In this document: in pieces, positions 1 to 64,000 of the stretch
How positions within the stretch are numbered: the stretch's first letter is position 1
Layout of the letters: each line of letters starts with the position of its first letter
Source of the DNA: a virus
Virus record (IMG/VR): IMGVR_UViG_3300025039_000014
Span: 1 to 64,000 of that record
Length of the DNA stretch: 64,000 nucleotides
Reading direction: 5' to 3' (one strand)
Made by a program: the position numbers and the translations under genes
Notes under the pieces: model-generated
Databases searched by the model: none
Seen by the model: the letters and a program-made list of their open reading frames with translations, nothing else
Told to the model about the DNA's origin: nothing

Positions 1-432
1 TCAAAGATCGGCAGTGGCCTCCCGAAATTTTTCTAGCACGCGTTCGACATTATCCTTGCTCTGGGTAATTGCAGGGTCTTTATAGTCGGTAGCTGTGCGC
101 CAGACCTCGAGGACAGCAAGCTCATTGGCTGTGACCTGCGTTTTCTCTGAGAGAATCTGATCGAATAGCGATCTCGTCTCTGGCATGTAAGCGTCGATGT
201 AGAGCTGGAACAGTTTGACCATGTCCGCATCCAACAGAGCGCGAGCCTGAGCCAATTTGATTAGTGGGAACCGGGTCGCACCAGACTTCACCATACTGAT
301 GAAGTTCGCGTTCTTGTAGCCGAGATGAGAGGCCATTTCTCGGTTGGTCAGACCCATCTTGAGCTGACGCTCTTCAAAGTAATCCCCGAACGGGTTTCGC
401 TTCACATCGCTGGATGGAGTTGGGTTCGCCAT
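1..432 (-). CDS. XRE-family HTH transcriptional regulator, candidate master repressor
   Basis: N-terminal HTH (LTNREMASHLGYKNANFISMVKSG); divergent from the main operons, with operator palindromes upstream. Confidence 0.75.
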   Translation of the reverse strand: MANPTPSSDVKRNPFGDYFEERQLKMGLTNREMASHLGYKNANFISMVKSGATRFPLIKLAQARALLDADMVKLFQLYIDAYMPETRSLFDQILSEKTQVTANELAVLEVWRTATDYKDPAITQSKDNVERVLEKFREATADL

Positions 433-506
433 ATTACTCGCCTTTAGAATTGGTGCTGATCGTCTTTCCCTCCCGGTCAGCTATATCAATTCTTATACCT
501 GCTAGT

Positions 507-528
507 TAGTAAGTCAATAGTTACTGAC
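507..528. promoter_or_regulatory. GTAAG-palindrome operator copy
   Basis: TAGTAAGTCAATAGTTACTGAC upstream of the XRE gene. Confidence 0.65.
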
Positions 529-563
529 TCTTGGGTGCAGGGATTGTCTAAAAATCACTCCTA

Positions 564-582
564 GGTATTAGGAGCTAATACC
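564..582. promoter_or_regulatory. 8-3-8 inverted repeat, second operator type
   Basis: GGTATTAG-GAG-CTAATACC in the divergent intergenic region. Confidence 0.45.
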
Positions 583-661
583 CCTGGGTATGAGTGTCTG
601 CGGGGCGCGACGCACTGTTACGGAATTGTTTGTCTGATGCAAAGATTCGTGACTATTTCAG

Positions 662-720
662 TTGACCATGATGAATCTCGCCCATTACTATAAGAGCCGT
701 TAGGTAAGCAGTTGCTTACC
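662..720 (+). promoter_or_regulatory. sigma70-like promoter with operator
   Basis: TTGACC-N18-TACTAT followed by GGTAAGCA-GT-TGCTTACC (703-720). Confidence 0.6.
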
Positions 721-749
721 CTGTTCTCACCTCTCAATGGAAGTGACAC

Positions 750-947
750 ATGATTCACTCGGTTGCCCCGCTAACACAAGAAGAGTTCTTCGCGACCGCC
801 TTTGAGGCGCAGGAAGGTGCAGAGGGTCTACAAATTGTTGAGCCAGACTCGGCATGTCAGCTAATTTTCACCGCAGATCAACGATGTTTGTTCTATAACG
901 CCCTGACCGGCGCCACAGCATCCATCACCTTGGTCAGAGCCGCCTGA
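750..947 (+). CDS. hypothetical protein
   Basis: 65 aa ORF with GGAAG RBS downstream of the promoter. Confidence 0.6.
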   Translation: MIHSVAPLTQEEFFATAFEAQEGAEGLQIVEPDSACQLIFTADQRCLFYNALTGATASITLVRAA

Positions 948-1008
948 CTCAATTTTTTCTCGATCTACGATGAAAGCCAGTTCAAAAAGAATATGATTTT
1001 CAACGAGC

Positions 1009-1044
1009 AGGACAGGATGCCGCCACGCGCCCTGTCCTTTTTTT
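1009..1044 (+). terminator. intrinsic terminator
   Basis: AGGACAGG...CCTGTCCT stem followed by a T-run. Confidence 0.55.
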
Positions 1045-1056
1045 ATCGCCAAAAGG

Positions 1057-1076
1057 GTAAGTAAGTATTTACTTAA
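1057..1076. promoter_or_regulatory. GTAAG-palindrome operator copy
   Basis: GTAAGTAAGTATTTACTTAA upstream of the CobT-like gene. Confidence 0.75.
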
Positions 1077-1149
1077 CCATAAGAAGTTCGGATGATCCCC
1101 TGCGAGTCATAAATCATCATTGACATAACACGAAAACACGAGCGCTCCC

Positions 1150-3564
1150 ATGACCGACCTCAGCACTACTCACCACATCAACATCAGCGAAATGCGCGAT
1201 GCCATGAGCATCGTGGTGAAGCTCCTGGCCAACAAGGGCGTGAAGGTGACGCAGGCCGGACTCAAGGCGTATGTCCAATACGACACCAGGACGCTCGAAC
1301 CGGTGCGCGTAAACATTCCTATGATAAGTGACAAGTCGTCACCTGAGCTGGTCGTTGCGATCAAAGGCTTCATCGATCACGAAGTCGGCCATCTGCTGTT
1401 CTCCGATTCCAAGATCATCATGCGCGCCCACGATGAACGCATCGCCAACATGCACAACATCGTCGAAGACACCTTTATCGAGCGGAAGATGAAGGAAGCC
1501 TTCGCAGGCGCTACCCGGAACATCGATGCGACCCTGGAATTCGCCGTCAAGCATTTCTTCCAGCGGCGCTATGACGCAACCATCGAGCAGTTCCGCGAGG
1601 CAGATGGGGCGATCAGTCAGGCTCGATACTTCGTTCACGCCCTCGCATGCCCTGCCCTTCGTGCTCTCGCTGGTCACGAAGCAGCCATCGAGTTCATGAC
1701 GGACAAGTGGGAATTGATTCCAATCGTCTACGAGAACCTGGAGCCGCTTTCGGATCAGCTGCGCAGCGTGGATAGCTCATTCCAGGCGTTGAAGATCGCG
1801 AACACCATCCGCGACATTCTGGCCAACTGCGAGACGGAGGAAGAAGAGCAGCGCCGCAAGGAGCAGGAAGAGGCTGAATCGGAAGACGGCGACGATGAAG
1901 ATTCCGGCTCTGGAAGCTCGATGCCATCGAAAGGCAAGTCGAAATCCACCAGTGCTCCGAGCAAGGGTGAGAGTCCGTCATCACCTGGCGATCGCATCTT
2001 CGATGATGAAGCCTCCGGCGGTGGCGCAGGGGATGAGTCTGGGAAATCCGATGCCAAGGATGAATCCAAAAGCGAAGGCGCTGGCTCCGGTGACGATGAT
2101 GCCGAGGAAAGCGATGAAGGTTCAGGATCAGGCTCTGACGAGGAAGGCGAGGAATCGGACGAAGGGTCCGGCACCGACTCCGAAGACGACGAAACTGATG
2201 TCGATGATGAGGCAGAAGACGAAGACGCCGAGAAGCCCAAAGGGGCCGCGGATACCACGATGAATGATGACGGGTCTGACGCCAACGCCGCTGATGACGG
2301 CGATGAGGGCGATGAAGAGGCTGACGACGGCGATACCGAGTCTGACGAGAGCGATGGTGAAGGTGACGACGGCTGGGGCGACTCGGAAGACGAAGACGGT
2401 GAAGAGGATGACGAAGAAGACGACGCCGAGCCCTACGACAACGGCATGACCGGCACCGAGAAAGACCTAGAGAAATCGGAAGGCTCTGCCGGCGGAAAGA
2501 CCGGTCACAGTGACGGAAAAATGGAGTCTCATGGCACGCTGGACGAAGCCATCGAAGACACCACGTCGTTCGATGCCGCACTGGAGCAGGTCATCACCGA
2601 AGGCGCCAAGGAGTCTCTGTCGAGCCAGGGGTATACGCCCTTCTCCAACGCCAACGATTTCATCGGCAAGCACGTCGTCCCGAGTCGTCTCGTTGAGGTA
2701 GCCAAAAAACGCAAGGGCGAACTTCGTGAGCACAACCAGGAGCGCATCGGAGTCATGGCCAAGTCGCTCGAACGCCTGATGTCGGCACGGAACCGCTCTA
2801 TGTTCGTGCCGGGATTCAAATCAGGCCGCTTGCACTCGGCGAATCTCTACAAGCTCAAGACCGGCGACACCCGAGTGTTTCGCCGCAAGGAAGAGATCAG
2901 GACCAAGAACACGGCGGTTCTGCTGCTGATCGACTGCTCGGGCTCGATGACCTATCGCGACCGCATCGTCATCGCCTCGGAAGCAGCCTATGCCCTGGTC
3001 TCGTCTCTCGACCGCATCAACGTTGCCACGCAGGTCGTGGGGTTCACCACCAAGGATGAATTGGACCTTCACTACGAGGCCAAGCGTCAGCTGGAAGAGC
3101 TGGTCGAAGAGGATGAAAACTTCGAGGGTGGCTTCGATCGCACCGAGCCATTGCTAATGCCGATTTTCAAGACCTTCGAAGAGCGCATGACGCCCGACGT
3201 CGAGACCAGCATCGCTTCGATCCCGCTGATGGACTTACGCTCCAACGCCGACAGCGAGTCGGTGGAGATCGCGGCCAACATGCTCGCCAGACGAACCGAA
3301 GAGCGCAAGGTGCTCATCGTTCTGTCCGACGGCCGGCCGGCATGTGGAAGCGTCCACACCTCATACGGCATCAGTGACAAACGCCAGGAACTGCACCTCA
3401 AAAAAGTGATTGCGGAGGCGGAAGCGCGGGGCATCGAGACACTGGGGATCGGCATCGAGACCGACGCCGTGACCGAGTATTACCCCAAGTCCATGGTGTT
3501 GGAGGACGTCTCGGAACTGCCTGCCAAAGTCATGACCGAGATGTCGCGAATTCTTCTGAGTTAA
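1150..3564 (+). CDS. CobT-like vWA-domain protein with N-terminal HExxH and long acidic linker
   Basis: DHEVGH motif; D/E-rich linker; C-terminal vWA MIDAS (LLIDCSGSM ... VLSDG). Confidence 0.85.
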   Translation: MTDLSTTHHINISEMRDAMSIVVKLLANKGVKVTQAGLKAYVQYDTRTLEPVRVNIPMISDKSSPELVVAIKGFIDHEVGHLLFSDSKIIMRAHDERIANMHNIVEDTFIERKMKEAFAGATRNIDATLEFAVKHFFQRRYDATIEQFREADGAISQARYFVHALACPALRALAGHEAAIEFMTDKWELIPIVYENLEPLSDQLRSVDSSFQALKIANTIRDILANCETEEEEQRRKEQEEAESEDGDDEDSGSGSSMPSKGKSKSTSAPSKGESPSSPGDRIFDDEASGGGAGDESGKSDAKDESKSEGAGSGDDDAEESDEGSGSGSDEEGEESDEGSGTDSEDDETDVDDEAEDEDAEKPKGAADTTMNDDGSDANAADDGDEGDEEADDGDTESDESDGEGDDGWGDSEDEDGEEDDEEDDAEPYDNGMTGTEKDLEKSEGSAGGKTGHSDGKMESHGTLDEAIEDTTSFDAALEQVITEGAKESLSSQGYTPFSNANDFIGKHVVPSRLVEVAKKRKGELREHNQERIGVMAKSLERLMSARNRSMFVPGFKSGRLHSANLYKLKTGDTRVFRRKEEIRTKNTAVLLLIDCSGSMTYRDRIVIASEAAYALVSSLDRINVATQVVGFTTKDELDLHYEAKRQLEELVEEDENFEGGFDRTEPLLMPIFKTFEERMTPDVETSIASIPLMDLRSNADSESVEIAANMLARRTEERKVLIVLSDGRPACGSVHTSYGISDKRQELHLKKVIAEAEARGIETLGIGIETDAVTEYYPKSMVLEDVSELPAKVMTEMSRILLS

Positions 3565-3612
3565 CCACCCTTGAGCGTTTCGCACCCAGTGCGATTCGCT
3601 TATACTTTCATG

Positions 3613-3633
3613 AGTAAGTCATTACTTACTTAC
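3613..3633. promoter_or_regulatory. GTAAG-palindrome operator copy
   Basis: AGTAAGTCATTACTTACTTAC just after TATACT (3601-3606). Confidence 0.8.
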
Positions 3634-3655
3634 CTGTTTCTAACGAGGAACTATC

Positions 3656-4906
3656 ATGACCACCAGCGCTACCGACTCCACTGACGCTCTGCCCTACGAC
3701 ACGCACGCGCCCGACGGCAAAATCTACTGCCAGATCGACGGTGCTGCGGTTCATGTGATTCAGAATTACCTCAAGAAGAGTCACCCGGACGTCAGCCTCG
3801 ACGAATACAAGGACCGCTATCCCGGCGCCCCGCTGCTGTCCGAGATCGCCAAGGATGCCGTTCGCAAGCGTCGTGCCGAGAAGGAAAGCGAATCGACCGT
3901 CCAGACGAACATGGCCGGTGTCGGTGACGCGGCGACAAAAGCGACGTCTCGCGTGGTCCCCTTGCGCGCACGCTCCGACGACTACCGCATCATCACCGCC
4001 GACGTGATGAAGTTGATCGCCAACATCAAGAACGCCGGCAGCGCAGCGTCAATCCCGGTCAAGGTGTTCGAGAAGCACGAGTGGCAGGACATGGTTCCCG
4101 ACATCGATGAAAACTTCATCTGGGACCGCTTCCTGCTGCGCGACTGCATCGCCGCTTTCGACTTCGAGATCCCCGCTTACTTCTGGGGCCATGCTGGCAC
4201 CGGCAAGACCTCACTGTTCGAGCAGTATGCCGCGAACACCAACCGTCCGCTGATTCGTATCCAGCACACGGCCAATACGGAAGAAGCCCACATTCTCGGC
4301 ACCACGCTCGCGAATGAGCAAGGCACCTACTTTCAGCCGGGACCGTTGGCGCTGGCCATGAAGCACGGCTGGGTCTATCTGGCTGACGAATACGACTTCG
4401 CGTTCCCGCAGGTGCTGGGCGTCTATCAGCCCGTGCTGGAAGGCAACGCCCTGCTGATCAAGGAAGCTCCGCCCGAGTGGCGACGAATCGATCCGCATCC
4501 GCAGTTCCGATTCGTCGCGACCGGCAACACCAACGGATCGGGTGACGAGACGGGTCTGTATCAGGGCACCAACGTCCAGAACGCGGCCAACTACTCGCGC
4601 TACGGCATCGTCTCCAAGGTGGGTTATCTGGACCCGGAAGACGAGGCAGACATTCTGGAGAAGAAGGCGCTGATCAAGCGCGAGATGGCCAACAATCTGG
4701 TCGACTTCGCCACTCGGGTCCGTAATTCCTACGACCGGGGTGAAATCTCCAACACCATCGGCCCGCGTGAATTGCTCCACGCTGCCAAAGTCGGCGGTCT
4801 CTTCGGAGGCGACTTCCGCGCTGGATTGGATCGCGCCTTCGTCAACAAGCTGCCGGGCGCCTCTGCGATCGCGGCCCGTGAACTCGCAGAGCGAGTCTTT
4901 TCATGA
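3656..4906 (+). CDS. CobS/MoxR-like AAA+ ATPase
   Basis: Walker A GHAGTGKT, Walker B YLADE, FRFVATGN; partner of the vWA protein. Confidence 0.9.
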   Translation: MTTSATDSTDALPYDTHAPDGKIYCQIDGAAVHVIQNYLKKSHPDVSLDEYKDRYPGAPLLSEIAKDAVRKRRAEKESESTVQTNMAGVGDAATKATSRVVPLRARSDDYRIITADVMKLIANIKNAGSAASIPVKVFEKHEWQDMVPDIDENFIWDRFLLRDCIAAFDFEIPAYFWGHAGTGKTSLFEQYAANTNRPLIRIQHTANTEEAHILGTTLANEQGTYFQPGPLALAMKHGWVYLADEYDFAFPQVLGVYQPVLEGNALLIKEAPPEWRRIDPHPQFRFVATGNTNGSGDETGLYQGTNVQNAANYSRYGIVSKVGYLDPEDEADILEKKALIKREMANNLVDFATRVRNSYDRGEISNTIGPRELLHAAKVGGLFGGDFRAGLDRAFVNKLPGASAIAARELAERVFS

Positions 4907-5457
4907 CCCAGGCGGCACCCTCTAGCTCCATGGGGTGCTTTGGGAGCGCAGTGACATTCAATCCTGCCTCCCAAGCCTGCCGCTCCTGCTCCCGCATTAG
5001 CGAATGTCACTCACTCGCCCTTGCATCGACTCGGGTGATTCGCCCAGGGGCGAGAGCCACTTTCCTTGCTATCGAATACGCCATGCCGGACCTCGACGAG
5101 TCGTTGATCGACCTGATTCAACGCTCGCCAGTTTCCGATCAGATCAAGGGTATGGCCTATCGACTGCATCAACAGGGTTTTCGCGTGGAAGACGCCAGAT
5201 TGCAACTGTTGCAAGGCGTCAACCCGTTGACTCCCTACCGCACACGCACCGCCGCGATCCGCATTTTCGATTCCCTGATAGCAAAAACCCACTCACGCAA
5301 GGCCGACCTGGTTCAGATGCTGATCGATGACCAAGGCGTCAGTCGCTCGGCGGCCAGCGTTGAAGTGAGCCGCGCCCTGGCGCTGGGTGGATTGTTTGGC
5401 TGGATCGACGTGTCGCGCTTCACCGTAACGCTCAATATCGAGGCACGAGAACCATGA
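4903..5457 (+). CDS. hypothetical protein with N-terminal Cys cluster
   Basis: CFG...CRSC...C; ATGA coupling on both sides. Confidence 0.7.
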   Translation: MTQAAPSSSMGCFGSAVTFNPASQACRSCSRISECHSLALASTRVIRPGARATFLAIEYAMPDLDESLIDLIQRSPVSDQIKGMAYRLHQQGFRVEDARLQLLQGVNPLTPYRTRTAAIRIFDSLIAKTHSRKADLVQMLIDDQGVSRSAASVEVSRALALGGLFGWIDVSRFTVTLNIEAREP

Positions 5458-8400
5458 TTCTTTTCGGGAGAAGCCATTTCAGCGTAGGCGAAAGTATGCT
5501 CAAGCCGGCCGATATCATCGCGCTGGCTTCGTCGCTTGGATACTCCGCCGCCTGCCTGATGGACACCATGCAGATCAGCGGCATGATCGACTTCTCCAAA
5601 GCGGCCAAGGAGGCTGGCGTCAAGCCACTGATCGGTGTCCGCGTTCGCTGTGTGCCGGACCCGCTGCATCGTAAGCCGAAAAAAGGTGAGACCCATGAGG
5701 ACAAGCCTAATCCCGAGACGTTTCACGATGTCATCATCAAAAACGATGCAGGTCTCGGCGATATCTTCGAACTGCTGTCGCGGGCCTATTCCAGCCAGTA
5801 TTTCTACTATCGTGCCCGAGTCGGATTCGCAGACCTGGAAGAGGTCATTCAGCGCGGCAACCTGGTATCGCTCAACAGTGACGCTATGAGCGTGTTTCAC
5901 ACTCCGCACTATGACGACATCGCTTCACAGCTTCCCAGCGCTCAGAACGCAGAATTGAGCGTTCTAGCGATCCAACCGATCGAGACTCCTTATTACGATC
6001 AGCACAGCGCACGCGTGCTGGCGTATGCAGAGAAACACGACCTGCCGGTGATCGCTTATCTGCCGTGTTTTTACCTCGAGGGACAAGCCGACAGTCGCGA
6101 CATCTACCGCGTGATCGCTGAAAACTCGACCATCGATAATACCTTCGTCAAGAAGCCTTTTGCCCGCGATCTGCATCCGAAACGGGTCTGTGAATTGGCC
6201 GATGCACTCAAGGCATTCAGCCAGCGCATGGACCTCAAGGTCTCGAGCCAGATGCTGCGTCATCATCAGGTGATCGAGGACGCGGTCACGTATGAGTGGC
6301 ACAAGCTGCCGATCTCGCTGCCCAAGCTCTGCGATGACGAGGATGCCGAACTCGTGCGTCTGGCCAAGATCGGCTTCAAGGAGCGATTCTCCAAGCCGGT
6401 CATGGGCCACAAGCCCGACACGACGGAACTCCCCCTCTATCGCGACCGCCTGGCCTATGAGCTGTCGGTGCTGAAAACGATGGGCTTTGCCGGCTACTTC
6501 CTTCTGGTTCGTGACCTCGTCACCTGGTCCAAGGAGAGCGGCATTCTTGTTGGCCCCGGCCGCGGATCGGTCGGCGGATCGCTGGTGTCGTATCTACTCG
6601 GCATCACCGATGTCGACCCCATCCGCTTCGACCTGCTGTTCGAGCGATTCATCAACCCGGATCGACTCGATCTGCCCGACATCGACCTCGACTTCATGTC
6701 GTCGCGGCGCGGCGAGATCGTGATCTACCTGCGCGAGAAGTATGGCGCGGATCGTGTCGCCGGCATCACCAACTACTCGCAGCTCGGCTGCGCATCTGCC
6801 TTGCGCGACGTGGGGCGTGTTCACGGCCTGTCGATGTTCGATCTGGCCGTCTCCAAGAAGATCCCCGATGACGTGACACTCGAACAGGCTCGCGAGGCGG
6901 TGCCGGAGATCGAGAGCTATGCCAGCGCCAATCCTGATCTGTGGCGCCACTCCATCGCGCTCACCGGGGCGATGCGCTCATTCGGACAGCACGCCGCCGG
7001 TGTCATCGTCGGGGGTCAGCCGCTGATCAAGATGGCCGTCATCGAGTCGCGAACCCTCGATCCAGTGGTCAACTGGGACAAGCGCGTCTGCGAAGACATG
7101 GGCATGGTCAAGTTGGACGTCCTGGGACTTTCCAACCTGGACGTCATCCAACAGACCGTCGAGCGCGTGAAGGCACGCAAGGGCAAAGACCTCGACCTAC
7201 TCGACGTGTCGCTCGATCTGCCGGACGTGCTGGAGGCGTTCTCGCTGGGTCAAACCACTGCGGTCTTCCAGTTCGAAAGCGGCGGCATGAAGGGCTTGCT
7301 CAAAGACCTGGCGTTCATCGGCTGCCTGAACTTCGAAAACCTCGTCGCGGCGTCGGCGCTCTATCGTCCGGGTCCAATGGAATCCGGCATGCTCGAGACC
7401 TACGTCAACGTGACAAAGGGATTCGAAGCGCCCACCTATCCTCACCCGAAACTGGTGCCCGCGCTGGAGAAGACCCAAGGCGTTTTCATCTTTCAGGAGA
7501 ACGTCATGCAGGCCGCCCAGGCGTTGGCCGGATTCACCATGGCCGAAGCTGACGCGCTGCGCTCCGCGATGGGCAAGAAAGACGCCGTAAAAATGGCCAA
7601 GTCGCGTGATCTTTGGGTCGACGGCTGCATGCGCGAATCCGGCATGGAAGAGGAAGCTGCTGCCGATCTGTTCGACAAGATCGAGAAGTTCGCCGGCTAC
7701 GGCTTCAACCGTTCGCATTCCGTCGAATACACCATTTTGAGCTACTGGACCATGTTCTTGAAGGTCCGCCACCCCGCAGAATTCTTCGCCTCCTGTCTTT
7801 CCGTCATGGACTCCGACCGCATCCCCGGCCTCGTCGCGGATGCCTCAAAGCGAGGTATTTCCATTGGCCCGCCCGACATCAACACATCGACCGACCGCTA
7901 CGAGATTTATACCGATCCCACCACCGGAAGGGACACGCTGGTCGCCCCGCTCAATGCCGTCGCCAACATCAGCGACAAGGGTGCAAGAGCGATTATGGAG
8001 GCGCGAGAGACGGCCGGGGGATCGTTCACCGACCGAGACCAATTCTCGATGGCGGTCAACCGCCGGATCGTGAACGTGCGTGTCGTGCGCCATCTCGATC
8101 TCGTCGGTGCATTCGCATCGATCGAGCCCGGCACACCGTCGGCCACGGATTCCTCACGTCTCAAAGACCAGCTCACGCTGATGCCTGGCGTGCTCCAGAA
8201 GGTCGCCACCATCGAGCGCGACATGACCATCGACAAGTCGGTCGAGGCACGTCTTCTGAGCGTGGTGAACGACTACAGCCGTCACTATCACGACCGCTGG
8301 ACCAGCGTTCCGAAGATCGGCAAGCGGGCAAAGATCATGGTGATCTTCGACGCTCCGCTCTGGAGCGACGAGATCGAGGGAAAGTTGCTATCCGGCAAGC

Positions 8401-8783
8401 CCTATTTGTCGTGGACGACCGCCGCGCATCGCCTGGGTCTGGATCACGCCGACGTCTACTACACCACCCTCATGAAATTCGTGAAGGAGAAGGACGGTCA
8501 GTTCGAGACGACTGACATCGGCAAGTGCTCGGAATACCTGCTGCGCGAGATCGACGTGCTGAACCCGCCGGTGATCGTGACGATGGGCTCGCTTGTCACC
8601 CGTCTGGTCGCCGATGACAGCAAGAAGAAACCCGCTGAACTCGCTGGCAAAAGCATCTACGACCCGAAGAACGATCGCACCGTCATCTACGGATTCAACC
8701 AGGGAATGCTGTTCTTCAAACCCGAGATGACCGTTGACCTCGAGGGCTGCATTCGCAAGGCCATCGAAGCCGCTGGACTCTGA
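5454..8783 (+). CDS. dnaE: DNA polymerase III alpha subunit with C-terminal UDG-like domain
   Basis: PHP domain, GPGRGS, FERFINPDRLDLPDIDLDF, KLDVLGL, KFAGYGFNRSH. Confidence 0.95.
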   Translation: MILFGRSHFSVGESMLKPADIIALASSLGYSAACLMDTMQISGMIDFSKAAKEAGVKPLIGVRVRCVPDPLHRKPKKGETHEDKPNPETFHDVIIKNDAGLGDIFELLSRAYSSQYFYYRARVGFADLEEVIQRGNLVSLNSDAMSVFHTPHYDDIASQLPSAQNAELSVLAIQPIETPYYDQHSARVLAYAEKHDLPVIAYLPCFYLEGQADSRDIYRVIAENSTIDNTFVKKPFARDLHPKRVCELADALKAFSQRMDLKVSSQMLRHHQVIEDAVTYEWHKLPISLPKLCDDEDAELVRLAKIGFKERFSKPVMGHKPDTTELPLYRDRLAYELSVLKTMGFAGYFLLVRDLVTWSKESGILVGPGRGSVGGSLVSYLLGITDVDPIRFDLLFERFINPDRLDLPDIDLDFMSSRRGEIVIYLREKYGADRVAGITNYSQLGCASALRDVGRVHGLSMFDLAVSKKIPDDVTLEQAREAVPEIESYASANPDLWRHSIALTGAMRSFGQHAAGVIVGGQPLIKMAVIESRTLDPVVNWDKRVCEDMGMVKLDVLGLSNLDVIQQTVERVKARKGKDLDLLDVSLDLPDVLEAFSLGQTTAVFQFESGGMKGLLKDLAFIGCLNFENLVAASALYRPGPMESGMLETYVNVTKGFEAPTYPHPKLVPALEKTQGVFIFQENVMQAAQALAGFTMAEADALRSAMGKKDAVKMAKSRDLWVDGCMRESGMEEEAAADLFDKIEKFAGYGFNRSHSVEYTILSYWTMFLKVRHPAEFFASCLSVMDSDRIPGLVADASKRGISIGPPDINTSTDRYEIYTDPTTGRDTLVAPLNAVANISDKGARAIMEARETAGGSFTDRDQFSMAVNRRIVNVRVVRHLDLVGAFASIEPGTPSATDSSRLKDQLTLMPGVLQKVATIERDMTIDKSVEARLLSVVNDYSRHYHDRWTSVPKIGKRAKIMVIFDAPLWSDEIEGKLLSGKPYLSWTTAAHRLGLDHADVYYTTLMKFVKEKDGQFETTDIGKCSEYLLREIDVLNPPVIVTMGSLVTRLVADDSKKKPAELAGKSIYDPKNDRTVIYGFNQGMLFFKPEMTVDLEGCIRKAIEAAGL

Positions 8784-8853
8784 TTCCACCCCCTTCAATC
8801 CGCATCTGACACTAGCGCTGTCCACAAACGACAGCGCAATTCGAGAAACCGAT

Positions 8854-9108
8854 ATGCCCTACGCCACACAATCTGAAATCAACCTGGCCGAAGAACTCGG
8901 CTATGTCGTCGAAGTCAGTCAGCACTATGGCCACCGCTTCCACCTGGATCAGCGCCGAGTGTGGTCATCCTATGAATCACCTACCGGTATCCAGTGGATG
9001 ACCGCGGATATCGTCGAAGGGCGATTCGCCAATCATCAGCGCTTCCCAGTGCTGGGCGCAGCGCTTCGCCGGCCACTCACGGAGAAAGAGTCATGCCCGT
9101 CGTCATGA
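8854..9108 (+). CDS. hypothetical protein
   Basis: ORF from internal ATG with GAGA RBS. Confidence 0.6.
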   Translation: MPYATQSEINLAEELGYVVEVSQHYGHRFHLDQRRVWSSYESPTGIQWMTADIVEGRFANHQRFPVLGAALRRPLTEKESCPSS

Positions 9109-9413
9109 CCAAAGATCAGCGTCGCCATCTGGCGATTCTACGCATCAAGCGGCAGATGCCGGATGATTACGCTCAACTATTGATGCGCTTCAATATTCAT
9201 AGTGCTATCAATGGTCGGCCCAACCGACGCGACATGGACGAGAGTAATGCCTTGGTCATCTTCAAAGGTTGGAACGAGCGACCCGGCCATCGACAGTTTG
9301 AACTGTTGATTCTTCTGATCACCGACCACCCTACAAACGTTGAGGTCAGGGACCGAATCCGCTGCCGCATCGCCCGTAACATTCTTCATCGACGTCGGGA
9401 GAGGCCGCTATGA
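9093..9413 (+). CDS. hypothetical protein
   Basis: GGAG RBS; coupled to neighbours. Confidence 0.6.
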   Translation: MPVVMTKDQRRHLAILRIKRQMPDDYAQLLMRFNIHSAINGRPNRRDMDESNALVIFKGWNERPGHRQFELLILLITDHPTNVEVRDRIRCRIARNILHRRRERPL

Positions 9414-9601
9414 GACGTCTCGGTTGGATCATCGTTGATCTCATCGGCCGGGCTGGGTGTGCCGCTCTGATCAGCGCAATCGTCTGGCCGCTGACCGGAC
9501 ATCAACTCGATCATGCTCTAGCGATCGGAATTGTCGGTGGCACGGTCATGATGGCTGCGATCATTGCCTCCTGTCGGTTCGAGAAGAGAATCAAACCATG
9601 A
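9410..9601 (+). CDS. small two-TM membrane protein
   Basis: two hydrophobic stretches; ATGA overlaps. Confidence 0.6.
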   Translation: MRRLGWIIVDLIGRAGCAALISAIVWPLTGHQLDHALAIGIVGGTVMMAAIIASCRFEKRIKP

Positions 9602-10059
9602 GCTCGTATGGTTCGGTCGACTCGTTCGACTTCCCTCACATTCAAGACCGTAAAACTGGCGCCAAGCGCTGCTATAGCCGAAGCACGCTCAGAGGCACCA
9701 CCAGCCGATCGCTCAACCGCACAGAGAGCCTTGAACATTACGAGGCGCTGGAGAAGGAACTGGGTGAACGCATCGAGCAGGTCCACCGGGAGATGGCGTT
9801 CAAGTTTCTGGATTTTCTGCGCAGTCAGCTCGAAGGCTTCAAAACCCATCGACACGATATCTGGATCGACGCGGGCATGGGCACAACGAGTGTGATGGTT
9901 GGCGAAGAATTCGCCAGCGAGTATCGCTCGACCCTGCCGATCGTTGAACGGCTACAGGAGATTGATCAGCTCTTAGAGGGACGTTGGGAGTGGGTTTCCT
10001 ATCTGGAAGGCGCCAAGCTCAACGGCGAGGGTTGGATGCCAGGCTACGATCCAACATGA
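9598..10059 (+). CDS. hypothetical protein
   Basis: ATGA-coupled ORF (MSSYGS...). Confidence 0.65.
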   Translation: MSSYGSVDSFDFPHIQDRKTGAKRCYSRSTLRGTTSRSLNRTESLEHYEALEKELGERIEQVHREMAFKFLDFLRSQLEGFKTHRHDIWIDAGMGTTSVMVGEEFASEYRSTLPIVERLQEIDQLLEGRWEWVSYLEGAKLNGEGWMPGYDPT

Positions 10060-10116
10060 ACCCCGTTTGCGGAACAGTTACAATCCTCGAAGAATCAAAA
10101 CGATAAGGCGGGGAAC

Positions 10117-10452
10117 ATGAGCAGCAATTGGGAATGGTTCAGGGACGTCGACTGCGAGAAGGTGCGACGGTTTTTCAACGAAGAGATCAGCAAGGAGACA
10201 ACACCAGCGCGTTACACGCTGGTCGATCGAATTGCAGATTCGTCGAAAGCGGTAGGCTGCACGCTGATTGCGCTGAGCATCATGGGTGGCTGGATCAGCA
10301 ATGCGGAAGGTTCGAACTTCAACGCCTTCGTCGGCGTCACCCTCGGAACCGGCTGTCTCTCCCTGGGCTTGGTATTACACTGCCTAGTGGCTAAGATAGA
10401 TGCCAAGCAAGTCACGAAACCGGACTCACCGGAACAGGAGGTCCAATCATGA
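10117..10452 (+). CDS. membrane protein
   Basis: two hydrophobic segments; GGGGA RBS. Confidence 0.55.
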   Translation: MSSNWEWFRDVDCEKVRRFFNEEISKETTPARYTLVDRIADSSKAVGCTLIALSIMGGWISNAEGSNFNAFVGVTLGTGCLSLGLVLHCLVAKIDAKQVTKPDSPEQEVQS

Positions 10453-10544
10453 CCACGCTTCTGATCGCCTCGCCCTTCCTGCTTTTCATCGGCATCGCAG
10501 GGTTTTGGGCCATTCGCGTCACCCGACGAAGCACACGGCAATAA
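10449..10544 (+). CDS. 31 aa single-TM peptide (MTTLLIASPFLLFIGIAGFWAIRVTRRSTRQ)
   Basis: AGGAGG RBS, ATGA overlap; too short for the ORF track. Confidence 0.55.
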   Translation: MTTLLIASPFLLFIGIAGFWAIRVTRRSTRQ

Positions 10545-10606
10545 ACGAATTGATCTCTGAAAGCGTCCCTCTCGGGCGCTTTCTTCGTTTAGGGGGAATC
10601 ATAGCC

Positions 10607-10810
10607 ATGAAGTGGATTGCTACGCTGATCCTCGGAGCCTCTGTCCTGCTTATCGGGGCAGGACTCATGCCGCTACCCGCCATCGCCGGAGATCATGATG
10701 GCTGTGACGACATCGACATCGTCGAGCCGCCCTTTCCCGAGCCTTTCGACGACGATCCCTTTCCCGAGCCATTCGAATTCCCCGAGCCCGCCCCCGAAGA
10801 GACTGACTAA
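10607..10810 (+). CDS. small exported acidic Pro-rich peptide
   Basis: signal peptide MKWIATLILG...AIA followed by (P)FPEP repeats. Confidence 0.55.
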   Translation: MKWIATLILGASVLLIGAGLMPLPAIAGDHDGCDDIDIVEPPFPEPFDDDPFPEPFEFPEPAPEETD

Positions 10811-11478
10811 GCCACGTCGGCCATCAGCCACACCAAGCGACCCAGCACTCGCACTCGCTCTGGCCAGTCGGCCTCCAGTTCGACATCGGGCGACTCCTGT
10901 CGAGCCGAAATCGAAGCCTTCAATCGCAGCCGACCGCCGGGCATCCGCTGTAGATATTTCACCTGCAAGACGCCCTCATGATCGATGGCGAACATCTTGT
11001 CCTCTCGGTGAGACGTGTCGCCCTGATCGATGACGATCATGACCCGCTCCAGAAAGGGCGAGAAGACGCTACCAGGGACCGATGCTGCCGCAACCTGACT
11101 TCGACTCAGCTGACGCTGGTGAAGCACGCTGAGCGGCACAGAGGCGGTTTCCATCGAGTTGACCACTTTGAAGATGCCCGACTGTTCAGAGACCTGACAC
11201 TCGATCATCAGGGGCACCTCGACGTGCGAATGCCAAAAAGCGCTGATCTGCTGCTCATCGGCATTAGCATCCAGCCAGCGATTCTCGAGGCCGATTTGCT
11301 TTTCGATGTCTCGCGCCAGCGTCTCGCCGATCTTCTTGCGGTGCTGACCCTGAGATAGACAACGAGAAATGTAGCCAGCGCTGCGACCAACCGCTTTGGC
11401 CAACCGCGTCTGTGATCCCTCAAAGCGCTCAACCATCAGGCGGCGCAGGTTGATTTGGCGAACGTCGCAAAGGCTCAT
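10807..11478 (-). CDS. CI/LexA-like repressor (HTH + S24 peptidase-like domain)
   Basis: SQTRLAKAVGRSAGYISRCL HTH; C-terminal LQVKYL...VLGRLVW. Confidence 0.85.
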   Translation of the reverse strand: MSLCDVRQINLRRLMVERFEGSQTRLAKAVGRSAGYISRCLSQGQHRKKIGETLARDIEKQIGLENRWLDANADEQQISAFWHSHVEVPLMIECQVSEQSGIFKVVNSMETASVPLSVLHQRQLSRSQVAAASVPGSVFSPFLERVMIVIDQGDTSHREDKMFAIDHEGVLQVKYLQRMPGGRLRLKASISARQESPDVELEADWPERVRVLGRLVWLMADVA

Positions 11479-11560
11479 GGCTAGCTTAGTTGGACTGTTT
11501 GGTCAGTATAACCATACACTTACATTAGACCATTGTAATGAGAATGAATTTACTCATACC

Positions 11561-11582
11561 AGTAAGTAAGTAATGACTTACC
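11561..11582. promoter_or_regulatory. GTAAG-palindrome operator copy
   Basis: AGTAAGTAAGTAATGACTTACC. Confidence 0.8.
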
Positions 11583-11647
11583 ATCGCTTCATGTATAAGC
11601 TAAAGATGTCGGAACGCGAGTGTTCCGAATCACCACCGGAGCAATCC

Positions 11648-12181
11648 ATGTCGAGTGAAGTTCAGAACCTGATCGATGCTCACCAGCTCAAGGCCGATGT
11701 CGCGTTCAACGCCACCGATCTCGATGCGATGTGGGCGAGCCAGGCCGCGCTCTACGTCCGCTATGGCGTTCTCGCAGCCCGCGCTGAACACCAAAGCAAT
11801 GCGTTCAAGAACCGTCTTGCGATCGTCGAGGCGGAGTTGGGCAAGGAAGCTCGCGATGAGCTGCCGAAGTCCGGCGTGAAGGTCACTGAGGGCACGGTGA
11901 CGGAATACGTGCAGAGTCACGATCGCCGTCTCAAGGCATTCAGCGACTACAATCGCTCGATCCTCGTCTTCAACCTGTCGAAGACCGCTCTCGAAGCCCT
12001 TCGCCAGCGGCGAGACATGATCGTGCAGGCATCCAAGCATCATCTGGAGCAGGCCGTCATGCGCGGAGACTTCAAGGGTGGCGCCGTTCCGGCCGCTCGT
12101 GCGGAAGAGCGCAAGGCGATGCTGGAAGGACTCGAACGCCAGTCCAAGCGCGAGCAGACTATGGAAGAGTCAGAGGGCTAA
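11648..12181 (+). CDS. UvsY-like recombination mediator
   Basis: helical protein with KVTEGTVTEYV...ALEALRQRRDMI; lies before the SSB and RecA genes. Confidence 0.6.
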   Translation: MSSEVQNLIDAHQLKADVAFNATDLDAMWASQAALYVRYGVLAARAEHQSNAFKNRLAIVEAELGKEARDELPKSGVKVTEGTVTEYVQSHDRRLKAFSDYNRSILVFNLSKTALEALRQRRDMIVQASKHHLEQAVMRGDFKGGAVPAARAEERKAMLEGLERQSKREQTMEESEG

Positions 12182-12208
12182 GAATCGGTCTTTTCTTATT
12201 CCTCTAGT

Positions 12209-12230
12209 AGTAAGTCATAACTTACTTACC
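12209..12230. promoter_or_regulatory. GTAAG-palindrome operator copy
   Basis: AGTAAGTCATAACTTACTTACC. Confidence 0.8.
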
Positions 12231-12240
12231 ATGCAGTAAT

Positions 12241-12296
12241 GCCGCTATCGGCGGCTCGATATACCACCGACAACGCCGCTATCAGCGGCTCGATAT
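12241..12296 (+). repeat. duplicated 22 nt hairpin unit in the SSB leader
   Basis: GCCGCTATC(G/A)GCGGCTCGATAT at 12241 and 12275. Confidence 0.8.
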
Positions 12297-12312
12297 CACT
12301 GAGGATTCACCA

Positions 12313-13368
12313 ATGGCAGCAACAAGTTCACTGGCCGACCTGAAAGCCCGCATGGGTCAGCGCAAAGCCGATCAGGCCGCGAAAAAGGCTCAGTTCATCC
12401 GTCCCTTCCGCTTCCCCACCGGCAAGACCCGCGTTCGTCTGTTGCCGGGCTGGAATCCGACCGATCCGAACACGTTCTGGCATGACTTCGGCATGCACTA
12501 CGTCAAGGACAAGGACAACAAGCTGGCTGCCGTCTACATCTGCGCCGACAAGACCTACCAGCGTGATTGCCCGGTTTGTTCCGCGATCTGGGAAGGCATC
12601 CGGGCATCCAAGGATACCGGCAACACCAGCATGGAGAAGCTGCTGGGTCAGGCCAAGTCGACCGCTCGCGTGCTCGTCAACGGTCTGGTTCGTGATGGCG
12701 AAGAGCCCAACAAGCCGCAAGTCATCGAACTGCCTTCTGGCGTGTTCGACGCAATGGTCGAGCAGATCACGACCTTCGCCGACGACGACGTCAACATGCT
12801 CGATCCGAAGGAAGGTCACGACTTCTTCGTCACAAAAACCGGTTCCGGCCTCGATACCGAATACTCCGTATCCACCGCACCGAAGGCGACGGAAGTCACC
12901 TATGACGTGGCCGCCGTCACCGATCTGAATGCCTACTGCTCCCAGGAATCGGATCAAGGTCTGCTCAAGGCGACGGGTGCCGTCACGGCTGTCACCGGTC
13001 TGGCTGCTCCGGTCGCGCTGACACATTCGTCCGTGAAGACCGGAACGACGGGCGCCTTCATGACACCGCCGACTGCTGCCGCTGCGGGTGCGGGAGCTGC
13101 GGGTGGCGCTGCGCTGCTGCACGAAGCATCCGAGCCCGACGAAGACCTGGCGGCCGATCTGGAAGGTGAGCTGGCTGATCTCGAGGGCGAGATCGAAGGC
13201 GAGCTGGTCGAGGACGACGTGCCGTTCGAAGTCGATGAGCCGAAGCCAACGCCCAAAGCGAAGGCGGAAGCCAAGCCGGCACCGAAGCCCGCCGAAGACC
13301 TGGCCGATGAGATTGCCGGCGTGCCTGATGATCTGGACGACATTCTCGACGGTCTCGACGGTATCTGA
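12313..13368 (+). CDS. T4 gp32-like single-stranded DNA-binding protein
   Basis: RVRLLP, H..C..CPVC Zn ligands, KTGSGLDTEY, acidic C-terminal tail. Confidence 0.8.
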   Translation: MAATSSLADLKARMGQRKADQAAKKAQFIRPFRFPTGKTRVRLLPGWNPTDPNTFWHDFGMHYVKDKDNKLAAVYICADKTYQRDCPVCSAIWEGIRASKDTGNTSMEKLLGQAKSTARVLVNGLVRDGEEPNKPQVIELPSGVFDAMVEQITTFADDDVNMLDPKEGHDFFVTKTGSGLDTEYSVSTAPKATEVTYDVAAVTDLNAYCSQESDQGLLKATGAVTAVTGLAAPVALTHSSVKTGTTGAFMTPPTAAAAGAGAAGGAALLHEASEPDEDLAADLEGELADLEGEIEGELVEDDVPFEVDEPKPTPKAKAEAKPAPKPAEDLADEIAGVPDDLDDILDGLDGI

Positions 13369-13380
13369 TCCCGCCCATCC

Positions 13381-13410
13381 GAAAGGGGCTCTGCGGAGCC
13401 CCTTTTTTCT
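13381..13410 (+). terminator. intrinsic terminator
   Basis: AAAGGGGCTC-TGCG-GAGCCCCTTT followed by Ts. Confidence 0.8.
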
Positions 13411-13422
13411 GGAGACTCTTCC

Positions 13423-14382
13423 ATGCGCCAACTGTTGTTCGACAGTCACGCGATTGGTTACGCAGCACAGGATGGGACGAAGCTCACCGTCGGCGACCGC
13501 GAAGTGCAGTCCATCTTCGGATGCCTGCGTTCGGTGCGACGCTACGTGCGTGATCTCAAGGCCCGTCCGGTGCTGCTATGGGACGGCAAGGCCAAGTGGC
13601 GTTACGAGCTGTTCCCCGACTACAAGGCCAAGCGCGGCAAAGAACCAGACCCCCGTCTGCAACACATGCGTGCCTGTTTCCGCGATCAACGCGAAGACAT
13701 CAAGCGCGGCCTCGGCCTGCTCGGGGTTCCCTCGATCTATGCCGAAGACTTCGAAGCCGACGATTTGGCCGGCTACATGGTCCGCCAATACAACGCAAAG
13801 GGCTTTCAGACGTTCCTCGTCACCGGCGATCACGACTGGAAACAGCTGATCGGCGAAAGCGTGACCTGGGTCAATCACAAGGATGGCCGAATGGTCCACG
13901 CCTCCACCTTTGCGGAGAACACGGGCTATCTGACGCCGGTGGCCTTCGTTCAGGGCAAGGCGCTAGTCGGCGATCAATCGGACGAGATCCCCGGCGTTGG
14001 CCGGATCGGCGAGAAGTCAGCGCCTACCGTGCTGGCGCAATACGGAGACGTGCCGAACTTCGTCGCCCGCATCCGTGATGACGTGGCCAACAAACGCAAG
14101 GTGCTGAAAGCCTACCGCGACTTCGCGATGGGTGTGCCGTCACCGAAAGAACCCGAGATGACCCGGCTGGAAGTGTTCAAGCGCAACGTCCGGCTGATGA
14201 ATCTGCTGACCGGTCCCTCGCCGACCGGCGTGCAGGTGCTGCACCGCAATGCGATGGACCTGGATGCCTTTCGGGAGTTTTGTCGCGAATTCGCCTTTAA
14301 CTCGATCCTCAACGACTTCGACAACTTCGTCGAACCGTTCGTGGACTTCGCCTCACCCTCTTCACTCAGGAAAGCCTCATGA
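13423..14382 (+). CDS. 5'-3' exonuclease / flap endonuclease
   Basis: WDG, PDYKAKR, FEADD, TGDHD, GDQSDEIPGVGRIGEK. Confidence 0.9.
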   Translation: MRQLLFDSHAIGYAAQDGTKLTVGDREVQSIFGCLRSVRRYVRDLKARPVLLWDGKAKWRYELFPDYKAKRGKEPDPRLQHMRACFRDQREDIKRGLGLLGVPSIYAEDFEADDLAGYMVRQYNAKGFQTFLVTGDHDWKQLIGESVTWVNHKDGRMVHASTFAENTGYLTPVAFVQGKALVGDQSDEIPGVGRIGEKSAPTVLAQYGDVPNFVARIRDDVANKRKVLKAYRDFAMGVPSPKEPEMTRLEVFKRNVRLMNLLTGPSPTGVQVLHRNAMDLDAFREFCREFAFNSILNDFDNFVEPFVDFASPSSLRKAS

Positions 14383-15431
14383 GCCTCGATCTCGCCAAGG
14401 AAATCGCCGGTGCTATCGGCAAGAACGACGATGTCTCCACCGTCAGCATCTGGATCAATACCGGGTTCCCGCCCCTTAACCGGATCGTCAGCGGACGCTA
14501 CGACGGCGGCATGCCATCGGGACGTGTCATCGAACTGTCCGGCCCGGAATCCTCGGGCAAGACGGCGATCGCTAACGAATGCATGAAAGCAGCCCAGGCT
14601 GCCGGCGGTATCGCTGCATTCTGGGACCACGAGCGCTCCTTCGACACCAACCAGGCAGAGCAGTCCGGTCTCGACGTGACCCCCGGCCGCTTCGTCTACA
14701 AGAAGGGAATCACCTACGAACAGACGGTGGTCGAAACCCGCAACCTGATGAAGATCGTGCGTGACAAGAAGCTGATCCCTAAGGAAGCGCCGATGGTCAT
14801 CGTGTGGGACTCGCTGGCCTCGATGGTGCCGCAACAGATCGCCGAGAAGTCGGCTGACGCTCTCAACATGAACGACAACACCGCCCTGGCTCGCGCTACG
14901 TCGGCATCGTTCAAGCTAATCGCCCAGGCGGCGGACGATTACAACGCCCTGGTGATCGTGCTCAACCAGGTGCGCACGAAAATCGGGGTGATGTTCGGCG
15001 ACCCGACAACGACCCCTGGTGGCGAGGCGATCAAATTCTACTCGTCAGTGCGTATCCGCCTGGGCCGCACGATGATCAAGAAGTCGGCCACGGACTCCAC
15101 GAAGGTCGGCCAACAGATCGGCGCCGAGTGCATCAAGAACAAGGTCAGCGCCCCCTTCCGCAAGTGCAAATGGAACTTCATGTTCAACGAGGACGGCACC
15201 GGACACTTCGATGTCGAAGGTTCGCTGGTCGAGTATCTGTGCGAGCACGAAATCATCGAGGCCGGCGGCAAGAAGTCTGCCTACTGCCACTGGAACGGCG
15301 AGAAGATCACCAAGAAGAAACTGGCGGGCATGATCCGAACCGATCCGGCGACTCAGGTAGAGATTCAGAAGCTGTTGGACGGCGCAGCGGTCGACGACAT
15401 CACCGTCGAGGATGATTCTTCTGATGAATAG
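14379..15431 (+). CDS. recA: RecA/UvsX recombinase
   Basis: GPESSGKT, NQVRTKIGVMFGDPTTTPGG, KNKVSAPF. Confidence 0.92.
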   Translation: MSLDLAKEIAGAIGKNDDVSTVSIWINTGFPPLNRIVSGRYDGGMPSGRVIELSGPESSGKTAIANECMKAAQAAGGIAAFWDHERSFDTNQAEQSGLDVTPGRFVYKKGITYEQTVVETRNLMKIVRDKKLIPKEAPMVIVWDSLASMVPQQIAEKSADALNMNDNTALARATSASFKLIAQAADDYNALVIVLNQVRTKIGVMFGDPTTTPGGEAIKFYSSVRIRLGRTMIKKSATDSTKVGQQIGAECIKNKVSAPFRKCKWNFMFNEDGTGHFDVEGSLVEYLCEHEIIEAGGKKSAYCHWNGEKITKKKLAGMIRTDPATQVEIQKLLDGAAVDDITVEDDSSDE

Positions 15432-15511
15432 GCGCTTAACGCCTTGATTCGCTAGCTGCCTCAATCACTGGGAACGTATAGTCATGCGAGTGCGACAACT
15501 GGGACATTGGC

Positions 15512-16102
15512 ATGACTATCGAATTGAAACGCGCTCGTTGGGTGAAGCGCACGGAAGACAACCGCTTCACGATCGAGACTGCCGCGGAAAAGAAACGCGA
15601 GGTAATGCTGTGCGACACCTGCGGTATTCACGAGCAGTGCCCCGTCAAGCAGATGATGAACCGCGCCGAGCACTTCGTGACGCTGTCGGTTCGCCACTGC
15701 GAGAAGTATATCCCCAGCATCGGGTTCATGCCGCCCATCGTCGGTGTCGAGCGAGCGTTCAACACGCTGCGCGTCGGCCGGGGCTGGTTCGATCGACTGC
15801 GTGCCGGCGACAAGGTTGCTCTGGTCAACACCAGGACCGCCCTGCCCGAAGGCTACGCCGAAGTCGTGCGCCTGGATCATGGCGAGTATTCGCCCATGCT
15901 CAAGAAACACGCCTCGTTCAACCATGCTGCGCTGGAGAAGCCGGAAGGTGTAACGGCCATCGATCACATCGGCAAGATCATGCAGCAGGCACACGGGCAC
16001 TTCCTCAACGAGCAATCGACCTTAACCGCTATCTATCTGCGGAGGCTTGTCGATGTTCGAGTTAGGACCAAAGCACAAGCTGGAGCTGGTCAAGAAGGGT
16101 AA
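15512..16102 (+). CDS. Cys-rich protein with possible ASCH/PUA-like domain
   Basis: CDTC..C..C followed by FNTLRVG...AGDKVALV. Confidence 0.55.
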   Translation: MTIELKRARWVKRTEDNRFTIETAAEKKREVMLCDTCGIHEQCPVKQMMNRAEHFVTLSVRHCEKYIPSIGFMPPIVGVERAFNTLRVGRGWFDRLRAGDKVALVNTRTALPEGYAEVVRLDHGEYSPMLKKHASFNHAALEKPEGVTAIDHIGKIMQQAHGHFLNEQSTLTAIYLRRLVDVRVRTKAQAGAGQEG

Positions 16103-16460
16103 GCGTCTCTACGGCGCCATCGTCACGCTCGACTCCGGTCAGCGCGTCTACATGGCGTATCGCAAGCATTCCGAAATCTACCGGGCCGGCGAGGCGCGTC
16201 TCTCAGAGGCGATGAAGAAAGGCATCGCCGCCTGGGCCATGGATAATGACACCCTGCGCGTCATGCGAGCCCACAGCATCAACGTCGTGGGCGTCTTTGT
16301 CCGCGACACCAATGAGCGCTACGTCACCGCGATCGACAACTACTTCGACCGCGACAAGATCAAGGTGCTCAACTACACCGCCCGTGGCGGTGCCCTCCAG
16401 CGATACCTGCCGCTGAGTTATTTCAGCCATCGAAAACCCGCAATTACCAAATTGCGCTGA
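16053..16460 (+). CDS. hypothetical phage protein
   Basis: GGAGG RBS; basic 135 aa ORF. Confidence 0.7.
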   Translation: MFELGPKHKLELVKKGKRLYGAIVTLDSGQRVYMAYRKHSEIYRAGEARLSEAMKKGIAAWAMDNDTLRVMRAHSINVVGVFVRDTNERYVTAIDNYFDRDKIKVLNYTARGGALQRYLPLSYFSHRKPAITKLR

Positions 16461-16538
16461 TTCAACCCCTCGATCCTTCGCGTGATACTTCATTCAGTAA
16501 ACGTTGAATCACAAAACGATACGATCGAGGGAACCCCC

Positions 16539-16919
16539 ATGAAACGCAAGAAACTCGCCATCATCACAGCATCCACCGTCGTTGCACTCGGCCTGGGGCT
16601 AGGCGCTGCTTACGGCGGACTGTTCATCTACGTCAAAGGGCTCTATCTCCCCTACACCAGCGACGAATCACGCCAGTGCCTTACGGTAGCCGAGCGCTTC
16701 GAGGACAAGAGCAGCTTGGATATCAACCAGATCATCGGGCCAGAAAATGGCAGCGAAATGGCGATGGTGCATTACCACACCGAAACCCAATTGGGCCTGC
16801 CTGCCGAGCGTGTCGCCGCGTGCTATTTCGATGGTCCGAATGGGATGCGTGCAGCGAACATATCGACCTTGAAGAACGGCAAGATCATCGACGACATCAC
16901 TCTCGATCTCACCCGCTAA
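16539..16919 (+). CDS. membrane-anchored/exported protein
   Basis: MKRKK followed by a hydrophobic N-terminus. Confidence 0.6.
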   Translation: MKRKKLAIITASTVVALGLGLGAAYGGLFIYVKGLYLPYTSDESRQCLTVAERFEDKSSLDINQIIGPENGSEMAMVHYHTETQLGLPAERVAACYFDGPNGMRAANISTLKNGKIIDDITLDLTR

Positions 16920-16967
16920 TCTTCATCGATCAAGCTGCCTTGGGCGGCTTCGGTATCTCGCGCGCTA

Positions 16968-17022
16968 TCAGTAAGCATTTACTTACTGACAACCTGTATA
17001 GAGTAAGTCATTATTTACTTAC
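16968..17022. promoter_or_regulatory. tandem pair of GTAAG-palindrome operators
   Basis: TCAGTAAGCATTTACTTACTGA and AGTAAGTCATTATTTACTTAC. Confidence 0.8.
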
Positions 17023-17043
17023 ACATGCGCGAGAACCCTCCCA

Positions 17044-18114
17044 ATGACATACGGCATCATTTCTGACACCCACTTTCACTCGTGGTCCCAGTTCTCAACG
17101 ACCAACGAAACTCTGGTCAATTCGCGGCTCCAGATTCTCATCGACGAGACACGCAAAGCCGCACAGCACATGAAGGACCAGGGCTGCGAAGCGATCTTCC
17201 ATTGCGGTGACATCTTCCATGTCCGGGGTCGCGTCGCCCCTTCCGTGCTGAATCCGGTCGCCGATCTGTTCCGCGAGATCATCATGGATATCGGCCTGCC
17301 GGTGTTCCTGCTCGCCGGCAATCACGACCTGGAGTTCGAGGATGCCAACCGCATCGGCAACAGTGGCGAAGCACTGTCTCGTGTGGGCCTGAAAGTCGTC
17401 TCCGAAGAGCCCTTCTTCGAACACACCCATCACGTCCTAATGGTGCCCTGGCATGCCAAGCAGAAGGCGCTGCTTTCAACCATCGAAGAAGCCAAAGCCC
17501 GATTGCTACCGAGCGAGGTCGCGGACTGGACATTGATGATCCATGCGCCAGTCAACGAGATCATCCCCGGCCTGCCCGATCACGGTATCGATCCTGACGT
17601 GTTGGCCGGTCTCGGCTTCAAGCACGTTTTCTCGGGGCACTATCACAACCACAAGGAAGTTCGCCCGAGCGTCTATTCCGTCGGCGCCATGACGCATCAG
17701 ACCTGGGGCGACATCGGATCGATGGCCGGTTACCTGATGGTCGATGGTGATGGCGTTCGCCAATACGTCACCGATGCCCCGCAGTTCCTCGACATGGCCA
17801 ATCTCGAAGAGGACGAATTCGACCGCATCGCCGGCAACTACGTGCGCGCCAAGATCGAGATCAGTAAGGAGCGCGAGATTGGCGAGTTCCGCGACATGCT
17901 GGTCAACGAGCTCGGCGCCACCGCTGCATTGATCCTGCCGACGCGCACCGGAGCCACCGTCACGCGCACCGGGGCGGTGAAGGCCAACATGGATCGCCTC
18001 GAAGATTCCATCACCCATTTCATCAAGGACAGCACCACGATCCACGCCGACATGAAGGACGACGTGAACGCCGAAGTGCTCAAGACTCTAGCGGAGACCG
18101 ACCATGATCTTTGA
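17044..18114 (+). CDS. Mre11/SbcD-like nuclease (gp47-like)
   Basis: SDTH, GDIFH, GNHD, GHYH metallophosphoesterase motifs. Confidence 0.9.
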   Translation: MTYGIISDTHFHSWSQFSTTNETLVNSRLQILIDETRKAAQHMKDQGCEAIFHCGDIFHVRGRVAPSVLNPVADLFREIIMDIGLPVFLLAGNHDLEFEDANRIGNSGEALSRVGLKVVSEEPFFEHTHHVLMVPWHAKQKALLSTIEEAKARLLPSEVADWTLMIHAPVNEIIPGLPDHGIDPDVLAGLGFKHVFSGHYHNHKEVRPSVYSVGAMTHQTWGDIGSMAGYLMVDGDGVRQYVTDAPQFLDMANLEEDEFDRIAGNYVRAKIEISKEREIGEFRDMLVNELGATAALILPTRTGATVTRTGAVKANMDRLEDSITHFIKDSTTIHADMKDDVNAEVLKTLAETDHDL

Positions 18115-20017
18115 GCGCCTGATTATCGAGAATTTCCTGTCGATCAAGGAGGCATCGGTCGAACTCAATGGCCGCGGCCTGCTGCTGATCCAGGGCGTGA
18201 ACCGTGAGAACGGTGGCGCTTCGAGCAACGGTGCCGGCAAGAGCTCGGTGGTCGACGCCGTGTTCTGGACGCTCTACGGCAAGACCGCACGTGGAATCGG
18301 CACTGATGAAGTGGTCAACGACACGGTGGGCAAGGACTGTCGCGTCTCGCTGTTACTCAAGGATGGCGACGACGAATACCTGATCACGCGTCATCGCAAG
18401 CACGCCAAAGGCAAGAATCGTCTGGTCGTGTTCATGAACGGTAAGGAGATCACGTCCGGCACCGATAAGCAGACCCAGGAGCAGGTGAATAAGATCATCG
18501 GTTCGACCGAGTCCGTGTTCGCCAACTCCGTCTATGCCGGGCAGGAAGCGATGCCGGATCTTCCCAACCGCACCGACAAGGAACTCAAGTCGCTGGTCGA
18601 GGAAGCCGCCGGGATCGATCGTCTGAATCTCGCGTATCAAGCCCAGCTCAAGAAAGCCTCGACACTCAAGACCGAAGTGATCGCCTCGGAAGCGCAGCTC
18701 GACAAGCTCAACGATCGCCTCGTCAACGCCGAAAACCAGCTCACGCGCTATCGAGACGCCGACAATCAGTGGGGTATCGATCGCGGGATCAAGGCCAAGA
18801 AGATGCGCGGCGAAATCGAAGGTTGGAAAGCAGCCTTCGAAAAGCTCGAGGTGGCCAGCGTTCTCGCTCGCAAGAAAGACCTCGAGGCCCAGGCCGAAGC
18901 GATCAAGGCCAAGATTGCAGCCACCGATGCCGAGCGCGAGAAGCTGACCACGCTGGAACGCGAAGCCACCGCCGCAGATACCGCCGTGAAACTCGAACAG
19001 AGCAAGGTGACGTCCGCCGGCGAGCTGGTCAAGAAGCGCAAGGCCGAACTGGAGAACGTCGAGAAGCTGGTCGGCACGCCCTGCTCCGAATGCGGCAAGG
19101 ATTATGCGGAACATGACCTCGACGACGTGCGCAAGCTGCGCAAGCAATCCCTGATCGACGCCGTCGCATCCTACAAAGCACTCAGGACATCGCTGGGAGA
19201 CGTCGAGAATCGCTCCACAATCGCGCAGGAGACGCTTACCGACTTTAGAGCATCGATGACTAACGTCAGCGACGAAATCGACGCAGAGCGCAAAATTCGA
19301 AGCTCCCTGTTCGATATCCAAGGCGACATCACCAGCGCGACGAATCTCAAGTCACAGGTGACCAATGGCGTGAAGACGCTCAAGGCGCTGATCGCGGAGT
19401 CGAGCCCTTACGTCAAGATGATCGCCGACGAGGAAGTTGCCCTTGAGGGTCACAAACAGGCGATCGTCGATCACCAGGAAGCGTTAGATGCGCTGCGTCA
19501 CCGGCATCTGGTCTCGATGAAGGCCGCCGAAGTGCTCTCCACCTCCGGCGTGCGGGCGCACATTCTCGATCACGTCACCCCGCTGCTCAACGATCGCACC
19601 AGTCACTATCTCGGCCAACTCTCCGAAGGCGAGATCGGCGCGACCTGGCAGACGATCAACGCCACCAAAGCGGGTGAGCTGCGCGAGAAATTCGCCATCA
19701 ACGTCACCAACACCAAAGGCTCGCAGTCGTTCGGCGGACTCTCGGGTGGCGAGAAGCGCAAGGTTCGCATCGCAACGGCGATGGCCCTGCAAGACCTGGT
19801 GTCGACTCGAAGCTCCAAGGCATTGCCGCTGTTCATCTTCGACGAGATCGATCATGCGCTGGATGGCGACGGTCTCGAGCGGCTGATGTCGATCATCAAG
19901 GAGAAAGCCAGCAGCACGAGCACCGTGTTGGTGATCTCGCACAACGACCTGAACCACTACATCACCGACACCCTGACCGTCATCAAGGAAGACGGATTCA
20001 GCCGGGTCGAGGCGTGA
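18104..20017 (+). CDS. Rad50/SbcC-like ATPase (gp46-like)
   Basis: NGAGKS, CSECG zinc hook, LSGGE, FDE, ISH. Confidence 0.92.
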   Translation: MIFERLIIENFLSIKEASVELNGRGLLLIQGVNRENGGASSNGAGKSSVVDAVFWTLYGKTARGIGTDEVVNDTVGKDCRVSLLLKDGDDEYLITRHRKHAKGKNRLVVFMNGKEITSGTDKQTQEQVNKIIGSTESVFANSVYAGQEAMPDLPNRTDKELKSLVEEAAGIDRLNLAYQAQLKKASTLKTEVIASEAQLDKLNDRLVNAENQLTRYRDADNQWGIDRGIKAKKMRGEIEGWKAAFEKLEVASVLARKKDLEAQAEAIKAKIAATDAEREKLTTLEREATAADTAVKLEQSKVTSAGELVKKRKAELENVEKLVGTPCSECGKDYAEHDLDDVRKLRKQSLIDAVASYKALRTSLGDVENRSTIAQETLTDFRASMTNVSDEIDAERKIRSSLFDIQGDITSATNLKSQVTNGVKTLKALIAESSPYVKMIADEEVALEGHKQAIVDHQEALDALRHRHLVSMKAAEVLSTSGVRAHILDHVTPLLNDRTSHYLGQLSEGEIGATWQTINATKAGELREKFAINVTNTKGSQSFGGLSGGEKRKVRIATAMALQDLVSTRSSKALPLFIFDEIDHALDGDGLERLMSIIKEKASSTSTVLVISHNDLNHYITDTLTVIKEDGFSRVEA

Positions 20018-20241
20018 GCGCGATGACACTGACCCAACCTCAACTTGCCGGGCTGAAATGCCTGGCATCCGGCCCCGGCGACTACTTCGACCTGGCACGC
20101 GTTGGCGTGCGAGGTCCGACGATTCATTGGCTGATCAATCAGGGCTTCGTCATGGTCGACATCAAGCAGGGCCTCAAGACCTACGTGATCACCGAGGCTG
20201 GCCGCGTGAAGCTGGCTGACATTCAGGTGGCAATACCATGA
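20014..20241 (+). CDS. small winged-helix-like protein
   Basis: LINQGFV...ITEAG pattern. Confidence 0.5.
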   Translation: MSAMTLTQPQLAGLKCLASGPGDYFDLARVGVRGPTIHWLINQGFVMVDIKQGLKTYVITEAGRVKLADIQVAIP

Positions 20242-21086
20242 CGACGACCCCTAAGCCCCACTGGCCAACCCTGCCCGCCGGCTCACTTCCCCGTCCCTTC
20301 GCGAAAGAGACTTCGATGGAGCCGTTTTTCTTTTCCCAGTCGCTGGGTGGCGCACCGACGGGCTATCGACATGATCCGCTGGATTACCTGACGCTTGTCG
20401 GCCACAAGCCCTCGGATCGCTTCTGCCACACCCTGGCTAGCGAGTTGGCCGACGATCGCTACAAGACCTACACCGTCGCCAGCTATTCGGACTTGAAGCG
20501 TGTGGGTGACATGAGCCCAGGTGAAATCGACGACTCTTCGACGATCACGACTCGAACCGTGGCCGTGGTGGATATGGCCAACGTCGTGAGCTTCACCTTC
20601 TCGGAGCATCGCGGGCAACTCCAGTTGGCCTACATCTGCGAAGACATCAATGGGGATCGGTTCATCATGTCGGAATCGGAGTTTCACCCGCAATTCACCA
20701 AGTTGTCGGCTCTGACGGGGCTGAGCATCGTTGACCTGATCTATGAGGAATTGCGCGCCAGTTTTCAGACTTGGATTCCGCCGACAGCCATGTCCAAGCC
20801 TTCGATCGAACCCTACACGATGCTGCCGCTGAACAACGCCCTCAAGAAAATTCCACCCGAAAGCCTGAAAGGCAATCCGGGTATGACCGCCTATGTGCTT
20901 CGTCATATCTGCGAGTTCAACGACTTCCCGTTCATCGCGGAAAGCGGCGCTGTCATGTTCATGTCACCGGAAACCGCCGGTAGGCGTGCAGCGGCGGCAC
21001 TGGAGATCCCCGAGCTGATCGACACCGAGGCGGCCTTCAAGGAGGCGCAGCGTCTCAACCCTCACTTTGGCATTCTGAAACTGTAA
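20238..21086 (+). CDS. hypothetical protein
   Basis: 282 aa ORF coupled to neighbours. Confidence 0.7.
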   Translation: MTTTPKPHWPTLPAGSLPRPFAKETSMEPFFFSQSLGGAPTGYRHDPLDYLTLVGHKPSDRFCHTLASELADDRYKTYTVASYSDLKRVGDMSPGEIDDSSTITTRTVAVVDMANVVSFTFSEHRGQLQLAYICEDINGDRFIMSESEFHPQFTKLSALTGLSIVDLIYEELRASFQTWIPPTAMSKPSIEPYTMLPLNNALKKIPPESLKGNPGMTAYVLRHICEFNDFPFIAESGAVMFMSPETAGRRAAAALEIPELIDTEAAFKEAQRLNPHFGILKL

Positions 21087-21673
21087 TGGAGAACACCATG
21101 GGACAAACCATCCAGGTCGTCGGGCTCGACCCGAGTCTGCGCAACTGGGGCATCTGCAAGGCAACGCTCGATCTCACCGCGCTCAAATTGACGGTGCATG
21201 AGGTCGATACCGTGCAGCCCACCAAGCTGACCGGTAAGCAGGTGCGCCAGAACTCCACGGACATCGATGCGGCGACTCAGCTATCGATTGGCGCTCAGGC
21301 CGCCATCAAGGGGGCTCAGGCGGTTTTCATCGAAGTCCCGGTCGGTAGTCAGTCAGCACGCGCAATGGCCTCCTACGGCATCTGTGTGGGCGTGCTGGGC
21401 GGTTTGCGTGCCGGTGGCGGTGCGTTTTTCGAGTTGACCCCGAAGGAAGTGAAAGTCGCCGCTACCGGCAAGGGCACCGCGACCAAGTCCGAGATGATCG
21501 CCTGGGCCACGAAGCATCACCCCGAGGCTAACTGGCCAACCTACATGCGCAAGGGTGAAATCCTGATCAGTGAAGGCACGGCGGAGCATCAGGCCGACGC
21601 ACTCGGGGCGATCTATGCCGGAATCCAACTGCCTGAATTCCAGCGACTTATCACCTTCATGAAAGCCGCATGA
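21086..21673 (+). CDS. RuvC-like Holliday junction resolvase
   Basis: GLDPS, FIE, PKEVK, ATKSEM, HQADA. Confidence 0.85.
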   Translation: MENTMGQTIQVVGLDPSLRNWGICKATLDLTALKLTVHEVDTVQPTKLTGKQVRQNSTDIDAATQLSIGAQAAIKGAQAVFIEVPVGSQSARAMASYGICVGVLGGLRAGGGAFFELTPKEVKVAATGKGTATKSEMIAWATKHHPEANWPTYMRKGEILISEGTAEHQADALGAIYAGIQLPEFQRLITFMKAA

Positions 21674-21741
21674 TGTAGTTCCCCACCCTTAGACCTACCA
21701 GATATAGGGCCGGCATCGAGACTCTTTCTCATGCCGGTTCT

Positions 21742-21762
21742 AGTAAGTAAGCACTTACTTAG
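21742..21762. promoter_or_regulatory. GTAAG-palindrome operator copy
   Basis: AGTAAGTAAGCACTTACTTAG upstream of nrdA. Confidence 0.8.
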
Positions 21763-21801
21763 CATAGACTGAACGACCCACCACTCGATACGGACACCTC
21801 C

Positions 21802-24150
21802 ATGCAAGTCGTCAAACGCGATGGCTCGTTGCAGCCATTCTCGCTCGAAAAAATCGAGCGCATCTTGTTCTTCGCCGTGGGCGAACTCAAGACCGTCAGT
21901 GTCAGCATCATCGCCAAGATTGCCGCGGCCAACGCCTTCGACGGCATTTCCACCGCCCAGCTTCACACCGTCATGACTCAGGCCGCCGCTGACCTGATCG
22001 GTGTCGAGGAAGGCTTCCATCCTGACTACGCGCTTGTCGCCGGGCGTCTCGAGATGTTTCGGGCGCAGAAGGAAGCCTACGACACCTATGGCTACCCGCA
22101 CCTCGGCGGCCACACCCAGAGCCTGATCGACGCCGGCATCTACGACAGCGAACTCCTGGCGCCCTTCTCCGAAGCCGAGATCGCCGAGCTCTCCGCCTAT
22201 ATCCGACCCGAGCGCGACATGCTGTTCCAGTATGCCGGCTCCAAGCAGATGACCTCGAAGTATCTGATCAAGAACCGCGTGACGGGTCGCATCTACGACG
22301 CCCCGCAGCATGCCGCCATGCTGATCGGTATGGCCGTGCTGCCGACGCACTACTCGGGTGAACGCCTGATCCGTGAGTGCAAGGACTTCTACGATGTCGT
22401 GACCACCTTCGAAGGCAGTCTGCCGACACCGATCTGGGGTGGTGTGCGCACACCGCTCAGGCAGTTCTCCAGCTGCGTGGTGGTGGAAGCCGGAGACTCG
22501 CTCAAGGAGATTAACGCGGCGTGTGACGTGGCGAGTCTCTATGGCGCGGCTCGTGCTGGTTTGGGCATCAATGTCGGCATGATTCGCGCCGAGGGATCGG
22601 AAGTCCGTGGTGGGCTCGCGTATCACACCGGCATCGTGCCGTTCATCAAGAAGGTCGAGGCGTCGGTCAAGGCGTGCTCCCAGGGTGGTATCCGCGGTGC
22701 CAGCGCGACGCTGTTCTATCCGCTGTGGCACCTGGAGTTCGACAACCTGGTCGTGCTCAAGAATAACAAGGGTCTGGAGCTCAACCGGGCGCGGCGCATG
22801 GATCACGCCTTCCAGATGAACACCTACCTCTGGCAGCGGCTCCAGCTGGGCCAGAACATCACCCTGTTCTCCCCGCATGACGTGCCGGGCCTCTACGATG
22901 CGTTCTTTGCCGATAACGAGAAATTCATCAGGCTCTATGAAGCCGCCGAGCGCAATCCGTCGATCCGCAAGATCACCAAGACCGCACTGGACGTGTTCAA
23001 GACGCTGATGATCGAGCGTGGCGAGACATCTCGGGACTACCTGATGAATGTCGACCACTGCAATACCCACTCGTCTTTCATCCCTGAGATCGCCCCGATC
23101 CGTCAGTCGAATCTCTGCATGGAGATCACCCTGCCGACGGTGTCGCTCCAGAACGAACAAGACCCCGAGGGTGAAGTGTCGCTCTGCACCCTGGCCGCCG
23201 TGAACATGGGCGTGGTCAAGACGCTCGCGTCTCTACGTCGTGTCGTGCGGGTGCTGTCGAACTACCTCGACGCCCTGCTCGACTATCAGGACTACCAGGT
23301 GCCGGCCGCCAAGAACGCGACCATGAAATACCGCCCGCTCGGTATCGGCTTGACCAATTTCGCCTACTGGCTGGCCGACCAGGGTCTGAAATACTCCGAC
23401 GGCTCGGGCAACAACGCCACCCACCGCTACGCCGAGGCGTTCCAGTATTACCTGATCGAAGCGGCTGTCGACCGCGCCATCGAGTTTGGGCCGGCGCCTG
23501 GCTTCCACTCGACCAAGTATTCGCGTGGACTGCTGCCGATCGATCACTACAAGAAAGCGGTCGACGAGCTTCACACCGAGTCGCTGTTTCTCGATTGGGA
23601 ATCCCTGCGCGCCCGCGTCATTCATCACGGCATGCGCAACTGCACCCTGTCCGCCCAGATGCCGTGCGAGTCATCCAGTCAGGTCTCGAACTCCACCAAT
23701 GGCGTCGAGCCGCCTCGCGAGCTGGTCTCCGTGAAGGGCAATCAAACCATGACCATCACCCAGGTCGTGCCGGAGTATCACCGCTTGAAGGACGTCTACG
23801 AGACGTTGTGGGAGTGGCCGAACAACGAAGGCTATCTCCAACTGATGGCGATCATTCAGAAGTTCTTCGACCAGTCGATCTCGACGAACACCAACTACAA
23901 CCCGGATGCCTACGAGGATGGAATGGTGCCGCTCCAGACGATGCTGCGCGAGCAACTGCTGGCTGTGCGCTGGGGCATCAAGACCATGTATTACTCCAAC
24001 CTCCGCGACGGACAGGGTGACGAAGAAACGGTTGGGAAAGGGAAGGAAATCGCTTCTGTAGAGGACGCCAAGGCAGTTTCCCCAGCGATGGTGGCAGAGC
24101 CCGTCTTGGACATGGCCAGCGGCTGCGACAGCGGCGCCTGCTCACTTTAA
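21802..24150 (+). CDS. nrdA: class Ia ribonucleotide reductase alpha subunit
   Basis: ATP cone VVKRDG, FSSC, SNLCME, C-terminal CDSGAC. Confidence 0.95.
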   Translation: MQVVKRDGSLQPFSLEKIERILFFAVGELKTVSVSIIAKIAAANAFDGISTAQLHTVMTQAAADLIGVEEGFHPDYALVAGRLEMFRAQKEAYDTYGYPHLGGHTQSLIDAGIYDSELLAPFSEAEIAELSAYIRPERDMLFQYAGSKQMTSKYLIKNRVTGRIYDAPQHAAMLIGMAVLPTHYSGERLIRECKDFYDVVTTFEGSLPTPIWGGVRTPLRQFSSCVVVEAGDSLKEINAACDVASLYGAARAGLGINVGMIRAEGSEVRGGLAYHTGIVPFIKKVEASVKACSQGGIRGASATLFYPLWHLEFDNLVVLKNNKGLELNRARRMDHAFQMNTYLWQRLQLGQNITLFSPHDVPGLYDAFFADNEKFIRLYEAAERNPSIRKITKTALDVFKTLMIERGETSRDYLMNVDHCNTHSSFIPEIAPIRQSNLCMEITLPTVSLQNEQDPEGEVSLCTLAAVNMGVVKTLASLRRVVRVLSNYLDALLDYQDYQVPAAKNATMKYRPLGIGLTNFAYWLADQGLKYSDGSGNNATHRYAEAFQYYLIEAAVDRAIEFGPAPGFHSTKYSRGLLPIDHYKKAVDELHTESLFLDWESLRARVIHHGMRNCTLSAQMPCESSSQVSNSTNGVEPPRELVSVKGNQTMTITQVVPEYHRLKDVYETLWEWPNNEGYLQLMAIIQKFFDQSISTNTNYNPDAYEDGMVPLQTMLREQLLAVRWGIKTMYYSNLRDGQGDEETVGKGKEIASVEDAKAVSPAMVAEPVLDMASGCDSGACSL

Positions 24151-24170
24151 TCGACCCCGGAGAATCGACC

Positions 24171-25331
24171 ATGGCATACACCACCTTCAATCAGAAGCAG
24201 ACCGACACCCTGAGCCAACCGGCGTTCCTCGGTGAAGGGCTCAATGTCGCTCGCTTCGACCAGATGAAGCATCGCTTCATCGACCGCGCCACCATCGAAC
24301 AGATCAGCCAGTTCTGGGTGCCGGAAGAGATCGACCTGTCGCAAGACCGGATCGACTTTCGCACCAAGCTGAACGACGGCCAGCGCTACATCTTCATGGC
24401 CAACCTGCGCTACCAGACCTTGCTCGACTCGATTCAGGAGCGAGCGCCGATGCTGGCGTTCGGCCCGCTGGTCTCGATCCCCGAGCTTGAGTCGTTCATC
24501 GACGCCTGGGCCTTCTTCGAGCTTATCCACTCTCGCAGCTACACCCACATTCTGCGCAACCTGGTGCCGAACCCGGACGAGATTTTCAACAACATCGTCA
24601 GCGACCCGGCAATCATCAGCCGTGCCGAGTCCCTGACCTCTGCCTACGACGATCTGATCGAGCTGGGCATGATCTACTCGGTCTATGGCTACGGCTTCCA
24701 CATGGTGCCCTCCAAGGGCGAACACATGATGATCACGCCGAAGGTGATGCGTCGGGCGATCATTCGGGCACTGGCCACCGTCAACGCGCTGGAAGGCGTG
24801 CGCTTCTACGTCTCGTTCGCCACGTCGTTTGCCTTCGCCGAGAAGCTGGATGCGATGCAGGGCTCGGTCAAGGTGCTGCGCTTCATTGCTCGCGACGAAG
24901 CGATCCATCGCCAGACCGTCGGCAATATCCTCAAGGCGTTCGCCAGCGGCAAGGAGGGACCGGAGTGGAAAACCGACTTCGAGGACATGATCCCCGAGAT
25001 GACCGCGATCTATCGGGAGACCTTCGAGCAGGAGATCGTGTGGGCTGAACACCTGTTCTCGGAAGGCCGCACCATGCCCGGTCTCAACACCGAGCTGCTG
25101 ACCGGCTTCATGCAGCTGGTGACGAATCAGACGATGGCCGGTGGTGGTCTCGAGCCGATGTTCGACAAGCTCGGCGCCCACACCATCCCCTGGGTCAAAA
25201 AGTTCCTCTACTCCGGCAACGTGCAGGTGGCACCACAGGAAGCCGAGATCAGTTCCTACCTCGTCGGCCGCATCAACACGGTTGTCGATCTGCCTGCTCT
25301 GGCCGCGATCAAACTCGTGGACGCTGCATAG
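24171..25331 (+). CDS. nrdB: class Ia ribonucleotide reductase beta subunit
   Basis: FWVPEE, ELIHSRSY, LEGVRFY, RDEAIH, APQEAEISSY. Confidence 0.95.
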   Translation: MAYTTFNQKQTDTLSQPAFLGEGLNVARFDQMKHRFIDRATIEQISQFWVPEEIDLSQDRIDFRTKLNDGQRYIFMANLRYQTLLDSIQERAPMLAFGPLVSIPELESFIDAWAFFELIHSRSYTHILRNLVPNPDEIFNNIVSDPAIISRAESLTSAYDDLIELGMIYSVYGYGFHMVPSKGEHMMITPKVMRRAIIRALATVNALEGVRFYVSFATSFAFAEKLDAMQGSVKVLRFIARDEAIHRQTVGNILKAFASGKEGPEWKTDFEDMIPEMTAIYRETFEQEIVWAEHLFSEGRTMPGLNTELLTGFMQLVTNQTMAGGGLEPMFDKLGAHTIPWVKKFLYSGNVQVAPQEAEISSYLVGRINTVVDLPALAAIKLVDAA

Positions 25332-25352
25332 TAAGTAATCTTATACTTACTA
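25329..25352. promoter_or_regulatory. operator variant overlapping the nrdB stop codon
   Basis: TAGTAAGTA-N6-TACTTACTA. Confidence 0.65.
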
Positions 25353-25477
25353 GATCATAACAATGTATGACGGGATTACGCGTCCCGTCATTTTGTCTGC
25401 GATTCCCTGTAACGCATGCGTGACAATTCATCCTGTCAGCGCTTACTGAGTGACTTCACTACAGATAAGGGTTCTCA

Positions 25478-26341
25478 ATGAAGACCATCTCTCACCAGCA
25501 AGTCCTCAATGCATTCGCCAAGACCCCGATGATGGTCCGTGAATTTCATGAAGTGTTCGAACACCCTGCCCGTCTTCATGATGATATGACGTGCAGCCTG
25601 GACGAGCGCCGCGCGATGGAGCGCGTCGGTTATGTGACAGAGGAATGTCTGGAAGGTCTGTTGGCTGCTCTCGCCGGCAATCGCGAGGAAGCGCTGGATG
25701 CGGTCGGCGATATTGCCTACTTCCTCGCCGGCAACCTGGTGGAATGCGGGGCTGCCTACCCCGGTGAGCTCGCAGGCATGATGACTGATTTGATGGATAG
25801 CAACGAGAACGACCTGTGCATCAAGCGGGTGCAGAAGCACCTCGAAAAAGCCGCCTGGGACCGCTATCTGGCGCAGTTCTTCATCGGCATGAATGCCAGT
25901 ATCAGCAACCTCTTCATCGAAGCCGTGGACCCGGAAGCGCCGATCGAGACCTCTGTCGTCGAGACTCTGCAACCGTCCGCCGCAATGCTGATGAGTGCGC
26001 TGTTCGTGATGGGTGCCGTGTTCGAAGTCGACCCCCTCGAAGTGATGTCCGAAATTCATAGCGCAAACATGAGCAAGCTGCTGCCGGCCTACCTGCCGGA
26101 CGAGACAGCCTGTCTGCAATACATGATCCACAATGGCACCCCGACGCCCTACACGGAGTTGGATTTCTACCGCATCGATGATGGTCGCTGGATCGCCAAG
26201 AACGTGAACACCCGGAAGGTCGTGAAGAACCCGTGCTTCGATAAGCCGGACATCAAGCAGTTCGTGACCTACCCGGAGAAGTCTGCTGCTGAGTTGTTGC
26301 AAGCTCACAGCGAAATGGCTTTTTCGATGCTTAAAGGGTAA
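25478..26341 (+). CDS. MazG-like/PRA-PH family NTP pyrophosphohydrolase
   Basis: VREFH, EECLE, DAVGD, EIHSANMSK, KVVK. Confidence 0.75.
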   Translation: MKTISHQQVLNAFAKTPMMVREFHEVFEHPARLHDDMTCSLDERRAMERVGYVTEECLEGLLAALAGNREEALDAVGDIAYFLAGNLVECGAAYPGELAGMMTDLMDSNENDLCIKRVQKHLEKAAWDRYLAQFFIGMNASISNLFIEAVDPEAPIETSVVETLQPSAAMLMSALFVMGAVFEVDPLEVMSEIHSANMSKLLPAYLPDETACLQYMIHNGTPTPYTELDFYRIDDGRWIAKNVNTRKVVKNPCFDKPDIKQFVTYPEKSAAELLQAHSEMAFSMLKG

Positions 26342-26357
26342 GTCATAACTTACTTAT
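26337..26357. promoter_or_regulatory. GTAAG-palindrome operator copy
   Basis: GGTAAGTCATAACTTACTTAT upstream of thyA. Confidence 0.75.
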
Positions 26358-26483
26358 AGCTAACGTTATAAAGGGCGATAACATGGTGATGAAATGCGTA
26401 GAGGGCATCGCTGTTATCGCCCTTCTGCTTCTGGCTTCCGCGGATTGGGAGCCTCTTATCCAACTACTGACCGCGAGTCTCTG

Positions 26484-27548
26484 ATGAGCAACGTCGATGA
26501 CGTCTACCTGGCGGTTGCCCGCCGCATCCTGAACAACGGGCACGAGAAGAGCGATCGCACCGGCACCGGCACGACCAGTGCCTTTGGCGAGTCAATGGTA
26601 TTCAGTCTGATCGCCGGTGAAATGCCGCTGCTGACCACCAAGAAGCTGGTCTTGCGCTCGATCATTCATGAGCTGATCTGGTTTCTGCGTGGCGAGGGTA
26701 ATATCCAATACCTGCGCGATAAAAATGTGGGTATCTGGGACGCGTGGGCTGATGAAAATGGCGATCTAGGGCCGGTCTACGGCGTCCAGTGGCGTCACTG
26801 GCAGGACACTCGCGTCATCGACGATACCCAAGTCGAGGCGTTCAAGGATCGCGGCTTCACGATCGAGGGTGAGATCGCCCAGGCCAAGACCATGACGGGG
26901 CGCTACGTCGCCACCCGAGAGATCGACCAGATTCAGGACGTGCTGAATCAGCTGCGCACCAACCCGGACTCCCGGCGCATCATCCTGACCGCCTGGAATC
27001 CGGCGGTCATCGAAGAGCAGGCGTTGCCGCCCTGCCACTCCTTCATTCAGTTCTACACCCACGAGCTCGACTGCACCCAGCGACAGGTGATCGCTCTGGA
27101 ACGCATCAAGCACGCCATGAACGCCGGCTACGAGCTCAACACCATGCAGCACGCGCTGCTGACGGCGCTCCAGCAAGACAACCTCGACGAGAAGTTGCTG
27201 GACGACCTGGTGCCGAAGCGGGCGCTGTCGTGCCACTTGTATCAGCGCAGCGGTGACTTCTTCCTGGGTGTGCCCTTCAACATCGCCAGCTACGCCCTGC
27301 TGACGCACATGATTGCGGCTTGCGTCGGCATGGAGGCGTTCGAGCTGGTTCATACGATCGGCGACGGCCATCTCTACTCAAATCACCGAGACCAGATCGA
27401 GGAGCAGTTGAAGCGCTGCGCCATCCCCGGCACGACGACGGTTCGTTTCCTGCGCACAGCTTCCGATCCCGGCGAGTTCGCCTTCGAGGACATCGAGATC
27501 ATCGGCTACAACAGCCACCCGCCGATCAAGGCGCCTATCTCTGTTTGA
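26484..27548 (+). CDS. thyA: thymidylate synthase
   Basis: DRTGTGT, LGPVYG, LPPCH, QRSGD..LGVPFN, HLYSNH. Confidence 0.95.
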
Positions 27549-27611
27549 TGGGGCGCTGTAGCCCCGTCGTCACGCGCTCGACAATGAATAAGCACACAAC
27601 AGGAGTGACCC

Positions 27612-28019
27612 ATGAACAACCCCAACTTCGGTGCGCTCGCTGGATTCGAAACGCCCAAGATCGAGCCGGTCGCAGCGTCTGGAACGCGCAAGACAGCCGA
27701 TGGCCGAATTCTCGGCCTGCTTCAAGAGTCGAATCTGGAACGAGCCATGAGCCTCAAGCCAACCGAGCAGGGCTGGAAAGAGGCTCTGGATTTGAAGTGC
27801 TGGCTCGGTTCGAAAAGCGCTCAGCACATCCAACAGATGGCGCCGCACCACATCATGAATTCGATTCGCATGTTGCGTGAGGAACGCCACTCGACCTTGA
27901 AGGGCAATCAGGCCATTCGCGCCATCGAGATTCTGATCATCGAACTGGAAGAGCGATTGATCCGCGGCCATCTCGATGCAGAGAAAGAGCATGCCGACGT
28001 GGAGAAATTCCTGAAATGA
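27612..28019 (+). CDS. hypothetical protein
   Basis: AGGAG RBS. Confidence 0.65.
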   Translation: MNNPNFGALAGFETPKIEPVAASGTRKTADGRILGLLQESNLERAMSLKPTEQGWKEALDLKCWLGSKSAQHIQQMAPHHIMNSIRMLREERHSTLKGNQAIRAIEILIIELEERLIRGHLDAEKEHADVEKFLK

Positions 28020-28642
28020 GCGACTACACCTGCGCAGTCAGGAAGGTGACTCAACTCGCGATCAACCGCAACGGCGGCGCGACCCACGTTACCTTCCGCC
28101 CCTTCAAGGGTAGCGACGAGAGCCGCGTCAACGGCGGGACGCTGACGATCGATGGTGACTTCGGCCCCTTCTCGCACACCTGGACACACATCGGTGGTGA
28201 AGACTTCGTCGACTTTCTGGAAAGCCTCAGCTTCGATTACGCCATGAACAAGCTGTCACCGCAGCCCATCATGCAGTTCGACGGCGACAAGACTCGCGAT
28301 CTGATCAAGCAGGCGATCATCGAGCGTCGCAAGGAGGGTGAGATCACCGCACCCCAGGCGCGCCACTTCTGGGACGAGATCGACCAACTCGACCTCCACT
28401 CGGAACACGATGCCTATCGCGATCTCTGCGACATCGAATGGAGTGGCATCGAACCCGACGGCGATCGTCTCTACCAGCATCTCACGCTGCTGGATGGCGT
28501 TTTCGGTGATGACCCCACAGCCATCCCGTTCGGCACGTCGATCCGCGGCAACCTCGAGTATTTCTGGCGCGAAGTTTGGCCAATCATCCTGGTCGAGATG
28601 CGCAAGGCTGTAGACGCCGAAAAGCTGGAGGTAGCGGCATGA
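28016..28642 (+). CDS. hypothetical phage protein
   Basis: LTIDGDFG..W..F...LSFDY..NKL pattern; ATGA coupling. Confidence 0.7.
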   Translation: MSDYTCAVRKVTQLAINRNGGATHVTFRPFKGSDESRVNGGTLTIDGDFGPFSHTWTHIGGEDFVDFLESLSFDYAMNKLSPQPIMQFDGDKTRDLIKQAIIERRKEGEITAPQARHFWDEIDQLDLHSEHDAYRDLCDIEWSGIEPDGDRLYQHLTLLDGVFGDDPTAIPFGTSIRGNLEYFWREVWPIILVEMRKAVDAEKLEVAA

Positions 28643-28812
28643 GCCGGAAACCCTACGCCAGCGACTGGAAGGAGATCGAACCCGGTCTCGAGTATAGCGC
28701 CGAGCTCGATCGCTACTGGCACAACGGTCGTGTCTATGACGAGCGCTCCGCCCGTCACAACGGTCTGGTCGGCATGGGCGCGCAGCTGCGCCGGCTGCTC
28801 AAGGAGGAATAG
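28639..28812 (+). CDS. hypothetical protein
   Basis: GGAGG RBS; ATGA coupling. Confidence 0.6.
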   Translation: MSRKPYASDWKEIEPGLEYSAELDRYWHNGRVYDERSARHNGLVGMGAQLRRLLKEE

Positions 28813-28815
28813 GTC

Positions 28816-29463
28816 ATGCGTAAACCTACCCATGCCCTGGTTCACTGGTCGGAGAGCACACGCTTTCCGGGCGAGAATGCCCTCATGACGTTCGCCACAT
28901 TCGAGGAAACCGCCGCACGCGCCGCCTGGGCTAATCCGCCCAGGGGCTGCTACGACAAGACCCAAGTCACGATCCTTTTCAGCGACGGATCGAGCTACGG
29001 CTGCCGGATTGACCTGAAACAAGGCGACGAACGCGGCTTCCGTGACCACGTTGAGCAGTTCATTCGCGGCCACGAAGGCGGGTGTCACGACAACTGGCCT
29101 AACCGGGAGGCGTTCAACGAGCTCTGCACCTTCCTCAAGGATATCGACTTCGAAACGCCGCCGACCGACGAGGAACTGGCCAACCAGCCGCACCCGACCA
29201 AGCTCCAATTCGTCTTGGCACAGGCTCAGATCATGCCCATCGACTACAACCGCATCATCATGATCCGAGACTTCCGTCATGCTGATGGGCGTCCGTGGGT
29301 CGACAAAGGAGCCATCGGCACCATCAGGGCCAGGAATGGCAGTTACGTCGGCGTTCTCTTCGATGAGGGGCAGGACGTTCACATCGAGCGCGACGGCAGC
29401 GGCCGTCTGATTCAGGAGGTTCCGTTCGTCGATACCGCCGTCTATCGAGGGGATCAGTCATGA
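28816..29463 (+). CDS. protein with LPD25-like (large polyvalent protein) domain
   Basis: VHWSE...CYDKT..I..Y.CRIDL, recognised from memory of the family pattern. Confidence 0.55.
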   Translation: MRKPTHALVHWSESTRFPGENALMTFATFEETAARAAWANPPRGCYDKTQVTILFSDGSSYGCRIDLKQGDERGFRDHVEQFIRGHEGGCHDNWPNREAFNELCTFLKDIDFETPPTDEELANQPHPTKLQFVLAQAQIMPIDYNRIIMIRDFRHADGRPWVDKGAIGTIRARNGSYVGVLFDEGQDVHIERDGSGRLIQEVPFVDTAVYRGDQS

Positions 29464-29651
29464 GCGGTCAGCTCTACCAGCTCCAGGTCAGCGGTAATCC
29501 CAAAGCGGGCGATGTCGTTCGAATCAGCGGCCCCTGGGATACGTGGGGCGTGATCCAGGCGCTGCGAGATAACGGCTACCACCTCATTCGTGGCGCCGGT
29601 CACCGCAAACCGCAGGAGAAGCTGTCATGTCTGACCAGCCGAAGTTCGTGA
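29460..29651 (+). CDS. hypothetical protein
   Basis: ATGA-coupled small ORF. Confidence 0.5.
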   Translation: MSGQLYQLQVSGNPKAGDVVRISGPWDTWGVIQALRDNGYHLIRGAGHRKPQEKLSCLTSRSS

Positions 29652-30091
29652 CCATGATATGTGATGCGAGTCACTGTCCTCACACTCGTGCCACCGGCTG
29701 GGCGGTCTGGATCAAGCACGGATCGCCCGCGCAAACCGAGCGCCTGTCCGGGTCGGCGAAATCCAAGAACAGCACCAAGGCCGAACATCTCGCGCTGGAG
29801 AAAGGCACTCGTTACCTGATCGAGAACGTCGACCTGCAAGACGCCATCGTGATCGTTCAATCGGACTGCAAGGGGGCGCTGGAGAAGGTCGATGTCGGGC
29901 TTCTCAAGGAGCGCGGCGCCCAGCACGTCAAGCTCAAGTGGGTCCGTGGCCACCAGGGCGTCAAAGACCCTCGATCTGCCGTGAACACCTGGTGCGACAT
30001 CGAAGCCAAGCGTCAGATGCGGCCGCTGCGAGACGCGATTCTCGCCGCACAAACCTCCCCATCAATCTACTCACCCAAGGAATCCGCATGA
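29627..30091 (+). CDS. ribonuclease HI
   Basis: CDAS, AE, SDC, KWVRGH, N..CD. Confidence 0.85.
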   Translation: MSDQPKFVTMICDASHCPHTRATGWAVWIKHGSPAQTERLSGSAKSKNSTKAEHLALEKGTRYLIENVDLQDAIVIVQSDCKGALEKVDVGLLKERGAQHVKLKWVRGHQGVKDPRSAVNTWCDIEAKRQMRPLRDAILAAQTSPSIYSPKESA

Positions 30092-30495
30092 GCCTTCTAT
30101 TCGAATCACCCGAAGCCAAAGCCATGACTGAGCCTCACGTCTACTATCGCTGCGAACCCACCGATGACGTCGGTCTGGATAGCAACGGCAACATCATCAC
30201 GGGCTTCACGCTCAAACCCTACGCCATCTCCGGTCATGACTTCGTCGAGGGTGAAGTCGAGGCCGCCGGCCAAGACGTCAAGCTGTCGATCCTGGGGGAT
30301 CTCGTGACCGGCGCCATCTACCGAGCCGGGATTACCGATATCGTATATGACTGCGAAACTGGCCAGGCGGATGACTGGAGCGTCACGCTGGCTCGCGTCG
30401 ACAATGACGATGAGCTGGCCGAAGTCGAGCGGATTCGCCAAGCCGCTGAATCAGCTGAACAATCCGATGTGGGTGCTGACAGCACCTCAAATTGA
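30088..30495 (+). CDS. acidic hypothetical protein
   Basis: AAGGA RBS; ATGA coupling. Confidence 0.65.
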   Translation: MSLLFESPEAKAMTEPHVYYRCEPTDDVGLDSNGNIITGFTLKPYAISGHDFVEGEVEAAGQDVKLSILGDLVTGAIYRAGITDIVYDCETGQADDWSVTLARVDNDDELAEVERIRQAAESAEQSDVGADSTSN

Positions 30496-30534
30496 TCTGC
30501 CAGCCCTATTGCACCGGGAGCGGAATCGTTAATA

Positions 30535-30550
30535 CTGTATGGATGAACAG
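30535..30550. promoter_or_regulatory. LexA (SOS) box
   Basis: CTGT-ATGGATGA-ACAG immediately upstream of umuD. Confidence 0.88.
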
Positions 30551-30567
30551 CATCCCATGCAGGACCA

Positions 30568-31023
30568 ATGATGACGCTCCCGACCTTCGAATACCCCGCC
30601 AAATCGCCCACTGAGACACTACTATCCCACCCGCCACAGCTAGCGCGGTGTGGCGTCTCAGGCTTCCCTTCGCCCGCCGAGGATTACCAGGGCGACAGGC
30701 TCGATCTTACCCGCTATTTCATCAAGCACCCTGCCGCCTCGTTCTTCATGACGGTCGTTGGTGATTCGATGCGCGAGTTCGGCATCATGGATGGCTCGAA
30801 AGTGCTGGTTGATCGAGCGGTGAAGGCCCGTGCCGGTCTGATCGCGGTGATCCTGATCGACGGGGAGATCGTGGTTAAATCGCTGGAGAAGCGGGCCGGG
30901 GTGCTGTGCCTGTGCAGCGGTGGCGATCGCTACCCGCCCATCCCCGCATCGACGATCGATGAGGGTGAGTCCTATGGCGTGGTGACTTCCGTTCACACCC
31001 AGCTCTACGCCCACCCGTCATGA
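30568..31023 (+). CDS. umuD: DNA polymerase V subunit UmuD
   Basis: [16 protein letters not shown]. Confidence 0.92.
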
Positions 31024-32300
31024 TCGGCATCGCAGACTGCAACAACTTCTACTGCTCGTGCGAAAGGGTATTTGACCCCTCGCTGCGCGGCCGGCCCGTT
31101 GGTGTCCTCTCGAATAACGATGGTTGTGTCGTTGCTCGGTCGAATGAGCTCAAAGCGCTGGGGGTGCCGATGGGCGCACCGGCGTTTCAGTTGCGTGATC
31201 AGGTTCGTCGCGGCGAGATCGTGCTGAAATCGTCCAACTACGAGCTCTATGGGGATCTCAGCCAGCGGGTGCAGACGATCCTCGCCGATCACTCGGCTGG
31301 GATAGAGCCGTATTCAATCGACGAATGTTTCCTGATGCTGGACGGCTTCGCCCCGGAAACCCTGGAAAGGCACTGTATTGACTTGAAGGCGCAAGTTCGC
31401 CAATGGACCGGCATTCCGATCTCCATCGGGGTGGCGCCAAGCCGGACCCTAGCCAAACTCGCCAACCGCCTGTCCAAGAAGATTGCCGCATTCGAGGGTG
31501 TCTGCGTGCTGGAGAAAGACAGCCAGGCGCTCAAGCAGGTTCTCGAGCGCACCGATCTCGATGATATCTGGGGCATCGCCCGCCGACAGCGCGACAAGCT
31601 CCACCGCATCAACGTGTTCAACGCCCTCGATCTGGCCCGCGTCGACCTGAAAACGATCCAGCGCCAATTCGGGGTGGTAATGGAAAGGACCGTGCTGGAG
31701 CTGCGCGGGATTCCGGCGATCGAGATGAATGACCACGACGAGCCGAAACAGCGGATCATGACCTCGAGGTCGTTCGGGCAATCGACGAGTGACAGGGGTG
31801 AAGTCGCCGCGGCGCTCACGAAGCATGGCCAGCGCGGTGCCGAGAAACTGAGACAGCAAGAGAGCACGGCGCGGGCGGTGATGGTGTTCATTCAGACCGA
31901 TCGTTTCCGCCAAGACCTGCCGCAGTATTCGCAGAGCACGGTGATCGGTCTCGACCGGCCATCCTGCGACTCGCGGGTGATCCTGGCCGCCGTGAAGATA
32001 GGGTTCAATTCGATCTGGCGGGACGGCTATCGCTACAAGAAGGCTGGCGTGATGATGCTCGATCTGCGCGATACCAACCGGGCACAGCTATCGCTGCTGG
32101 ACGAGTCGGAACACGCCACACGCGACGAGAAATCCCAGCGGCTGATGTCGACGCTGGACGAGCTCAACCAGAAGATGGGGCGCGGAACAGTCAATTTCGG
32201 TCTCCCCTCGAAGAACGCGCCATGGAAACTCAAGGCTGACAGTCGATCGCCGAGATGGACGACGCGCTGGGACGAGATACCCCGCGTGCGGGCAGGATGA
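31020..32300 (+). CDS. umuC: DNA polymerase V subunit UmuC
   Basis: [30 protein letters not shown]. Confidence 0.95.
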
Positions 32301-32324
32301 CACCACGATCCAGTGCGCTATACT

Positions 32325-32342
32325 TAGCTAAGCACTTAGCTA
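32325..32342. promoter_or_regulatory. TA autoregulatory operator
   Basis: perfect palindrome TAGCTAAG-CA-CTTAGCTA between TATACT and the RBS. Confidence 0.7.
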
Positions 32343-32354
32343 GGAGGCCATTCC

Positions 32355-32615
32355 ATGAACTATAACGTCCACGACGCCAAGTCGCAGCTATCCAAGTTGA
32401 TCGAGCAGGCACTGGCTGGCGAGGAAGTGATCATTGCCCGTCGCGGCAAGCCGGCAGTGAAGCTCGTGGCCTGCGAGCCGAAGGGTATCGATTCGATCTG
32501 GGGCGCGCTAAAGGGGGCAGCGCTGGAACCCGGATGGGACGCCCCGATGACCGAGGAAGAGCTGGCCGATTGGTATGAGGGTCAGGATGAGACGCTGCCG
32601 GAGAACGCACGATGA
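32355..32615 (+). CDS. Phd/YefM-family antitoxin
   Basis: NVHDAKSQLSKLIE..GEEVIIARRGKPAVKL. Confidence 0.9.
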   Translation: MNYNVHDAKSQLSKLIEQALAGEEVIIARRGKPAVKLVACEPKGIDSIWGALKGAALEPGWDAPMTEEELADWYEGQDETLPENAR

Positions 32616-33019
32616 ACCTGCTGCTCGATACCAACATCATCATCGGCATCTTGGAAGGCGATTCACGATTGATCCCACCGGCGGCCAGGGAGATTCTGTC
32701 AAATGCAACTCTCCACTACAGCGTAGCGGTGATCTGGGAGGTCTCGATCAAGCATTCGACCGGCAAGTTGGCCATCTCGCCGATGCAGATGTTCGACATG
32801 GTCAAGCGGGTCGGCATGATCGAAAAGCCAATCGCCACCTCTCACACTCTGATCGTCTCCACACTGAATCCGATCCACCGTGACCCGTTCGATCGCATTC
32901 AGATCGCTCAGGCGATCGGCGAACGACTGACCCTGGTCACAGCCGATAATCTGCTGCCCCGCTACGACAGCACCGGAAACGTCGTCAGGCACATTTCTTC
33001 TGTAGCCAGTAAGTCATAG
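32612..33019 (+). CDS. vapC: VapC/PIN-domain toxin
   Basis: LLDTN, WE..IK, HRDPFDR, LVTAD. Confidence 0.9.
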   Translation: MNLLLDTNIIIGILEGDSRLIPPAAREILSNATLHYSVAVIWEVSIKHSTGKLAISPMQMFDMVKRVGMIEKPIATSHTLIVSTLNPIHRDPFDRIQIAQAIGERLTLVTADNLLPRYDSTGNVVRHISSVASKS

Positions 33020-33031
33020 CTTACTTATACT
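33003..33031 (+). promoter_or_regulatory. promoter with operator in the spacer
   Basis: TAGCCA-GTAAGTCATAGCTTACT-TATACT. Confidence 0.7.
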
Positions 33032-33114
33032 AACGATGAGCGCAGGGGCCATGAGCCCCTGTTTATTTGCGCTGACAATGAAAACTCCAAGTCGCAACGC
33101 ACATCGAGAACACC

Positions 33115-33876
33115 ATGCACAACATTCCCGTCCGTCTCGTCTATGAAGGGCTCGCGACATCGTTCGTCGAATCCCCGGACCTGATCGCCGTGCCCGTCAG
33201 TCCGATGGTTCGCCATCGTGAGCTGCGCTATGCCATCCTCGACCTGAACACCTGGCCCAGTGCAATCGACACTCGCGATCGAGCGACGGCCGTCGACAAC
33301 GCGATTCGCAACCTGGGTGACCACCCGTTCCTCGAACTGGCCCCGGAAGATCCGCCCGAGCAGTGGAACATCCGACAGCATCCGAGCATCTCCGGAATGT
33401 GGCTCGTCATCGACGACGAAATCGACATCGTCTCAAGCTGGCCTTACCGCGAACAGGCAGTCTACGCCGCATGGTCCAAGGCTTATAGCAAGTGGAGTGA
33501 GACCGAGCACCACGCTCTGTTCCGCATCACCCTCGACGCGCCGCCGGGTTACCTCGTGTCTTTGAGTGCCATGACACGGGAGCCATGGATCGTTCATGTT
33601 GCTTCTGAAATGTTGCGACAAACGCACCCTAACGAGCTCGCCGCCAAGGCCGCCGCTTGGCAGGACTACCTGGCCAACGCCAAGTCCCGCGACACCGGCT
33701 TCGAGGCTGGCAACATCGAGGATGCCAACGAGTGTGGCAACTGGTGCGCTGGCATCCGTCAGGTCTACGAGACTTGGGTCTGGGAGAACCAGATCGAGGT
33801 TTACGGCAAGTCCGAGGCTGAAGCCACCGAGCTGCGCGACCGGATTCTGGCGTTCCTGCAAGGAGCGTCACGATGA
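33115..33876 (+). CDS. hypothetical protein
   Basis: 253 aa ORF with repeated H/Y....A..AAW. Confidence 0.7.
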   Translation: MHNIPVRLVYEGLATSFVESPDLIAVPVSPMVRHRELRYAILDLNTWPSAIDTRDRATAVDNAIRNLGDHPFLELAPEDPPEQWNIRQHPSISGMWLVIDDEIDIVSSWPYREQAVYAAWSKAYSKWSETEHHALFRITLDAPPGYLVSLSAMTREPWIVHVASEMLRQTHPNELAAKAAAWQDYLANAKSRDTGFEAGNIEDANECGNWCAGIRQVYETWVWENQIEVYGKSEAEATELRDRILAFLQGASR

Positions 33877-34268
33877 CCGCACACGTTCACGCCGAATCGA
33901 TGGCGCAATATGCCGAGGACGCCCGCGAGACGGAAAAACCGTGGGAGCGGTGGGAGATAGAGATTGGCAAGGAGTGGTGGCCGCTAAGCAAAATGGCGGA
34001 ATGGCACCCGCAGTTCAAATACCGCCGCAAGCCGCGCACGATCAATATCAACGGACATGAGGTGCCCGAGCCACTACGCGAGGAACCGGCGAACGGCCAG
34101 TCGCTATATAGCCCCGCCTTTTTCAATAGCGAATCCTTCCAGGTTACATACTGGCACGCAACGCGAGTCCAGCAAGATTGGCTGAGTCAAGGGCTGTTTC
34201 ACCTCACCCGCGAAGCCGCCGAGCTGCACGCCAAAGCGCTGTTGTCGTTCACCAAATCGGGCGACTGA
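33873..34268 (+). CDS. hypothetical phage protein
   Basis: HVHAE.M.QYA...YRRKPRTI.ING.EVPEP pattern common in phages. Confidence 0.75.
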   Translation: MTAHVHAESMAQYAEDARETEKPWERWEIEIGKEWWPLSKMAEWHPQFKYRRKPRTININGHEVPEPLREEPANGQSLYSPAFFNSESFQVTYWHATRVQQDWLSQGLFHLTREAAELHAKALLSFTKSGD

Positions 34269-34271
34269 CCA

Positions 34272-34529
34272 ATGACTAACTTCGTATGGCCCAGCGATGC
34301 CGATCGTGCAGAGAGCGACGAGCTCAATCGTGTCTGTGAACAGCTCGAACGCGTAATGGATAACAGCCAAGCGATCATCGACGCCGGTAAACGCCTGCGC
34401 GAACTGGCCGACGACCTGATGCCCGGCCTCAAATACATCGTCTTGCAGGACTACGCGCTGCTAACCGCCTTCGACGAGTGGGACCGGGCGATGCGGCCGA
34501 TGAAACAGGAAGGGGAGAACAACCAATGA
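34272..34529 (+). CDS. hypothetical protein
   Basis: tight spacing within the operon. Confidence 0.65.
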   Translation: MTNFVWPSDADRAESDELNRVCEQLERVMDNSQAIIDAGKRLRELADDLMPGLKYIVLQDYALLTAFDEWDRAMRPMKQEGENNQ

Positions 34530-34834
34530 CCGTCCAAGAACGCATGAGCATGCAACTGACCATCGTCCGCGCTGCGGTTGAAGGGTTGATCGCCGCTGGC
34601 TACCGCGTCGGCTACCACGACGGCGACACACACTGCCACGAAGGTGAGATCGTGGCGCAGCATGAGAACGGCACGTTTTTCCTGACGCACAGCAACTGGG
34701 TGGGCAAAGGCGGTGCTAGCAAGCCAGGCAGTGATGACGAGAGGCCTGCCTACCAGTCGCTGCTGGATGCGGGCTATACACATTGGTTTCCACTCTCAGC
34801 CGTCAACGATGCAGAAGGTCGCGGCGATGCTTAA
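34526..34834 (+). CDS. hypothetical protein
   Basis: GGAG RBS; ATGA coupling. Confidence 0.65.
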   Translation: MTVQERMSMQLTIVRAAVEGLIAAGYRVGYHDGDTHCHEGEIVAQHENGTFFLTHSNWVGKGGASKPGSDDERPAYQSLLDAGYTHWFPLSAVNDAEGRGDA

Positions 34835-35240
34835 CACCAACAGCCTCGCGGGCATGATGTGTCCGCACTGCAAGCAGACCAAGCGCTTCGAGATCGAGGT
34901 CAAAGCCTACGCCAGCGTCACCGATGAGGGCGTCGAGGACGTCAACAGCGGGGAGAACGAGTGGTTCAATCACACCCCGATCCGCTGCCCTGCCTGCCAC
35001 ACTCAGGGCGAGGTTGGGAGTTTCACCTACCCACGCGGATATCCCCTCAAGAGCCGCCGTCTCGAGGTCGACCACGACGAGAGAGATTGGCGTCGCGAGA
35101 CACCGGCCGGCAGCACGTTCGAGGTTGATCAGATGGTGTCGCTGACCCGCCGGGTGATCGGGTGCCCTGCCACCGGTGCCACGCTGATCTTCGAAATCAA
35201 CGACATCGACGACGGCTTCGAGGATATGACCGATGAGTGA
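34827..35240 (+). CDS. zinc-ribbon protein
   Basis: CPHC...CPAC. Confidence 0.65.
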   Translation: MLNTNSLAGMMCPHCKQTKRFEIEVKAYASVTDEGVEDVNSGENEWFNHTPIRCPACHTQGEVGSFTYPRGYPLKSRRLEVDHDERDWRRETPAGSTFEVDQMVSLTRRVIGCPATGATLIFEINDIDDGFEDMTDE

Positions 35241-35451
35241 TCCAGGCTGGTATATCCACCCGTTCGCCCCGGCCAACAGCAAGTTCCACTACTACCGCAA
35301 GGATGGTGGGTCGCTGTGCCGGAAATACACCAAGCTCGGTGGTCAGGTCGACGACGATCCGAAGTATGACCAGGACGAGGCGAACTGCGCAGTCTGTAAG
35401 CGCCGCATTGCAGACCACCGCGCCAATCGCAAGAAGGAGGCGGTCAAATGA
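35233..35451 (+). CDS. small Zn-finger-like protein
   Basis: H...SLC...CAVC. Confidence 0.65.
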   Translation: MSDPGWYIHPFAPANSKFHYYRKDGGSLCRKYTKLGGQVDDDPKYDQDEANCAVCKRRIADHRANRKKEAVK

Positions 35452-36068
35452 ATCCGCACCTGTTCGGTAGAGCTAGGGCGTTCGCGATCGCCGCCCATGA
35501 AGCGGTCGGCCAGAAGCGCAAATACACCGGCGAGCCCTACTACTTCCATCCGCTGCAAGTCGCCACGATCGTGCAGTCATTCGGGGGCACCGACGAAATG
35601 GTCGTCGCGGCGCTGCTGCATGACACGGTCGAGGACACCGACATCACGCTCGACATCATCGAGCAAGAGTTCGGCGCGACGGTGGCCAAGCTGGTCGATG
35701 AGCTGACCGACAAGTTCGTCGACCCGGCGATCGGCAACCGAGCGCACCGAAAGACCCTGGAGCGCGAGCGACTGGCGACGATCTCCAAGGAGGCGCAGAC
35801 GATCAAGCTGGCCGACCTGCTGCACAACACCAGCTCGATCGTGCGCTACGACCCCGGCTTCGCGAGAGTCTATCTGACCGAGAAGCGTGCCATCTTGGGA
35901 GGTATGAGACAGGGCAACAAAGCACTCGGCCAGGCGGTGCTGAACCAGCTCGTTCGCTGTGAAGCCAAGCTCAACATGACTCCGATGGCGTCTTGCGGCT
36001 GCGTCTACAGCCTGGCCAAGAACAGCCCGAGTTGCCGAGTGATCTGGCGTTGGCCGGGCATGTCGTGA
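35448..36068 (+). CDS. HD-domain hydrolase (Mesh1/SpoT HD-like)
   Basis: AH..QKRKYTGEPY..HP, AALLHDTVED, IKLAD. Confidence 0.88.
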   Translation: MNPHLFGRARAFAIAAHEAVGQKRKYTGEPYYFHPLQVATIVQSFGGTDEMVVAALLHDTVEDTDITLDIIEQEFGATVAKLVDELTDKFVDPAIGNRAHRKTLERERLATISKEAQTIKLADLLHNTSSIVRYDPGFARVYLTEKRAILGGMRQGNKALGQAVLNQLVRCEAKLNMTPMASCGCVYSLAKNSPSCRVIWRWPGMS

Positions 36069-36249
36069 CACCCTGCCGAGATCATGACTTCGGCCATAAG
36101 CGATACCAGATCGTCTCGGCACCGGAAGGCGCCGACGAGGATGAGGTGCTGGAGTCGTTCGATAGCCAGGAGGAAGCTGAACTGCGTCTCGCAGCGATGA
36201 TCAGTGACGGCGACGACTGTGAACTCTACCTCGTCGACATCGAGGACGA

Positions 36250-36438
36250 ATGATGGCCGACTACCTGCTTAACTACGAGATGGACGACGACCCGCGTCAG
36301 GAGCATGAAGTCGAGTTTGAGGCTACTGACGACGACGAGGCTGTCGAGATCGGCATGAGTAAGCTGGGCGATCCCTCCATGGTGGCTTGGTTTACCATCA
36401 CCGACCGACACGGCGAAATCATTAGAGATCAATGGTGA
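36250..36438 (+). CDS. small acidic protein
   Basis: GAGG RBS. Confidence 0.55.
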   Translation: MMADYLLNYEMDDDPRQEHEVEFEATDDDEAVEIGMSKLGDPSMVAWFTITDRHGEIIRDQW

Positions 36439-36442
36439 AACG

Positions 36443-36742
36443 ATGAACGATACCCAGATCATGAATGCTGCCCGCGAGGCGGGAATCACGACGCTACCCG
36501 AAGGGCAAACTGACGAGAAGATCATGACCTTCGCCAAGACCGTCACCGCCGCTGACAGGACGATGATCGAGCAGCTGGCCAACTATCTGGCCAAGGTCAG
36601 CCAATACCTCGATATCAATCCCGAGGAAGCACAGGAACATAGCGGCGATGTAGCCGATGTGCTGATCGAGGCGATCCATCAGAAGAACGAAGAGATAGAG
36701 CGCCTGGAGGCCGAAGTCGAACGCCTCTCCAGCATGCAGTAA
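36443..36742 (+). CDS. coiled-coil protein
   Basis: EIERLEAEVERL; terminator follows. Confidence 0.65.
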   Translation: MNDTQIMNAAREAGITTLPEGQTDEKIMTFAKTVTAADRTMIEQLANYLAKVSQYLDINPEEAQEHSGDVADVLIEAIHQKNEEIERLEAEVERLSSMQ

Positions 36743-36774
36743 TTCGAGGCCCGTTTCGGGCCTTTTCTTGGCGC

Positions 36775-36803
36775 TTGATAGTAAGTCATTACTTACTTAT
36801 AGT
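36775..36803 (+). promoter_or_regulatory. sigma70 promoter whose 17 bp spacer is the operator
   Basis: TTGATA-GTAAGTCATTACTTACT-TATAGT. Confidence 0.85.
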
Positions 36804-36877
36804 AATAACAGATCGAAGACTGCCAGCGTGATCAGAATGACAATGATTGCAGTTCCAACACACAGAGATCGACTCCA

Positions 36878-37390
36878 ATGACCATCATTGCAATCGCCAC
36901 CGGCACGCAGAAGCCCATCGAGGCTTTCATGAACGAGAACGAGCGCCTTCGCGCTGAGCTCGGCATGGTGCTCAACGACAAGTTCAGTGCCGATCAGTCT
37001 CTCGACGAGATGATGGGCCGTTACCTCGACGACATGCAGCGCCTCAAAGACGCCGAGAAGCGCGTCGCCGAACTCGAGCAGGCTAACGCTGAGCTGTCGG
37101 CACAACTCGCCGCTACCACCGAACTCAAGGCCGAAGTCGAATCCTCCCTGGATTTCGCCGAGACCTTCCTCGACAAGCTGCGAGCCTATGTCGTCAAGGC
37201 AATCATCGAAGAAAGCCAGAGCAGCAACCCCGGTTCCAAGCCACCATCCATTGCGATCACTCCCAACTTCACGACTGATCTGACGGTCGCTCAGTTCATG
37301 GCGGAAAACGCCATGAACAAGGTTCGCGATGTGCATCGGGCTAACGCTCACCCCATCAACATCATCGCCGCCAGGATCAGACTGAAATGA
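36878..37390 (+). CDS. coiled-coil hypothetical protein
   Basis: 170 aa ORF downstream of the promoter. Confidence 0.7.
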   Translation: MTIIAIATGTQKPIEAFMNENERLRAELGMVLNDKFSADQSLDEMMGRYLDDMQRLKDAEKRVAELEQANAELSAQLAATTELKAEVESSLDFAETFLDKLRAYVVKAIIEESQSSNPGSKPPSIAITPNFTTDLTVAQFMAENAMNKVRDVHRANAHPINIIAARIRLK

Positions 37391-37565
37391 CCCTTCAAGA
37401 CCTCGGAACGCCACTTCGTCGCCAGGATTTCTATGCCAGCACCGCCACGCCGACCAGCGGGCTCCGACAGTGGCTGGACAGACTCCGCCGCTTCGTCAGC
37501 CGCTTCAAATGACTAGAGGGCGCCCTGAGCGCCCTTCTTTCTGCCTTCTCATCGAGAACAACACC

Positions 37566-38075
37566 ATGAAGATCATCGTCATCGCTGCCGCCGGGATGAA
37601 CAACGAGATCGGCCGGAACAACCAGCTGCTTTGGAAGATCCCCGAAGACATGAAGCACTTTCGCGAGACCACCCTGTGTCACGCGGTGCTGATGGGACGC
37701 AAGACCTACGAGTCGATCGGCCAGGCGCTCCCTAACCGTCACAACTACATCATGAGCCGGTCGATCGAAGAGGAATCCGGAATCTTTGGCGGTGAGAGCT
37801 ACAACCTCGTCGGCTCGCTGCCGGTGGCCGTGGATAACGCCAAGCGCTCCGGTTATCAGAAGCTGTTCGTGATCGGCGGTGGCGAGATTTACGACAGCGT
37901 AATCCGCAACGGTCTGGCCCACGAAATCATCCTGACGCGGATCGCGAAGACCGCCGAGGACGCCGATGCCTTCTTCCCCGAGATCGGTGCGTCGACGCTG
38001 TATCAGGAAACACACCTGCGCCCGCTGAATGACTATGCGGACGTTTACACCTACACCCGCACTGACCTGATCTGA
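37566..38075 (+). CDS. folA: dihydrofolate reductase
   Basis: IG.NNQLLWKIPEDMKHF, MGRKTYESIG..LPNR, IGGGEIY, DAFFP. Confidence 0.93.
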   Translation: MKIIVIAAAGMNNEIGRNNQLLWKIPEDMKHFRETTLCHAVLMGRKTYESIGQALPNRHNYIMSRSIEEESGIFGGESYNLVGSLPVAVDNAKRSGYQKLFVIGGGEIYDSVIRNGLAHEIILTRIAKTAEDADAFFPEIGASTLYQETHLRPLNDYADVYTYTRTDLI

Positions 38076-38082
38076 GGTGACT

Positions 38083-38679
38083 ATGGATCGCATCGGACTG
38101 AGTGGCCCGCACAAGTCGGGCAAGACGACACTGGCGAAAGCCTATGCCCGTCGCTGGAATCTTGACTACGTCGACATGAACATTCGGGGCGTGCTCAAGT
38201 CGTTCGGCGTCTCGCCCAACGAAGAGCTGAACTTCCCTCGGCGTCTCGAGATTCAGGAAAACCTGGTCAGTCACTTTCACAACATGCTGAGCTACCGGAA
38301 CCGCTCCTACATCACCGACCGGACCTACATGGACATCGCGGCGATGACGCTGTCGTTCATGCCCCACACGATCACCGCGCTGGAGGGTGAATCGGTCGCC
38401 GCTCATCTCAATCGCTGCTATGACGGCCAGAGTCAGCTGTTCAACAACCTGATCGTGATGGGTAACGCCTTCGAGCCGCCGGTCGACACGTCCAATCCTC
38501 ACAAGGCGACCTACAACTGGGCCTGGAACTTCCAGATCGAGGCGCTGATCAAGGGGCTGGTGCTGAACCAGCATAACCATTGCATCACCAATTTCCTGAC
38601 CGACAAATACGACACCGTCGAGAAGCGCCTGGAGCGATTGGATTCGCTGCTGGAGCGCGACACGTCGGTGACGCACTGA
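38083..38679 (+). CDS. P-loop nucleotide kinase-like protein
   Basis: GPHKSGKTTLA, ITDR. Confidence 0.75.
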   Translation: MDRIGLSGPHKSGKTTLAKAYARRWNLDYVDMNIRGVLKSFGVSPNEELNFPRRLEIQENLVSHFHNMLSYRNRSYITDRTYMDIAAMTLSFMPHTITALEGESVAAHLNRCYDGQSQLFNNLIVMGNAFEPPVDTSNPHKATYNWAWNFQIEALIKGLVLNQHNHCITNFLTDKYDTVEKRLERLDSLLERDTSVTH

Positions 38680-38689
38680 GGACACAGAG

Positions 38690-39037
38690 ATGATCATCAG
38701 AGGGAAGAACCCTACCCGCGTCATCGTGGATGGGCGCGACTTCGTGGGGCGCAACGTCACCATCAATGGCGATCGCGTGATCGTCGACGGTGTCACCCAG
38801 CCCGGTTCGCTCGTCAACCTGGTGCAAGTGGTCGTTCACGGCGATTGCGAGATGGCCGAAGTCACACGGGGCCACATCACGATCAACGGTAATGCTGGCC
38901 GGGTGAAGACAGCATCGGGCGATGTCGAGATCACCGGCAATGTCACCGGCAATGTCGAGACGATGTCAGGCGATGTTCAGGCGATGTCCATCCACGGCAG
39001 CACACGAACGATGTCGGGCGACATCATCCGGGGCTGA
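38690..39037 (+). CDS. beta-repeat protein (T.SGDV repeats)
   Basis: TASGDV, TMSGDV, TMSGDI. Confidence 0.7.
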   Translation: MIIRGKNPTRVIVDGRDFVGRNVTINGDRVIVDGVTQPGSLVNLVQVVVHGDCEMAEVTRGHITINGNAGRVKTASGDVEITGNVTGNVETMSGDVQAMSIHGSTRTMSGDIIRG

Positions 39038-39092
39038 GCTTGCCATCGTGCGCTGCGAGACACTGAAAGCAGCGCGTTATTGGAGACATCAC

Positions 39093-39545
39093 ATGCACCC
39101 GGCACACGAGATACCCACCAAAGCCGAAGAGCTGGATCGCAAATCGATGACCGAACTGAGCCGCATCGTTCACCTCTACGAAACCCATCAGATCACCCAT
39201 CGCGAGATGAACCTGATGCTCGACACGCTGTGGTCGTGCGTCTCGGGTCTCGTTAGCGAGGAATGGCGCGAGATGATCGAGGCCGCCCGGCGAGTAGCGA
39301 ACACCCAGGCGCCCTGGAACCTGGTGATGATGCGCCCGGCCGCGAAACCCGGTGGTCTTGGGCTGTTCGTGCTGGCCAAGCGCGGCCAGGAAGAGATCGA
39401 CATGAGCATCTATGCCGGCGACGGCAAGCTGATGCAGAAATCACACTTGCCCTTCACGGATCGGGAAGTTCCCTCCGTGGCGACTTCCGAGAACTTCGAA
39501 CGGCTCCAGAAGAGCCTGACTGACAAGGGATATCAGACCACATGA
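39093..39545 (+). CDS. hypothetical protein
   Basis: GGAG RBS. Confidence 0.7.
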   Translation: MHPAHEIPTKAEELDRKSMTELSRIVHLYETHQITHREMNLMLDTLWSCVSGLVSEEWREMIEAARRVANTQAPWNLVMMRPAAKPGGLGLFVLAKRGQEEIDMSIYAGDGKLMQKSHLPFTDREVPSVATSENFERLQKSLTDKGYQTT

Positions 39546-40120
39546 CAATCTGCACCGGGATCGACCTGGAGACCACCGGCCTCTCCGCAGAGAAGGGTCA
39601 TCGCATCATCGAGATCGCGGCGACGATGCACGACTTCCACACTGGCAAGATGCTGGGAAAATGGGTCAAGCGGATCAATCCGAAGCGCGCCATCGATCCG
39701 AAGGCTCAGGCCGTTCACAAGATCAGCCTGGAAGACCTCAAGGACGAGCCATTGTGGGAAGACGTGGCGCCTTCGCTAGTCAAGCTGATCCAGCGCTCCG
39801 ACATTCTGGTCGCTCACAACGGTATGGGGTTTGATTATCCCTTCATCCTGCATGAATTGGACCGCGTCGGACTGGCCATGCCCGACGTCGAGCTCTTCGA
39901 CACCATGCTCGGCTGCTACTGGGCAACGCCGGATGGCAAGCCACCCAGTCTGCGCGAGCTGGCGCACTCGCTCGGCTACATCTACGACGAGAGCCAGGCT
40001 CACGGTGCTCTCTACGACACGGCGCTGATGATGCAGTGTTTCTTCCGGGCACGGCGTGAGTATCCGGGTTTCATCACGACGCGGTTCGATGAGAAGTCGG
40101 AGGTGACGCATGTCGTCTGA
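39542..40120 (+). CDS. DEDDh 3'-5' exonuclease (DnaQ-like)
   Basis: DLETTG, AHN..FD, HGALYD. Confidence 0.9.
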   Translation: MTICTGIDLETTGLSAEKGHRIIEIAATMHDFHTGKMLGKWVKRINPKRAIDPKAQAVHKISLEDLKDEPLWEDVAPSLVKLIQRSDILVAHNGMGFDYPFILHELDRVGLAMPDVELFDTMLGCYWATPDGKPPSLRELAHSLGYIYDESQAHGALYDTALMMQCFFRARREYPGFITTRFDEKSEVTHVV

Positions 40121-40442
40121 TCATGACTTCCGCATGCTAGCCTTCCGTGTTTGTGCCGACGAGCGCGACTATCTCAAGTCGATTCGCTGGCTGTTCTGGC
40201 TGATCCTGAATCTGCCGTTGATCGCGATCGAGGCGATGGTCTTTTCCTGGAGGGTGTCGACCTCTCGCCGCATGTTCCGAGGTATCGCCCTGCCAGGCGC
40301 CCTGATGTTCTTCGGTCTCGTCACCATGGCCGTCGTGTCATTCATGCTCGCCGACATCGTGTTCAATGCACTGAATGGTCGACTCACCAATATCTGCTTC
40401 AAGACCGGCACACTGGAGGACATCGGCCTGCCACGAGAATGA
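40110..40442 (+). CDS. membrane protein
   Basis: two hydrophobic segments; GGAGG RBS. Confidence 0.6.
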   Translation: MSSDHDFRMLAFRVCADERDYLKSIRWLFWLILNLPLIAIEAMVFSWRVSTSRRMFRGIALPGALMFFGLVTMAVVSFMLADIVFNALNGRLTNICFKTGTLEDIGLPRE

Positions 40443-40549
40443 GAAAGTTCAGTCTAGCCCCGCGATTCAGCGATCCAACGCCAGCGCTCGTGCTCTGACA
40501 ATGGAATTGTAGCGAACACACTGCAAACCCAACGATCGGAGTTACCCTC

Positions 40550-41401
40550 ATGAAGAACCAGAAAGCCCAACAGGACGAACTGGACCAGGTGCTGAGCGGG
40601 ATGGACGCGCTGGATGACCTGGACGCGCTGGATTTCGAAGTCGAGGAAGTCACCGCCTCCGCCAACGATGAGCAGCAGGAAGTGGCTCATGCCGAGGACA
40701 TCGTGCTGGAAGATGACGATGTTGCCGCCGAGCTCGAAGTGGAAGTCGAAGCCGCCGCTCAAGAGTCCGACGACGAGCCGGAAATCGACGACACGATCGA
40801 GGCTGAGATCAAGGCAGCGGAGCGCGAGCGCAAGCTGAAAGAAGCGACCATGAGCGAGGACGAGGTCGAAGCCGCCCAGGCCAAGTCTGCCAAGACCGGC
40901 AAGGCCGGCAAGAAGTCGCGTGCTCCAGTAACCGCTGCCCCCCGCGAGCCGAGCGAAGCCATCGATGTCGCTGCGCTGATCGCGTCCAAAGTGCAGCCGA
41001 CGATGAGTCACTGGAAGATGATACCGGGCATGGACGAGGAAACGGCCGAACTCTTCAAGGCGGAACTCGAGGCACAGTTCGAGGCACTGCCCAAGAAGAC
41101 TCGCGAGAAAGCCGTGAACCTGATGGATTGGTTCGTCCGCGGCCGCTCGCTCTCCGTCTTCGTCGGTATCGCCTTCGACGTGCTATCCAGCCAGGGCGAG
41201 ATCACGCCGGCGGACCTGCGCAATCGCTATCAGTCGAATCCGGGCAAGTCGTATACCCAGGGCACGGCCAATGCGCAGACCGGCCAGGTGATGCAGATTC
41301 TGCGCACCTTCCAGATCATCGACAGCGACGGCAAGATCAACGAAAAGCACGCCATGATCAGCGCGTTCAAGGAGCGCGAGGTGGAAGACAAGGTCGCATG
41401 A
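40550..41401 (+). CDS. protein with acidic N-terminus and wHTH-like C-terminus
   Basis: D/E-rich first ~100 aa. Confidence 0.75.
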   Translation: MKNQKAQQDELDQVLSGMDALDDLDALDFEVEEVTASANDEQQEVAHAEDIVLEDDDVAAELEVEVEAAAQESDDEPEIDDTIEAEIKAAERERKLKEATMSEDEVEAAQAKSAKTGKAGKKSRAPVTAAPREPSEAIDVAALIASKVQPTMSHWKMIPGMDEETAELFKAELEAQFEALPKKTREKAVNLMDWFVRGRSLSVFVGIAFDVLSSQGEITPADLRNRYQSNPGKSYTQGTANAQTGQVMQILRTFQIIDSDGKINEKHAMISAFKEREVEDKVA

Positions 41402-41496
41402 CCCAGTCATCAATAGGTCGCGGGGTCGCGTGCCCCGCTTCCTTCTAGGTCTTCGATGAGGGTCTAGCGGGAAGAGAGAGGTAGCTGTGTGTGCGC

Positions 41497-41523
41497 GGGG
41501 CTCCAAGTGAGCCCCATTTTTTT
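41497..41523 (+). terminator. intrinsic terminator
   Basis: GGGGCTC-CAAGT-GAGCCCC followed by A and T7. Confidence 0.8.
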
Positions 41524-41661
41524 GGCCTGCAAAATTAAACCAAGGTGTTGATTCAAAACGGTTCGCTGAGACCAACGTGTTGAGATTAACCATCTGATAA
41601 TTAGGGTCTTTTATTATGCAGGCTATCTCGATATGGTCCCGGTTAACAGGAGATCATTGCC

Positions 41662-41961
41662 ATGCAATACACGCTGACCTATCACTTCGTGGACAAGGAA
41701 GGCCGGGTCTATGACACCTGGTTCGAAAGCAGCACCCGGACACAGCCGTGGGAATGTATCGACCTCTCATGGCGTGGCGAGATACCCGTAGCCGGAGACG
41801 AAATTAGCTTCTGGAAACACAGCGGGGAACAACAGCGCCATCGCGTCACGGCGATCATTCAAGATCGTCAATTCTGCTACGGATACCAGGACACCGAGGA
41901 CGTCCAGCATGCATCCACCTGCGATGTGATGCTACGTGCGCGAGTGATCGACATCGACTAG
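41662..41961 (+). CDS. hypothetical protein
   Basis: AGGAG RBS. Confidence 0.65.
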   Translation: MQYTLTYHFVDKEGRVYDTWFESSTRTQPWECIDLSWRGEIPVAGDEISFWKHSGEQQRHRVTAIIQDRQFCYGYQDTEDVQHASTCDVMLRARVIDID

Positions 41962-42132
41962 CGTCGGGAAGCGCTCAATCTGCGCGTCTGAGAGCGTTAC
42001 CTGCTCGACAGTTATCTCGTTACACGTCAGAGACTCCCAGCGACTCCAGCGCGTCTCTGGAGCAATCCCAGTAATCGCAACACCCCTCCCAAAAAGACGT
42101 TGTCGACCCCGGAAGAAAATGCAACTATAAGC

Positions 42133-42153
42133 AGTAAGTCAATACTTACTTAC
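42133..42153. promoter_or_regulatory. GTAAG-palindrome operator copy
   Basis: AGTAAGTCAATACTTACTTAC after TATAAG. Confidence 0.8.
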
Positions 42154-42165
42154 GGCTAATAGAAA

Positions 42166-42552
42166 ATGTTCAACCTGGATCAGCTGTTCGTTCGCCGGCC
42201 ACGAGCCGTCCACATCGAACCCTTCACCGTAAACAAGGCCGACGAGGTCATTCGTGACAGCGCTGGCCACCCGATCATTTTCTACATCAAGACCCGCGAA
42301 GGTCGTCGGCTGATCAACCCCGGAATGATGATTGCGACCAAAACTGACGACTATCGCCATCCGATGGACGCCGACGTGTTCAATCGCGATTACGTCGCGC
42401 TGCTGGGCTACGAGAGCGCACTGGTCGAAGAGTTCAAGCGTCAGATCGCCGCTCAGCTCAGCACGGCTCTCGCTAGCGAGGCACCGATCGCAGCGATTAC
42501 CAACCTGGTGGCCATGATCGAGCCGCCGAAATCACTCGAAGTCACGGAGTAA
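42166..42552 (+). CDS. hypothetical phage protein
   Basis: IKTREG...PG...P..ADVF..DY. Confidence 0.7.
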   Translation: MFNLDQLFVRRPRAVHIEPFTVNKADEVIRDSAGHPIIFYIKTREGRRLINPGMMIATKTDDYRHPMDADVFNRDYVALLGYESALVEEFKRQIAAQLSTALASEAPIAAITNLVAMIEPPKSLEVTE

Positions 42553-42556
42553 CCGC

Positions 42557-43003
42557 ATGTCCGAACAGACGACCAATATCGTGCAGGGCCAGTTCATCGA
42601 GCTTTCACCCGAAGAGCGAGTTCGATTCATGGCTCACCTGACACTCGGCTTTGGTATCCAGCCCCAGATGTCGTTCCAGATGCTCGGCACGGTCATGCTG
42701 CTGCGTAACGCCCGCCGGATGCCGGATCACGATGAGAGCCAGATGATCCAGATGATGGTTGATCAGGCAAACAACGAGCTGAGCGTCCCGGCGGAGAATC
42801 TGCGAGCGGTCATCGAGCGCACACTGGCACATGCCGAGAGCGTTGTCGTTGCCTATGAGTCAGCGGTGATCGACGCACGCCAATCCGACACCCCGGTGGA
42901 TTGGACGCAAGTGGACGATCTGATGAGTGAGCGTGGGGAAGTCATCGGCAGCGACTTCGTGACCCAGTCAGCGAACGATGAGCAAGCCGAGTTCAAGGCT
43001 TGA
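42557..43003 (+). CDS. hypothetical protein
   Basis: GGAG RBS. Confidence 0.7.
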   Translation: MSEQTTNIVQGQFIELSPEERVRFMAHLTLGFGIQPQMSFQMLGTVMLLRNARRMPDHDESQMIQMMVDQANNELSVPAENLRAVIERTLAHAESVVVAYESAVIDARQSDTPVDWTQVDDLMSERGEVIGSDFVTQSANDEQAEFKA

Positions 43004-43103
43004 CCCCCGAGCGCTCGCTTCTAGCCCTGACGCGACGTGATATGATTGTCTTGTTGCAGAGATGCGATCTACCTTTTTGTGAGAGAGAAGGTTAGTTCTT
43101 GAA

Positions 43104-43129
43104 GCCGCCCCACTAGGGCGGTTTTTTTT
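43104..43129 (+). terminator. intrinsic terminator
   Basis: CCGCCC stem, GGGCGG followed by T8. Confidence 0.8.
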
Positions 43130-45604
43130 GTCTGCTGTCACAGTCGTCACGCCGATGATCACGCTTGTGACTCGTAGAATCACCTCAAGGTTAAAATTTT
43201 CTTGGCCATTTTGGTCCGTTTCAAAACCTCTGTTGCGAAACATTCTTATCTTGAAAAGACCATATCGCTCTTTCCTACCGCATATCAGTGACTTAACCAA
43301 AACCCGTCACAACATGAGAAACATTCTCAATAGAGGTTTCGTGAAGGAACCTGGCGGGACCAGGTCACTCGCGCCTCCCACCCCGAAACCCATGTGACGT
43401 CTGTGACGTTTGAGGTCAAAACATAAGGATCGAGGTGACAACACGAATCACGACCCGGTCACGCGATAAACCCTACGGATCAAGCGGTTCCGCGCACACC
43501 CCGCCCTAGCGTCACGACTCCTACCCCGGCATCACGACAACGTCACGCGAATCAGATATCGGGATTCGCTCCACAAAGCGCTCTAAAGCGTTCCCGAGCA
43601 TGAAGCGCTACGTCGACTCAAGTTGATCAGGGAACGCGCTCAAAACGAAGCGCTGACGTCTTCCCGAGCATGATGGATCGCTCGAATCGCTCGAATCGCT
43701 CGACAGCACGAAATCGACAGGGATCGACTCCAGAGACACAGATCACGGACCCCGATCCGAGTGAGACGGTCTCTCGAGCACCAGGCTAGCCGCGCCCGAC
43801 ACCATGATCAGCCAGATCCCATGCGGCAGACCTATATCTCTGTTGTCTGTGTTTTCAGAGAGTGATGGATTTATAGATGGAGACAGGCACCCGAGCTAAA
43901 AACAAAACCTCACTCGGGAGAGACGAAATCCCTGGAAACCTGGAATGGGAAACACCTCGGAACCGGGGTTTCTCCCAACTCACAAAGCCTGATCACCAGG
44001 AGTCCGGGGCTGCGCCGCGTCTAGGCTTCCCGGATCACCATGAAAAAGGGTCTCGCTCTGACCAGGCTCAGGCAACGGGTCTTTCCCAACCAGGCTCCCG
44101 AACACCACGGAATCAGGAAACCAAGTGCCAGGACTCAGCCAGCCGGATTCCGGGAACACCAAGAAAATGGGTGAAATGTTTCCAGGGCTCAGGCTCGGGG
44201 GAAAGAGAAACCAGAGTGAGGAAACCGAATCGACCAGGAGAAAGACAATCCGGGAGAGAAAGCGAACCTGAACCTCAAGGGAACAGAGAGAGCCTGATGA
44301 GCATGGGAGAGAATGAATCCAAGGAGATCATGAGTGTGGGAGTGATAGAGCTGTGGAAAAGGCAGAGAGACGGGAGAGGACGGATAGACGGGAAGAGGTA
44401 TGGAAACGGGGAAAGCGGAGAGAATAGAGGTAGAGAAAAACGGGAGAGAGATGGTGACGGGGAAACGGGGACATAAGGGGCCGGGGCATTGCCGCCTCTG
44501 CCAATCACTCGCCTGGCCGCCTAACCTTGGTCACAGCCTCCACAGCCATCCCGAGCGCCCATCTCCCTTTCTCTCCCAGGCATCGCCGATTCGCACCATA
44601 CTCGGGAAAGGGAAGCTATCCACATAGACACCGACACCAAGGGAGAATCGGGAAAGGCGAGCGATGCACCTATAGAGCGACGCCAAGGGATTGAGCCCGT
44701 GGTCGATCGCAAAGTGAAGGCACCGGGAGAGACCTTGCTAATGCCGGTCATGGGGATTTTTCGCCTCCCGAATCGGTGACGCTCGCGAGGGTCATGGTGC
44801 TCGAGGAACGACCTCGGTGGACACGCCGCGACACCACTCGGCGAGGCGAATGTAACCGTCGGTTACCTTGTCTGAATAGCCGCTGAAAACAGGGTTATTT
44901 CACGGCTTAAAATTGGTGAGTGCAAATAGGCCAGAGGGCAGTGCGTTTTTTCGAGACGGATTTACAGACATAACACCGCGCCGGACCAGAGCTCATTTTT
45001 TCGAGCAGCATCGCAAGTATAAGACCGCAGGTGCGACCTGGCCGTCAAGGGCTTCCTCGGAGCCCAGCATCCACGGGGGTTCGTTCCTCTACCTCACCTG
45101 ACGACTCGATTCGCTTCCCCATTAAAAATCGGAGTTATTATAATAAGAAAAAAACTATCGTTCTTCAGCGTAGAAATTAGTTTCACTCGGTTACAGCTTT
45201 AAATTGCAGGGTTTTGCCCCTGCTGTGCTCGCCCTTTAAATTCTTTACTTAAATATTAATCCAAACTTTAAAATAATATCGCGGTTACACATTCTGAGGT
45301 GCTTCTCTGCAAGCTCATCCTTCCCCTCACCCCGCGTGGCTGGGCGCTTGTAGCCACAAATGCACACGCAAGAGGTGGTAGTAGATCGGATGACAACACA
45401 TGGCAATACATGATCAGGAACCCGAGAGTCGGTCATCGCTCAAAAATGAGCGATATGAAAAAAAGTGGCTCCGAAAGCAAATAAGGGCTTGCCTGCATCG
45501 CAAGGGCAATATAAGTTTTAAATCGTCGACGTTACGCGTTGGCAATGAAACCCACACGCAACAACACACGCCCACTACACGGCGTGACGAGAGAGGTATG
45601 CCTG
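43130..45604. other. 2.5 kb non-coding repeat-rich region (possible origin or other cis site)
   Basis: no credible ORF; GTCAC cluster, ATCGCTCGA x3, purine-biased tract, AT-rich block. Confidence 0.55.
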
Positions 45605-46096
45605 ATGGAAACGCAGAGACTGGAAGCGGTAACGAGAATGACAGAGGGAGAGATCGAGATCGTCAAGTGCGGCGATGAAACGATTGTCTGCCACTACGAT
45701 GCGCCGTCCGTGACGCTCTATGGTGATGTGCAGCACCTGGCGGTGTTCAACGTGACGCTGACCGATCCGGATCGCTTCCCTGACCACCTGCTCTACCGTA
45801 GCTATGTGGTGACGCTGTGGCAGGAACCTGGAAATGATCCGTTCTACCAGACGTCTATCAAAGCCGTGGTGTGTCCGGTGAAGAGTCAGCGAAGGATCGA
45901 GGCGCCGAAGATGTGGTGGTCTATGCCCCTCATGTCGAAGATGAATTTGCTGCCCGATAACTCGACGGCCGAGCTGAGCGAAGACATGCTGGAAGCCATT
46001 GCGAATCGAGCGGCGAAGGAAATGGTATTGGGAGCTTGTGCGCCTGTGCATCCGGTAACGACTGCATGGTCTTCGGCGCATTCTTCGCTGGTATGA
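45605..46096 (+). CDS. hypothetical protein
   Basis: GAGG RBS; in-frame ATG. Confidence 0.55.
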   Translation: METQRLEAVTRMTEGEIEIVKCGDETIVCHYDAPSVTLYGDVQHLAVFNVTLTDPDRFPDHLLYRSYVVTLWQEPGNDPFYQTSIKAVVCPVKSQRRIEAPKMWWSMPLMSKMNLLPDNSTAELSEDMLEAIANRAAKEMVLGACAPVHPVTTAWSSAHSSLV

Positions 46097-46224
46097 AACG
46101 AACCCTCTCCAGTGCGACCTAGTTTGCAGACCGGAGAGCACACGGGAAAGGGTTTGAGCAGGACTATACCGCTAAGGGAGGGTCAGGGGGAAACCCTGAC
46201 TCTCTCGTAGTCTAGGAGAACACC

Positions 46225-46455
46225 ATGGCAAAGAAATCACTGAATGGCTGGATGCGGCTGTGGATCGGTATCTCGAGCTTGTGGATCGGCCTATGGGTCG
46301 CCTTGGGCATTACCGTCAGCATGACAGCCACAAACCCAAATTTTGACTACACCGACATGACACCCACGCTTCTGGTAACCCTCGCTCCACCCGCCGTTCT
46401 CTTCGGCCTCGGTCATTTCGTGGCCTGGATTCGCCGCGGCTTCTCTCACGACTGA
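46225..46455 (+). CDS. small two-TM membrane protein
   Basis: GW.RLW...WIRRGF; AGGAG RBS. Confidence 0.7.
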   Translation: MAKKSLNGWMRLWIGISSLWIGLWVALGITVSMTATNPNFDYTDMTPTLLVTLAPPAVLFGLGHFVAWIRRGFSHD

Positions 46456-46652
46456 GATTCCGCCCACTCTTTTGCCGACAGCCAGGCGTCTTGCGGACGG
46501 GACTCTTCGGCGATCTGCTGAGCGTTCGGTAACACCACGGCGTAGAGCGTGCGGCCGTATCTCGAGGTCTTGATGCACTTGGTGCCGGCAGGCAACAGCG
46601 CCATGGCTTGGTCTTTGTGCGAGGGGGTCGGTTTCTTGTCGAAGGTAATCAT
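46446..46652 (-). CDS. hypothetical protein
   Basis: AGGA RBS. Confidence 0.6.
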   Translation of the reverse strand: MITFDKKPTPSHKDQAMALLPAGTKCIKTSRYGRTLYAVVLPNAQQIAEESRPQDAWLSAKEWAESQS

Positions 46653-46668
46653 GGCTATTTCCTAACGC

Positions 46669-47049
46669 TCATCTACAAGATAGCTCTGGGCGACTTTGAA
46701 CGAACAACATGAAGGCGCTTGGGGCATTGGTAACCGGGCTGATCTGCTCCGATGTCTGGAGATACTCCCAGAACTGATCAAAGATTCCCTCTATATTGGC
46801 GGTAGAACTCATACAGACGGGTAAATCTAGACCTGCGTTGACGTTGTAGAACGAAAAGGCCTTTTGCATATCCAGCATGCCGCGCACATAGGCTTGGTAG
46901 ACAATGGGGGACTGAGCATGGAATTGGATTAACCTCCCCACCGTCTGTCCATTCAAATTTTGAGAATCCGCTGACGCGTCATCTGCCTGAGAAACCGGAG
47001 CCATGCATAAGGCTAAGCTGACCAGAACCAATCTTGCAAAAATTCTCAT
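46669..47049 (-). CDS. exported protein, weakly Rap1a/Tai immunity-like
   Basis: signal peptide; G..L...AYVRGMLD...C...YL...C pattern. Confidence 0.5.
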   Translation of the reverse strand: MRIFARLVLVSLALCMAPVSQADDASADSQNLNGQTVGRLIQFHAQSPIVYQAYVRGMLDMQKAFSFYNVNAGLDLPVCMSSTANIEGIFDQFWEYLQTSEQISPVTNAPSAFMLFVQSRPELSCR

Positions 47050-47250
47050 CGAAAATCTCTCCGTGGTTATCATACAAATATCGGCCATCATGACGGTCTC
47101 ATTAAGCAAAAAAATGGCCCTGGCGTCGTAGGGGAGACGGCCAGGGCCACAACCGAGAGGGTGGGACTCTCGGGTGTTACGCAGGGAACAAGACGAACGA
47201 GTGGTGAACTCAAATCCGCCTTGAGAACCGATACTCGCCGAGAGCTAACC

Positions 47251-47271
47251 ATAAGTCAATGGTTACTTACC
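47251..47271. promoter_or_regulatory. GTAAG-palindrome operator copy
   Basis: ATAAGTCAATGGTTACTTACC. Confidence 0.65.
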
Positions 47272-47630
47272 CATAAGAATAAAAAACCAGAAACGACAAC
47301 GCCCGAGGGGTAGTCACGATCTCGTCGGGAAGACCGTTCTATGCCCACGGGCGCTTTGCAGTATTGGCGTCCTGGCAGAGACGACAAACATGATGGGGAT
47401 CGGCTTATCGACGAGCACCCCGCCAGGACGCTCCCAGTATAAGCACGCTTTCGAGAGCACGCCAAGCGGCGGTGTGACGGGCTTGGACTGATTTTCCTGG
47501 TCATGAATCGTCAATCGCTTACAGACCGTGTTAGAGCGGCTCGATCGAGAATCCAGAGAGAACAGTCGATCGCCGTCGAGGCACGCGAGACACTGTCTCT
47601 CGCAGCGCATGAGTCTCTTCGGCTCAGGCT

Positions 47631-47652
47631 AGTAAGTCATTGGTTACTGACT
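47631..47652. promoter_or_regulatory. GTAAG-palindrome operator copy
   Basis: AGTAAGTCATTGGTTACTGACT. Confidence 0.65.
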
Positions 47653-47782
47653 AAAGTCATTGACAGACAGGCCGTTCTATAAGAACACTAGGAGTTAGAG
47701 GCAGTCAGTAAACGCTGATACCGGCCTTCCAATAACGAGTGATTTTCTCTCTCCCGCAGTCGCAACAATTCGAAGGTGATGT

Positions 47783-48139
47783 ATGGCACTCTCCGCACTG
47801 TCGTTCGTTCCCGCCCACAATCGCGACCAGATCGACATGGAATACGTCGAGACCATGGCGCAGTTCATGGGTATCGATCTCTCCCAGATACGCCAGGACA
47901 TGAAAGACCGTGCCGAACGTAACCAGGAGCTCCACGAGATCGCCTGGCGGGAACGCGAAAACCCCAATTGGGAAACGTCGAAAGCCTTTCACCGCTACGA
48001 GCAGGTCTTCTCTCATGGCTCGGCACAGGTCTTTTACAACGACTGGTTCGATCGCTATGCGGTCTATGGGCTCAAGAAAGGCACCCAGGAGCCGAAATCT
48101 TTGGAAGAGGCGATACGGCTCGTCTACGAGAACAATTAA
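47783..48139 (+). CDS. hypothetical protein
   Basis: AAGGTG RBS. Confidence 0.65.
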   Translation: MALSALSFVPAHNRDQIDMEYVETMAQFMGIDLSQIRQDMKDRAERNQELHEIAWRERENPNWETSKAFHRYEQVFSHGSAQVFYNDWFDRYAVYGLKKGTQEPKSLEEAIRLVYENN

Positions 48140-48157
48140 CCCATAGAGGCGAAACTG

Positions 48158-48508
48158 ATGGCGGTTGGCATGCTGACCATAGAAGACAGCTACGTAGACC
48201 ATGAGAACGGTGAGGTCTTCCTGTTACTGGTCAGGAAGGATTATCAAGGCGAAATAATTTCGGTGGACATTGGCGTGGTGGAGAGCGATCGCGATGTTCT
48301 GCCGAGAGACCTGGACTTTCTCAAGCCCGATTTGATCTCTCGCTCCGCAAAGCATGGCAAGAACTGCGTAATGAACCAGTTCTCTGCCATCAAACGGGGC
48401 ATCCCCTCGCATGAAGCCCTCAAACTCCACGCTCCAAAGAAAATCAGACCATCATGGGCTCCCAATCTGTCGGATGCTTTGTGGCTACCGAAAAAGCCGG
48501 ATAGCTGA
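48158..48508 (+). CDS. hypothetical protein
   Basis: GAGG RBS. Confidence 0.6.
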   Translation: MAVGMLTIEDSYVDHENGEVFLLLVRKDYQGEIISVDIGVVESDRDVLPRDLDFLKPDLISRSAKHGKNCVMNQFSAIKRGIPSHEALKLHAPKKIRPSWAPNLSDALWLPKKPDS

Positions 48509-48568
48509 TTTCGTGAAAGGTTAGCTATCAACACGTAGAGCGCATCGCCGAGATAATGACCATAGCCA

Positions 48569-48638
48569 AGGGTCTCTCCCGCTCAGGCTAAGGGTCTCTC
48601 TTCGCCAGGCTACCGAGGGGTCTTTTTCTCGCAGGCTA
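48569..48638 (+). repeat. three tandem 22 bp repeats RGGGTCT-N8-CAGGCTA
   Basis: units at 48569, 48591 and 48617. Confidence 0.8.
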
Positions 48639-49063
48639 CCAGCACTCACCAAAACGACTCACCGTGGTGGAAATCTCCCATAAAGCGCCATCTGACGGGT
48701 CGACCAGGATCTCACTGTGGTCCTCTCACCGGGGGTGACGTGTCGAACTCGCCCTGCCGCTCACTGACCTTGAGAGCGTGATTCCCGCCCTACCACTGCC
48801 AGTGTCACCCGCTCGCCTGCACACCACGGTCACAGCCACCCAGAATCGCCCCAGGAGCCATTCTCCACTCGGAACCGGGCTTGGTGCTGTCTTGCCATGG
48901 GGAAAGGGAGACGGGGCTGTCTGGGGCTCGTCTGACCGAGGGTAACGCTGACCAGCACCAGGATTGACTGCCGGGATGACGAATTGACGGTGATCGCCAC
49001 GCAACCGACTCACCATGGGGAAAGGGAAACGGGTCCGGTGAGAATCCGGGTGCCACGGTCACA

Positions 49064-49186
49064 GGGAAAGGCTGGCGATCCACTGCTCTCGGTGAGAACC
49101 AAGGTCACTGGGAACGGGAAAGGCTGGCGATCCAACCGGGAACGGGAAAGGCTGGCTTTGCATTTTTGGGAAAGGCTGGCGATCCA
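49064..49186 (+). repeat. 19 bp direct repeats GGGAAAGGCTGGCGATCCA x3 at 52 bp period, plus one partial copy
   Basis: copies at 49064, 49116 and 49168; 13 bp partial at 49144. Confidence 0.9.
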
Positions 49187-49605
49187 TAGACCGTGGTGGA
49201 TAGCCGTGGTGCGGGGTGCTGCCAGCCGCGATTTTTGGCGGCGGCGACGTTGCCACGACGGGTTTTTGCCGCTGGTTACTTTGCCACCCAACGATTTTGT
49301 GGCTAACGACTTGGTGATGTTTTCGCCAGCCTGCTAATGATTAGCCACCCAATCGTTTCTTTGCTGGTCAATCCTCCGGTTCGTTCGCGTCATATCCATT
49401 AGCAGCATACGCGTTAATTCTAAGCGTGATTTGCTCGGGGAAATCAATCTTTTTTTGGTCAAATTCCCTCATAGCGGGAATTTATAGGGTGTTTACGCGT
49501 CATAGTTTTATTTGTGTTTACGCGTTAACAGTAAATCGATAATCTGGATACGTGCTCAAGACGAAGCACACAAAAAAAAGTCTCTCTCTCATTAAGGAAA
49601 TCATC

Positions 49606-50238
49606 ATGAAAATCACAGCTAACGATCGCACTATTGCTACTAACTCCAACGAAAAGAAAGTTTCGTTGTCTGAAAAATTCAATCTTGTCAAGACGCACGT
49701 TTCTTCTCTTGCTATCACGTCTAAGCAAACGAAGATTAAGGAGACGCAAAGCGCAATTATCGACGCATCCAAAAAGCGCGTCGAGAACTACGAAGCGAAA
49801 GCGCAGCGCAACGAAACAGACTATCGCGAATTAACAGTCGAAGTGACTCACGCAAAATATAACGCGTCGTTGCTCGACTTGGACGCAAAAGCGATGAAAT
49901 ACACTATCGACAAGAACATCAATCTCGCATCCGCTGTTAATGAGTCGCGCGAATATAAGAAACGTCTCAAGTCGTTTTTGGAAGCGTGCGCGAACAACGA
50001 CGCATCCAAACTCGACAAAGCGCTAGCGAAGCTACAAGCGCACATGAAAGCGTCCAGCGCATCCGCTATCACTGTCGCGCAAGTCGCGACAATCATGGAA
50101 CACAGCACGACGACGCAAGCGAGCTACTTTAAGAAATTCGCGACAATCCTCGGAGTTGTATCGTCCGAACGCTCTAATCAGTCTCCTATGACAATCAATA
50201 AAGAAAGCGATGTTTATAAAGACTTCGTTTCACTCTAA
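49606..50238 (+). CDS. hypothetical protein (possible C-terminal wHTH), in the GGB-free island
   Basis: TAAGGA RBS; 210 aa with only one Gly and one Pro. Confidence 0.8.
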   Translation: MKITANDRTIATNSNEKKVSLSEKFNLVKTHVSSLAITSKQTKIKETQSAIIDASKKRVENYEAKAQRNETDYRELTVEVTHAKYNASLLDLDAKAMKYTIDKNINLASAVNESREYKKRLKSFLEACANNDASKLDKALAKLQAHMKASSASAITVAQVATIMEHSTTTQASYFKKFATILGVVSSERSNQSPMTINKESDVYKDFVSL

Positions 50239-50251
50239 TTGATCGACACAT

Positions 50252-50277
50252 AAGCGCACTCCTTAGAGTGCGCTTTC
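50252..50277 (+). terminator. hairpin/terminator
   Basis: AAGCGCACTC-CTTA-GAGTGCGCTT-TC. Confidence 0.65.
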
Positions 50278-50303
50278 TCACTGGATTCCGAGGACAATTC
50301 GAC

Positions 50304-50609
50304 ATGATTAAATTCATTATCCGCAATAACACAAAGCGCTTTTACAATGCGCACGCTGTCGCGCAAGTCGACGCGCAGATGATAAACACTCGCATCGTCT
50401 ACTTCGTTCGCGCTGGATATATCATCGACACGAAAGCGCATCCATCATGCGCAGACTTTGAGCGTCAGCACGTCGCAACATATGCGACACGACAGGATGC
50501 GGAACACGCAGCGTATGACGCAATTGACGGAATCGCTAACGAAGTCGACTTCGACGTGATCGAAGCGTATTTTTATCGCTATCATGTCCAGCAATTCAAA
50601 GCAGCGTAG
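50304..50609 (+). CDS. hypothetical protein, in the GGB-free island
   Basis: GAGGA RBS; 101 aa. Confidence 0.7.
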   Translation: MIKFIIRNNTKRFYNAHAVAQVDAQMINTRIVYFVRAGYIIDTKAHPSCADFERQHVATYATRQDAEHAAYDAIDGIANEVDFDVIEAYFYRYHVQQFKAA

Positions 50610-51063
50610 CGCGTCCAGCAGCGCGCAGAGAGCGCGTTAACGTCAATCCGCTGTCATGATATGGATTCGATGTTAGCGCGTCTCTGAGGACGAAATAGAG
50701 CGATTGAGGATTAGCTAATGAAAGCGAGGACGATGGAGACATTAGGACGACATGAATTAGCAAAGTCTTAGAAATTCCCGACTTAGTGGCTGGGCATAGC
50801 CGCCTCAATTTCCCATTCCCGGCACTCCCCTTATACCACCAGGCCCCAGCCCCAGAGCCCCGCCCTTATACCACCGGCTACGAGTTCCCCGCGTCCCAAG
50901 CGTCCCCGCATCCCGAGTCCGACCGCCTGCCGTGAATCACCGAGCCCCATCGCCACCCCTGACCGACGTGAACCCGTGCCTTATACGACCGCGACCACCC
51001 GGCGTTGCCGGCAGTCTCAGCCCGCTCACAAGCCCTGGGCGTTGCCAGGGCTCCAAGTCGACC

Positions 51064-51510
51064 CTAGCTCCCTTCTCTAACGATCTTTTGAGGCGTAATT
51101 CCGCACCAGGTGTTCAAGCCCACCAAGTCTGCAAGCTCTTCTGCCGTCGACTCGCAGGCTTTCACAGAGGTCGTGGACTTGATCGAAACGTAGCTACCCA
51201 TGAAGGTGATCGACGTCGGGGTAGCTTTGCTCAAATCTTCGTTCATATCTGGCAGCACGACAGCCTCTGTCTTGACGCAGCGAAACTCTGCGTCCGCGTT
51301 AGGCCCTTTCACATCGCCAACTACCTCGGAAAGCTTGGTCGCAATCTCGACGCAATAATCCTCGTCATCCGCGATTTTATCGCCCTGCAAAACCACGTTG
51401 ATAGGTGGCGTATCGTCAAAAGCGTGGTGCCCTACTATTGTCCATCGAAAATCGGCAAGCGCCGTCGATGAAAAGAGCAAGGTGCTCGCGGCGATTAAAA
51501 ACAACTTCAT
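51064..51510 (-). CDS. exported Cys-containing protein
   Basis: signal peptide MKLFLIAASTLLFSSTALA; 4 Cys. Confidence 0.75.
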   Translation of the reverse strand: MKLFLIAASTLLFSSTALADFRWTIVGHHAFDDTPPINVVLQGDKIADDEDYCVEIATKLSEVVGDVKGPNADAEFRCVKTEAVVLPDMNEDLSKATPTSITFMGSYVSIKSTTSVKACESTAEELADLVGLNTWCGITPQKIVREGS

Positions 51511-51610
51511 GATTTCCCCTTTGTCATGACTCGGCTAATCGGCCGGCACTTCTGTGTTATCGGCTGAAACCTAGAATTCTGCTGTTTGCTCGATAGTCCC
51601 CCCACGCTGA

Positions 51611-52933
<1,323 letters not shown>

Positions 52934-52998
52934 TTTGGTCTGTGCGCCTGAGTGATCGGGCGCTTTTCACGTTGCGACGTGTAAGGGTTTCGCCCTAT

Positions 52999-53020
52999 AG
53001 TAAGTAAATACTTACTTACT
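52999..53020. promoter_or_regulatory. GTAAG-palindrome operator copy
   Basis: AGTAAGTAAATACTTACTTACT overlapping TATAGT. Confidence 0.85.
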
Positions 53021-53036
53021 GCAAGGTAATCTGCGC

Positions 53037-53426
53037 ATGGCCACTCTCTTCTCGAAATCCCCGGTTGCTGATCAGCACGCCAAGACCGCTTTTGATCATG
53101 CCGACAAGGCTATTGCCTCGCTCACCAACGCTCACACAAGCGCCGTGGAGGAAATGGCAACGATCGAAAGTCAGATCGCCGCCCTCGAGGATCGCCGCGC
53201 AGAGTTGACCGTGCGTCGTGACAATATCGGTCGAGTCATCGAGTCGCTGGATAACAGCCTGTTCTTCCAGATGATTCAGGGCGAGGTTTACTCCACGACC
53301 AAGACGCCGTTCGATTTTGTGCCTCCGACGAAACCGGTCAAGCCTATCGACCCGTCCGCAGACCCGATTGGACCGACGCCAGAAGTTCGTCTCTACACCG
53401 ACGCCACGATGACCAAGGAGCTCTGA
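53037..53426 (+). CDS. coiled-coil hypothetical protein
   Basis: AAGG RBS. Confidence 0.7.
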   Translation: MATLFSKSPVADQHAKTAFDHADKAIASLTNAHTSAVEEMATIESQIAALEDRRAELTVRRDNIGRVIESLDNSLFFQMIQGEVYSTTKTPFDFVPPTKPVKPIDPSADPIGPTPEVRLYTDATMTKEL

Positions 53427-53428
53427 TC

Positions 53429-53626
53429 ATGCGCACCCTGCTCCAAGCCATCGGCCTGTTCTTCCTGTGCCTTAACGCCGTCGTGTTGATTGGAGGCTAC
53501 TTCCTGATCATGCATTTCGGATGGGGCTTGTCTGTCCAGAACTGGAACTGGATCGTGATGGGTCCGATCTCGATCATGATCCTGTCCCTGATCTTCAAGA
53601 CAATCGGGAAAGCCCTGTCGAGATAA
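53429..53626 (+). CDS. small two-TM membrane protein
   Basis: AAGGAG RBS; hydrophobic. Confidence 0.7.
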   Translation: MRTLLQAIGLFFLCLNAVVLIGGYFLIMHFGWGLSVQNWNWIVMGPISIMILSLIFKTIGKALSR

Positions 53627-53669
53627 TATCGAGACAAAGAATCCCCAGCAGAGTTATTAACCTGCTAAA

Positions 53670-53696
53670 GAAAAAGGCGCCTTGTGCGCCTTTTTC
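53670..53696. terminator. bidirectional terminator
   Basis: AAAAAGGCGC-CTTGT-GCGCCTTTTT between convergent genes. Confidence 0.75.
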
Positions 53697-54063
53697 ATTC
53701 CTTGGCGTTGTCGCTGCCTGGATCGTTTTCTTTACTCTCTGACTCGCCGTTTTGGGCGCGGGTGATCTCGCTAAGCAGCTGGCGCACGCGGTCAACCGTC
53801 AAGTTTCGCTCGGGCACGACGGTCGACGTATTCATTCGACGAGTCTGGCTCTGCCGGCGCTTCTCTGCCAGCAACCGCTTCTTCTCAAGCATCTTCTCAT
53901 TGAGCATTTTGAGCGCGGTATCGTGACTAATGTGGCGGAGTAGTTCGGACACCACCACCTCGTTGGTCAGCCCGGTGGCCACTGCCAGCTTGCGCAGGTT
54001 CTCATGCGCCTTGGGCTCAAGTTTCAGATTGACGGCAATCTGTTTCGAATCGTTGGTGATCAT
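53695..54063 (-). CDS. ribbon-helix-helix-like protein
   Basis: VNLKL....E.LRKLA..TGLT..EVVSELL. Confidence 0.6.
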   Translation of the reverse strand: MITNDSKQIAVNLKLEPKAHENLRKLAVATGLTNEVVVSELLRHISHDTALKMLNEKMLEKKRLLAEKRRQSQTRRMNTSTVVPERNLTVDRVRQLLSEITRAQNGESESKENDPGSDNAKE

Positions 54064-54077
54064 TCCTACGTCTCTAA

Positions 54078-55676
54078 CTAGCCGGTTGTTATACCCATCG
54101 TCCCGAGATCGAAATCCCGAGGACCATAGACGATATTCTCGTTGAATCCCGGTGTGTTCTGGACGATCGCTAACCGCTCAAGCGAGTGTTGCCGCAAGTG
54201 GTTGTTCGACTGATCAATAAAGTCGATGATCAGCGCCACGTTGGCACCCTGCTTCTTCGCCCGCAGTCCGCGACCGATACGTTGTCTCAGTGCTACTTCT
54301 GCCTTCCCACCACCGGCCAGGATCACGCACCCTACCGCTGGCACGTCCACACCGACATCCATGATCGTCGAGCCAATCAGCACTTGGGTATTGCCGTCAC
54401 GGAGATCGTTGAGCGCATCTTGCCGAGTCTGCTTCGATGATTCGCCGAAGACGAAATTAACCCGAAGGCCGGCTTCGGACATACGTTTTTCGAGCAGTCG
54501 CCCGTGCGCCTTCTGGAGCACCAAGAGCATGACGGGTAAACCGAGCTCGGCAGCACGCAAAGCCTCCTTCACAATTAAGGCATTGCGCGTAGCGTTATAT
54601 ATGATGCCGAGCTTATACGCTCGCTGCCATCCGGTGCCATTCCCCAGCACCGTGCTTTTCACACCAGTCTCATTCATCTGTTTCAGGCCGAGCCTGTCGG
54701 GACTATAACCGACGGTGTGATATCGAAAATAGGGGCGCGCCAAAACACCGCGCTCGATGAGCTCTTTTTCGGTAACGCGAGCCATGACCGGACCCGTGCA
54801 AGCCAGCAGTCGCATGTTGGCTTCCTGGTCGTCCTTCATGAACGGTGTCGCTGTCAGCGCGAGTCTGAAATGCGCGTTGCGACAGGCATCCATGATGGCG
54901 TAATACGAGTTGCCCGAGACCTCGTGCGCTTCTTCCAAGATCACGAATTCGACCATCTCCAGATATTTGAGCGTTGCTGCTCTGACCTTCGCCTGGCGTT
55001 CCTGTTCCGCTTTCGGCTTCGAACGATCCGGCTCCTTGAGCCGCTGCACCAGCGTCTGAACCATTGCCACCGTGACGGCACGACGCGGCGCGAACTCGCC
55101 GTCTCCAATGACGCCGACCTGCTTGCCCTTGAAGAACGTATCGCCGTTGTCCAACTGGAACGTGAACGATTCTTCGAAGGCTCTCTGCATCTGATACATC
55201 AGCACAAATCGGGTGGTGATGAACAGCGTCGGCCGGCGAATCCTCGAGACCGCCATGTTGGCCACCCGACTCTTGCCGCCACCCGTCGCGATCTGCGCGA
55301 TCCCCGCCCCTTCCCGCACTAGCGTGCGCACGACCTTCGGCTGGTAGTCGTATTGAGCGGTGTAGCCGAAACCGTCGATTCGAGGCATGTCCGGGCCGAG
55401 TGCTTCCGGCAGAGGCTTCTGGATCACCTGGGGCACAAAACCGCGTTTCTTGAGCTCTGCGCACAGCGGCTTGGTGAATCCCGCCGGGAACGTCGCATTA
55501 CCCCATTCGAAAAACGTCGAGACGCCATCCCAGTCGTCGTTCCTGGCAGCGTATGAGTATTCCGATCCGGCTGACTTATACGAGGTCAAGGATTGGACAA
55601 TTTCTTTCACCTTGACGCTGTCGTCGACCAGCTTGGCGACCCTGGCATTACGGGCGATTCGAATGATCTGCCCCAT
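54078..55676 (-). CDS. superfamily 2 helicase
   Basis: ATGGGKS, LEEAH (DExH variant), LTATP, GVDVP, QRIGRGLR. Confidence 0.9.
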   Translation of the reverse strand: MGQIIRIARNARVAKLVDDSVKVKEIVQSLTSYKSAGSEYSYAARNDDWDGVSTFFEWGNATFPAGFTKPLCAELKKRGFVPQVIQKPLPEALGPDMPRIDGFGYTAQYDYQPKVVRTLVREGAGIAQIATGGGKSRVANMAVSRIRRPTLFITTRFVLMYQMQRAFEESFTFQLDNGDTFFKGKQVGVIGDGEFAPRRAVTVAMVQTLVQRLKEPDRSKPKAEQERQAKVRAATLKYLEMVEFVILEEAHEVSGNSYYAIMDACRNAHFRLALTATPFMKDDQEANMRLLACTGPVMARVTEKELIERGVLARPYFRYHTVGYSPDRLGLKQMNETGVKSTVLGNGTGWQRAYKLGIIYNATRNALIVKEALRAAELGLPVMLLVLQKAHGRLLEKRMSEAGLRVNFVFGESSKQTRQDALNDLRDGNTQVLIGSTIMDVGVDVPAVGCVILAGGGKAEVALRQRIGRGLRAKKQGANVALIIDFIDQSNNHLRQHSLERLAIVQNTPGFNENIVYGPRDFDLGTMGITTG

Positions 55677-55714
55677 GTGATTGCTCTCCGTGTGGCGATT
55701 GCCTTACACTGCCT

Positions 55715-55734
55715 GTAAGTAAGTGCTTACTTAC
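55715..55734. promoter_or_regulatory. perfect 9-2-9 operator palindrome
   Basis: GTAAGTAAG-TG-CTTACTTAC between the divergent helicase and ParB operon. Confidence 0.9.
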
Positions 55735-55786
55735 CTTTAATGCGGGAAAAAATGTCCACGCGTAAGTATAAGTGAAGACTAACACG

Positions 55787-56452
55787 ATGAGCGAAATCCA
55801 GAAAGTAGACCCTCGGGAACTCCGCAAAAATTCTTGGAATACCAACAAGATGACGGCGGAAAACGAGGAAAAGCTGAGAACCAGCGTCCGGCGCAATGGC
55901 TTGCTCGGCGTGGTGCTGGTTCGAGAGCTGAAAGACGGCTCTATGGAGATCGTCGGCGGCGAACACCGCGTCGATATCGCTATCGAGGACGGTCAGTCAA
56001 CGGTCAACGTCCAAAACCTGGGCAAGATCAGCGATGCTCGCGCCAAGGAAATGATGCTGCTGGACAACGGCCGCTACGGACAGGATGACCCATTCGAACT
56101 GGCCGGCATTCTGGACGAGCTCGCCGCCGGCGGCGACGTGGATCTCTCCACCTTCATGCCCTTCGCCAGCGAGGACATGGACAAGCTGCTAAGCACCACC
56201 GACATCGACCTCGACAGTCTCGATTACCTCGACGAGCCGGACTACACCGGCGTCGAAGTCACCACCGAGAAGCGTGAGTCGAAAGTCCAGTCGCATCAGG
56301 TGCTGCGCTTCAAGGTCACGATGGACGACGCCGCGGCCGTGAAGCGCGTGATCGACAAGATCATGGAGTCACGGGGCTTCACCGAAGAGGACTCGCTGAC
56401 CAACGCCGGTGATGCCCTGGTCTACCTGGCGGGGGAATACGCCAATGAGTAA
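55787..56452 (+). CDS. ParB/Srx N-terminal domain protein 1
   Basis: NSWNTN, EIVGGEHR, DN. Confidence 0.85.
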   Translation: MSEIQKVDPRELRKNSWNTNKMTAENEEKLRTSVRRNGLLGVVLVRELKDGSMEIVGGEHRVDIAIEDGQSTVNVQNLGKISDARAKEMMLLDNGRYGQDDPFELAGILDELAAGGDVDLSTFMPFASEDMDKLLSTTDIDLDSLDYLDEPDYTGVEVTTEKRESKVQSHQVLRFKVTMDDAAAVKRVIDKIMESRGFTEEDSLTNAGDALVYLAGEYANE

Positions 56453-57119
56453 CGACCGCGGCGGCCAGGAGATCGTCTACCTCGATCCCAAGACCCTTAT
56501 TCCCTACGAGAACAACGTCAAGCGCCACCCGCGCAAGCACATCGAGGCGCTGAAAGCTCTGATGCTGCGTCACGGCTTCTCGAAGGGAAACCCCATCCAG
56601 GTCGACCGCAACATGGTCATCATCGCTGGACACGGCCGCACGGAAGCCGCGTGCGAGCTTGAGATGCCGGTGGTGCCGGTTGTCATCCGTTCGGACCTGT
56701 CCGACGACGAGGTGAAGCGCTGGCGTCTGGAAGAGAACAAGTCGGTCTCCAACGACTACGACGTGGTCGGCATGAAGGCCGAGATTGCCGATCTACTGGA
56801 TCTCGATGGGCCGTTGGTCGGCTTCGACGAGAAAGAGTGGGCGGTGCTGACCGAAGACCTCACGGCTGACTTCGATGCCGACTCGATGATCGCCGATCTC
56901 GAGGCCGAGATGGAATCCGCCGCGAAGCATCACGACGAGACCACCGAGAAGGCTCGCACCGAACAGGTGGCGATCACCGATCTTCTGGGATTCCGGCATG
57001 TGCCGGCGGCGCAGCAGCGCAAGATCGTCAAGTTCGTGGCGCGCCTCGAAGCTGAAACCGGCAAGACCGGCGCTGATGCCTTCCTGGCTCACATCGATCA
57101 GAGCGAGGGCGCGGCATGA
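56445..57119 (+). CDS. ParB/Srx N-terminal domain protein 2
   Basis: LIPYENN.K.H, IIAGHGR, RLEENK. Confidence 0.88.
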   Translation: MSNDRGGQEIVYLDPKTLIPYENNVKRHPRKHIEALKALMLRHGFSKGNPIQVDRNMVIIAGHGRTEAACELEMPVVPVVIRSDLSDDEVKRWRLEENKSVSNDYDVVGMKAEIADLLDLDGPLVGFDEKEWAVLTEDLTADFDADSMIADLEAEMESAAKHHDETTEKARTEQVAITDLLGFRHVPAAQQRKIVKFVARLEAETGKTGADAFLAHIDQSEGAA

Positions 57120-57754
57120 GCGACATCGTCATCGACAAGCGATTCAGCTCCCGCGTGACGCGCACCGATCGTGTGCTCGAAGTGGCCGAAGCCTTCGGGC
57201 TGGGCCTTGAGGATCGCGAGTTCGTGATCTACGACCAGCTGTCCGTCCAGGTCGAGCGTGGTGATGTCGTCTACATCAACGGGCAGTCCGGTTCCGGCAA
57301 GTCGTTGGCGCTGCGCGAGATCGCTCGCCAGTTGGCCGACCAGGGCATGCGCGTCGCCAACATCGACGAGATCGCCCTGGAAGACGTCCCGTTGATCGAT
57401 CAGATCGGCACCGACACCAACGACGCGGTTCGCCTGCTGTCGCTGGCTGGGCTCAACGATGCCTATCTGCTGGTGCGATCCCCTGCCGAGCTTTCCGATG
57501 GTCAGAAATATCGCTTCCGGCTGGCCAAGGTCATCGAGTCCGGCGCCGACGTGTGGGTCGCCGACGAGTTCTGCGCGGTCTTGGATCGCGAAACCGCAAA
57601 GGTCGTCTCGTTCAACGTCCAGCGCACGGCACGCAAGGCTGGCGCCACGGTGATCGTGGCCACCACCCATACCGACTTGGTAGAAGACCTCAAGCCAAGT
57701 CTGGTGATCGAGAAGTATTACAAGGCCAAAGTCAGCATGGAGAGACCCGCATGA
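57116..57754 (+). CDS. stand-alone ABC-type ATPase
   Basis: GQSGSGKS, LSDGQ, ADEF, ATTH; no permease gene nearby. Confidence 0.88.
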   Translation: MSDIVIDKRFSSRVTRTDRVLEVAEAFGLGLEDREFVIYDQLSVQVERGDVVYINGQSGSGKSLALREIARQLADQGMRVANIDEIALEDVPLIDQIGTDTNDAVRLLSLAGLNDAYLLVRSPAELSDGQKYRFRLAKVIESGADVWVADEFCAVLDRETAKVVSFNVQRTARKAGATVIVATTHTDLVEDLKPSLVIEKYYKAKVSMERPA

Positions 57755-58230
57755 GTGATGCTTCGACAACAGACGGACCCGCTACCGATACCTCTACGGT
57801 CGACCATGCGAAGACCATTCAGATCGTCGAGAAGCGCTGCAAGAAGCACGGTGTGGCGATCGTCACGATCCAGCCGTTCAGTGCGCGCCTGTTCGTGTTC
57901 AGAGGTCTCGATACCTACAGCGACAAGCTCAAGGCGATCTTCGGCGTCGAGACGCAGATGGGCTGCATCCTGCAAGACCTGAACGTCGGTGGTTTCTTCG
58001 GCTCCGAGTTGGACGTCAACGGCTGCCCGATTCTGGTGCTGGCGATCGATGGCACGACGAAATACCCGGAAGAAGCCATCTGGCACGAAGCGCTGCACGC
58101 GACCTTCGTCATCCTGGACCTCTACGGGGTCGAGTTCGACGTCGATAACCACGAAATCTACACCTACACCCAGGGCTACATCGTCAGTCAGATTCGCCAG
58201 CAACTCTACGGGCGAGAGTCGTTTCGATGA
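57751..58230 (+). CDS. HExxH zincin-like protein
   Basis: WHEALHA...NHE. Confidence 0.65.
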   Translation: MSDASTTDGPATDTSTVDHAKTIQIVEKRCKKHGVAIVTIQPFSARLFVFRGLDTYSDKLKAIFGVETQMGCILQDLNVGGFFGSELDVNGCPILVLAIDGTTKYPEEAIWHEALHATFVILDLYGVEFDVDNHEIYTYTQGYIVSQIRQQLYGRESFR

Positions 58231-59132
58231 TCCCGAATGACGTCGCGATCCGCCGGCCGGCCGCCTCTGAGTGGTCGGAGGGCTTCTCGTTGCTGTCGCG
58301 AATGGTCCTCGAGCGCGGCACCCGCGAAGACTGGCTGGCGCTGCACGATCTTCACTACAAGACCGAGACTGACTCCTTCGGCCAGACCTACTACCGCTGC
58401 ACGCTCGACGGCACGCTGATCGGCGTGGTCGTCACGGCCTACCCGAAGCTGTTGCTGGAACCGCGTCATCGCATGTTCCCGAAGATCAAGCCGACCGGCG
58501 GCTCCAAGCTCACCAATACGGCGCGGGCGAAGTTCGTGAATGACCTGTTCGCGATCGTCAACCGCTCGGTCGTTGACACGCTCTACCGCGGTGTCGGCGT
58601 CTCCTATCGGATGCTCAACCTGGCCGCCCGGATGCATCCACGCCAGGTGGTGGAGATCCAATCGGCCATGTCGAAATTCTCGCCCTTCGCCATGAAGGCA
58701 GGGTTCCTCTTCGCCAAGCCGATCCCGAACAAGAACTACGCCAAAGGCGTAGCGATGGTCACTCGTTTCTTCGATAGCCATCCGATGGACACCGTCGGCC
58801 TGCTCGAAGAGATCGACGCCATGCCGGACTCGCTCAAGCTCAAGACCCTGCGTGAGCTCACGGCGTTCTATTACAAGTGCTCGGCGCTTGAGAAGACCGG
58901 TCGCAACCTGGGTCGCGGCCTGGCTGACCTGGATTACGAGCCTGCCGAGCTGATCGCCAAGATTCAGGGACTGATCTTCGCCTCCCCGCTCTATGGCGCC
59001 TATCGCAATCCTGACTTTGGCCGTGCGCTGCCCGACCGGCTACCGCTGGCCGCGTTCGATCTCCAAAGTCCCAACGAACCGCTGAACCTCGCTGCCCTGG
59101 AAACCCTGATTGGAAGCGTCCCCGATGAGTGA
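58227..59132 (+). CDS. GNAT-fold transferase, candidate DNA base-modifying enzyme
   Basis: L..LHY, R.VVDTLYRGVG (acyl-CoA motif A), AMSKFSPF..KAG. Confidence 0.75.
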   Translation: MIPNDVAIRRPAASEWSEGFSLLSRMVLERGTREDWLALHDLHYKTETDSFGQTYYRCTLDGTLIGVVVTAYPKLLLEPRHRMFPKIKPTGGSKLTNTARAKFVNDLFAIVNRSVVDTLYRGVGVSYRMLNLAARMHPRQVVEIQSAMSKFSPFAMKAGFLFAKPIPNKNYAKGVAMVTRFFDSHPMDTVGLLEEIDAMPDSLKLKTLRELTAFYYKCSALEKTGRNLGRGLADLDYEPAELIAKIQGLIFASPLYGAYRNPDFGRALPDRLPLAAFDLQSPNEPLNLAALETLIGSVPDE

Positions 59133-59418
59133 ATACCGCATGACCCAGAAGCAGCTCCAGATCATCACCGCGATCCACGAGCACCAGAAGAACCACAAGC
59201 AGGACATCGACCTGGATCAGCTGCTGGGCTCTCTGCCCTACGAGACGACCAAGGAATCGATGCAGTTCAGCCTGCGAGCCCTGATCAAGAAGGGTCTGCT
59301 GGCGAAGGTAGGCGACGCCGTGATTCGTCGTGGACGGGCTCGTCGGACCTATCGGCTGACGCTGATGGCCAAGGAAATGTTCCGGCTGGGGTCAGAAAAA
59401 TCACACACACCAGCTTAA
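59125..59418 (+). CDS. winged-helix DNA-binding protein
   Basis: MTQKQLQII...SLRALIKKGLL...RGRARRTYRLT. Confidence 0.75.
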   Translation: MSEYRMTQKQLQIITAIHEHQKNHKQDIDLDQLLGSLPYETTKESMQFSLRALIKKGLLAKVGDAVIRRGRARRTYRLTLMAKEMFRLGSEKSHTPA

Positions 59419-60459
59419 AGTATTGATACAATCGGCAGAAGCTGTGCCAAGCAAATATCACTGATACCACCGATAAAACTCATACCACCGAACGCCCACT
59501 CGACACCGATATCACCGACTCCCCGCGACTCACACCTGCCGACATGACCGCTATCACCTGGCTTCACCTCCGCTAAGACCGACTGCACGCGATACCCAGG
59601 TTCAAGACCGAGACCACCGAGACAACCGATCGCTGACAGACCGCGCTGAAAGCGCAACGACGACGCACTGAACGAACCGACAGTCACCCGGCGCCACGAT
59701 CACCGATATCACCGCCCTATTCCGACGGCCAAGAGATCCGACCATCCCCAGAATGGTCCCAGGTGGGAAGCGAGTCCGGTATGTGTCCGCATCATGTTCT
59801 GGAAATTCAGGTCGGTCCCGTCCGACAAGGTCAATATCTATCGGCCTCATTGGCACAAACTCTCCAGACATAGAGCGCAGTTGGCGCGAAAAATCGTCGT
59901 CTGGGAGACGGGGAAGTTGCGCCTTCTCCCTTTGTGCGTTTCTGGCGAAAAATTCTGAGAGCACAGGATAACGCGAAATAATGCTTTCTAATCAATGCTT
60001 TACAGAGAAAACGCAACCCCGCTCATCCGAGGATATTGGGATCAAAAACACCCCTTCATCCGAGGCATCCAAATTCTCTCTAAAGTATTGTTTTGAAACG
60101 AGAAAAGAGTTTTTAGCTCCGATGCCTCAGTCCCTCTATAAATACACTCTCAAAACAAGAACCCCTAAAAACAGAATATTCAGTTTACGCAAAGTTAACG
60201 CGTAAACGTAAACGAAAAACCATCTGATATACGCGTAAAAATTCGGCCAGCGCGGGCCGCCGACCCTGACGACGGGAAACCTCGGAACGGATCGGAACCT
60301 GGCGGCGACCACCCGCCCAATGACTCTCTGAAAATCTGATCTTCGTGCCCCTGCTCAAATTTGCGTTCTAAGCGACGATATCGCTCCGATCCACCCCGAC
60401 ATACAGGGTAGCTTCGGAAAATCGCTGAGAACGCATCCCTGATCGATTGGGAGCGATTT
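59419..60459. other. non-coding region upstream of terS, candidate pac/late-control region
   Basis: ACCG-rich tract, A-tract-rich block, ACGCGT motifs. Confidence 0.5.
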
Positions 60460-61104
60460 ATGAGCGACACGAAGACTGCACGAAAGCGAATGTCTCCGAG
60501 CCAGTGGGCAGAAGCGCGTGCGATGTGGGCGTCGGGCGAGTTCACGCTGGAACAGATCGCCGAGAAATACGGCGTCGCCCGCGAAACCCTGTCGCGCCGG
60601 TTCGCCAAGGACGGGGTCAAGAAGGGTCAGAGCCAGATCGATCGCAAGGTCGAGCAGGAGCTGATCGAGAAAGCCGTCCAGGCTGCCGACAAGTGGGCGG
60701 AGCGCGGCGAACAAGCCCGCGAATCGTTCTTCAAGATGAACAAGATGGTCGTCGCGCTGACCGGCAAGGTCTTGCAAGACGCGATCGCCGGGGGCAAGGG
60801 GCTCTACACCGCCCAGGCCGACCTCAAGGCACTCCAGATGACATCGATCATTCTGGAGAAGACTCGGGCGAATCAGTGGGCCGTCGTGGGTCTCGACAAG
60901 GAAACCGACAACGACGACGAAATCCCCCAGCTGCTGGTGCGCACGCTGACCCCGGATCAGGTCGTCGAACTCCAGCGCATGCAGCATCAGGTAACGCCGG
61001 AAGACGAGATCGAGGTCGGCGACGCCGAACCCTACCTCGAAGACATCGATGTTCTCGATGACGAAGACGACGATGCGGTTATCGTCGAAGAGGCCGACGA
61101 CTAA
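60460..61104 (+). CDS. terS: terminase small subunit
   Basis: N-terminal HTH (TLEQIAEKYGVARETLSRR); TAATG-coupled to terL. Confidence 0.8.
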   Translation: MSDTKTARKRMSPSQWAEARAMWASGEFTLEQIAEKYGVARETLSRRFAKDGVKKGQSQIDRKVEQELIEKAVQAADKWAERGEQARESFFKMNKMVVALTGKVLQDAIAGGKGLYTAQADLKALQMTSIILEKTRANQWAVVGLDKETDNDDEIPQLLVRTLTPDQVVELQRMQHQVTPEDEIEVGDAEPYLEDIDVLDDEDDDAVIVEEADD

Positions 61105-62339
61105 TGGCCGCCGTCATCGATCTCAGCCTTCACGACAAGCAGATGGAAGTCTTCTCCGACCCGGCGCGATTCAAGGTCGTCGTGGCCGGCCGGCGCTGGG
61201 GCAAGTCTCGTCTGTCGCTGACCTCGATGCTGCGCGCCGCCCGGATGCCCCGCTCTCGGGTCTGGTATATCGCGCCGACCTTCCGCATGGCCAAGCAGAT
61301 CATGTGGGACGAGCTGCTGGAGATGATCCCCAAGCAGTGGGTCAGGAAGACCAACCACTCGACCCTTACGGTGGTGCTCAAGAACAAGACCGAAATCTCG
61401 CTCAAGGGTGCCGACCGCCCCGATACCCTGCGCGGTGTCGCGCTGAACTACGTGGTCCTCGACGAATTTCAGGACATGAAGGCCGACGTCTGGGTCAAGG
61501 TGCTTCGCCCGACGCTGTCGTCAACCGGCGGACACGCACTGATCATCGGCACCCCGAAGGCGTTCAACTACCTCTACGAGCTGTGGAAGCTCGGTCAGGA
61601 TGGCCGCTCGAAGCAGTGGAAGTCCTGGCAGTTCGAAACCGCCTCATCGCCCTTCATCCCGGCATCCGAAATCGAAGCAGCCCGCGAGGACATGGACCCC
61701 AAGTCGTTCGCACAGGAATACCTGGCGAGCTTCGCCACCATGTCGGGCCGAGTCTACTACCCGTTCGATCGCATGGAGCATGTCGGCACCTATGCGTTCA
61801 ACCCCGCCCTGCCGATCTGGGTGGGCCAGGATTTCAACATCGACCCGATGTCCTCGGTGGTCATGCAGCCGCAGAGCAACGGCGATATCTGGATCGTCGA
61901 CGAGATGATTTTGCCATCCTCGAATACGGCCGAAGTGTGTGACGAGCTGGAGCGCAAGTTCTGGCGCTGGCAGTCCAATTTGACGGTTTACCCCGATCCA
62001 GCCGGAGGCCAGCGCCAACACGCCCGCGGCGAAACCGATATGGACATCTTTCGGGAACGCGGCTTCAAGCGGCTCAAATACAAGCGCCGGCACCCGGCGA
62101 TCGCCGACCGCGTCAACGCGGTCAACTCGATGCTGATGAGTGCATCCGGCCAGGTTCGCCTGCGCGTGGACGCGAGCTGCCGTCAAACGATCTCGGCCTT
62201 CGAACAGACGCTTTACAAGCCAGGCAGTCGGGACATCGACAAGGCCGCCGGTGTGGAGCACCCGGCCGATGCGCTGGGCTACTGCATCGACCTCGAACGT
62301 CCGGTGCGGAAATTCAAGCCGATGGGCGCTTCTTTCTGA
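61104..62339 (+). CDS. terL: terminase large subunit
   Basis: AGRRWGKS, VVLDE, IGTP, GQDFN, H..DA..Y. Confidence 0.93.
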   Translation: MAAVIDLSLHDKQMEVFSDPARFKVVVAGRRWGKSRLSLTSMLRAARMPRSRVWYIAPTFRMAKQIMWDELLEMIPKQWVRKTNHSTLTVVLKNKTEISLKGADRPDTLRGVALNYVVLDEFQDMKADVWVKVLRPTLSSTGGHALIIGTPKAFNYLYELWKLGQDGRSKQWKSWQFETASSPFIPASEIEAAREDMDPKSFAQEYLASFATMSGRVYYPFDRMEHVGTYAFNPALPIWVGQDFNIDPMSSVVMQPQSNGDIWIVDEMILPSSNTAEVCDELERKFWRWQSNLTVYPDPAGGQRQHARGETDMDIFRERGFKRLKYKRRHPAIADRVNAVNSMLMSASGQVRLRVDASCRQTISAFEQTLYKPGSRDIDKAAGVEHPADALGYCIDLERPVRKFKPMGASF

Positions 62340-62346
62340 CCTATGG

Positions 62347-62368
62347 AGTAAGTAAGTATTTACTTACT
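62347..62368. promoter_or_regulatory. GTAAG-palindrome operator copy
   Basis: AGTAAGTAAGTATTTACTTACT upstream of the portal gene. Confidence 0.85.
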
Positions 62369-62405
62369 CTCTAATTTATGGTTACATTCCACACTAGGCA
62401 AAAGA

Positions 62406-63938
62406 GTGAACCGCATGGATCTCAAGAAACTCGTCAAGCGTCGCCATCCCGAGTTCGCGGGAAAGCTGACTCACTGGCAGTTCCTCCATGCCACTTATCA
62501 GGGTGGACGGGATTGGTTTGACCAACACATCTTCCGCTATCTGAAAGAAGGCGATTGCGAGTTCAAGGATCGCAAGTCACGCGCCTACCGTTTCAACCAC
62601 ACCCGAGAAATCGTCAACCTGGTCAACAAATACGTCTTTCGCGGTGACATCACCCGCAAGAAGGACGCTGACAAGGCGATTCTCGACTTCTGGAAACGAA
62701 CCACTCGCGACGGCATCTGCATCGACGAATTCATGCGTCAGGCAGATATCGAATCCTCGATCTACGGTCGCGTCTGGATCGTCGTCGACTCCACCCACAA
62801 AGGCGAAGCGGTATCCAAGGCCGACGAGCGTTTGAACGGCTCGAAGACCTACGCCTACGTGGTGCCACCGACCCACATGCTCGATATGGGCACTGACGAT
62901 GACGGCCAACTGCTGTGGATGTTGTTCTACGAACCGACCCGAGACGACGATGACCCGTTTACGTCCTCCGGTGCGATCGAGGACCGCTGGCGTCTCTGGA
63001 CCCGAACGAGCTGGTCTCTGTATGCCCTGAGTGAAGAGAAAGGGCCGGACGGCGAGCCCCTGGTCATCGAGATGGATAAGGGCGACAACCACCTGGGCGA
63101 AGTGCCGGTGGTGCCGCTCGACGCGATGGTCTGTCATGAGTCGCGCTACTCGTCACCGGCGCTGATCAATGACATCGCCTACCTGGATCGAGCGGTCGCC
63201 AACTACCTCTCGAACCTCGACGCGATCATCCAGGACCAGACGTTTTCGCAGCTGGCGATTCCGGCGCAGAACATGATGCCGGGCGACAAGGAATACAACC
63301 AGATGGTCGCGATGGGCACCAACCGGGTGTTCGTCTTCGACGGTGGCGAAGGTGGTTCAGGCCCCTTCTTCCTCTCGCCTGACGTCAAGCAGGCGCATCT
63401 GATCCTCGAAGTGGTCAGCAAGATCATCAACGAAATCTACCACTCGGTAGGTGTCGCCGGTGAGCGGACCAAAGAGGACAACTCGAAGGGTATCGACAAC
63501 AGCTCTGGCGTCGCCAAAGCCTACGACTTCGAGCGGGTCAACAGCCTGCTTGCATCGAAGTCGAGCGCCCTGCAACGCGCGGAGAACCGAATTTCCCGAC
63601 TGGCGGCGATGTATGCCGGAGTCGAGATGGACGCGGATGACCGCGTCGTGGATTACCCGAAGTCGTATGACGTTCGGGGTCTGACGGATGAATTCGCTGT
63701 GGCCGAGCAACTGAGCCTCATCGACGCGCCGGAAACCGTCAGACGCGAGCAGATGCGCTCGCTGGTCGACAAGCTCTTCCCGAACCTCACGGACGATGTG
63801 CGTGCGGCGATCGAGAAGGAACTGGAGAAGTTCCCCGCGTCACCCGAAGCCTTGCCTGGCATGCCGCCACTTCCGCAGCAGCCGGCACAGCAAGAGGATG
63901 ACGCCCCTACCCAGCAGGACCAGTGGACCGCCGAGTGA
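62406..63938 (+). CDS. portal protein
   Basis: follows terL; 510 aa; HLGEVPVV and SGVA motifs of SPP1-like portals. Confidence 0.8.
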   Translation: MNRMDLKKLVKRRHPEFAGKLTHWQFLHATYQGGRDWFDQHIFRYLKEGDCEFKDRKSRAYRFNHTREIVNLVNKYVFRGDITRKKDADKAILDFWKRTTRDGICIDEFMRQADIESSIYGRVWIVVDSTHKGEAVSKADERLNGSKTYAYVVPPTHMLDMGTDDDGQLLWMLFYEPTRDDDDPFTSSGAIEDRWRLWTRTSWSLYALSEEKGPDGEPLVIEMDKGDNHLGEVPVVPLDAMVCHESRYSSPALINDIAYLDRAVANYLSNLDAIIQDQTFSQLAIPAQNMMPGDKEYNQMVAMGTNRVFVFDGGEGGSGPFFLSPDVKQAHLILEVVSKIINEIYHSVGVAGERTKEDNSKGIDNSSGVAKAYDFERVNSLLASKSSALQRAENRISRLAAMYAGVEMDADDRVVDYPKSYDVRGLTDEFAVAEQLSLIDAPETVRREQMRSLVDKLFPNLTDDVRAAIEKELEKFPASPEALPGMPPLPQQPAQQEDDAPTQQDQWTAE

Positions 63939-64000
63939 CCGGCGCCCACACCACCCGATAGGCCAAGAGACCGGCCATAGGAGCTTGAGATGAAGAAGTC

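Follow-up and report, generated by a model that had tools for sequence, protein, structure and literature searches.

Box-bearing non-coding arms of opposite strand polarity flank a word-free gene cassette in nickie-like siphophages

Two non-coding arms of opposite strand composition enclose a small gene cassette in which the words GG[CGT] (GGB) and [ACG]CC (VCC) do not occur and, judged from sequence comparison, the boxes of this module and the polarity of its right arm are conserved across phages of three host genera. No description of such a polar repeat-arm module was found in the literature searched. The arms are built of specific conserved boxes, like protein-binding sites, rather than of generic motif density, and the conservation of these boxes makes it very probable that the arms are functional cis elements to which proteins bind. 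The best explanation that we can offer, namely that the arms form a protein-binding boundary tied to the genome end or packaging side, is tentative and is given a probability of roughly 0.3.

The window analysed here is a 64-kb stretch (64,000 nt) that forms the first part of an integrated SSU5/nickie-like siphophage with a genome of 104,759 bp, a genome-wide GC content of 58% and, probably, a host of the Halomonas group. The integrase of this provirus lies at 103386-104759. Among the other phage genes are those for a DnaB-like helicase, a DnaG-like primase and a SerRS (PHROG 16140), and a conserved ParB-ParB-ABC ATPase-GNAT-type operon occupies 55772-59418. The possibility that the SerRS gene marks a prophage border beside a host serS was ruled out, as helicase, ParB, terminase and portal genes follow downstream and the whole window is phage. 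The loci compared were the Halomonas-type loci L031-L036, the Pseudomonas syringae nickieviruses nickie, Nican01 and hairong, and Rhizobium phage RHEph10; L032 is a 106-kb IMG/VR phage with an ORF1 53% identical to that of the window. When SerRS was used as bait for relatives it mostly retrieved bacterial serS genes at prophage edges, the helicase bait in viral contigs retrieved relatives that were at best just 44% identical, and a pattern scan with CTGGGNATAGCCGCC retrieved 118 stretches, one of which was a true relative that matched L032 exactly in the portion read.

The features of the locus, in window positions, are:

48570-48640, + strand: three direct GGGTCT-N8-CAGGCTA boxes at the outer edge of the left non-coding region (repeat search; TRF period 22)
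48641-48889: outer part of the left region, rich in C on the + strand with a skew of about -0.2, polarity opposite to that of the inner G-rich array (composition profile)
48890-49190, + strand: left arm proper, a G-rich array of boxes (repeat search)
48899-48926, + strand: canonical G-quadruplex motif in the left arm
49186-49390, + strand: T-rich iteron-like repeats of TTTGCCRC / TTAGCCACC type, spacing ~20 bp (sequence reading, repeat search)
49391-49605, + strand: AT-rich zone, GC 36-39% (composition)
49489-50776: island without GG[CGT] or [ACG]CC
49606-50238, + strand: ORF1, 210 aa, conserved orphan family
50244-50266, + strand: intrinsic-terminator-like hairpin followed by a T-tract, 3' of ORF1 (sequence reading)
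50304-50609, + strand: ORF2, 101 aa, poorly conserved orphan
50632-50681, + strand: conserved inverted repeat after ORF2, 10-nt arms, loop ~30 nt (RNAalifold)
50693-50704, + strand: invariant box AAATAGAGCGAT, identical in the window, L031, L032 and L033
50763-50804, + strand: boundary boxes AAGTCTTAGA(AATTCCCG) and CTGGGCATAGCCGCC, exactly where GGB/VCC resume (alignment A2)
50777-51060, + strand: right arm, C 44% on this strand
50844-50865 and 50887-50914, - strand: two G-quadruplex motifs in the right arm
51064-51510, - strand: 148-aa gene whose product starts like a signal peptide; it converges with the cassette and bounds the right arm

The word-free cassette

The stretch free of GGB and VCC (49488-50777) is 1,289 bp long, whereas the second-longest such gap in the genome measures 112 bp, and the corresponding islands of nickie, Nican01 and hairong (1083-1137 bp) contain no GG or CC at all. 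As GGA and TCC occur in the island at the expected frequency, avoidance of CRISPR PAMs (type I-F CC, Cas9 NGG) was rejected as the cause, and shielding 1% of a genome would be expected to be of no help against CRISPR. General avoidance of restriction sites does not fit an island rich in palindromes (ACGCGT, GCGC, GTCGAC), a codon-level or tRNA cause was discarded because the non-coding parts of the island avoid the motif too, and a cause in protein composition was discarded because the ORF1 homologue of L035 has ordinary GGB/VCC content.

ORF1 has 22 homologues that are 49-86% identical to it, and its homologues in nickieviruses are 28-35% identical; comparison with Pfam, PHROG families and PDB sequences returned no match. 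An AlphaFold model (pLDDT 88) predicts an N-terminal three-helix bundle, which gave generic matches alone in the fold search, followed by a C-terminal winged-helix-like domain, and the fold matches of ORF1, to RepL-, MarR-, TubR- and SelB-type winged helices, are all weak (Foldseek E of at least 0.1). Two putative GTTTACGCG operator half-sites (49491 and 49516) precede the gene and GTGACGCGTCAC-type palindromes occupy the corresponding place in relatives, while the hairpin that follows it is also found in L032, L033 and nickie. ORF2, which matched no Pfam or PHROG family, is alike in L031, L032 and L033, and the inverted repeat behind it shows compensatory changes across four loci (columns 34-44 / 71-81 of alignment A3).

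Strand polarity and conserved boxes of the arms

To describe the flanks of the island, GGB and VCC were counted on the + strand in every overlapping 300-bp window across the 104,759 bp of the genome. GGB reaches its genome-wide peak at 48875 (40 per 300 bp; mean 14.9, sd 5.2) and VCC at 50771 (56 per 300 bp; mean 17.3, sd 5.3), and the genome-wide maximum (+29) and minimum (-45) of the difference between the two coincide with these same positions; a crude ranking of intergenic regions added nothing to the sliding windows. Runs of three or more G number 17 in 48890-49260, where no such run of C occurs, and 3 in 50777-51060, where runs of C number 18; G makes up 37% of the left flank, and the right flank has the C content listed above. 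The mirror-image polarity that a sequence-only reading of this DNA had described, G-rich to the left and C-rich to the right, is thus real, and the skew holds its significance, the arms being extremes across the genome. That reading had also called the flanks saturated in the avoided motif, and this claim did not hold beyond composition: 46 GGB were observed in the left flank against 40.8 expected, and 53 VCC in the right flank against 46.7 expected, an observed/expected ratio of ~1.1, with GGA and TCC counts matching expectation, so that the apparent saturation follows from base composition alone. Within the range that it gave, the first 190 bp (48700-48890) are C-rich with a skew of -0.21 (C 34% and G 25% over 48510-48889), and the left intergenic stretch as a whole (48509-49551) is skew-neutral at +0.02. 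Of the two boundaries it took to be sharp, the right one is, whereas on the left the G-rich array stops near 49260 and is separated from the island start at 49489 by 230 bp of T-rich, iteron-like and AT-rich DNA with ordinary motif density. The absence of a credible ORF from the flanks was borne out, as none of the ORFs of at least 50 aa from six related loci maps to either flank by tblastn, and, since the copy number of the repeat units in the flanks also differs among relatives, we regard the flanks as non-coding. Of the five canonical G-quadruplex motifs in the genome, the arms contain three, all on the strand that reads inward, against 0.17 expected at polar flank positions in composition-preserving shuffles; they are not conserved in most relatives, and the left one is absent from the relatives' left arms. 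A scan for sigma-70 promoters and terminators stayed at chance level, and Rfam returned a single sub-threshold match, unrelated and outside the flanks (43051-43131).

The left arm carries two CCATGGGGAAAGGGA boxes (48895 and 49013) and four GGGAAAGGCTGGCGATCCA boxes (49064, 49116, 49144 and 49168). The GGGAAAGG-type boxes, six in all, are spaced 24-52 bp apart, with a GCCRYGG-type box ahead of most; GGGAAAGGCT is present in four copies in this arm and nowhere else in the genome. Homologues of the left-arm boxes occupy the equivalent position in L031, L032, L033, L034, L035 and L036, and the outer GGGTCT-N8-CAGGCTA box pair recurs at 44040-44100 and in L034 at 661-725. In place of the T-rich repeats the relatives have denser CCCTCA-N-GYGGG arrays (L034 1290-1570; also L031, L032 and L033), and a comparable AT-rich stretch is found in L032, L033, L034 and the nickieviruses; in the window this zone includes a AAATTCCC-N7-GGGAATTT palindrome at 49461-49483. 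The right arm carries three CCTTATAC[CG]ACC boxes (50829, 50864 and 50979), the only copies of CCTTATAC in the genome. The C-rich arm with two or three CCCTTAYAC boxes stands at the equivalent position in L031, L032, L033, nickie, Nican01 and hairong, and AAGTCTTAGA marks the right border of the island in nickie, hairong and RHEph10 too; the boxes that this sharp border carries are invariant across lineages. The 148-aa gene beyond the arm has no family match in Pfam or PHROG and is missing from L032.

The box-bearing arm module surrounds the cassette in L031, L032, L033, L034 and L036 as well as in nickie, Nican01, hairong and RHEph10; in the nickieviruses small minus-strand genes lie between the left arm and ORF1. 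The right arm is C-rich in all phages that carry the module and is a local extreme (percentile of 0.002 or below) in all seven loci with a long right flank, RHEph10 included, whereas G-richness of the left arm depends on the lineage. The sequence-only reading survives both of the refuting conditions that it had set, since the skew also recurs in orthologous loci: it returns in Halomonas-type and Pseudomonas phages, but RHEph10 has the right arm only, its left arm not being G-rich, and since the left arms of L032 and L031 are weakly G-rich, mirror symmetry is not universal. RHEph10 is informative in a further respect. The long ORF of its cassette lies on the opposite strand, yet GCCACGG and AAATTCCC on the left and AAGTCTTAGA with the C-rich arm on the right retain the orientation of the genome backbone, indicating that the arms follow the genome and not the cassette genes. 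Taken together, the genome-wide extremes of skew and their recurrence at orthologous loci argue that the flanks are functional. The opposite view, that the arms have no function of their own and owe their skew to neighbouring repeats or non-coding drift, could draw on the compositional origin of the motif excess and on the skew-neutrality of the whole left intergenic region, but it is highly improbable and already largely refuted by conservation, since arms that are extremes across the genome keep their boxes and right-arm polarity over a divergence at which DnaE is ~40% and ORF1 28% identical.

Possible roles: genome end, origin, insulator or machine signal

We propose that an old phage module underlies the locus: the flanks would be its conserved non-coding arms, and its core would be a small cassette that regulates itself and is free of GG/CC (in the window, of GGB/VCC). 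The boxes would bind sequence-specific proteins, with the winged-helix-like ORF1 protein and the small terminase as candidates, and the arms would mark a boundary at the level of DNA that is linked to the genome backbone and not to transcription of the cassette. The sharp right border, AAGTCTTAGA followed by three CCCTTAYAC boxes, would then be the packaging or genome-end side and the cassette would sit at the last-packaged, first-injected tip, while the left arm with its boxes, iteron-like repeats and AT-rich zone may be a subterminal nucleoprotein site, either an injection stop or origin-like. The 1 kb of non-coding DNA that precedes terS contains, at 59464-59706, ATAYCACCG repeats akin to the right-arm box and, at 60196, the island operator in reverse complement. 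The layout resembles lambda cos (cosQ-cosN-cosB), with its three R sites for the small terminase, in that a sharp conserved boundary is followed by three direct box copies 35-115 bp apart and related boxes lie near terS; unlike in lambda, the site here is 9.4 kb away from terS, and the comparison is one of box layout. In 3'-cos phages the cos site is usually found directly upstream of terS, and for this reason the distance from the right arm to the terS start near 60460 counts against a genome end at the right arm. The right arm does not adjoin the terminase genes; a second non-coding repeat region does, directly upstream of terS. The ends of sequence records are arbitrary. The record of Rhizobium phage X66 is circular and does not have the cassette at its end. 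A nickievirus large terminase clusters with those of 3'-cos packagers (PMC8537276).

The proposed first-injected position finds a likeness in phage T5 and its injection-stop signal, and here too the match is partial. In both, a small early gene block avoids sites that occur elsewhere in the genome and stands beside non-coding direct and inverted repeats. The first-step-transfer (pre-early) block of T5 lies in a mapped terminal repeat and its two-step DNA entry has been shown experimentally, whereas a terminal placement of our cassette is a proposal; furthermore, the cassette avoids a word of 2-3 nt and not a restriction site, and has two arms of opposite strand composition.

An iteron-type replication origin or control region, in which ORF1 would be an origin-binding initiator flanked by arrays of its binding sites, is the most credible of the alternatives, at somewhat less probable than a genome end. 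Unwinding would start from the AT-rich DNA at 49391-49605 and the right boxes would be a second, copy-control or handcuffing, set, much as an initiator gene lies between two iteron sets in mini-P1 (incC-repA-incA) and mini-F (incB-repE-incC) and as iterons accompany an AT-rich region in the lambda origin. Dense short direct repeats do adjoin the AT-rich stretch upstream of a gene with palindromic putative operators, and repeats follow downstream; in L034 the repeats become a dense and regular array of more than 12 tandem CCTCA-N-GYGGG units. The left inner repeats share the CCCTYA core, in identical orientation, with the right boxes, the predicted C-terminal domain of ORF1 has weak RepL/MarR/TubR/SelB-type matches, the phage has its own helicase and primase with no recognised initiator among the ~50 larger ORFs scanned, and in RHEph10 the cassette has a ParA-like gene at a distance of 2.5 kb. 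The combination of iteron-like repeats, AT-rich stretch and winged-helix gene fits an origin as well as it fits a genome end. However, the outer left boxes differ in sequence from the right boxes, the nickieviruses, nickie among them, have no regular iteron array, and ORF1 gave no match to a Rep or O family, its fold matches all being as weak as noted above. DnaA boxes (one mismatch at most) are not enriched, with 7 in 64 kb, one of them in the left arm, against 6.5 expected, and the cumulative GC skew, which in this genome tracks gene direction, does not turn at this locus. An origin would also leave the GG/CC-free initiator gene and the opposite compositions of the arms unexplained.

The sequence-only reading had suggested insulators or roadblocks, and a two-sided transcription insulator acting by composition, isolating an independently regulated unit from the neighbouring operons, is rather unlikely. 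RNA leaving over either arm would be C-rich and G-poor, as in a Rho utilisation site, and incoming RNA would be G-rich and prone to R-loops or G-quadruplexes, in keeping with the G-quadruplex motifs on the inward-reading strand of the arms. The polarity persists even where box sequences diverge, the right arm follows immediately 3' of the last cassette gene with a C/G of ~2.6 on the sense strand (50800-50999; GC skew -0.45), and transcripts of the nickievirus minus-strand genes would enter the left arm as C-rich RNA. The idea is weakened by RHEph10, in which the cassette is transcribed in the opposite direction and yet the right arm is C-rich on the + strand, the left arm is not G-rich and the arm boxes keep the backbone orientation. 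Conserved repeated boxes of this kind are not normal for Rho-dependent terminators, and the terminator after ORF1 and the hairpin after ORF2 are already in place.

Less likely again is a reading in which the arms serve as polarity signals to some machine that recognises GG/CC steps, be it a translocase, a nuclease or a DNA-marking system. Converging G-rich boxes would load, orient or stop such a machine and thereby spare the cassette, which, alone among the phage DNA, would stay readable for the host at the start of infection. The suggestion of sites that point toward the island stands as far as orientation goes, the G-rich strand of each arm running 5'->3' toward the cassette from both sides, and G-rich oligomers converging 5'->3' on a central zone are likewise a property of the FtsK KOPS GGGNAGGG, which converge on dif, and of RecBCD Chi. 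Unlike KOPS, the arm boxes have a 3-nt spacer between G-runs and no GGGNAGGG pattern, and they span a scale of 300 bp rather than of replichores; and the Chi-like GCTGGCG words of the window's left boxes are absent from the arms of the relatives L032, L033, L034 and Nican01.

It is improbable that GG(B)/(V)CC carries a chemical mark set by the phage and that the arms, as the most marked DNA, block polymerases leaving an unmarked cassette. On this account the G-rich strand would be the template in both arms for any transcription heading outward, the cassette would be the sole stretch unmarked by design, and the conserved ParB-ParB-ABC ATPase-GNAT-type operon might be brought into play. The heavily modified borders that had been envisaged nonetheless found no backing: the motif is not above base-composition expectation in the flanks, the arms hold specific conserved boxes rather than generic motif density, the left arm of RHEph10 does not have this polarity, and the genome gave no match to PF01702 (TGT/DpdA), PF01555 (N6/N4 methyltransferase) or PF00145 (C5 methyltransferase) and no known writer among the other ORFs scanned, searches that divergent or novel writers could escape.

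Significance of the polar arms

In avoiding a two-letter word the cassette forgoes glycine, proline and tryptophan, which implies that some agent exerts strong selection in infected cells. No conserved cis-elements other than the arms are attached to the cassette, and the arms, being found in the cultured and tractable P. syringae phages nickie, Nican01 and hairong, offer a practical handle on what the cassette is protected from and on its place in packaged DNA. Were the left arm an origin, it would be the first proposed for this phage group within the literature searched; a genome end at the right arm would make the cassette the leader that is injected first in a large group of phages, phage-plasmids among them.

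Strand polarity of the island flanks

The window makes up the first 64 kb of a virus record (104,759 bp, GC 57.9%, classed by IMG/VR as a provirus). A tyrosine integrase lies at the right-hand end of this record, and the whole window is phage DNA. Its genes include CobT/CobS-like proteins, a DnaE-type polymerase, UvsX, SbcCD, ribonucleotide reductase, a gp32-like SSB, DHFR, a phage seryl-tRNA synthetase (SerRS), a UvsW-like helicase, ParB-like proteins, large terminase and portal, and the part of the record outside the window encodes a DnaB-like helicase, a DnaG-like primase and a ligase. The closest named kin are Rhizobium RHEph10-type phages, Pseudomonas syringae nickieviruses and SSU5-type phage-plasmids (DnaE ~40%, portal 52-57% identity). 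The SerRS (51650-52933; 427 aa, both Pfam domains, PHROG 16140) is 58-64% identical to bacterial SerRS, and a syntenic phage (L032) has no SerRS gene.

GGB (GG[CGT]) and VCC ([ACG]CC) were counted on the + strand in 300-bp windows across the whole 104,759-bp genome. GGB peaks at 48875 in the left arm (40; mean 14.9, SD 5.2) and VCC at 50771 in the right arm (56; mean 17.3, SD 5.3), and the genome-wide maximum and minimum of the GGB-minus-VCC difference coincide with these positions. The G-rich left and C-rich right polarity described in the sequence-only reading is thus real and extreme. Between the arms, 49488-50777 contains zero GGB and zero VCC over 1,289 bp, the runner-up gap in the genome being 112 bp.

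That reading had also called the flanks saturated in the avoided motif, yet there is no excess over base composition: the left flank (G 37%) has 46 GGB against 40.8 expected, the right flank (C 44%) has 53 VCC against 46.7 expected, and the permitted words GGA and TCC likewise stand at expected counts. Since the counts follow composition, ‘saturated’ amounts to ‘G-rich’ and ‘C-rich’. Of the two boundaries described as sharp, only the right one is; the left G-rich array stops near 49260, and between it and the island lie ~230 bp of ordinary motif density, made up of T-rich repeats and AT-rich DNA. The segment 48700-48890 is C-rich, and the left intergenic region is skew-neutral overall. No conserved ORF lies in either flank, in keeping with the sequence-only reading. 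Three of the five canonical G-quadruplex motifs of the genome sit in the arms on the inward-reading strand (0.17 expected); most of them are not kept in relatives.

Boxes in the arms and in other non-coding regions

Both arms consist of specific boxes, listed here with the island.

48570-48640: three GGGTCT-N8-CAGGCTA boxes, outermost on the left
Between these boxes and the G-rich array: C-rich segment
48895-49186: left array of two CCATGGGGAAAGGGA and four GGGAAAGGCTGGCGATCCA boxes
49186-49390: T-rich repeats, TTWGCCRC type
Left side: AT-rich zone, GC 36-39%, with a AAATTCCC-N7-GGGAATTT palindrome
AT-rich zone, immediately upstream of ORF1: two GTTTACGCG operator half-sites
49488-50777, + strand: ORF1 (210 aa), hairpin and T-tract, ORF2 (101 aa), inverted repeat, invariant box AAATAGAGCGAT
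Right side start, precisely at the return of GGB/VCC: AAGTCTTAGA(AATTCCCG) and CTGGGCATAGCCGCC
Right arm: three CCTTATAC[CG]ACC boxes in C-rich DNA

A GCCRYGG-type box sits ahead of most CCATGGGGAAAGGGA/GGGAAAGGCTGGCGATCCA boxes, a CCCTYA core occurs both in the inner repeats on the left and in the boxes on the right, and the right arm reaches as far as the stop codon that ends a convergent gene of 148 aa. In the island, pairing of the inverted repeat is kept through compensatory changes across four loci.

A second non-coding region, 43900-45540, is built of the same blocks, and a 1-kb non-coding region upstream of the small terminase gene terS (59420-60460) combines ATAYCACCG repeats with the reverse complement of the island operator.

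44040-44100: GGGTCT/CAGGCT boxes
44100-44480: purine-rich, most G-skewed stretch of the genome
44459 (+) and 44550 (-): G-quadruplex motifs facing each other
44604 and 44650: two GGGAAAGG boxes
45120-45300: AT-rich block
59464, 59482, 59509 and 59706: ATAYCACCG repeats
60196: palindrome GTTAACGCGTAAAC, reverse complement of the island operator

Counterparts of the 43900-45540 cluster lie upstream in L032 (4372-4496), L034 (424-467) and nickie (L039, 340-1400). The region upstream of terS, a candidate cos or late-promoter region, also contains the genome's second strongest C skew and an AT-rich, GGB-poor part. Minus-strand GGGAAAGG words at 10700-10800 are coding sequence, not arm boxes: they fall towards the C-terminus of a small ORF (10400-10810) whose product looks secreted, where PFPEPF-type repeats produce a local C-rich skew. 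An operon at 55772-59418 (two ParB-like proteins, an ABC ATPase and an ABC ATPase/acetyltransferase-type protein) is kept in SSU5, Cyrano, nickie and RHEph10, and one of its ParB-like proteins is annotated in RHEph10 as a DNA methyltransferase.

The module in related phages

The ORF1 family comprises 22 proteins, and homologues are labelled Halomonas and Vreelandella; nickieviruses encode further homologues at 28-35% identity. In the ORF1 model (pLDDT 88) a three-helix bundle precedes a winged-helix-like domain, and every match in fold searches is weak.

The Halomonas-group loci retrieved (L031-L034 and L036) repeat the module. The window is syntenic with L032, an IMG/VR phage of 106 kb, whose left side combines three GGGAAAGGCTCT boxes with repeats of the CCCTCA type, an AT-rich zone and an GTGACTAGTCAC operator. 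L032 also has ORF1, shares the terminator and right-side boxes of the window, and carries three CCCTTATAC boxes in a C-rich arm. Avoidance varies by locus (GGB/VCC on the + strand: window 0/0, L034 3/2, L033 2/13, L032 3/42, L031 18/28). In L031, a prophage in the Halomonas sulfidaeris ATCC BAA-803 chromosome, avoidance is partial and several frameshifts break the ORF1 homologue (7850-8480), a pattern that may reflect either homopolymer errors in the sequencing behind the assembly or decay of this prophage copy. The ~49% identical homologue in L035 (1863-2377) has ordinary GC-rich codons and normal GGB/VCC content, so the ORF1 protein does not force avoidance; L035 lacks the iteron-like inner repeats and the AT-rich zone, and has a minus-strand gene between its GGAAAGGC boxes and ORF1.

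The cassettes of the nickieviruses nickie, Nican01 and hairong have zero GG or CC over 1,083-1,137 bp. Their left arm has up to 31 GGB per 200 nt and is thereby G-rich (skew ~+0.2 in nickie and Nican01, weaker in hairong), with CCGCGG boxes and, in nickie, AAATTCCCTATA palindromes; their right arm is C-rich, opened by AAGTCTTAGA in nickie and hairong, with three CCCTTACAC boxes in all but hairong, which has two. RHEph10 has a 1.15-kb GG/CC-poor cassette with GCCACGG and AAATTCCC boxes on a left side that is not G-rich, AAGTCTTAGA and a C-rich arm on the right, and its long cassette ORF on the opposite strand. The deposited annotation (L042, 28945-29786) places two + strand CDS there; because the stop-free opposite-strand ORF of ~200 aa has a start and ribosome-binding site, the deposited strand is probably wrong. 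Across loci, the right arm is a local extreme in all seven with a long right flank, and the left arm ranks at or above the 0.986 percentile in 7 of the 10 loci. The polarity is therefore conserved, recurring in Halomonas-type and nickievirus loci and, for the right arm only, in RHEph10.

Possible roles of the arms

The arms are conserved cis-acting elements and candidate protein-binding sites. Their orientation is set by the backbone of the genome, in which helicase, ParB and terminase lie downstream, and is independent of the way the cassette genes run. Our tentative preference, at a probability of roughly 30%, is a DNA-level boundary linked to genome end and packaging. Packaging would start on the right, at the sharp and conserved border with its three direct boxes; the cassette would form the tip packaged last and injected first, with the left arm as a subterminal nucleoprotein site. 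On this reading terminase would bind the conserved boxes and a physical genome end would lie at the arm; both steps are inferences, and the 9.4 kb to terS speak against them. An iteron-type origin with ORF1 as initiator is possible at slightly lower odds: it accounts well for the left side but leaves the opposite composition of the arms unexplained. That composition agrees with a transcription insulator that works on both sides by making outgoing RNA C-rich, an idea weakened by RHEph10 and rather doubtful. The heavily modified borders of the sequence-only reading fit the geometry but are unsupported and improbable, given flanks without motif-specific enrichment and a genome without a TGT, N6/N4 or C5 methyltransferase match.

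Among the nearest known systems are the lambda cos region, replicons of the mini-P1 and mini-F type, the T5 pre-early region and injection-stop repeats, polar G-rich signals such as KOPS and Chi, and Rho utilisation sites. None of them matches in all defining features, and our literature search found no paper describing the cassette-arm module. Overall, the arms very probably serve as functional boundary elements in a cassette module that is widespread and undescribed.

Follow-up and report, generated by a model that had tools for sequence, protein, structure and literature searches.

The locus and its two genes

The window analysed here, a stretch of 64,000 nucleotides that opens a 105-kb Halomonas-type phage genome (IMG/VR record IMGVR_UViG_3300025039_000014), harbours a 1.3-kb island from which six trinucleotides are completely absent. 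As read from the sequence, this island appears to be a complete, self-contained unit, as the first-pass annotation had proposed, with sigma70-like promoter hexamers upstream of a first gene (ORF1), a terminator-like hairpin and a second gene (ORF2). The features of the island and its surroundings are as follows.

48520-49488, no strand assigned: left flank, about 1 kb in which no gene is convincing and G-runs abound on the + strand
49475-49486, no strand assigned: left arm, CGGGAATTTATA, of a 12-nt inverted repeat (I12) that brackets the island, 92% complementary to 50769-50780
49489-50776, both strands: island without GGC, GGG, GGT, GCC, CCC or ACC
49515-49543, + strand: sigma70-like promoter candidate, TGTTTA-N17-GATAAT, inferred from the sequence and preceded by a duplicated GTGTTTACGCGT box
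49606-50238, + strand: ORF1, 210 aa, the conserved cargo, with one Gly, one Pro and no Trp
50254-50279, + strand: terminator- or attenuator-like hairpin between ORF1 and ORF2, GCGCACTC-CTTA-GAGTGCGC followed by TTTCTC
50304-50609, + strand: ORF2, 101 aa, the second, fast-evolving gene of the cassette
50761-50773, + strand: conserved motif CAAAGTCTTAGAA marking the right-hand boundary of the island, shared with relatives
50769-50780, no strand assigned: right arm, TAGAAATTCCCG, of the bracketing inverted repeat (I12)
50781-51060, no strand assigned: right flank, non-coding, rich in C-runs on the + strand (repeat family D4)

A trinucleotide count confirms that the GGB/VCC-free island is a real observation and places the limits of the gap at 49488 and 50777 (1,289 bp). 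Between 49491 and 50778, GGA occurs 19 times and TCC 17 times, while GGC, GGG, GGT, ACC, CCC and GCC each count zero; the first reading, that every GG is followed by A (about 19 GGA) and every CC preceded by T, therefore stands, its figure of about 16 TCC shifting to 16-17. It had expected dozens of the missing words from composition, and the remaining genome predicts about 140 (44 ACC/GGT, 34 CCC/GGG and 62 GCC/GGC), whereas the tolerated pair GGA/TCC is found 35 times against 36 expected. When the words are counted along the whole replicon, a check proposed at the outset, the next gap in length spans 72 bp within the window and 112 bp across the 104,759-bp genome, and a scan of every reverse-complement-closed 2-, 3- and 4-mer reveals no other comparable island.

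The rule spans the entire segment, as claimed, and because it holds in non-coding DNA and in every reading frame and the codons are recoded (GCC at none of 43 Ala and ACC at none of 23 Thr), the constraint acts on the nucleic acid and not on the protein. Its imprint on the proteins, inferred early from the composition of ORF1, is nonetheless severe, with 0.96% Gly compared with 6.8%, and the two ORFs are almost devoid of Gly and Pro and contain no Trp. Chance, an assembly artefact and a simple insert of foreign composition are rejected because none of about 140 expected words is present, the absence is conserved in relatives and the codons are recoded. A blastn search of the island against a phage collection gave no match, and full-text literature searches for GG/CC-free islands or for phage proteins free of Gly, Pro and Trp returned nothing relevant.

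The promoter candidate is missing from the list of a simple promoter scanner, and the island of phage nickie carries TTGCAC-N16-TAGAAT at the equivalent place. The TAAGT-N8-ACTTA operator, which precedes most other operons, was said to be missing from the island; indeed, none of its 22 copies lies inside, the nearest being at 47252 and 53001. A hairpin equivalent to that following ORF1 is found 3′ of the gene in nickie and in the relative L002.

Neither ORF1 nor ORF2 belongs to a Pfam, PHROG or NCBIfam family. ORF1 has 22 homologues plus 34 remote clusters, its closest relatives (P0002-P0004) being 79-86% identical, and tblastn against plasmids gave no match; three remote clusters contain no Gly and one to three Pro. 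Its AF2 model (pLDDT 88.6) predicts an N-terminal three-helix bundle followed by a C-terminal winged-helix-like domain. Foldseek searches of this model against PDB and BFVD gave nothing significant (E at least 0.1), matches to MarR, MotA and RepL being weak (E 0.25-1.4); Atlas structure neighbours include SelB winged-helix domains at TM 0.39, and VIA-align recovers the generic N-terminal helix bundle only (Z below 9). The model thus weakly resembles a DNA-binding winged-helix protein. ORF2, whose start has been corrected to the ATG at 50304, is an orphan in database searches with an AF2 model of pLDDT 67.7 only. A gene of the same size occupies its position and is conserved within each genus, with identities of 40% between L002 and L010, 21% between the window and L010 (E 0.008) and 48-94% among the Nickievirus copies, and profile-profile comparison detects no homology between the Halomonas-type and the Nickievirus versions.

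The banned word saturates both flanks, which are non-coding and repeat-rich and extend for about 970 bp to the left and about 280 bp to the right. The left flank contains three to four copies of GGGAAAGGCTGGCGATCCA and GGGGAAAGGGA boxes (repeat families D1, D2 and D12), and the 1.1 kb left of the island holds 28 G-runs of at least three, compared with 14 C-runs. In nickie and Nican01, the left flank contains a AATTCCCTATA box related to the left arm of the inverted repeat. Boxes of the CCCTTATACCACC type are located at 50828, 50863 and 50979 in the right flank, which also has a conserved CATAGCCGCC box, and an alignment shows these boxes to be conserved between genera. As a separate observation, GCTGGCGA is found three times in the left flank and 626 times in the Halomonas sulfidaeris genome, against about 198 for a control word; the idea that it is a Chi sequence is suggestive only.

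Relatives, dialects and selection

The replicon is a member of the SSU5/Nickievirus/RHEph10 superfamily, in keeping with the SSU5-like affiliation first suggested, and the first-pass annotation had pointed to the orthologous loci as a check on the depletion. They bear it out in part. The homologous islands of five Pseudomonas Nickievirus genomes contain no GG or CC over 1.08-1.14 kb, Rhizobium phage RHEph10 has, with the same synteny, an island that is almost free of GG/CC and contains no detectable ORF1 homologue, and among Halomonas-type phages the island is seen in the window, L011 and L013; SSU5, on the other hand, has the operon discussed below, yet its depletion is only about 3-fold over 1.1 kb. 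Shorter or partial forms also exist: Stenotrophomonas phage ANB28, inspected over 24 kb, has a GG/CC-free tract of only 175-245 bp, and G002, whose GNAT-like gene is intact (79% identity), has an island that is word-free on one strand only. No comparable island was found in that 24 kb of ANB28 or in 25 kb next to the helicase gene of the Escherichia coli phage-plasmid CMS-2020a.

Synteny to a helicase/ParB operon and the edge motif AAGTCTTAG are shared by the Halomonas-type phages, Nickievirus and RHEph10, and the islands of the window, Nickievirus and RHEph10 all terminate at this conserved motif. The core of the motif, AAAGTCTTAG, is present as a single copy in the genome, and the boundary motif stands at the same edge in the five Nickievirus genomes, L010 and RHEph10. 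In these comparisons, the trait tracks the phage superfamily across its hosts (Halomonas, Pseudomonas and Rhizobium) and not a host. A chromosomal copy in H. sulfidaeris has acquired stop codons, is only partially depleted and has a GNAT-like gene that is also broken; a survey of 342 Halomonadaceae genomes uncovered only a single decayed copy, which was already known.

The banned word differs by lineage, being GGB in the window and GG in Nickievirus. Pairs of Nickievirus islands are separated by 151-438 substitutions, and GG or CC could have been created at 82-225 of these sites but was made at none (P 1e-15 to 1e-44), which indicates that the absence of the word is maintained by purifying selection. 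The constraint is also graded by strand. Sense-strand GGB (template-strand VCC) is absent or nearly so wherever depletion is seen, while sense-strand VCC is tolerated at about 45 sites in L002 and partly in L010, and L002 shows a constraint that is essentially confined to the sense strand. The antisense strand is equally word-free in the window, L011, L016 and each of the five Nickievirus genomes (none of about 70 expected), and in nickie the + strand remains GG-free across a stretch annotated with a minus-strand ORF. The sense-strand word-free length varies little, from 1.29 to 1.44 kb in six genomes, despite the differing ORF2. The GGA-tolerant dialect of the window and its strand-graded relatives narrow what a reader of the word would recognize.

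What might read the word

An absolute absence that is shared by relatives implies that some factor reads the short word, perhaps the phage's own DNA-marking system. A candidate agent is encoded downstream of the island, about 1 kb upstream of a terminase small-subunit candidate.

55772-59418, + strand: candidate-agent operon with Pfam ParB_N and ABC_tran matches
57116-57754, + strand: ABC ATPase (ABC_tran, E 3.7e-11, and many ABC ATP-binding models)
58227-59132, + strand: 301-aa ORF, GNAT-like by its ESM Atlas neighbours
60460-61104: terminase small-subunit candidate
61104-62339: terL

The operon comprises a ParB-like gene, a second ParB-like gene, the ABC ATPase, a 159-aa ORF, the GNAT-like ORF and a small wHTH-like ORF. 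The first-pass annotation had called it a GNAT operon, and this designation is partially supported: sequence searches of the 301-aa ORF against Pfam, NCBIfam and PDB returned nothing, and its GNAT-like character derives solely from language-model and predicted-structure neighbours in the Atlas, which are GNATs and ABC_tran+Acetyltransf_1 fusions (feature scores 0.92-0.97, TM 0.62-0.68). In some relatives, its homologue is annotated as 'ABC-type ATPase fused to a predicted acyltransferase domain' or MK0520. Among phage records, the ORF is confined to the SSU5/Nickievirus/RHEph10/Stenotrophomonas/Xanthomonas superfamily (31 records), and Pfam scans of about 75 ORFs identified no other modification enzyme.

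Phage Mu Mom, a GNAT-fold enzyme, acylates a DNA base in a short sequence context; unlike what is proposed for the island, it acts on adenine and forces no gene to be motif-free. Closer in gene content is the COG2401/MK0520-type system, in which an ABC ATPase and a GNAT are predicted by comparative genomics to give a DNA base an uncharacterized acyl modification (PMC7824862). In the window, an ABC ATPase and a candidate GNAT-like protein likewise share one operon, split into two genes, and no permease gene accompanying the ABC-type ATPase was seen in the operon. ParB homologues have been described to activate post-replicative DNA-modifying enzymes of phages on double-stranded DNA (PMC13229309).

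The explanation that we favour, tentatively and with less than even confidence, is that the island is exempt from the phage's own GG-directed DNA mark, putatively written by the ParB/ABC-ATPase/GNAT-like operon. The island would serve as an 'ignition' transcription unit for the host RNA polymerase, from which purifying selection would remove the recognition word of a DNA-level agent belonging to the superfamily. This agent is most likely a covalent base mark, probably an acyl group, placed on GGB/VCC of progeny DNA, the putative writer being the terminase-adjacent operon with its two ParB-like proteins, ABC ATPase and GNAT-like protein. We infer that a genome marked at these bases would, on entry, be poorly readable by the host RNA polymerase, above all with the mark on the template strand, that the word-free cassette alone would be expressed at once and that its products, with ORF1 as a putative DNA-binding factor, would open the remaining programme. 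The lineage-differing word (GGB versus GG) resembles an enzyme specificity, and the strand grading fits a template-strand block. The avoidance is absolute and local and the island is the only one of its kind in the genome, and the cassette has what looks like a sigma70-like promoter, yet lacks the operator of most other operons. Against the favoured reading stand the weaker, shorter or one-strand depletions of SSU5, ANB28 and G002, as well as the need to assume, in addition, that the phage can live with a mark hindering transcription of nearly its whole genome. Moreover, a mark leaves unexplained why the length stays at about 1.3 kb, why an edge motif is conserved and why repeat arrays flank the island, features that fit a physical genome end better.

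The main rival, whose host-defence form the first-pass annotation had listed as an alternative, remains a live, if unlikely, account: the island may lie at, or be, a terminal repeat or leading virion end, enter alone first as in T5/BF23, and have to lack the word of a nuclease active at that time, which might belong to a host defence or be the activity with which the phage itself degrades host DNA. The products of ORF1 and ORF2 would then neutralize the nuclease or release the second step, and the repeat arrays would be injection-stop or packaging signals. In T5/BF23, defences act only via sites in the first-step-transfer region, which is part of the terminal repeat and adjoins a long repeat-rich non-coding stretch, and how the phage spares its own DNA is an open question (PMC10644984). 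The likeness would extend to a small early unit meant for host RNA polymerase, to the adjoining repeat-rich non-coding DNA, to the deciding role that absent nuclease sites play in whether defences work and, for Nican01, to a large siphovirus with terminal repeats (PMC10644984; PMC11256456), classified by PhageTerm as 'DTR (long)' without coordinates (PMC11256456). The near-constant word-free length on the sense strand, the arrays of mirror polarity (G-runs and C-runs) that bracket the island, and the better conservation of AAAGTCTTAG and its following boxes than of ORF1 (28% aa identity), as for a terminase or packaging site, are all consistent with such an end.

Several observations weigh the other way. 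T5 lacks particular 4-7-bp enzyme sites, through chance or weak selection, whereas the island excludes a 2-3-nt word without exception and pays for this in Gly, Pro and Trp; the T5 unit is about 10 kb rather than 1.3 kb, and ORF1 and ORF2 match neither the T5 A1, A2 and dmp families nor any PHROG or Pfam family. Public records begin at terL and contain the island once, and a search of sequencing runs yielded no RNA run and one public run with 5% of the sampled words, which gave five short contig pieces, all outside the island. A host nuclease reading a 2-3-nt word would need to spare the host's own DNA, we know of no host factor that reads such a word, and a superfamily-bound trait across Halomonas, Pseudomonas and Rhizobium is not readily explained by a host factor. 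Finally, a nuclease acting on double-stranded DNA leaves the sense-strand-only avoidance of L002 unexplained, unless cutting requires two inversely oriented sites; this one-strand bias of an asymmetric word indeed recalls T7 facing type III enzymes, which need inversely oriented sites.

Restriction-site avoidance likewise strips short recognition words from phage DNA by selection, but in its classical form it is genome-wide, statistical and directed at words of 4-8 bp that are usually palindromic, while the island is local, absolute and concerned with an asymmetric word of 2-3 nt. The classical pattern is not seen here: the depletion is confined to 1.29 kb with a normal word rate elsewhere and, as initially noted, common palindromes persist inside the island (GTCGAC 2, GATC 3, AGCGCT 2, GTTAAC 2, ACGCGT 3 and TCGCGA 3).

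It is improbable that ORF1, possibly with ORF2, is itself the reader of GG/CC, a silencer or a targeting subunit directed against GG-rich host DNA, whose own gene must stay word-free to be expressed and whose high-affinity sites would be the G/C-run arrays of the flanks. The saturation of these flanks with the banned word, the winged-helix-like C-terminal domain of the ORF1 model, the presence of an ORF1 homologue in every island examined except that of RHEph10 and the lack of Gly, Pro and Trp in 11 of 33 remote ORF1 clusters would all suit a self-exempting gene. The remaining phage genome, however, is full of the word and would be struck too, ORF1 homologues reside in undepleted DNA in L012, L014 and L015, the RHEph10 island manages without a detectable one, and the fold support for DNA binding is weak (E 0.3-1).

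A constraint at the RNA level, whereby the mRNA would avoid GG(B) owing to an early endoribonuclease or RNA-directed factor, or owing to GG-promoted pausing or R-loops, is quite improbable. The sense strand is constrained wherever depletion is seen, essentially alone in L002, and the island coincides with a transcription unit; but an mRNA reader does not explain the equally word-free antisense strand of the window, L011, L016 and the five Nickievirus genomes, nor the GG-free + strand of nickie opposite a minus-strand ORF.

The type I-F CRISPR-Cas PAM is CC/GG. A PAM-free cassette could escape targeting or spacer sampling, as would suit an anti-CRISPR locus, and Nickievirus has lost precisely this dinucleotide, on both strands, as expected of a PAM usable on either. 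We nevertheless consider PAM depletion highly improbable: the selection exerted on any one PAM would fall far short of keeping about 140 sites empty across 40% sequence divergence, the window keeps TCC/GGA at the expected rate, the phage could still be killed through targets in the rest of its genome, avoidance limited to the sense strand is left unaccounted for and ORF1 and ORF2 belong to no known family. Barely credible is mutational erosion of the word by a context-specific deaminase or hypermutation without selection, for although the GC content of the island is lower than that of the genome (46% versus 58%), the products are not enriched (AG/CT 144 versus 148, GA/TC 202 versus 205), both ORFs are open, ORF1 is conserved, GGA/TCC is untouched and the sharp edges coincide with conserved motifs.

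Implications for the phage superfamily

The finding implies a reader, active early in infection, of a DNA word of two or three letters, and to our knowledge no phage-host system has been found to possess a reader of so short a word. Should a nuclease acting on first-entering DNA be this reader, the island would bear on how T5-like phages spare their pre-early DNA. If it is the phage's own mark, the island would provide the first phenotype and the sequence specificity of the predicted ABC-ATPase/GNAT DNA-acylation system, together with a new way to time phage gene expression. T4, with its hmC, Alc and endonucleases II and IV, similarly uses a mark on phage DNA to separate template classes for transcription and nucleases; there, the mark licenses the phage's own DNA everywhere, whereas here the licence would fall to a small stretch that stays unmarked. 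The island further supplies examples of natural proteins that do without Gly, Pro and Trp, and because culturable members exist (nickie, Nican01 and RHEph10), the effect is easy to test.

In its broadest form, which is possible but doubtful, the proposal is that the SSU5/Nickievirus/RHEph10/Halomonas-type phages and phage-plasmids of about 100-120 kb write an undescribed GG-word base mark on their packaged DNA by means of a putative ParB/ABC-ATPase/GNAT machine, dense enough for the incoming genome to be unreadable or untouchable, with the products of one word-free cassette unlocking it. If this is true, the specificity of the writer could be read from the banned word, which is GG or, in the window, GGB, and the bias towards the sense strand would reveal on which strand a mark stops RNA polymerase.

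The word-free island and its genes

Between positions 49488 and 50777 of the window, the trimers GGC, GGG and GGT (together GGB) and their reverse complements GCC, CCC and ACC (VCC) are all absent, confirming what the first-pass annotation had claimed for 49491-50778; the composition of the remaining genome predicts about 140 occurrences in this span. GGA (19 copies) and TCC (16-17) persist in the island (49489-50776), with 35 seen and 36 expected on the same basis. The second-longest GGB/VCC-free gap of the genome measures 112 bp, and in a long-gap scan that took in every reverse-complement-closed 2-, 3- and 4-mer, an abnormally long gap appeared at the island locus alone, solely for words containing GGB/VCC. 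The surrounding features are as follows.

Left flank, about 970 bp: G-runs abundant on the + strand, no convincing gene, three to four copies of GGGAAAGGCTGGCGATCCA
49475-49486 and 50769-50780: arms of a 12-nt inverted repeat, on the two island edges
Left part of the island: duplicated GTGTTTACGCGT box
Left of ORF1: candidate sigma70-like promoter, TGTTTA-N17-GATAAT
49606-50238: ORF1
50254-50279: hairpin followed by a T-rich tail, between ORF1 and ORF2
50304-50609: ORF2
3′ of ORF2: non-coding stretch of about 170 bp, terminating in CAAAGTCTTAGAA (50761-50773)
Right flank, about 280 bp: C-runs abundant on the + strand, CCCTTATACCACC-type boxes
51650-52933, + strand: full-length seryl-tRNA synthetase (427 aa), about 870 bp downstream of the island
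55772-59418, + strand: operon of two ParB-like genes, an ABC ATPase, a 159-aa ORF, a GNAT-like 301-aa ORF (58227-59132) and a small wHTH-like ORF; the terminase genes follow about 1 kb downstream
3614, 11562, 12210, 17003, 25331, 42134, 53000, 55715 and 62348: examples of the palindrome GTAAGT-N8-ACTTAC or its core TAAGT-N8-ACTTA

Both island ORFs are visibly recoded. GCC and ACC, which supply 48% of Ala and 60% of Thr codons elsewhere in the phage, are used for none of their 43 Ala and 23 Thr codons, and their Gly and Pro contents fall to 0.96% and 0.64%, against 6.8% and 4.1% in other phage genes, with no Trp at all. The single Gly and single Pro reported earlier for ORF1, and the common palindromes said to persist inside the island, hold on counting. 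The Leu codon CTG is also avoided, although it contains no banned word (0 of 15 in 49606-50609, against 51% of Leu codons in other phage genes), and the Val codon GTG is scarce (2 of 21).

ORF1 matched no Pfam, PHROG or NCBIfam family. Its AlphaFold model (pLDDT 88.6, built on 18 homologues) places a small alpha/beta domain after a three-helix bundle. Foldseek searches with the model returned only weak matches to MarR-type regulators, the T4 MotA activation domain and RepL/replication-initiator proteins (E 0.25-1.4), and the ESM Atlas neighbours of ORF1 include winged-helix proteins at low TM; because these matches are so weak, a DNA-binding winged-helix protein is a lead suggested by the model, not a finding. 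The palindrome GTAAGT-N8-ACTTAC, with fifteen perfect copies genome-wide and 22 of its shorter core, looks like a genome-wide operator to which a dimeric winged-helix protein, ORF1 for example, could bind; as the first-pass annotation stated, none of these copies lies inside the island. A database search found no homologue of ORF2, but each genus retains at this position a gene of matching size, which indicates that ORF2 is real and fast-evolving.

Both flanks are C-rich reading outward from the island and G-rich reading inward. Alignment of the right edge reveals an invariant core, AAGxCxTAG, which is AAAGTCTTAG in most genomes and occurs once in this one, a TAT(T/A)G(C/G)CGCC box about 20 nt beyond it, and then at least two CCCTTAYAC boxes, all kept between phages with only 28% identity in ORF1 protein. 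Conservation of this kind outside genes suggests that a conserved phage protein acts at the site, perhaps during packaging, end formation or replication, or when a ParB-like protein is loaded. In the left-flank repeat, GCTGGCGA occurs three times on the + strand (49064-49186), in the orientation read by a RecBCD-type enzyme arriving from the island; it may be a Chi-like site. The Halomonas sulfidaeris genome has 626 copies of this word and about 198 of its reversed control. Between the right flank and serS, a 148-aa ORF on the opposite strand (51064-51510, −) has a signal-peptide-like N-terminus and belongs to no known family.

Conservation across the phage superfamily

The record is a single virus replicon of 104,759 bp and 57.8% GC which, from Pfam scans, is a large tailed phage. 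Its gene content comprises CobT-like and AAA_5/CbbQ-type AAA+ ATPase proteins, a Pol III alpha subunit, gp32, Mre11/Rad50, RecA, ribonucleotide reductase, ThyA, DHFR, UmuD, UmuC, an SF2 helicase, two ParB-like proteins, an ABC ATPase, terminase and portal candidates, DnaB- and DnaG-like proteins and a ligase. Aminoacyl-tRNA synthetases, such as the seryl-tRNA synthetase found here, are unusual for phages of about 100 kb. At its C-terminus the Pol III alpha subunit (5454-8783, +) has a domain of the uracil-DNA-glycosylase superfamily (Pfam UDG, residues 958-1055), and the thymidylate-synthase homologue (26394-27548, +) is long (384 aa) and matches its Pfam model in two stretches, suggesting an insertion. 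The helicase shares 50% identity with its counterpart in an E. coli SSU5-like phage-plasmid, 49% with the one in Stenotrophomonas phage ANB28 and 41% with those of Nickievirus. As ORF1 homologues come from Halomonas/Vreelandella and marine metagenomes, the host is probably a Halomonas relative.

With ORF1 as query, tblastn recovered five sequenced Nickievirus phages of Pseudomonas syringae (28-35% identity), and all five homologous loci lack GG/CC over 1.08-1.14 kb and GGB/VCC over 1.13-1.44 kb, their second-longest GG/CC-free gaps being about 100-170 bp within stretches of 7-16 kb. Their ORF1 and ORF2 contain no Gly, Pro or Trp. The five islands differ from one another by 14-44% (151-438 substitutions per pair), and at none of the 82-225 substituted sites per pair able to yield GG/CC by random change did the word arise (P 1e-15 to 1e-44). 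On this comparative evidence, the word-free state is conserved and actively kept by selection; mutational erosion is a lesser alternative. At the left island margin of phage nickie (L003, 7584-7885), which contains a small annotated minus-strand ORF, the + strand is already free of GG, with CC still present; here too the + strand is the one kept free.

Metagenomic and IMG/VR relatives form a graded series of depletion. One (L016) has no GG/CC at all, L011 repeats the pattern of the window, L013 nearly does so, with three to four VCC left on the sense strand, and in L010 and the 106-kb L002 GGB is missing almost solely from the sense strand (in L002, 3 GGB against about 45 VCC in 1.3 kb); three others (L012, L014 and L015) have no depletion at the ORF1 homologue locus. 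In the chromosomal copy of H. sulfidaeris (L001; G001:C1:1903900-1915900), ORF1 is broken by stops or frameshifts, the neighbouring GNAT-like gene is also broken and the word is only partly depleted, the pattern that relaxed selection in a dead, decaying prophage should give, tying decay of the word-free trait to that of the prophage.

Further afield, an ORF1 profile search over 1.8 billion representatives returned 34 clusters, 33 of them remote, of which 11 lack Gly, Pro and Trp and three more have no Gly and one to three Pro; this state is scattered on a quick tree, requiring at least five changes. Rhizobium phage RHEph10, which has helicase/ParB synteny in common with the window, has 1.06 kb without sense-strand GG and five GG/CC in about 1.15 kb, the stretch terminating at AAGTCTTAGA. 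SSU5 displays only a threefold depletion over 1.1 kb, and the part of ANB28 examined only a GG/CC-free tract of 175-245 bp.

What reads the word

The constraint acts at the nucleic-acid level, on both strands in most lineages, and every depleted locus shows the constraint on the sense-strand word, which reads as VCC on the template strand. Even across large sequence divergence the avoidance stays absolute, so any single occurrence must do harm in most infections; this fits an enzyme acting on every site but not CRISPR PAM depletion, a lesser reading in which selection per site is weak. Pseudomonas and Rhizobium phages avoid GG, and the Halomonas clade avoids GGB and fully tolerates GGA, which shows that the nucleotide 3′ of GG also matters to the reader. 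Because the trait tracks the phage superfamily through three host genera, an agent carried by the phages is more plausible than one supplied by the host. ORF1 itself, or an RNA-level reader, are lesser candidates.

The operon near the terminase lies where a packaging-time DNA mark would be encoded. Its 301-aa ORF has no Pfam, NCBIfam or PDB sequence match; the closest ESM Atlas clusters, most of them viral, consist of GNATs and ABC_tran+Acetyltransf_1 fusions (scores 0.92-0.97, TM 0.62-0.68). By tblastn it matches only 31 phage records, all within the SSU5, Klebsiella, Escherichia, Stenotrophomonas, Xanthomonas, Nickievirus or Rhizobium groups and some annotated 'MK0520, ABC-type ATPase fused to a predicted acyltransferase'. 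An ABC-ATPase/GNAT pair is predicted by Iyer and colleagues to place an acyl modification, as yet uncharacterised, on a DNA base (PMC7824862), and post-replicative DNA-modifying enzymes of phages are activated by ParB homologues on double-stranded DNA (PMC13229309).

We tentatively favour a sharpened form of the first-pass idea of a modification-exempt cassette: the operon would write a putative GG-directed mark, perhaps acyl, on phage DNA, and the word-free cassette would escape it and stay legible to host RNA polymerase on the entering genome. The word-free island and its conservation stand; the mark is hypothetical and the GNAT assignment soft. Strand grading suggests that the harmful mark is the template-strand one, which would be the VCC strand provided that the acyl group sits on cytosine. 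Against this, SSU5 and ANB28 have the operon, yet their islands are weak or small, and a relative with an intact GNAT-like gene (G002) retains it, yet its island is one-stranded; the edge motif, flank arrays and constant length of about 1.3 kb are also left without explanation. These three features do fit the main rival, somewhat unlikely in our estimate and compatible with mark exemption, in which the island sits at a physical end or close to one, is the first part to enter, as in T5/BF23, and has to be free of a word that a nuclease then active would cut. Defences against T5/BF23 are effective only with sites in the first-step-transfer region, which is bordered by repeat-rich non-coding DNA (PMC10644984), and a long direct terminal repeat is reported for Nican01, coordinates not given (PMC11256456).

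A UmuD-like S24 peptidase adjoins a UmuC-like Y-family polymerase (30568-32300, +), the closest phages among the matches listed being a Bacillus pumilus phage and Halomonas phage vB_HboP_4908 (57-58% identity), with no Nickievirus record among those matches; a polymerase able to bypass lesions would deserve attention should parental DNA bear bulky marks.

Full-text literature searches turned up no account of islands free of GG/CC or GGB, nor of phage proteins devoid of Gly, Pro and Trp. To this trait, the window contributes a GGA-tolerant three-letter dialect, a case in which trait and prophage decay together, and a clade with graded, sense-strand-first avoidance.

Follow-up and report, generated by a model that had tools for sequence, protein, structure and literature searches.

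The gene cluster at positions 55,787-59,418 of the window (the whole 64,000-nt stretch of viral DNA analyzed here, which belongs to a 104.8-kb phage genome) is an ordinary member of a predicted virus module combining ParB-like proteins, an ABC ATPase and a GNAT-fold acyltransferase. We tentatively favor, with a probability of about 0.4, the reading that it represents a split-gene member of this module, located beside the terminase and endowed with a DNA-acylating mechanism. If the module does acylate DNA, both the modification, as a natural one, and this task of ParB-fold proteins would be new. Few gene sets are as conserved in the large family of phages and phage-plasmids of 100-120 kb to which the SSU5-like plasmids from Salmonella, Klebsiella and E. 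coli also belong. It also recurs next to the terminase in archaeal and planctomycete viruses, and its genes are routinely mislabeled as 'ABC transporter' or 'partition protein'.

Organization of the gene cluster

The cluster comprises six plus-strand ORFs that are translationally coupled, with neighbors overlapping by 4 or 8 nt, and it stands behind an exact palindrome, as the first-pass annotation of this DNA had described. The features of the region are the following:

54078..55676, minus strand: SF2 helicase (ResIII/DEAD, UvsW-like), divergent from the operon; conserved neighbor of the module
55715..55734, no strand: perfect 20-bp palindrome GTAAGTAAGTGCTTACTTAC (GTAAGTAAG-TG-CTTACTTAC) in the helicase-ParB1 promoter gap
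55787..56452, plus strand: ParB1, with a ParB/Srx N-terminal domain
56445..57119, plus strand: ParB2, second protein with a ParB/Srx N-terminal domain
57116..57754, plus strand: ABC ATPase, a soluble ABC-type nucleotide-binding domain
57751..58230, plus strand: accessory HExxH protein of 159 aa, with WHEALH and a downstream Glu (gluzincin-like motif)
58227..59132, plus strand: GNAT-fold acyltransferase of 301 aa, with a helical insertion and an R-x-x-G acyl-CoA loop
59125..59418, plus strand: small HTH protein of 97 aa, a putative winged-helix DNA-binding protein (phrog_900, 8.7e-21)
59419..60459, no strand: non-coding, repeat-rich gap upstream of terS, with GATAYCACCG-type direct repeats and two TTTACGCGT boxes on the minus strand
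60460-61104, plus strand: terS-like HTH protein (phrog_867)
61104-62339, plus strand: large terminase, terL (Terminase_6N/6C; phrog_2)

The divergent gap between the helicase and ParB1 genes spans 110 bp and contains the palindrome, which is one among about 19 operator-like sites genome-wide; the pattern GTAAGT-N8-ACTTAC occurs 24 times in the window, where 0.46 matches would be expected. The operon does precede terS and terL, but its earlier placement directly upstream of terS needs correction, since 1.04 kb of non-coding, repeat-rich sequence, which may be a packaging or regulatory region, lies in between. PHROG scans of 48 window ORFs (38 larger ones, plus ten that belong to the cluster or surround it) revealed no further gene for DNA modification and no TGT or preQ0 genes.

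ParB1 matches Pfam ParB_N (2.3e-7) and phrog_723 (1.8e-53); its GGEHR box and its small C-terminal domain are conserved, and it has an acidic linker. ParB2 matches phrog_930 (2.1e-56) and phrog_498 (3e-27), carries a GHGR box and is of a type found fused to phage DNA methyltransferases. The N-terminal domain is the sole domain detected in either protein, in agreement with the earlier description of N-terminal ParB/Srx motifs only. The sixth gene had been called a wHTH; it does encode a small putative DNA-binding protein related to phrog_900, but the winged-helix assignment comes from Pfam and NCBIfam matches that are all sub-threshold. The cluster is not a partition system, and it is not a transporter either; the first-pass annotation had already remarked on the missing parA and permease. 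A ParABS system was rejected given that the cluster lacks parA and that the ParB proteins show ParB_N alone; the module is also found in phages deposited as complete linear genomes, and the stretches fetched carry no annotated plasmid functions. The transporter was rejected given that no permease is encoded in the operon or in neighboring genes and that the partner of the ABC protein is the GNAT.

The ABC ATPase and the GNAT-fold protein

The ABC protein matches Pfam ABC_tran (3.7e-11), and 13 aligned sequences show no variation in any of its catalytic motifs (Walker A GQSGSGKS, Q-loop, LSDGQ signature, Walker B DE and H-loop). For the GNAT, no Pfam family was matched at E<=0.01 and a sequence search of the PDB gave no match; its fold was identified from an AF2 model (pLDDT 84), to which Foldseek returned 60 matches at E<=1e-3, all of them GNATs among the matches listed, including Mom, TmcA and NAT10, and to which VIA matched many GNATs at Z about 12. 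The acyl-CoA motif VVDTLYRGVG, already pointed out in the first-pass annotation, is confirmed as the beta4-alpha3 acyl-CoA loop of the GNAT, with V115, D117, R121 and G124 invariant. As an observation in its own right, the structural neighbors of the GNAT are generic and protein N-acetyltransferases score equal to Mom, which speaks against DNA acylation.

A GNAT profile search yielded 932 relatives. In relatives of about 450-500 aa the profile aligns from residue ~200 to ~350-480, an N-terminal ABC_tran domain is present in all 9 of the 9 long relatives checked, and many further listed matches of about 450-500 aa fit the same ABC-GNAT fusion layout; one ABC-GNAT relative is in turn fused to a family-B DNA polymerase. 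The database label for the pair is COG2401/MK0520, 'ABC-type ATPase fused to a predicted acetyltransferase domain', and no mention of 'COG2401' was found in the literature searched; a word-based search for ABC-GNAT fusions retrieved one doubtful long protein only. The phage GNAT corresponds to the C-terminal half of ABC-GNAT fusions of the COG2401 type, split off as a gene of its own.

Modeling of the complex supports binding between the two separate proteins, with an ipSAE of 0.69 (best control, 0.02), contact agreement of at least 86% and partner pLDDT of at least 78 across runs; the ipSAE mark is reached by 58 of 80 solved complexes vs 2 of 110 mismatched pairs. In the predicted interface, the C-terminal strand of the ABC protein would pair with the N-terminus of the GNAT. 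The two genes are linked here by 4-nt overlaps through the HExxH gene, and they are immediate neighbors in 20 of the 80 loci of our comparison set (80 related IMG/VR virus loci; 14 whole genomes).

The gene between them encodes a protein in which WHEALH (112-116) and E135 are invariant across 10 HExxH homologs. Its AF2 model (pLDDT 82) has no convincing PDB match (best Foldseek E 0.17, best VIA-wide Z 4.6), and an Atlas lead to Peptidase_M78 scores only 0.85. Its gene is coupled to the adjacent ones and is an operon member in this phage, as listed earlier, but only 18 of the 80 related loci carry a homolog, the slot being elsewhere empty or filled by other small ORFs. The HExxH gene is hence an accessory, optional add-on to the module.

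Conservation of the module

The module belongs to the core genes of the entire phage family. The order ParB1, ParB2, ABC, GNAT and small HTH is kept in 77-80 of the 80 loci (ParB1 77, ParB2 79, ABC 80, GNAT 80, small HTH 79), the SF2 helicase gene is found in 76, and the operon layout is identical in Cyrano, nickie, RHEph10 and BUCTxx99, with the helicase at the matching position. Identity of the ABC protein is 56-82% across the 80 loci; across genera it reaches 54-82% for ABC and 43-79% for GNAT, values comparable to those of TerL and the capsid protein. Beyond this family, the ABC-GNAT pair adjoins ParB and/or terL in contigs of Planctomycetota, Bathyarchaeia and Nitrososphaeria, in which gene order differs. 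The phage collection searched holds no close DNA relatives of this phage. A side observation against DNA acylation is that an essential role in assembly or packaging would account for conservation at the TerL and capsid level no less well than an arms-race DNA mark.

Proposed function

In the reading that we favor, the ABC domain and the GNAT would constitute a single ATP-driven, acyl-CoA-dependent transferase, which the small HTH protein, together with both ParB/Srx-fold proteins, would load or activate on double-stranded phage DNA, and which would acylate a nucleobase of replicated phage DNA before or during packaging. That the substrate is DNA, when the reaction takes place and what the ParB proteins contribute are inferred here. 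The DNA-acylation role advanced in the first-pass annotation is retained as the leading, predicted reading for a cluster in which a true GNAT accompanies an ABC ATPase and ParB-like proteins next to the terminase. The label 'packaging-coupled', on the other hand, was derived from gene position only and is not kept.

Acylation of a DNA nucleobase by the module is a prediction, in the literature as well as here. According to section 3.4.7 of PMC7824862, Iyer et al. (2013, NAR) predicted that an ABC ATPase and a GNAT coupled to it introduce an uncharacterised acyl modification into a DNA base, and the arrangement can therefore not be considered undescribed, as it had been. Experiments have established ParB-like proteins as helpers of DNA base modifiers in phages and bacteria (PMC13229309; as reviewed in PMC12839542).

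It is also conceivable, if unlikely, that the ABC-GNAT pair acylates a protein (the terminase, the portal, a capsid protein or a host protein) and that the ParB and HTH proteins only localize it to the packaging site. Conservation equal to that of structural genes and the deep linkage to terL are in line with such a substrate, as are the best structural neighbors of the GNAT, which include the N-terminal/protein acetyltransferases Naa60, RimI, Ard1 and HP0935; ATPase or ParB-fold partners, however, are normally unnecessary for protein GNATs. Phage GNATs acetylating host RNA polymerase are known (Rac, cited in PMC7824862), but the DNA polymerase fusion in one relative and the documented association of ParB-fold helpers with DNA base modifiers (PMC13229309) favor a DNA substrate.

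We regard as rather improbable an accessory machine for packaging or genome ends, with ParB-fold nickases or clamps at the 59.4-60.5 kb repeats and a regulatory ABC-GNAT that is not a DNA writer. The invariance of the acyl-CoA loop and of the ATPase motifs argues for real catalysis, and distant viruses vary the gene order around terL, sometimes without ParB, even if the module keeps an invariant position upstream of the repeat-rich gap and terS/terL, is conserved like a core gene set and contains proteins of the ParB/Srx type, for which DNA nicking is possible (cited in PMC12839542). A paper on nick motifs (PMC11780129) deals with unrelated phages, and the papers on nickie and RHEph10 present no DNA-modification or terminus data.

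The GGB/VCC-free island

The target of the operon had been thought to be revealed by a motif-free island about 5 kb upstream:

49488..50777, no strand: GGB/VCC-free island, 1289 bp, with two small genes inside

The island itself is real, the next longest GGB/VCC gap in the window measuring 72 bp and the expected number of such gaps having a log10 of -56. Nickie, RHEph10 and one IMG/VR genome (G005) have comparable CC/GG-poor islands, which lie 5-11 kb upstream of this operon. The pairing of a writer operon with a motif-free island falls, however, in cross-genome comparison, and this negative outcome is the useful one here. The operon is present in all 14 whole genomes and the island in 4 of them, and no island lies within 10 kb of the operon in any of the 80 loci. 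The nearest relative (G001; 82% identity in ABC and 79% in GNAT) retains the operon although its island homolog holds 32 GGB/VCC; the protein encoded there has kept its low content of Gly, Pro and Trp, and the homolog is a relaxed relic. The first-pass annotation had also raised the possibility that the depleted motif changes with the GNAT clade. Island-bearers form four separate deep branches, non-sister on the ABC+GNAT tree, and the banned word follows essentially the same CC/GG theme in all of them; therefore, the word does not track the GNAT clade. No gene restricted to island-bearers was found by tblastn among the G000 genes. Since the operon-island pairing fails across genomes, the island requires a separate explanation, and its causation by the module is not supported.

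Genome-wide avoidance of restriction palindromes is evident for CCCGGG (0 observed, 19 expected), AGGCCT (2 vs 15) and GGATCC (0 vs 19), palindromes containing GGB/VCC are in general still strongly avoided, and GTAC is absent from G000. Because restriction palindromes, including those with GG/CC, are still purged, the phage DNA does not seem to be broadly protected, and we note this purging as an observation against DNA acylation.

These data leave it doubtful that GGB/VCC (CC/GG) steps of the phage DNA receive an acyl mark from the operon, and that the 1.29-kb island is kept clear of the word to leave its early genes unmarked. The recurrence of islands upstream of the operon, the lack of a rival DNA-modification gene in the PHROG scans and an avoidance on both strands that points to a reader of double-stranded DNA are all compatible with such a mark, but they are set against the sporadic distribution of the island, its decay in G001, a banned word that is indifferent to GNAT clade, the absence of G000 genes exclusive to island-bearers and the continued purging of CCCGGG, AGGCCT and GGATCC. 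Very doubtful, too, is a scheme in which the module acylates CC/GG-containing steps, the island, kept in several deep branches, is a first-expressed cassette that must stay unmarked, and island-less lineages have changed their start-up strategy; were it true, a CC/GG-step acyl mark would be a DNA chemistry not yet described.

Relation to known systems

Compared with the predicted ABC-GNAT acylation system, the cluster shares both catalytic domains and the phage context, and SSU5-like homologs carry matching database labels; it differs in having separate, coupled genes and, in addition, two ParB genes, the small HTH gene and the HExxH gene. Among characterized systems, the ParB-like protein of the 5mYOX176/ParB176 pair activates a phage thymine dioxygenase on dsDNA (PMC13229309). 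Both loci encode a ParB-fold protein with no obvious DNA-binding domain beside a DNA modifier; 5mYOX176-type modifiers are post-replicative and require ParB on dsDNA, and ParB-dependent thymine dioxygenase pathways often share a contig with terminases (19%, PMC13229309). The 5mYOX176 system, however, involves an Fe/2OG dioxygenase rather than a GNAT, no ABC ATPase, and one ParB instead of two. In a similar vein, DpdB is a ParB-like ATPase that supports its partner enzyme DpdA in inserting a modified base into DNA (as reviewed in PMC12839542), but the chemistry is that of a 7-deazaguanine transglycosylase and the role is host defence. Phage Mu Mom is likewise a GNAT-fold enzyme modifying a DNA base, and its structure (8bv8) matches the GNAT model with Z 11.3 and an rmsd of 3.2 A over 140 residues; generic GNATs match equally well (Z 10.9-12.2), and Mom acts without ABC ATPase or ParB partners.

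TmcA and NAT10, finally, also couple an ATPase to a GNAT acting on nucleic acid, but their ATPase is helicase-like and fused, their substrate is RNA and they show no sequence-family match with the phage GNAT, while the ATPase of the cluster is ABC-type and encoded by a separate gene. A TmcA/NAT10-like, ATP-dependent RNA (tRNA/rRNA) cytidine acetyltransferase with an ABC domain in place of the helicase-type ATPase is highly improbable, in that no tRNA genes were found in the window, long TmcA/NAT10 alignments (>300 columns) have rmsd values of 13-16 A and an RNA substrate gives no rationale for the linkage to ParB and the terminase, even though TmcA and NAT10 are among the Foldseek matches (E about 1.6e-4 to 4e-4), the ATPase and GNAT logic is shared and tRNA genes adjoin the cluster in phage nickie.

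Organization of the operon and its regulatory context

The genome of IMGVR_UViG_3300025039_000014 is a single phage contig of 104,759 bp (57.9% GC), the first 64 kb of which make up the window. PHROG scans of the window indicate a large siphovirus-type genome and identify a Pol III alpha-like polymerase, SbcCD, a UvsX-like recombinase, ribonucleotide reductase, thymidylate synthase and DHFR. The operon consists of six plus-strand genes, neighbours overlapping by 4 or 8 nt, and an SF2 helicase gene is transcribed divergently from it across 110 bp. The perfect palindrome in this divergent gap, together with the overlaps, bears out the first-pass annotation of six coupled ORFs under a perfect operator.

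Features of the operon region.
55787-59418 (+), operon: ParB1, ParB2, ABC ATPase, HExxH protein, GNAT, small HTH protein
110-bp helicase-operon gap, perfect palindrome GTAAGTAAGTGCTTACTTAC
59455-59714, GATAYCACCG-type direct repeats between the small HTH gene and terS
60.5-63.9 kb, terS-like gene, terL and portal gene (PHROG scans)

Matches to the GTAAGT-N8-ACTTAC operator type number 24 in the window (0.46 expected). Sites of this type precede replication, nucleotide-metabolism and portal genes besides the operon, all of which thus share a regulatory element. About 19 sites with this palindrome fall at gene boundaries (window 505-62371). The GATAYCACCG-type repeat stretch, for its part, may serve for packaging or for protein loading.

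Identity of the six proteins

ParB1 matches Pfam ParB_N (2.3e-7) and phrog_723, while ParB2 matches phrog_930 and the ParB part of ParB-methyltransferase fusions (phrog_498). As proposed earlier, the N-terminal ParB/Srx domain is the sole domain detected in each, and the nucleotide-pocket boxes GGEHR (ParB1) and GHGR (ParB2) are kept across 39-48 homologues. The third gene encodes an ABC nucleotide-binding domain of 212 aa in which all catalytic motifs are invariant. The 301-aa product of the fifth gene has no sequence match in Pfam, NCBIfam or PDB, and its AlphaFold model (37 homologues, pLDDT 84) adopts a GNAT fold, with 60 Foldseek matches at E<=1e-3, among them Naa60, TmcA, NAT10 and Mom, and VIA Z-scores of about 12 against many GNATs and 11.3 against Mom. 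VVDTLYRGVG, previously read as an acyl-CoA motif, corresponds to the acyl-CoA loop of this fold, and V115, D117, R121 and G124 are invariant. In the HExxH protein WHEALH and E135 are invariant, and its confident model (pLDDT 82) matches no solved fold (best Foldseek E 0.17; best VIA-wide Z 4.6). The sixth protein had been labelled a winged HTH; winged-helix matches are indeed present, but all are sub-threshold, and the label is kept here as tentative.

Distribution and deeper relatives

GNAT homologues with 42-52% identity are found in SSU5-like Salmonella, Klebsiella and Escherichia phage-plasmids and in Pseudomonas, Stenotrophomonas, Xanthomonas and Rhizobium phages. Annotated records present the same order: helicase (minus strand), ParB, ParB, ABC, optional small ORFs, GNAT, a small protein, terS-like, terL and portal. 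A relative is encoded in 411 IMG/VR stretches, and in the 80 loci fetched the ABC and GNAT genes are always present (80/80 each), followed by ParB2 and the HTH gene (79/80 each) and ParB1 (77/80). The HExxH gene occurs in just 18/80; in 20/80 no gene separates ABC from GNAT, and in many others an unrelated 84-aa ORF takes this position. This ORF (L005:9735-9989) is conserved and replaces the HExxH gene in the same slot of about 40 SSU5-like loci. Across five genomes from different hosts, the conservation of ABC (54-82% identity) and GNAT (43-79%) is comparable to that of TerL (57-78%).

A profile search against 1.84 billion representatives returned 932 matches. All nine long matches checked (9/9) carry an N-terminal ABC_tran domain, and many more of the listed matches, of about 450-500 aa, align from about residue 200 onward. 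Homologues bear the database label 'MK0520, ABC-type ATPase fused to a predicted acetyltransferase domain'. On Planctomycetota, Bathyarchaeia and Nitrososphaeria contigs, fused or adjacent ABC-GNAT genes adjoin ParB-like genes and/or terL, although in gene orders unlike that of the phage studied here. Extra parts are seen in the distant relatives P0201, P0163 and P0194: an N-terminal family-B DNA polymerase fusion, a C-terminal TFIIB repeat of archaeal character, and a LAGLIDADG-containing intein.

Modelled as a complex, the split ABC and GNAT proteins reach an ipSAE of 0.69 (best control 0.02), with at least 86% contact agreement between runs and partner pLDDT of at least 78; the mark adopted is reached by 58/80 solved complexes and 2/110 mismatched pairs. 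The GNAT N-terminus is predicted to pair with the C-terminal strand of the ABC protein, as would be expected of a split fusion.

The first-pass annotation knew of no described chemistry or target for the arrangement. According to section 3.4.7 of PMC7824862, which cites Iyer et al. (NAR 2013), the pairing of a GNAT and an ABC ATPase has already been predicted to acylate a DNA base in an uncharacterised way, and the operon is an ordinary split-gene member of this published, predicted virus module. In addition, a ParB-like protein has been shown experimentally to activate a phage thymine dioxygenase on dsDNA, and ParB and terminase genes often accompany such dioxygenase pathways (PMC13229309). 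We regard DNA acylation guided by ParB-fold proteins as the leading reading of the operon, with a probability of about 0.4; acylation of a protein instead of DNA is a live rival, as is a role in packaging.

Relationship to the GGB/VCC-free island

The first-pass annotation took the operon as a candidate writer of a GGB/VCC mark and the island upstream as its target read-out. The island lacks GGC, GGG, GGT, GCC, CCC and ACC, and all of its CC/GG steps (35/35) are TCC/GGA; it occurs once in the genome, the next-longest gap of this kind in the window being 72 bp. None of the GTAAGT-N8-ACTTAC sites (window 505-62371) lies inside it. Whole-genome scans located an island of this kind in each of three further genomes, always 5-11 kb upstream of the ParB-ABC-GNAT operon.

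CC/GG-poor islands.
Window 49488-50777, TCC/GGA alone among CC/GG steps
Pseudomonas phage nickie (NC_042091) 103798-105074, same GGB/VCC rule; just 3 CC/GG; TCC/GGA alone tolerated
G005 (IMG/VR; contig of L071) 19636-20555, TCC/GGA alone tolerated
Rhizobium phage RHEph10 (NC_034248) 98996-99982, nearly all CC/GG banned; handful of CC/GG steps left

The expected co-occurrence of operon and island breaks down across genomes. Ten operon-bearing genomes lack the island (the nearest relative G001, the related phage BUCTxx99, the genome G006 and seven SSU5-like genomes), and none of the 80 loci has one within 10 kb. The two coincide only because the operon is universal in the phage family. Nor does the depleted motif change with GNAT clade, since the four island-bearers form separate deep branches in both the TerL and the ABC+GNAT trees and share essentially one banned word. 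No gene of the genome under study was found to be common to the island-bearers alone.

G001 (IMGVR_UViG_2711768162_000009) retains ABC and GNAT proteins with 82% and 79% identity, and encodes a homologue of island ORF1 (53% identity; 41733-42365, seen in L003/L083) that remains low in Gly, Pro and Trp (2, 4 and 0 of 211 residues). The DNA encoding this homologue nevertheless contains 32 GGB/VCC words, mainly as synonymous GCC and ACC codons. This region looks like a decayed island, the GGB/VCC constraint having been lost despite ABC/GNAT retention.

A blanket protective mark on GG/CC words does not fit either, because GG/CC-containing six-base palindromes are avoided as strongly as other six-base palindromes (observed versus expected: CCCGGG 0 vs 19; AGGCCT 2 vs 15; GGATCC 0 vs 19). 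We consider it very unlikely that the operon specifically writes a GGB/VCC mark.

Many 6-bp palindromes are purged from the genome and GTAC is wholly absent (0 observed vs about 180 expected), a case of classic restriction-site avoidance; G001 and RHEph10 likewise lack GTAC, and G005 is depleted in it. A short way downstream of the island, a 427-aa protein (51650-52933) matches phrog_16140 at 1e-196; this protein is missing from G001, nickie, RHEph10 and BUCTxx99. Finally, the 9-mer TTTACGCGT has four copies in the window against 0.16 expected, arranged as two pairs that flank 10.7 kb containing the island, the helicase gene and the operon.

Pairs of the 9-mer TTTACGCGT.
49492-49525 (+), pair at the left edge of the island
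60198-60239 (-), inverted pair in the non-coding gap before terS, within the shared GTTTACGCGTTAAC box
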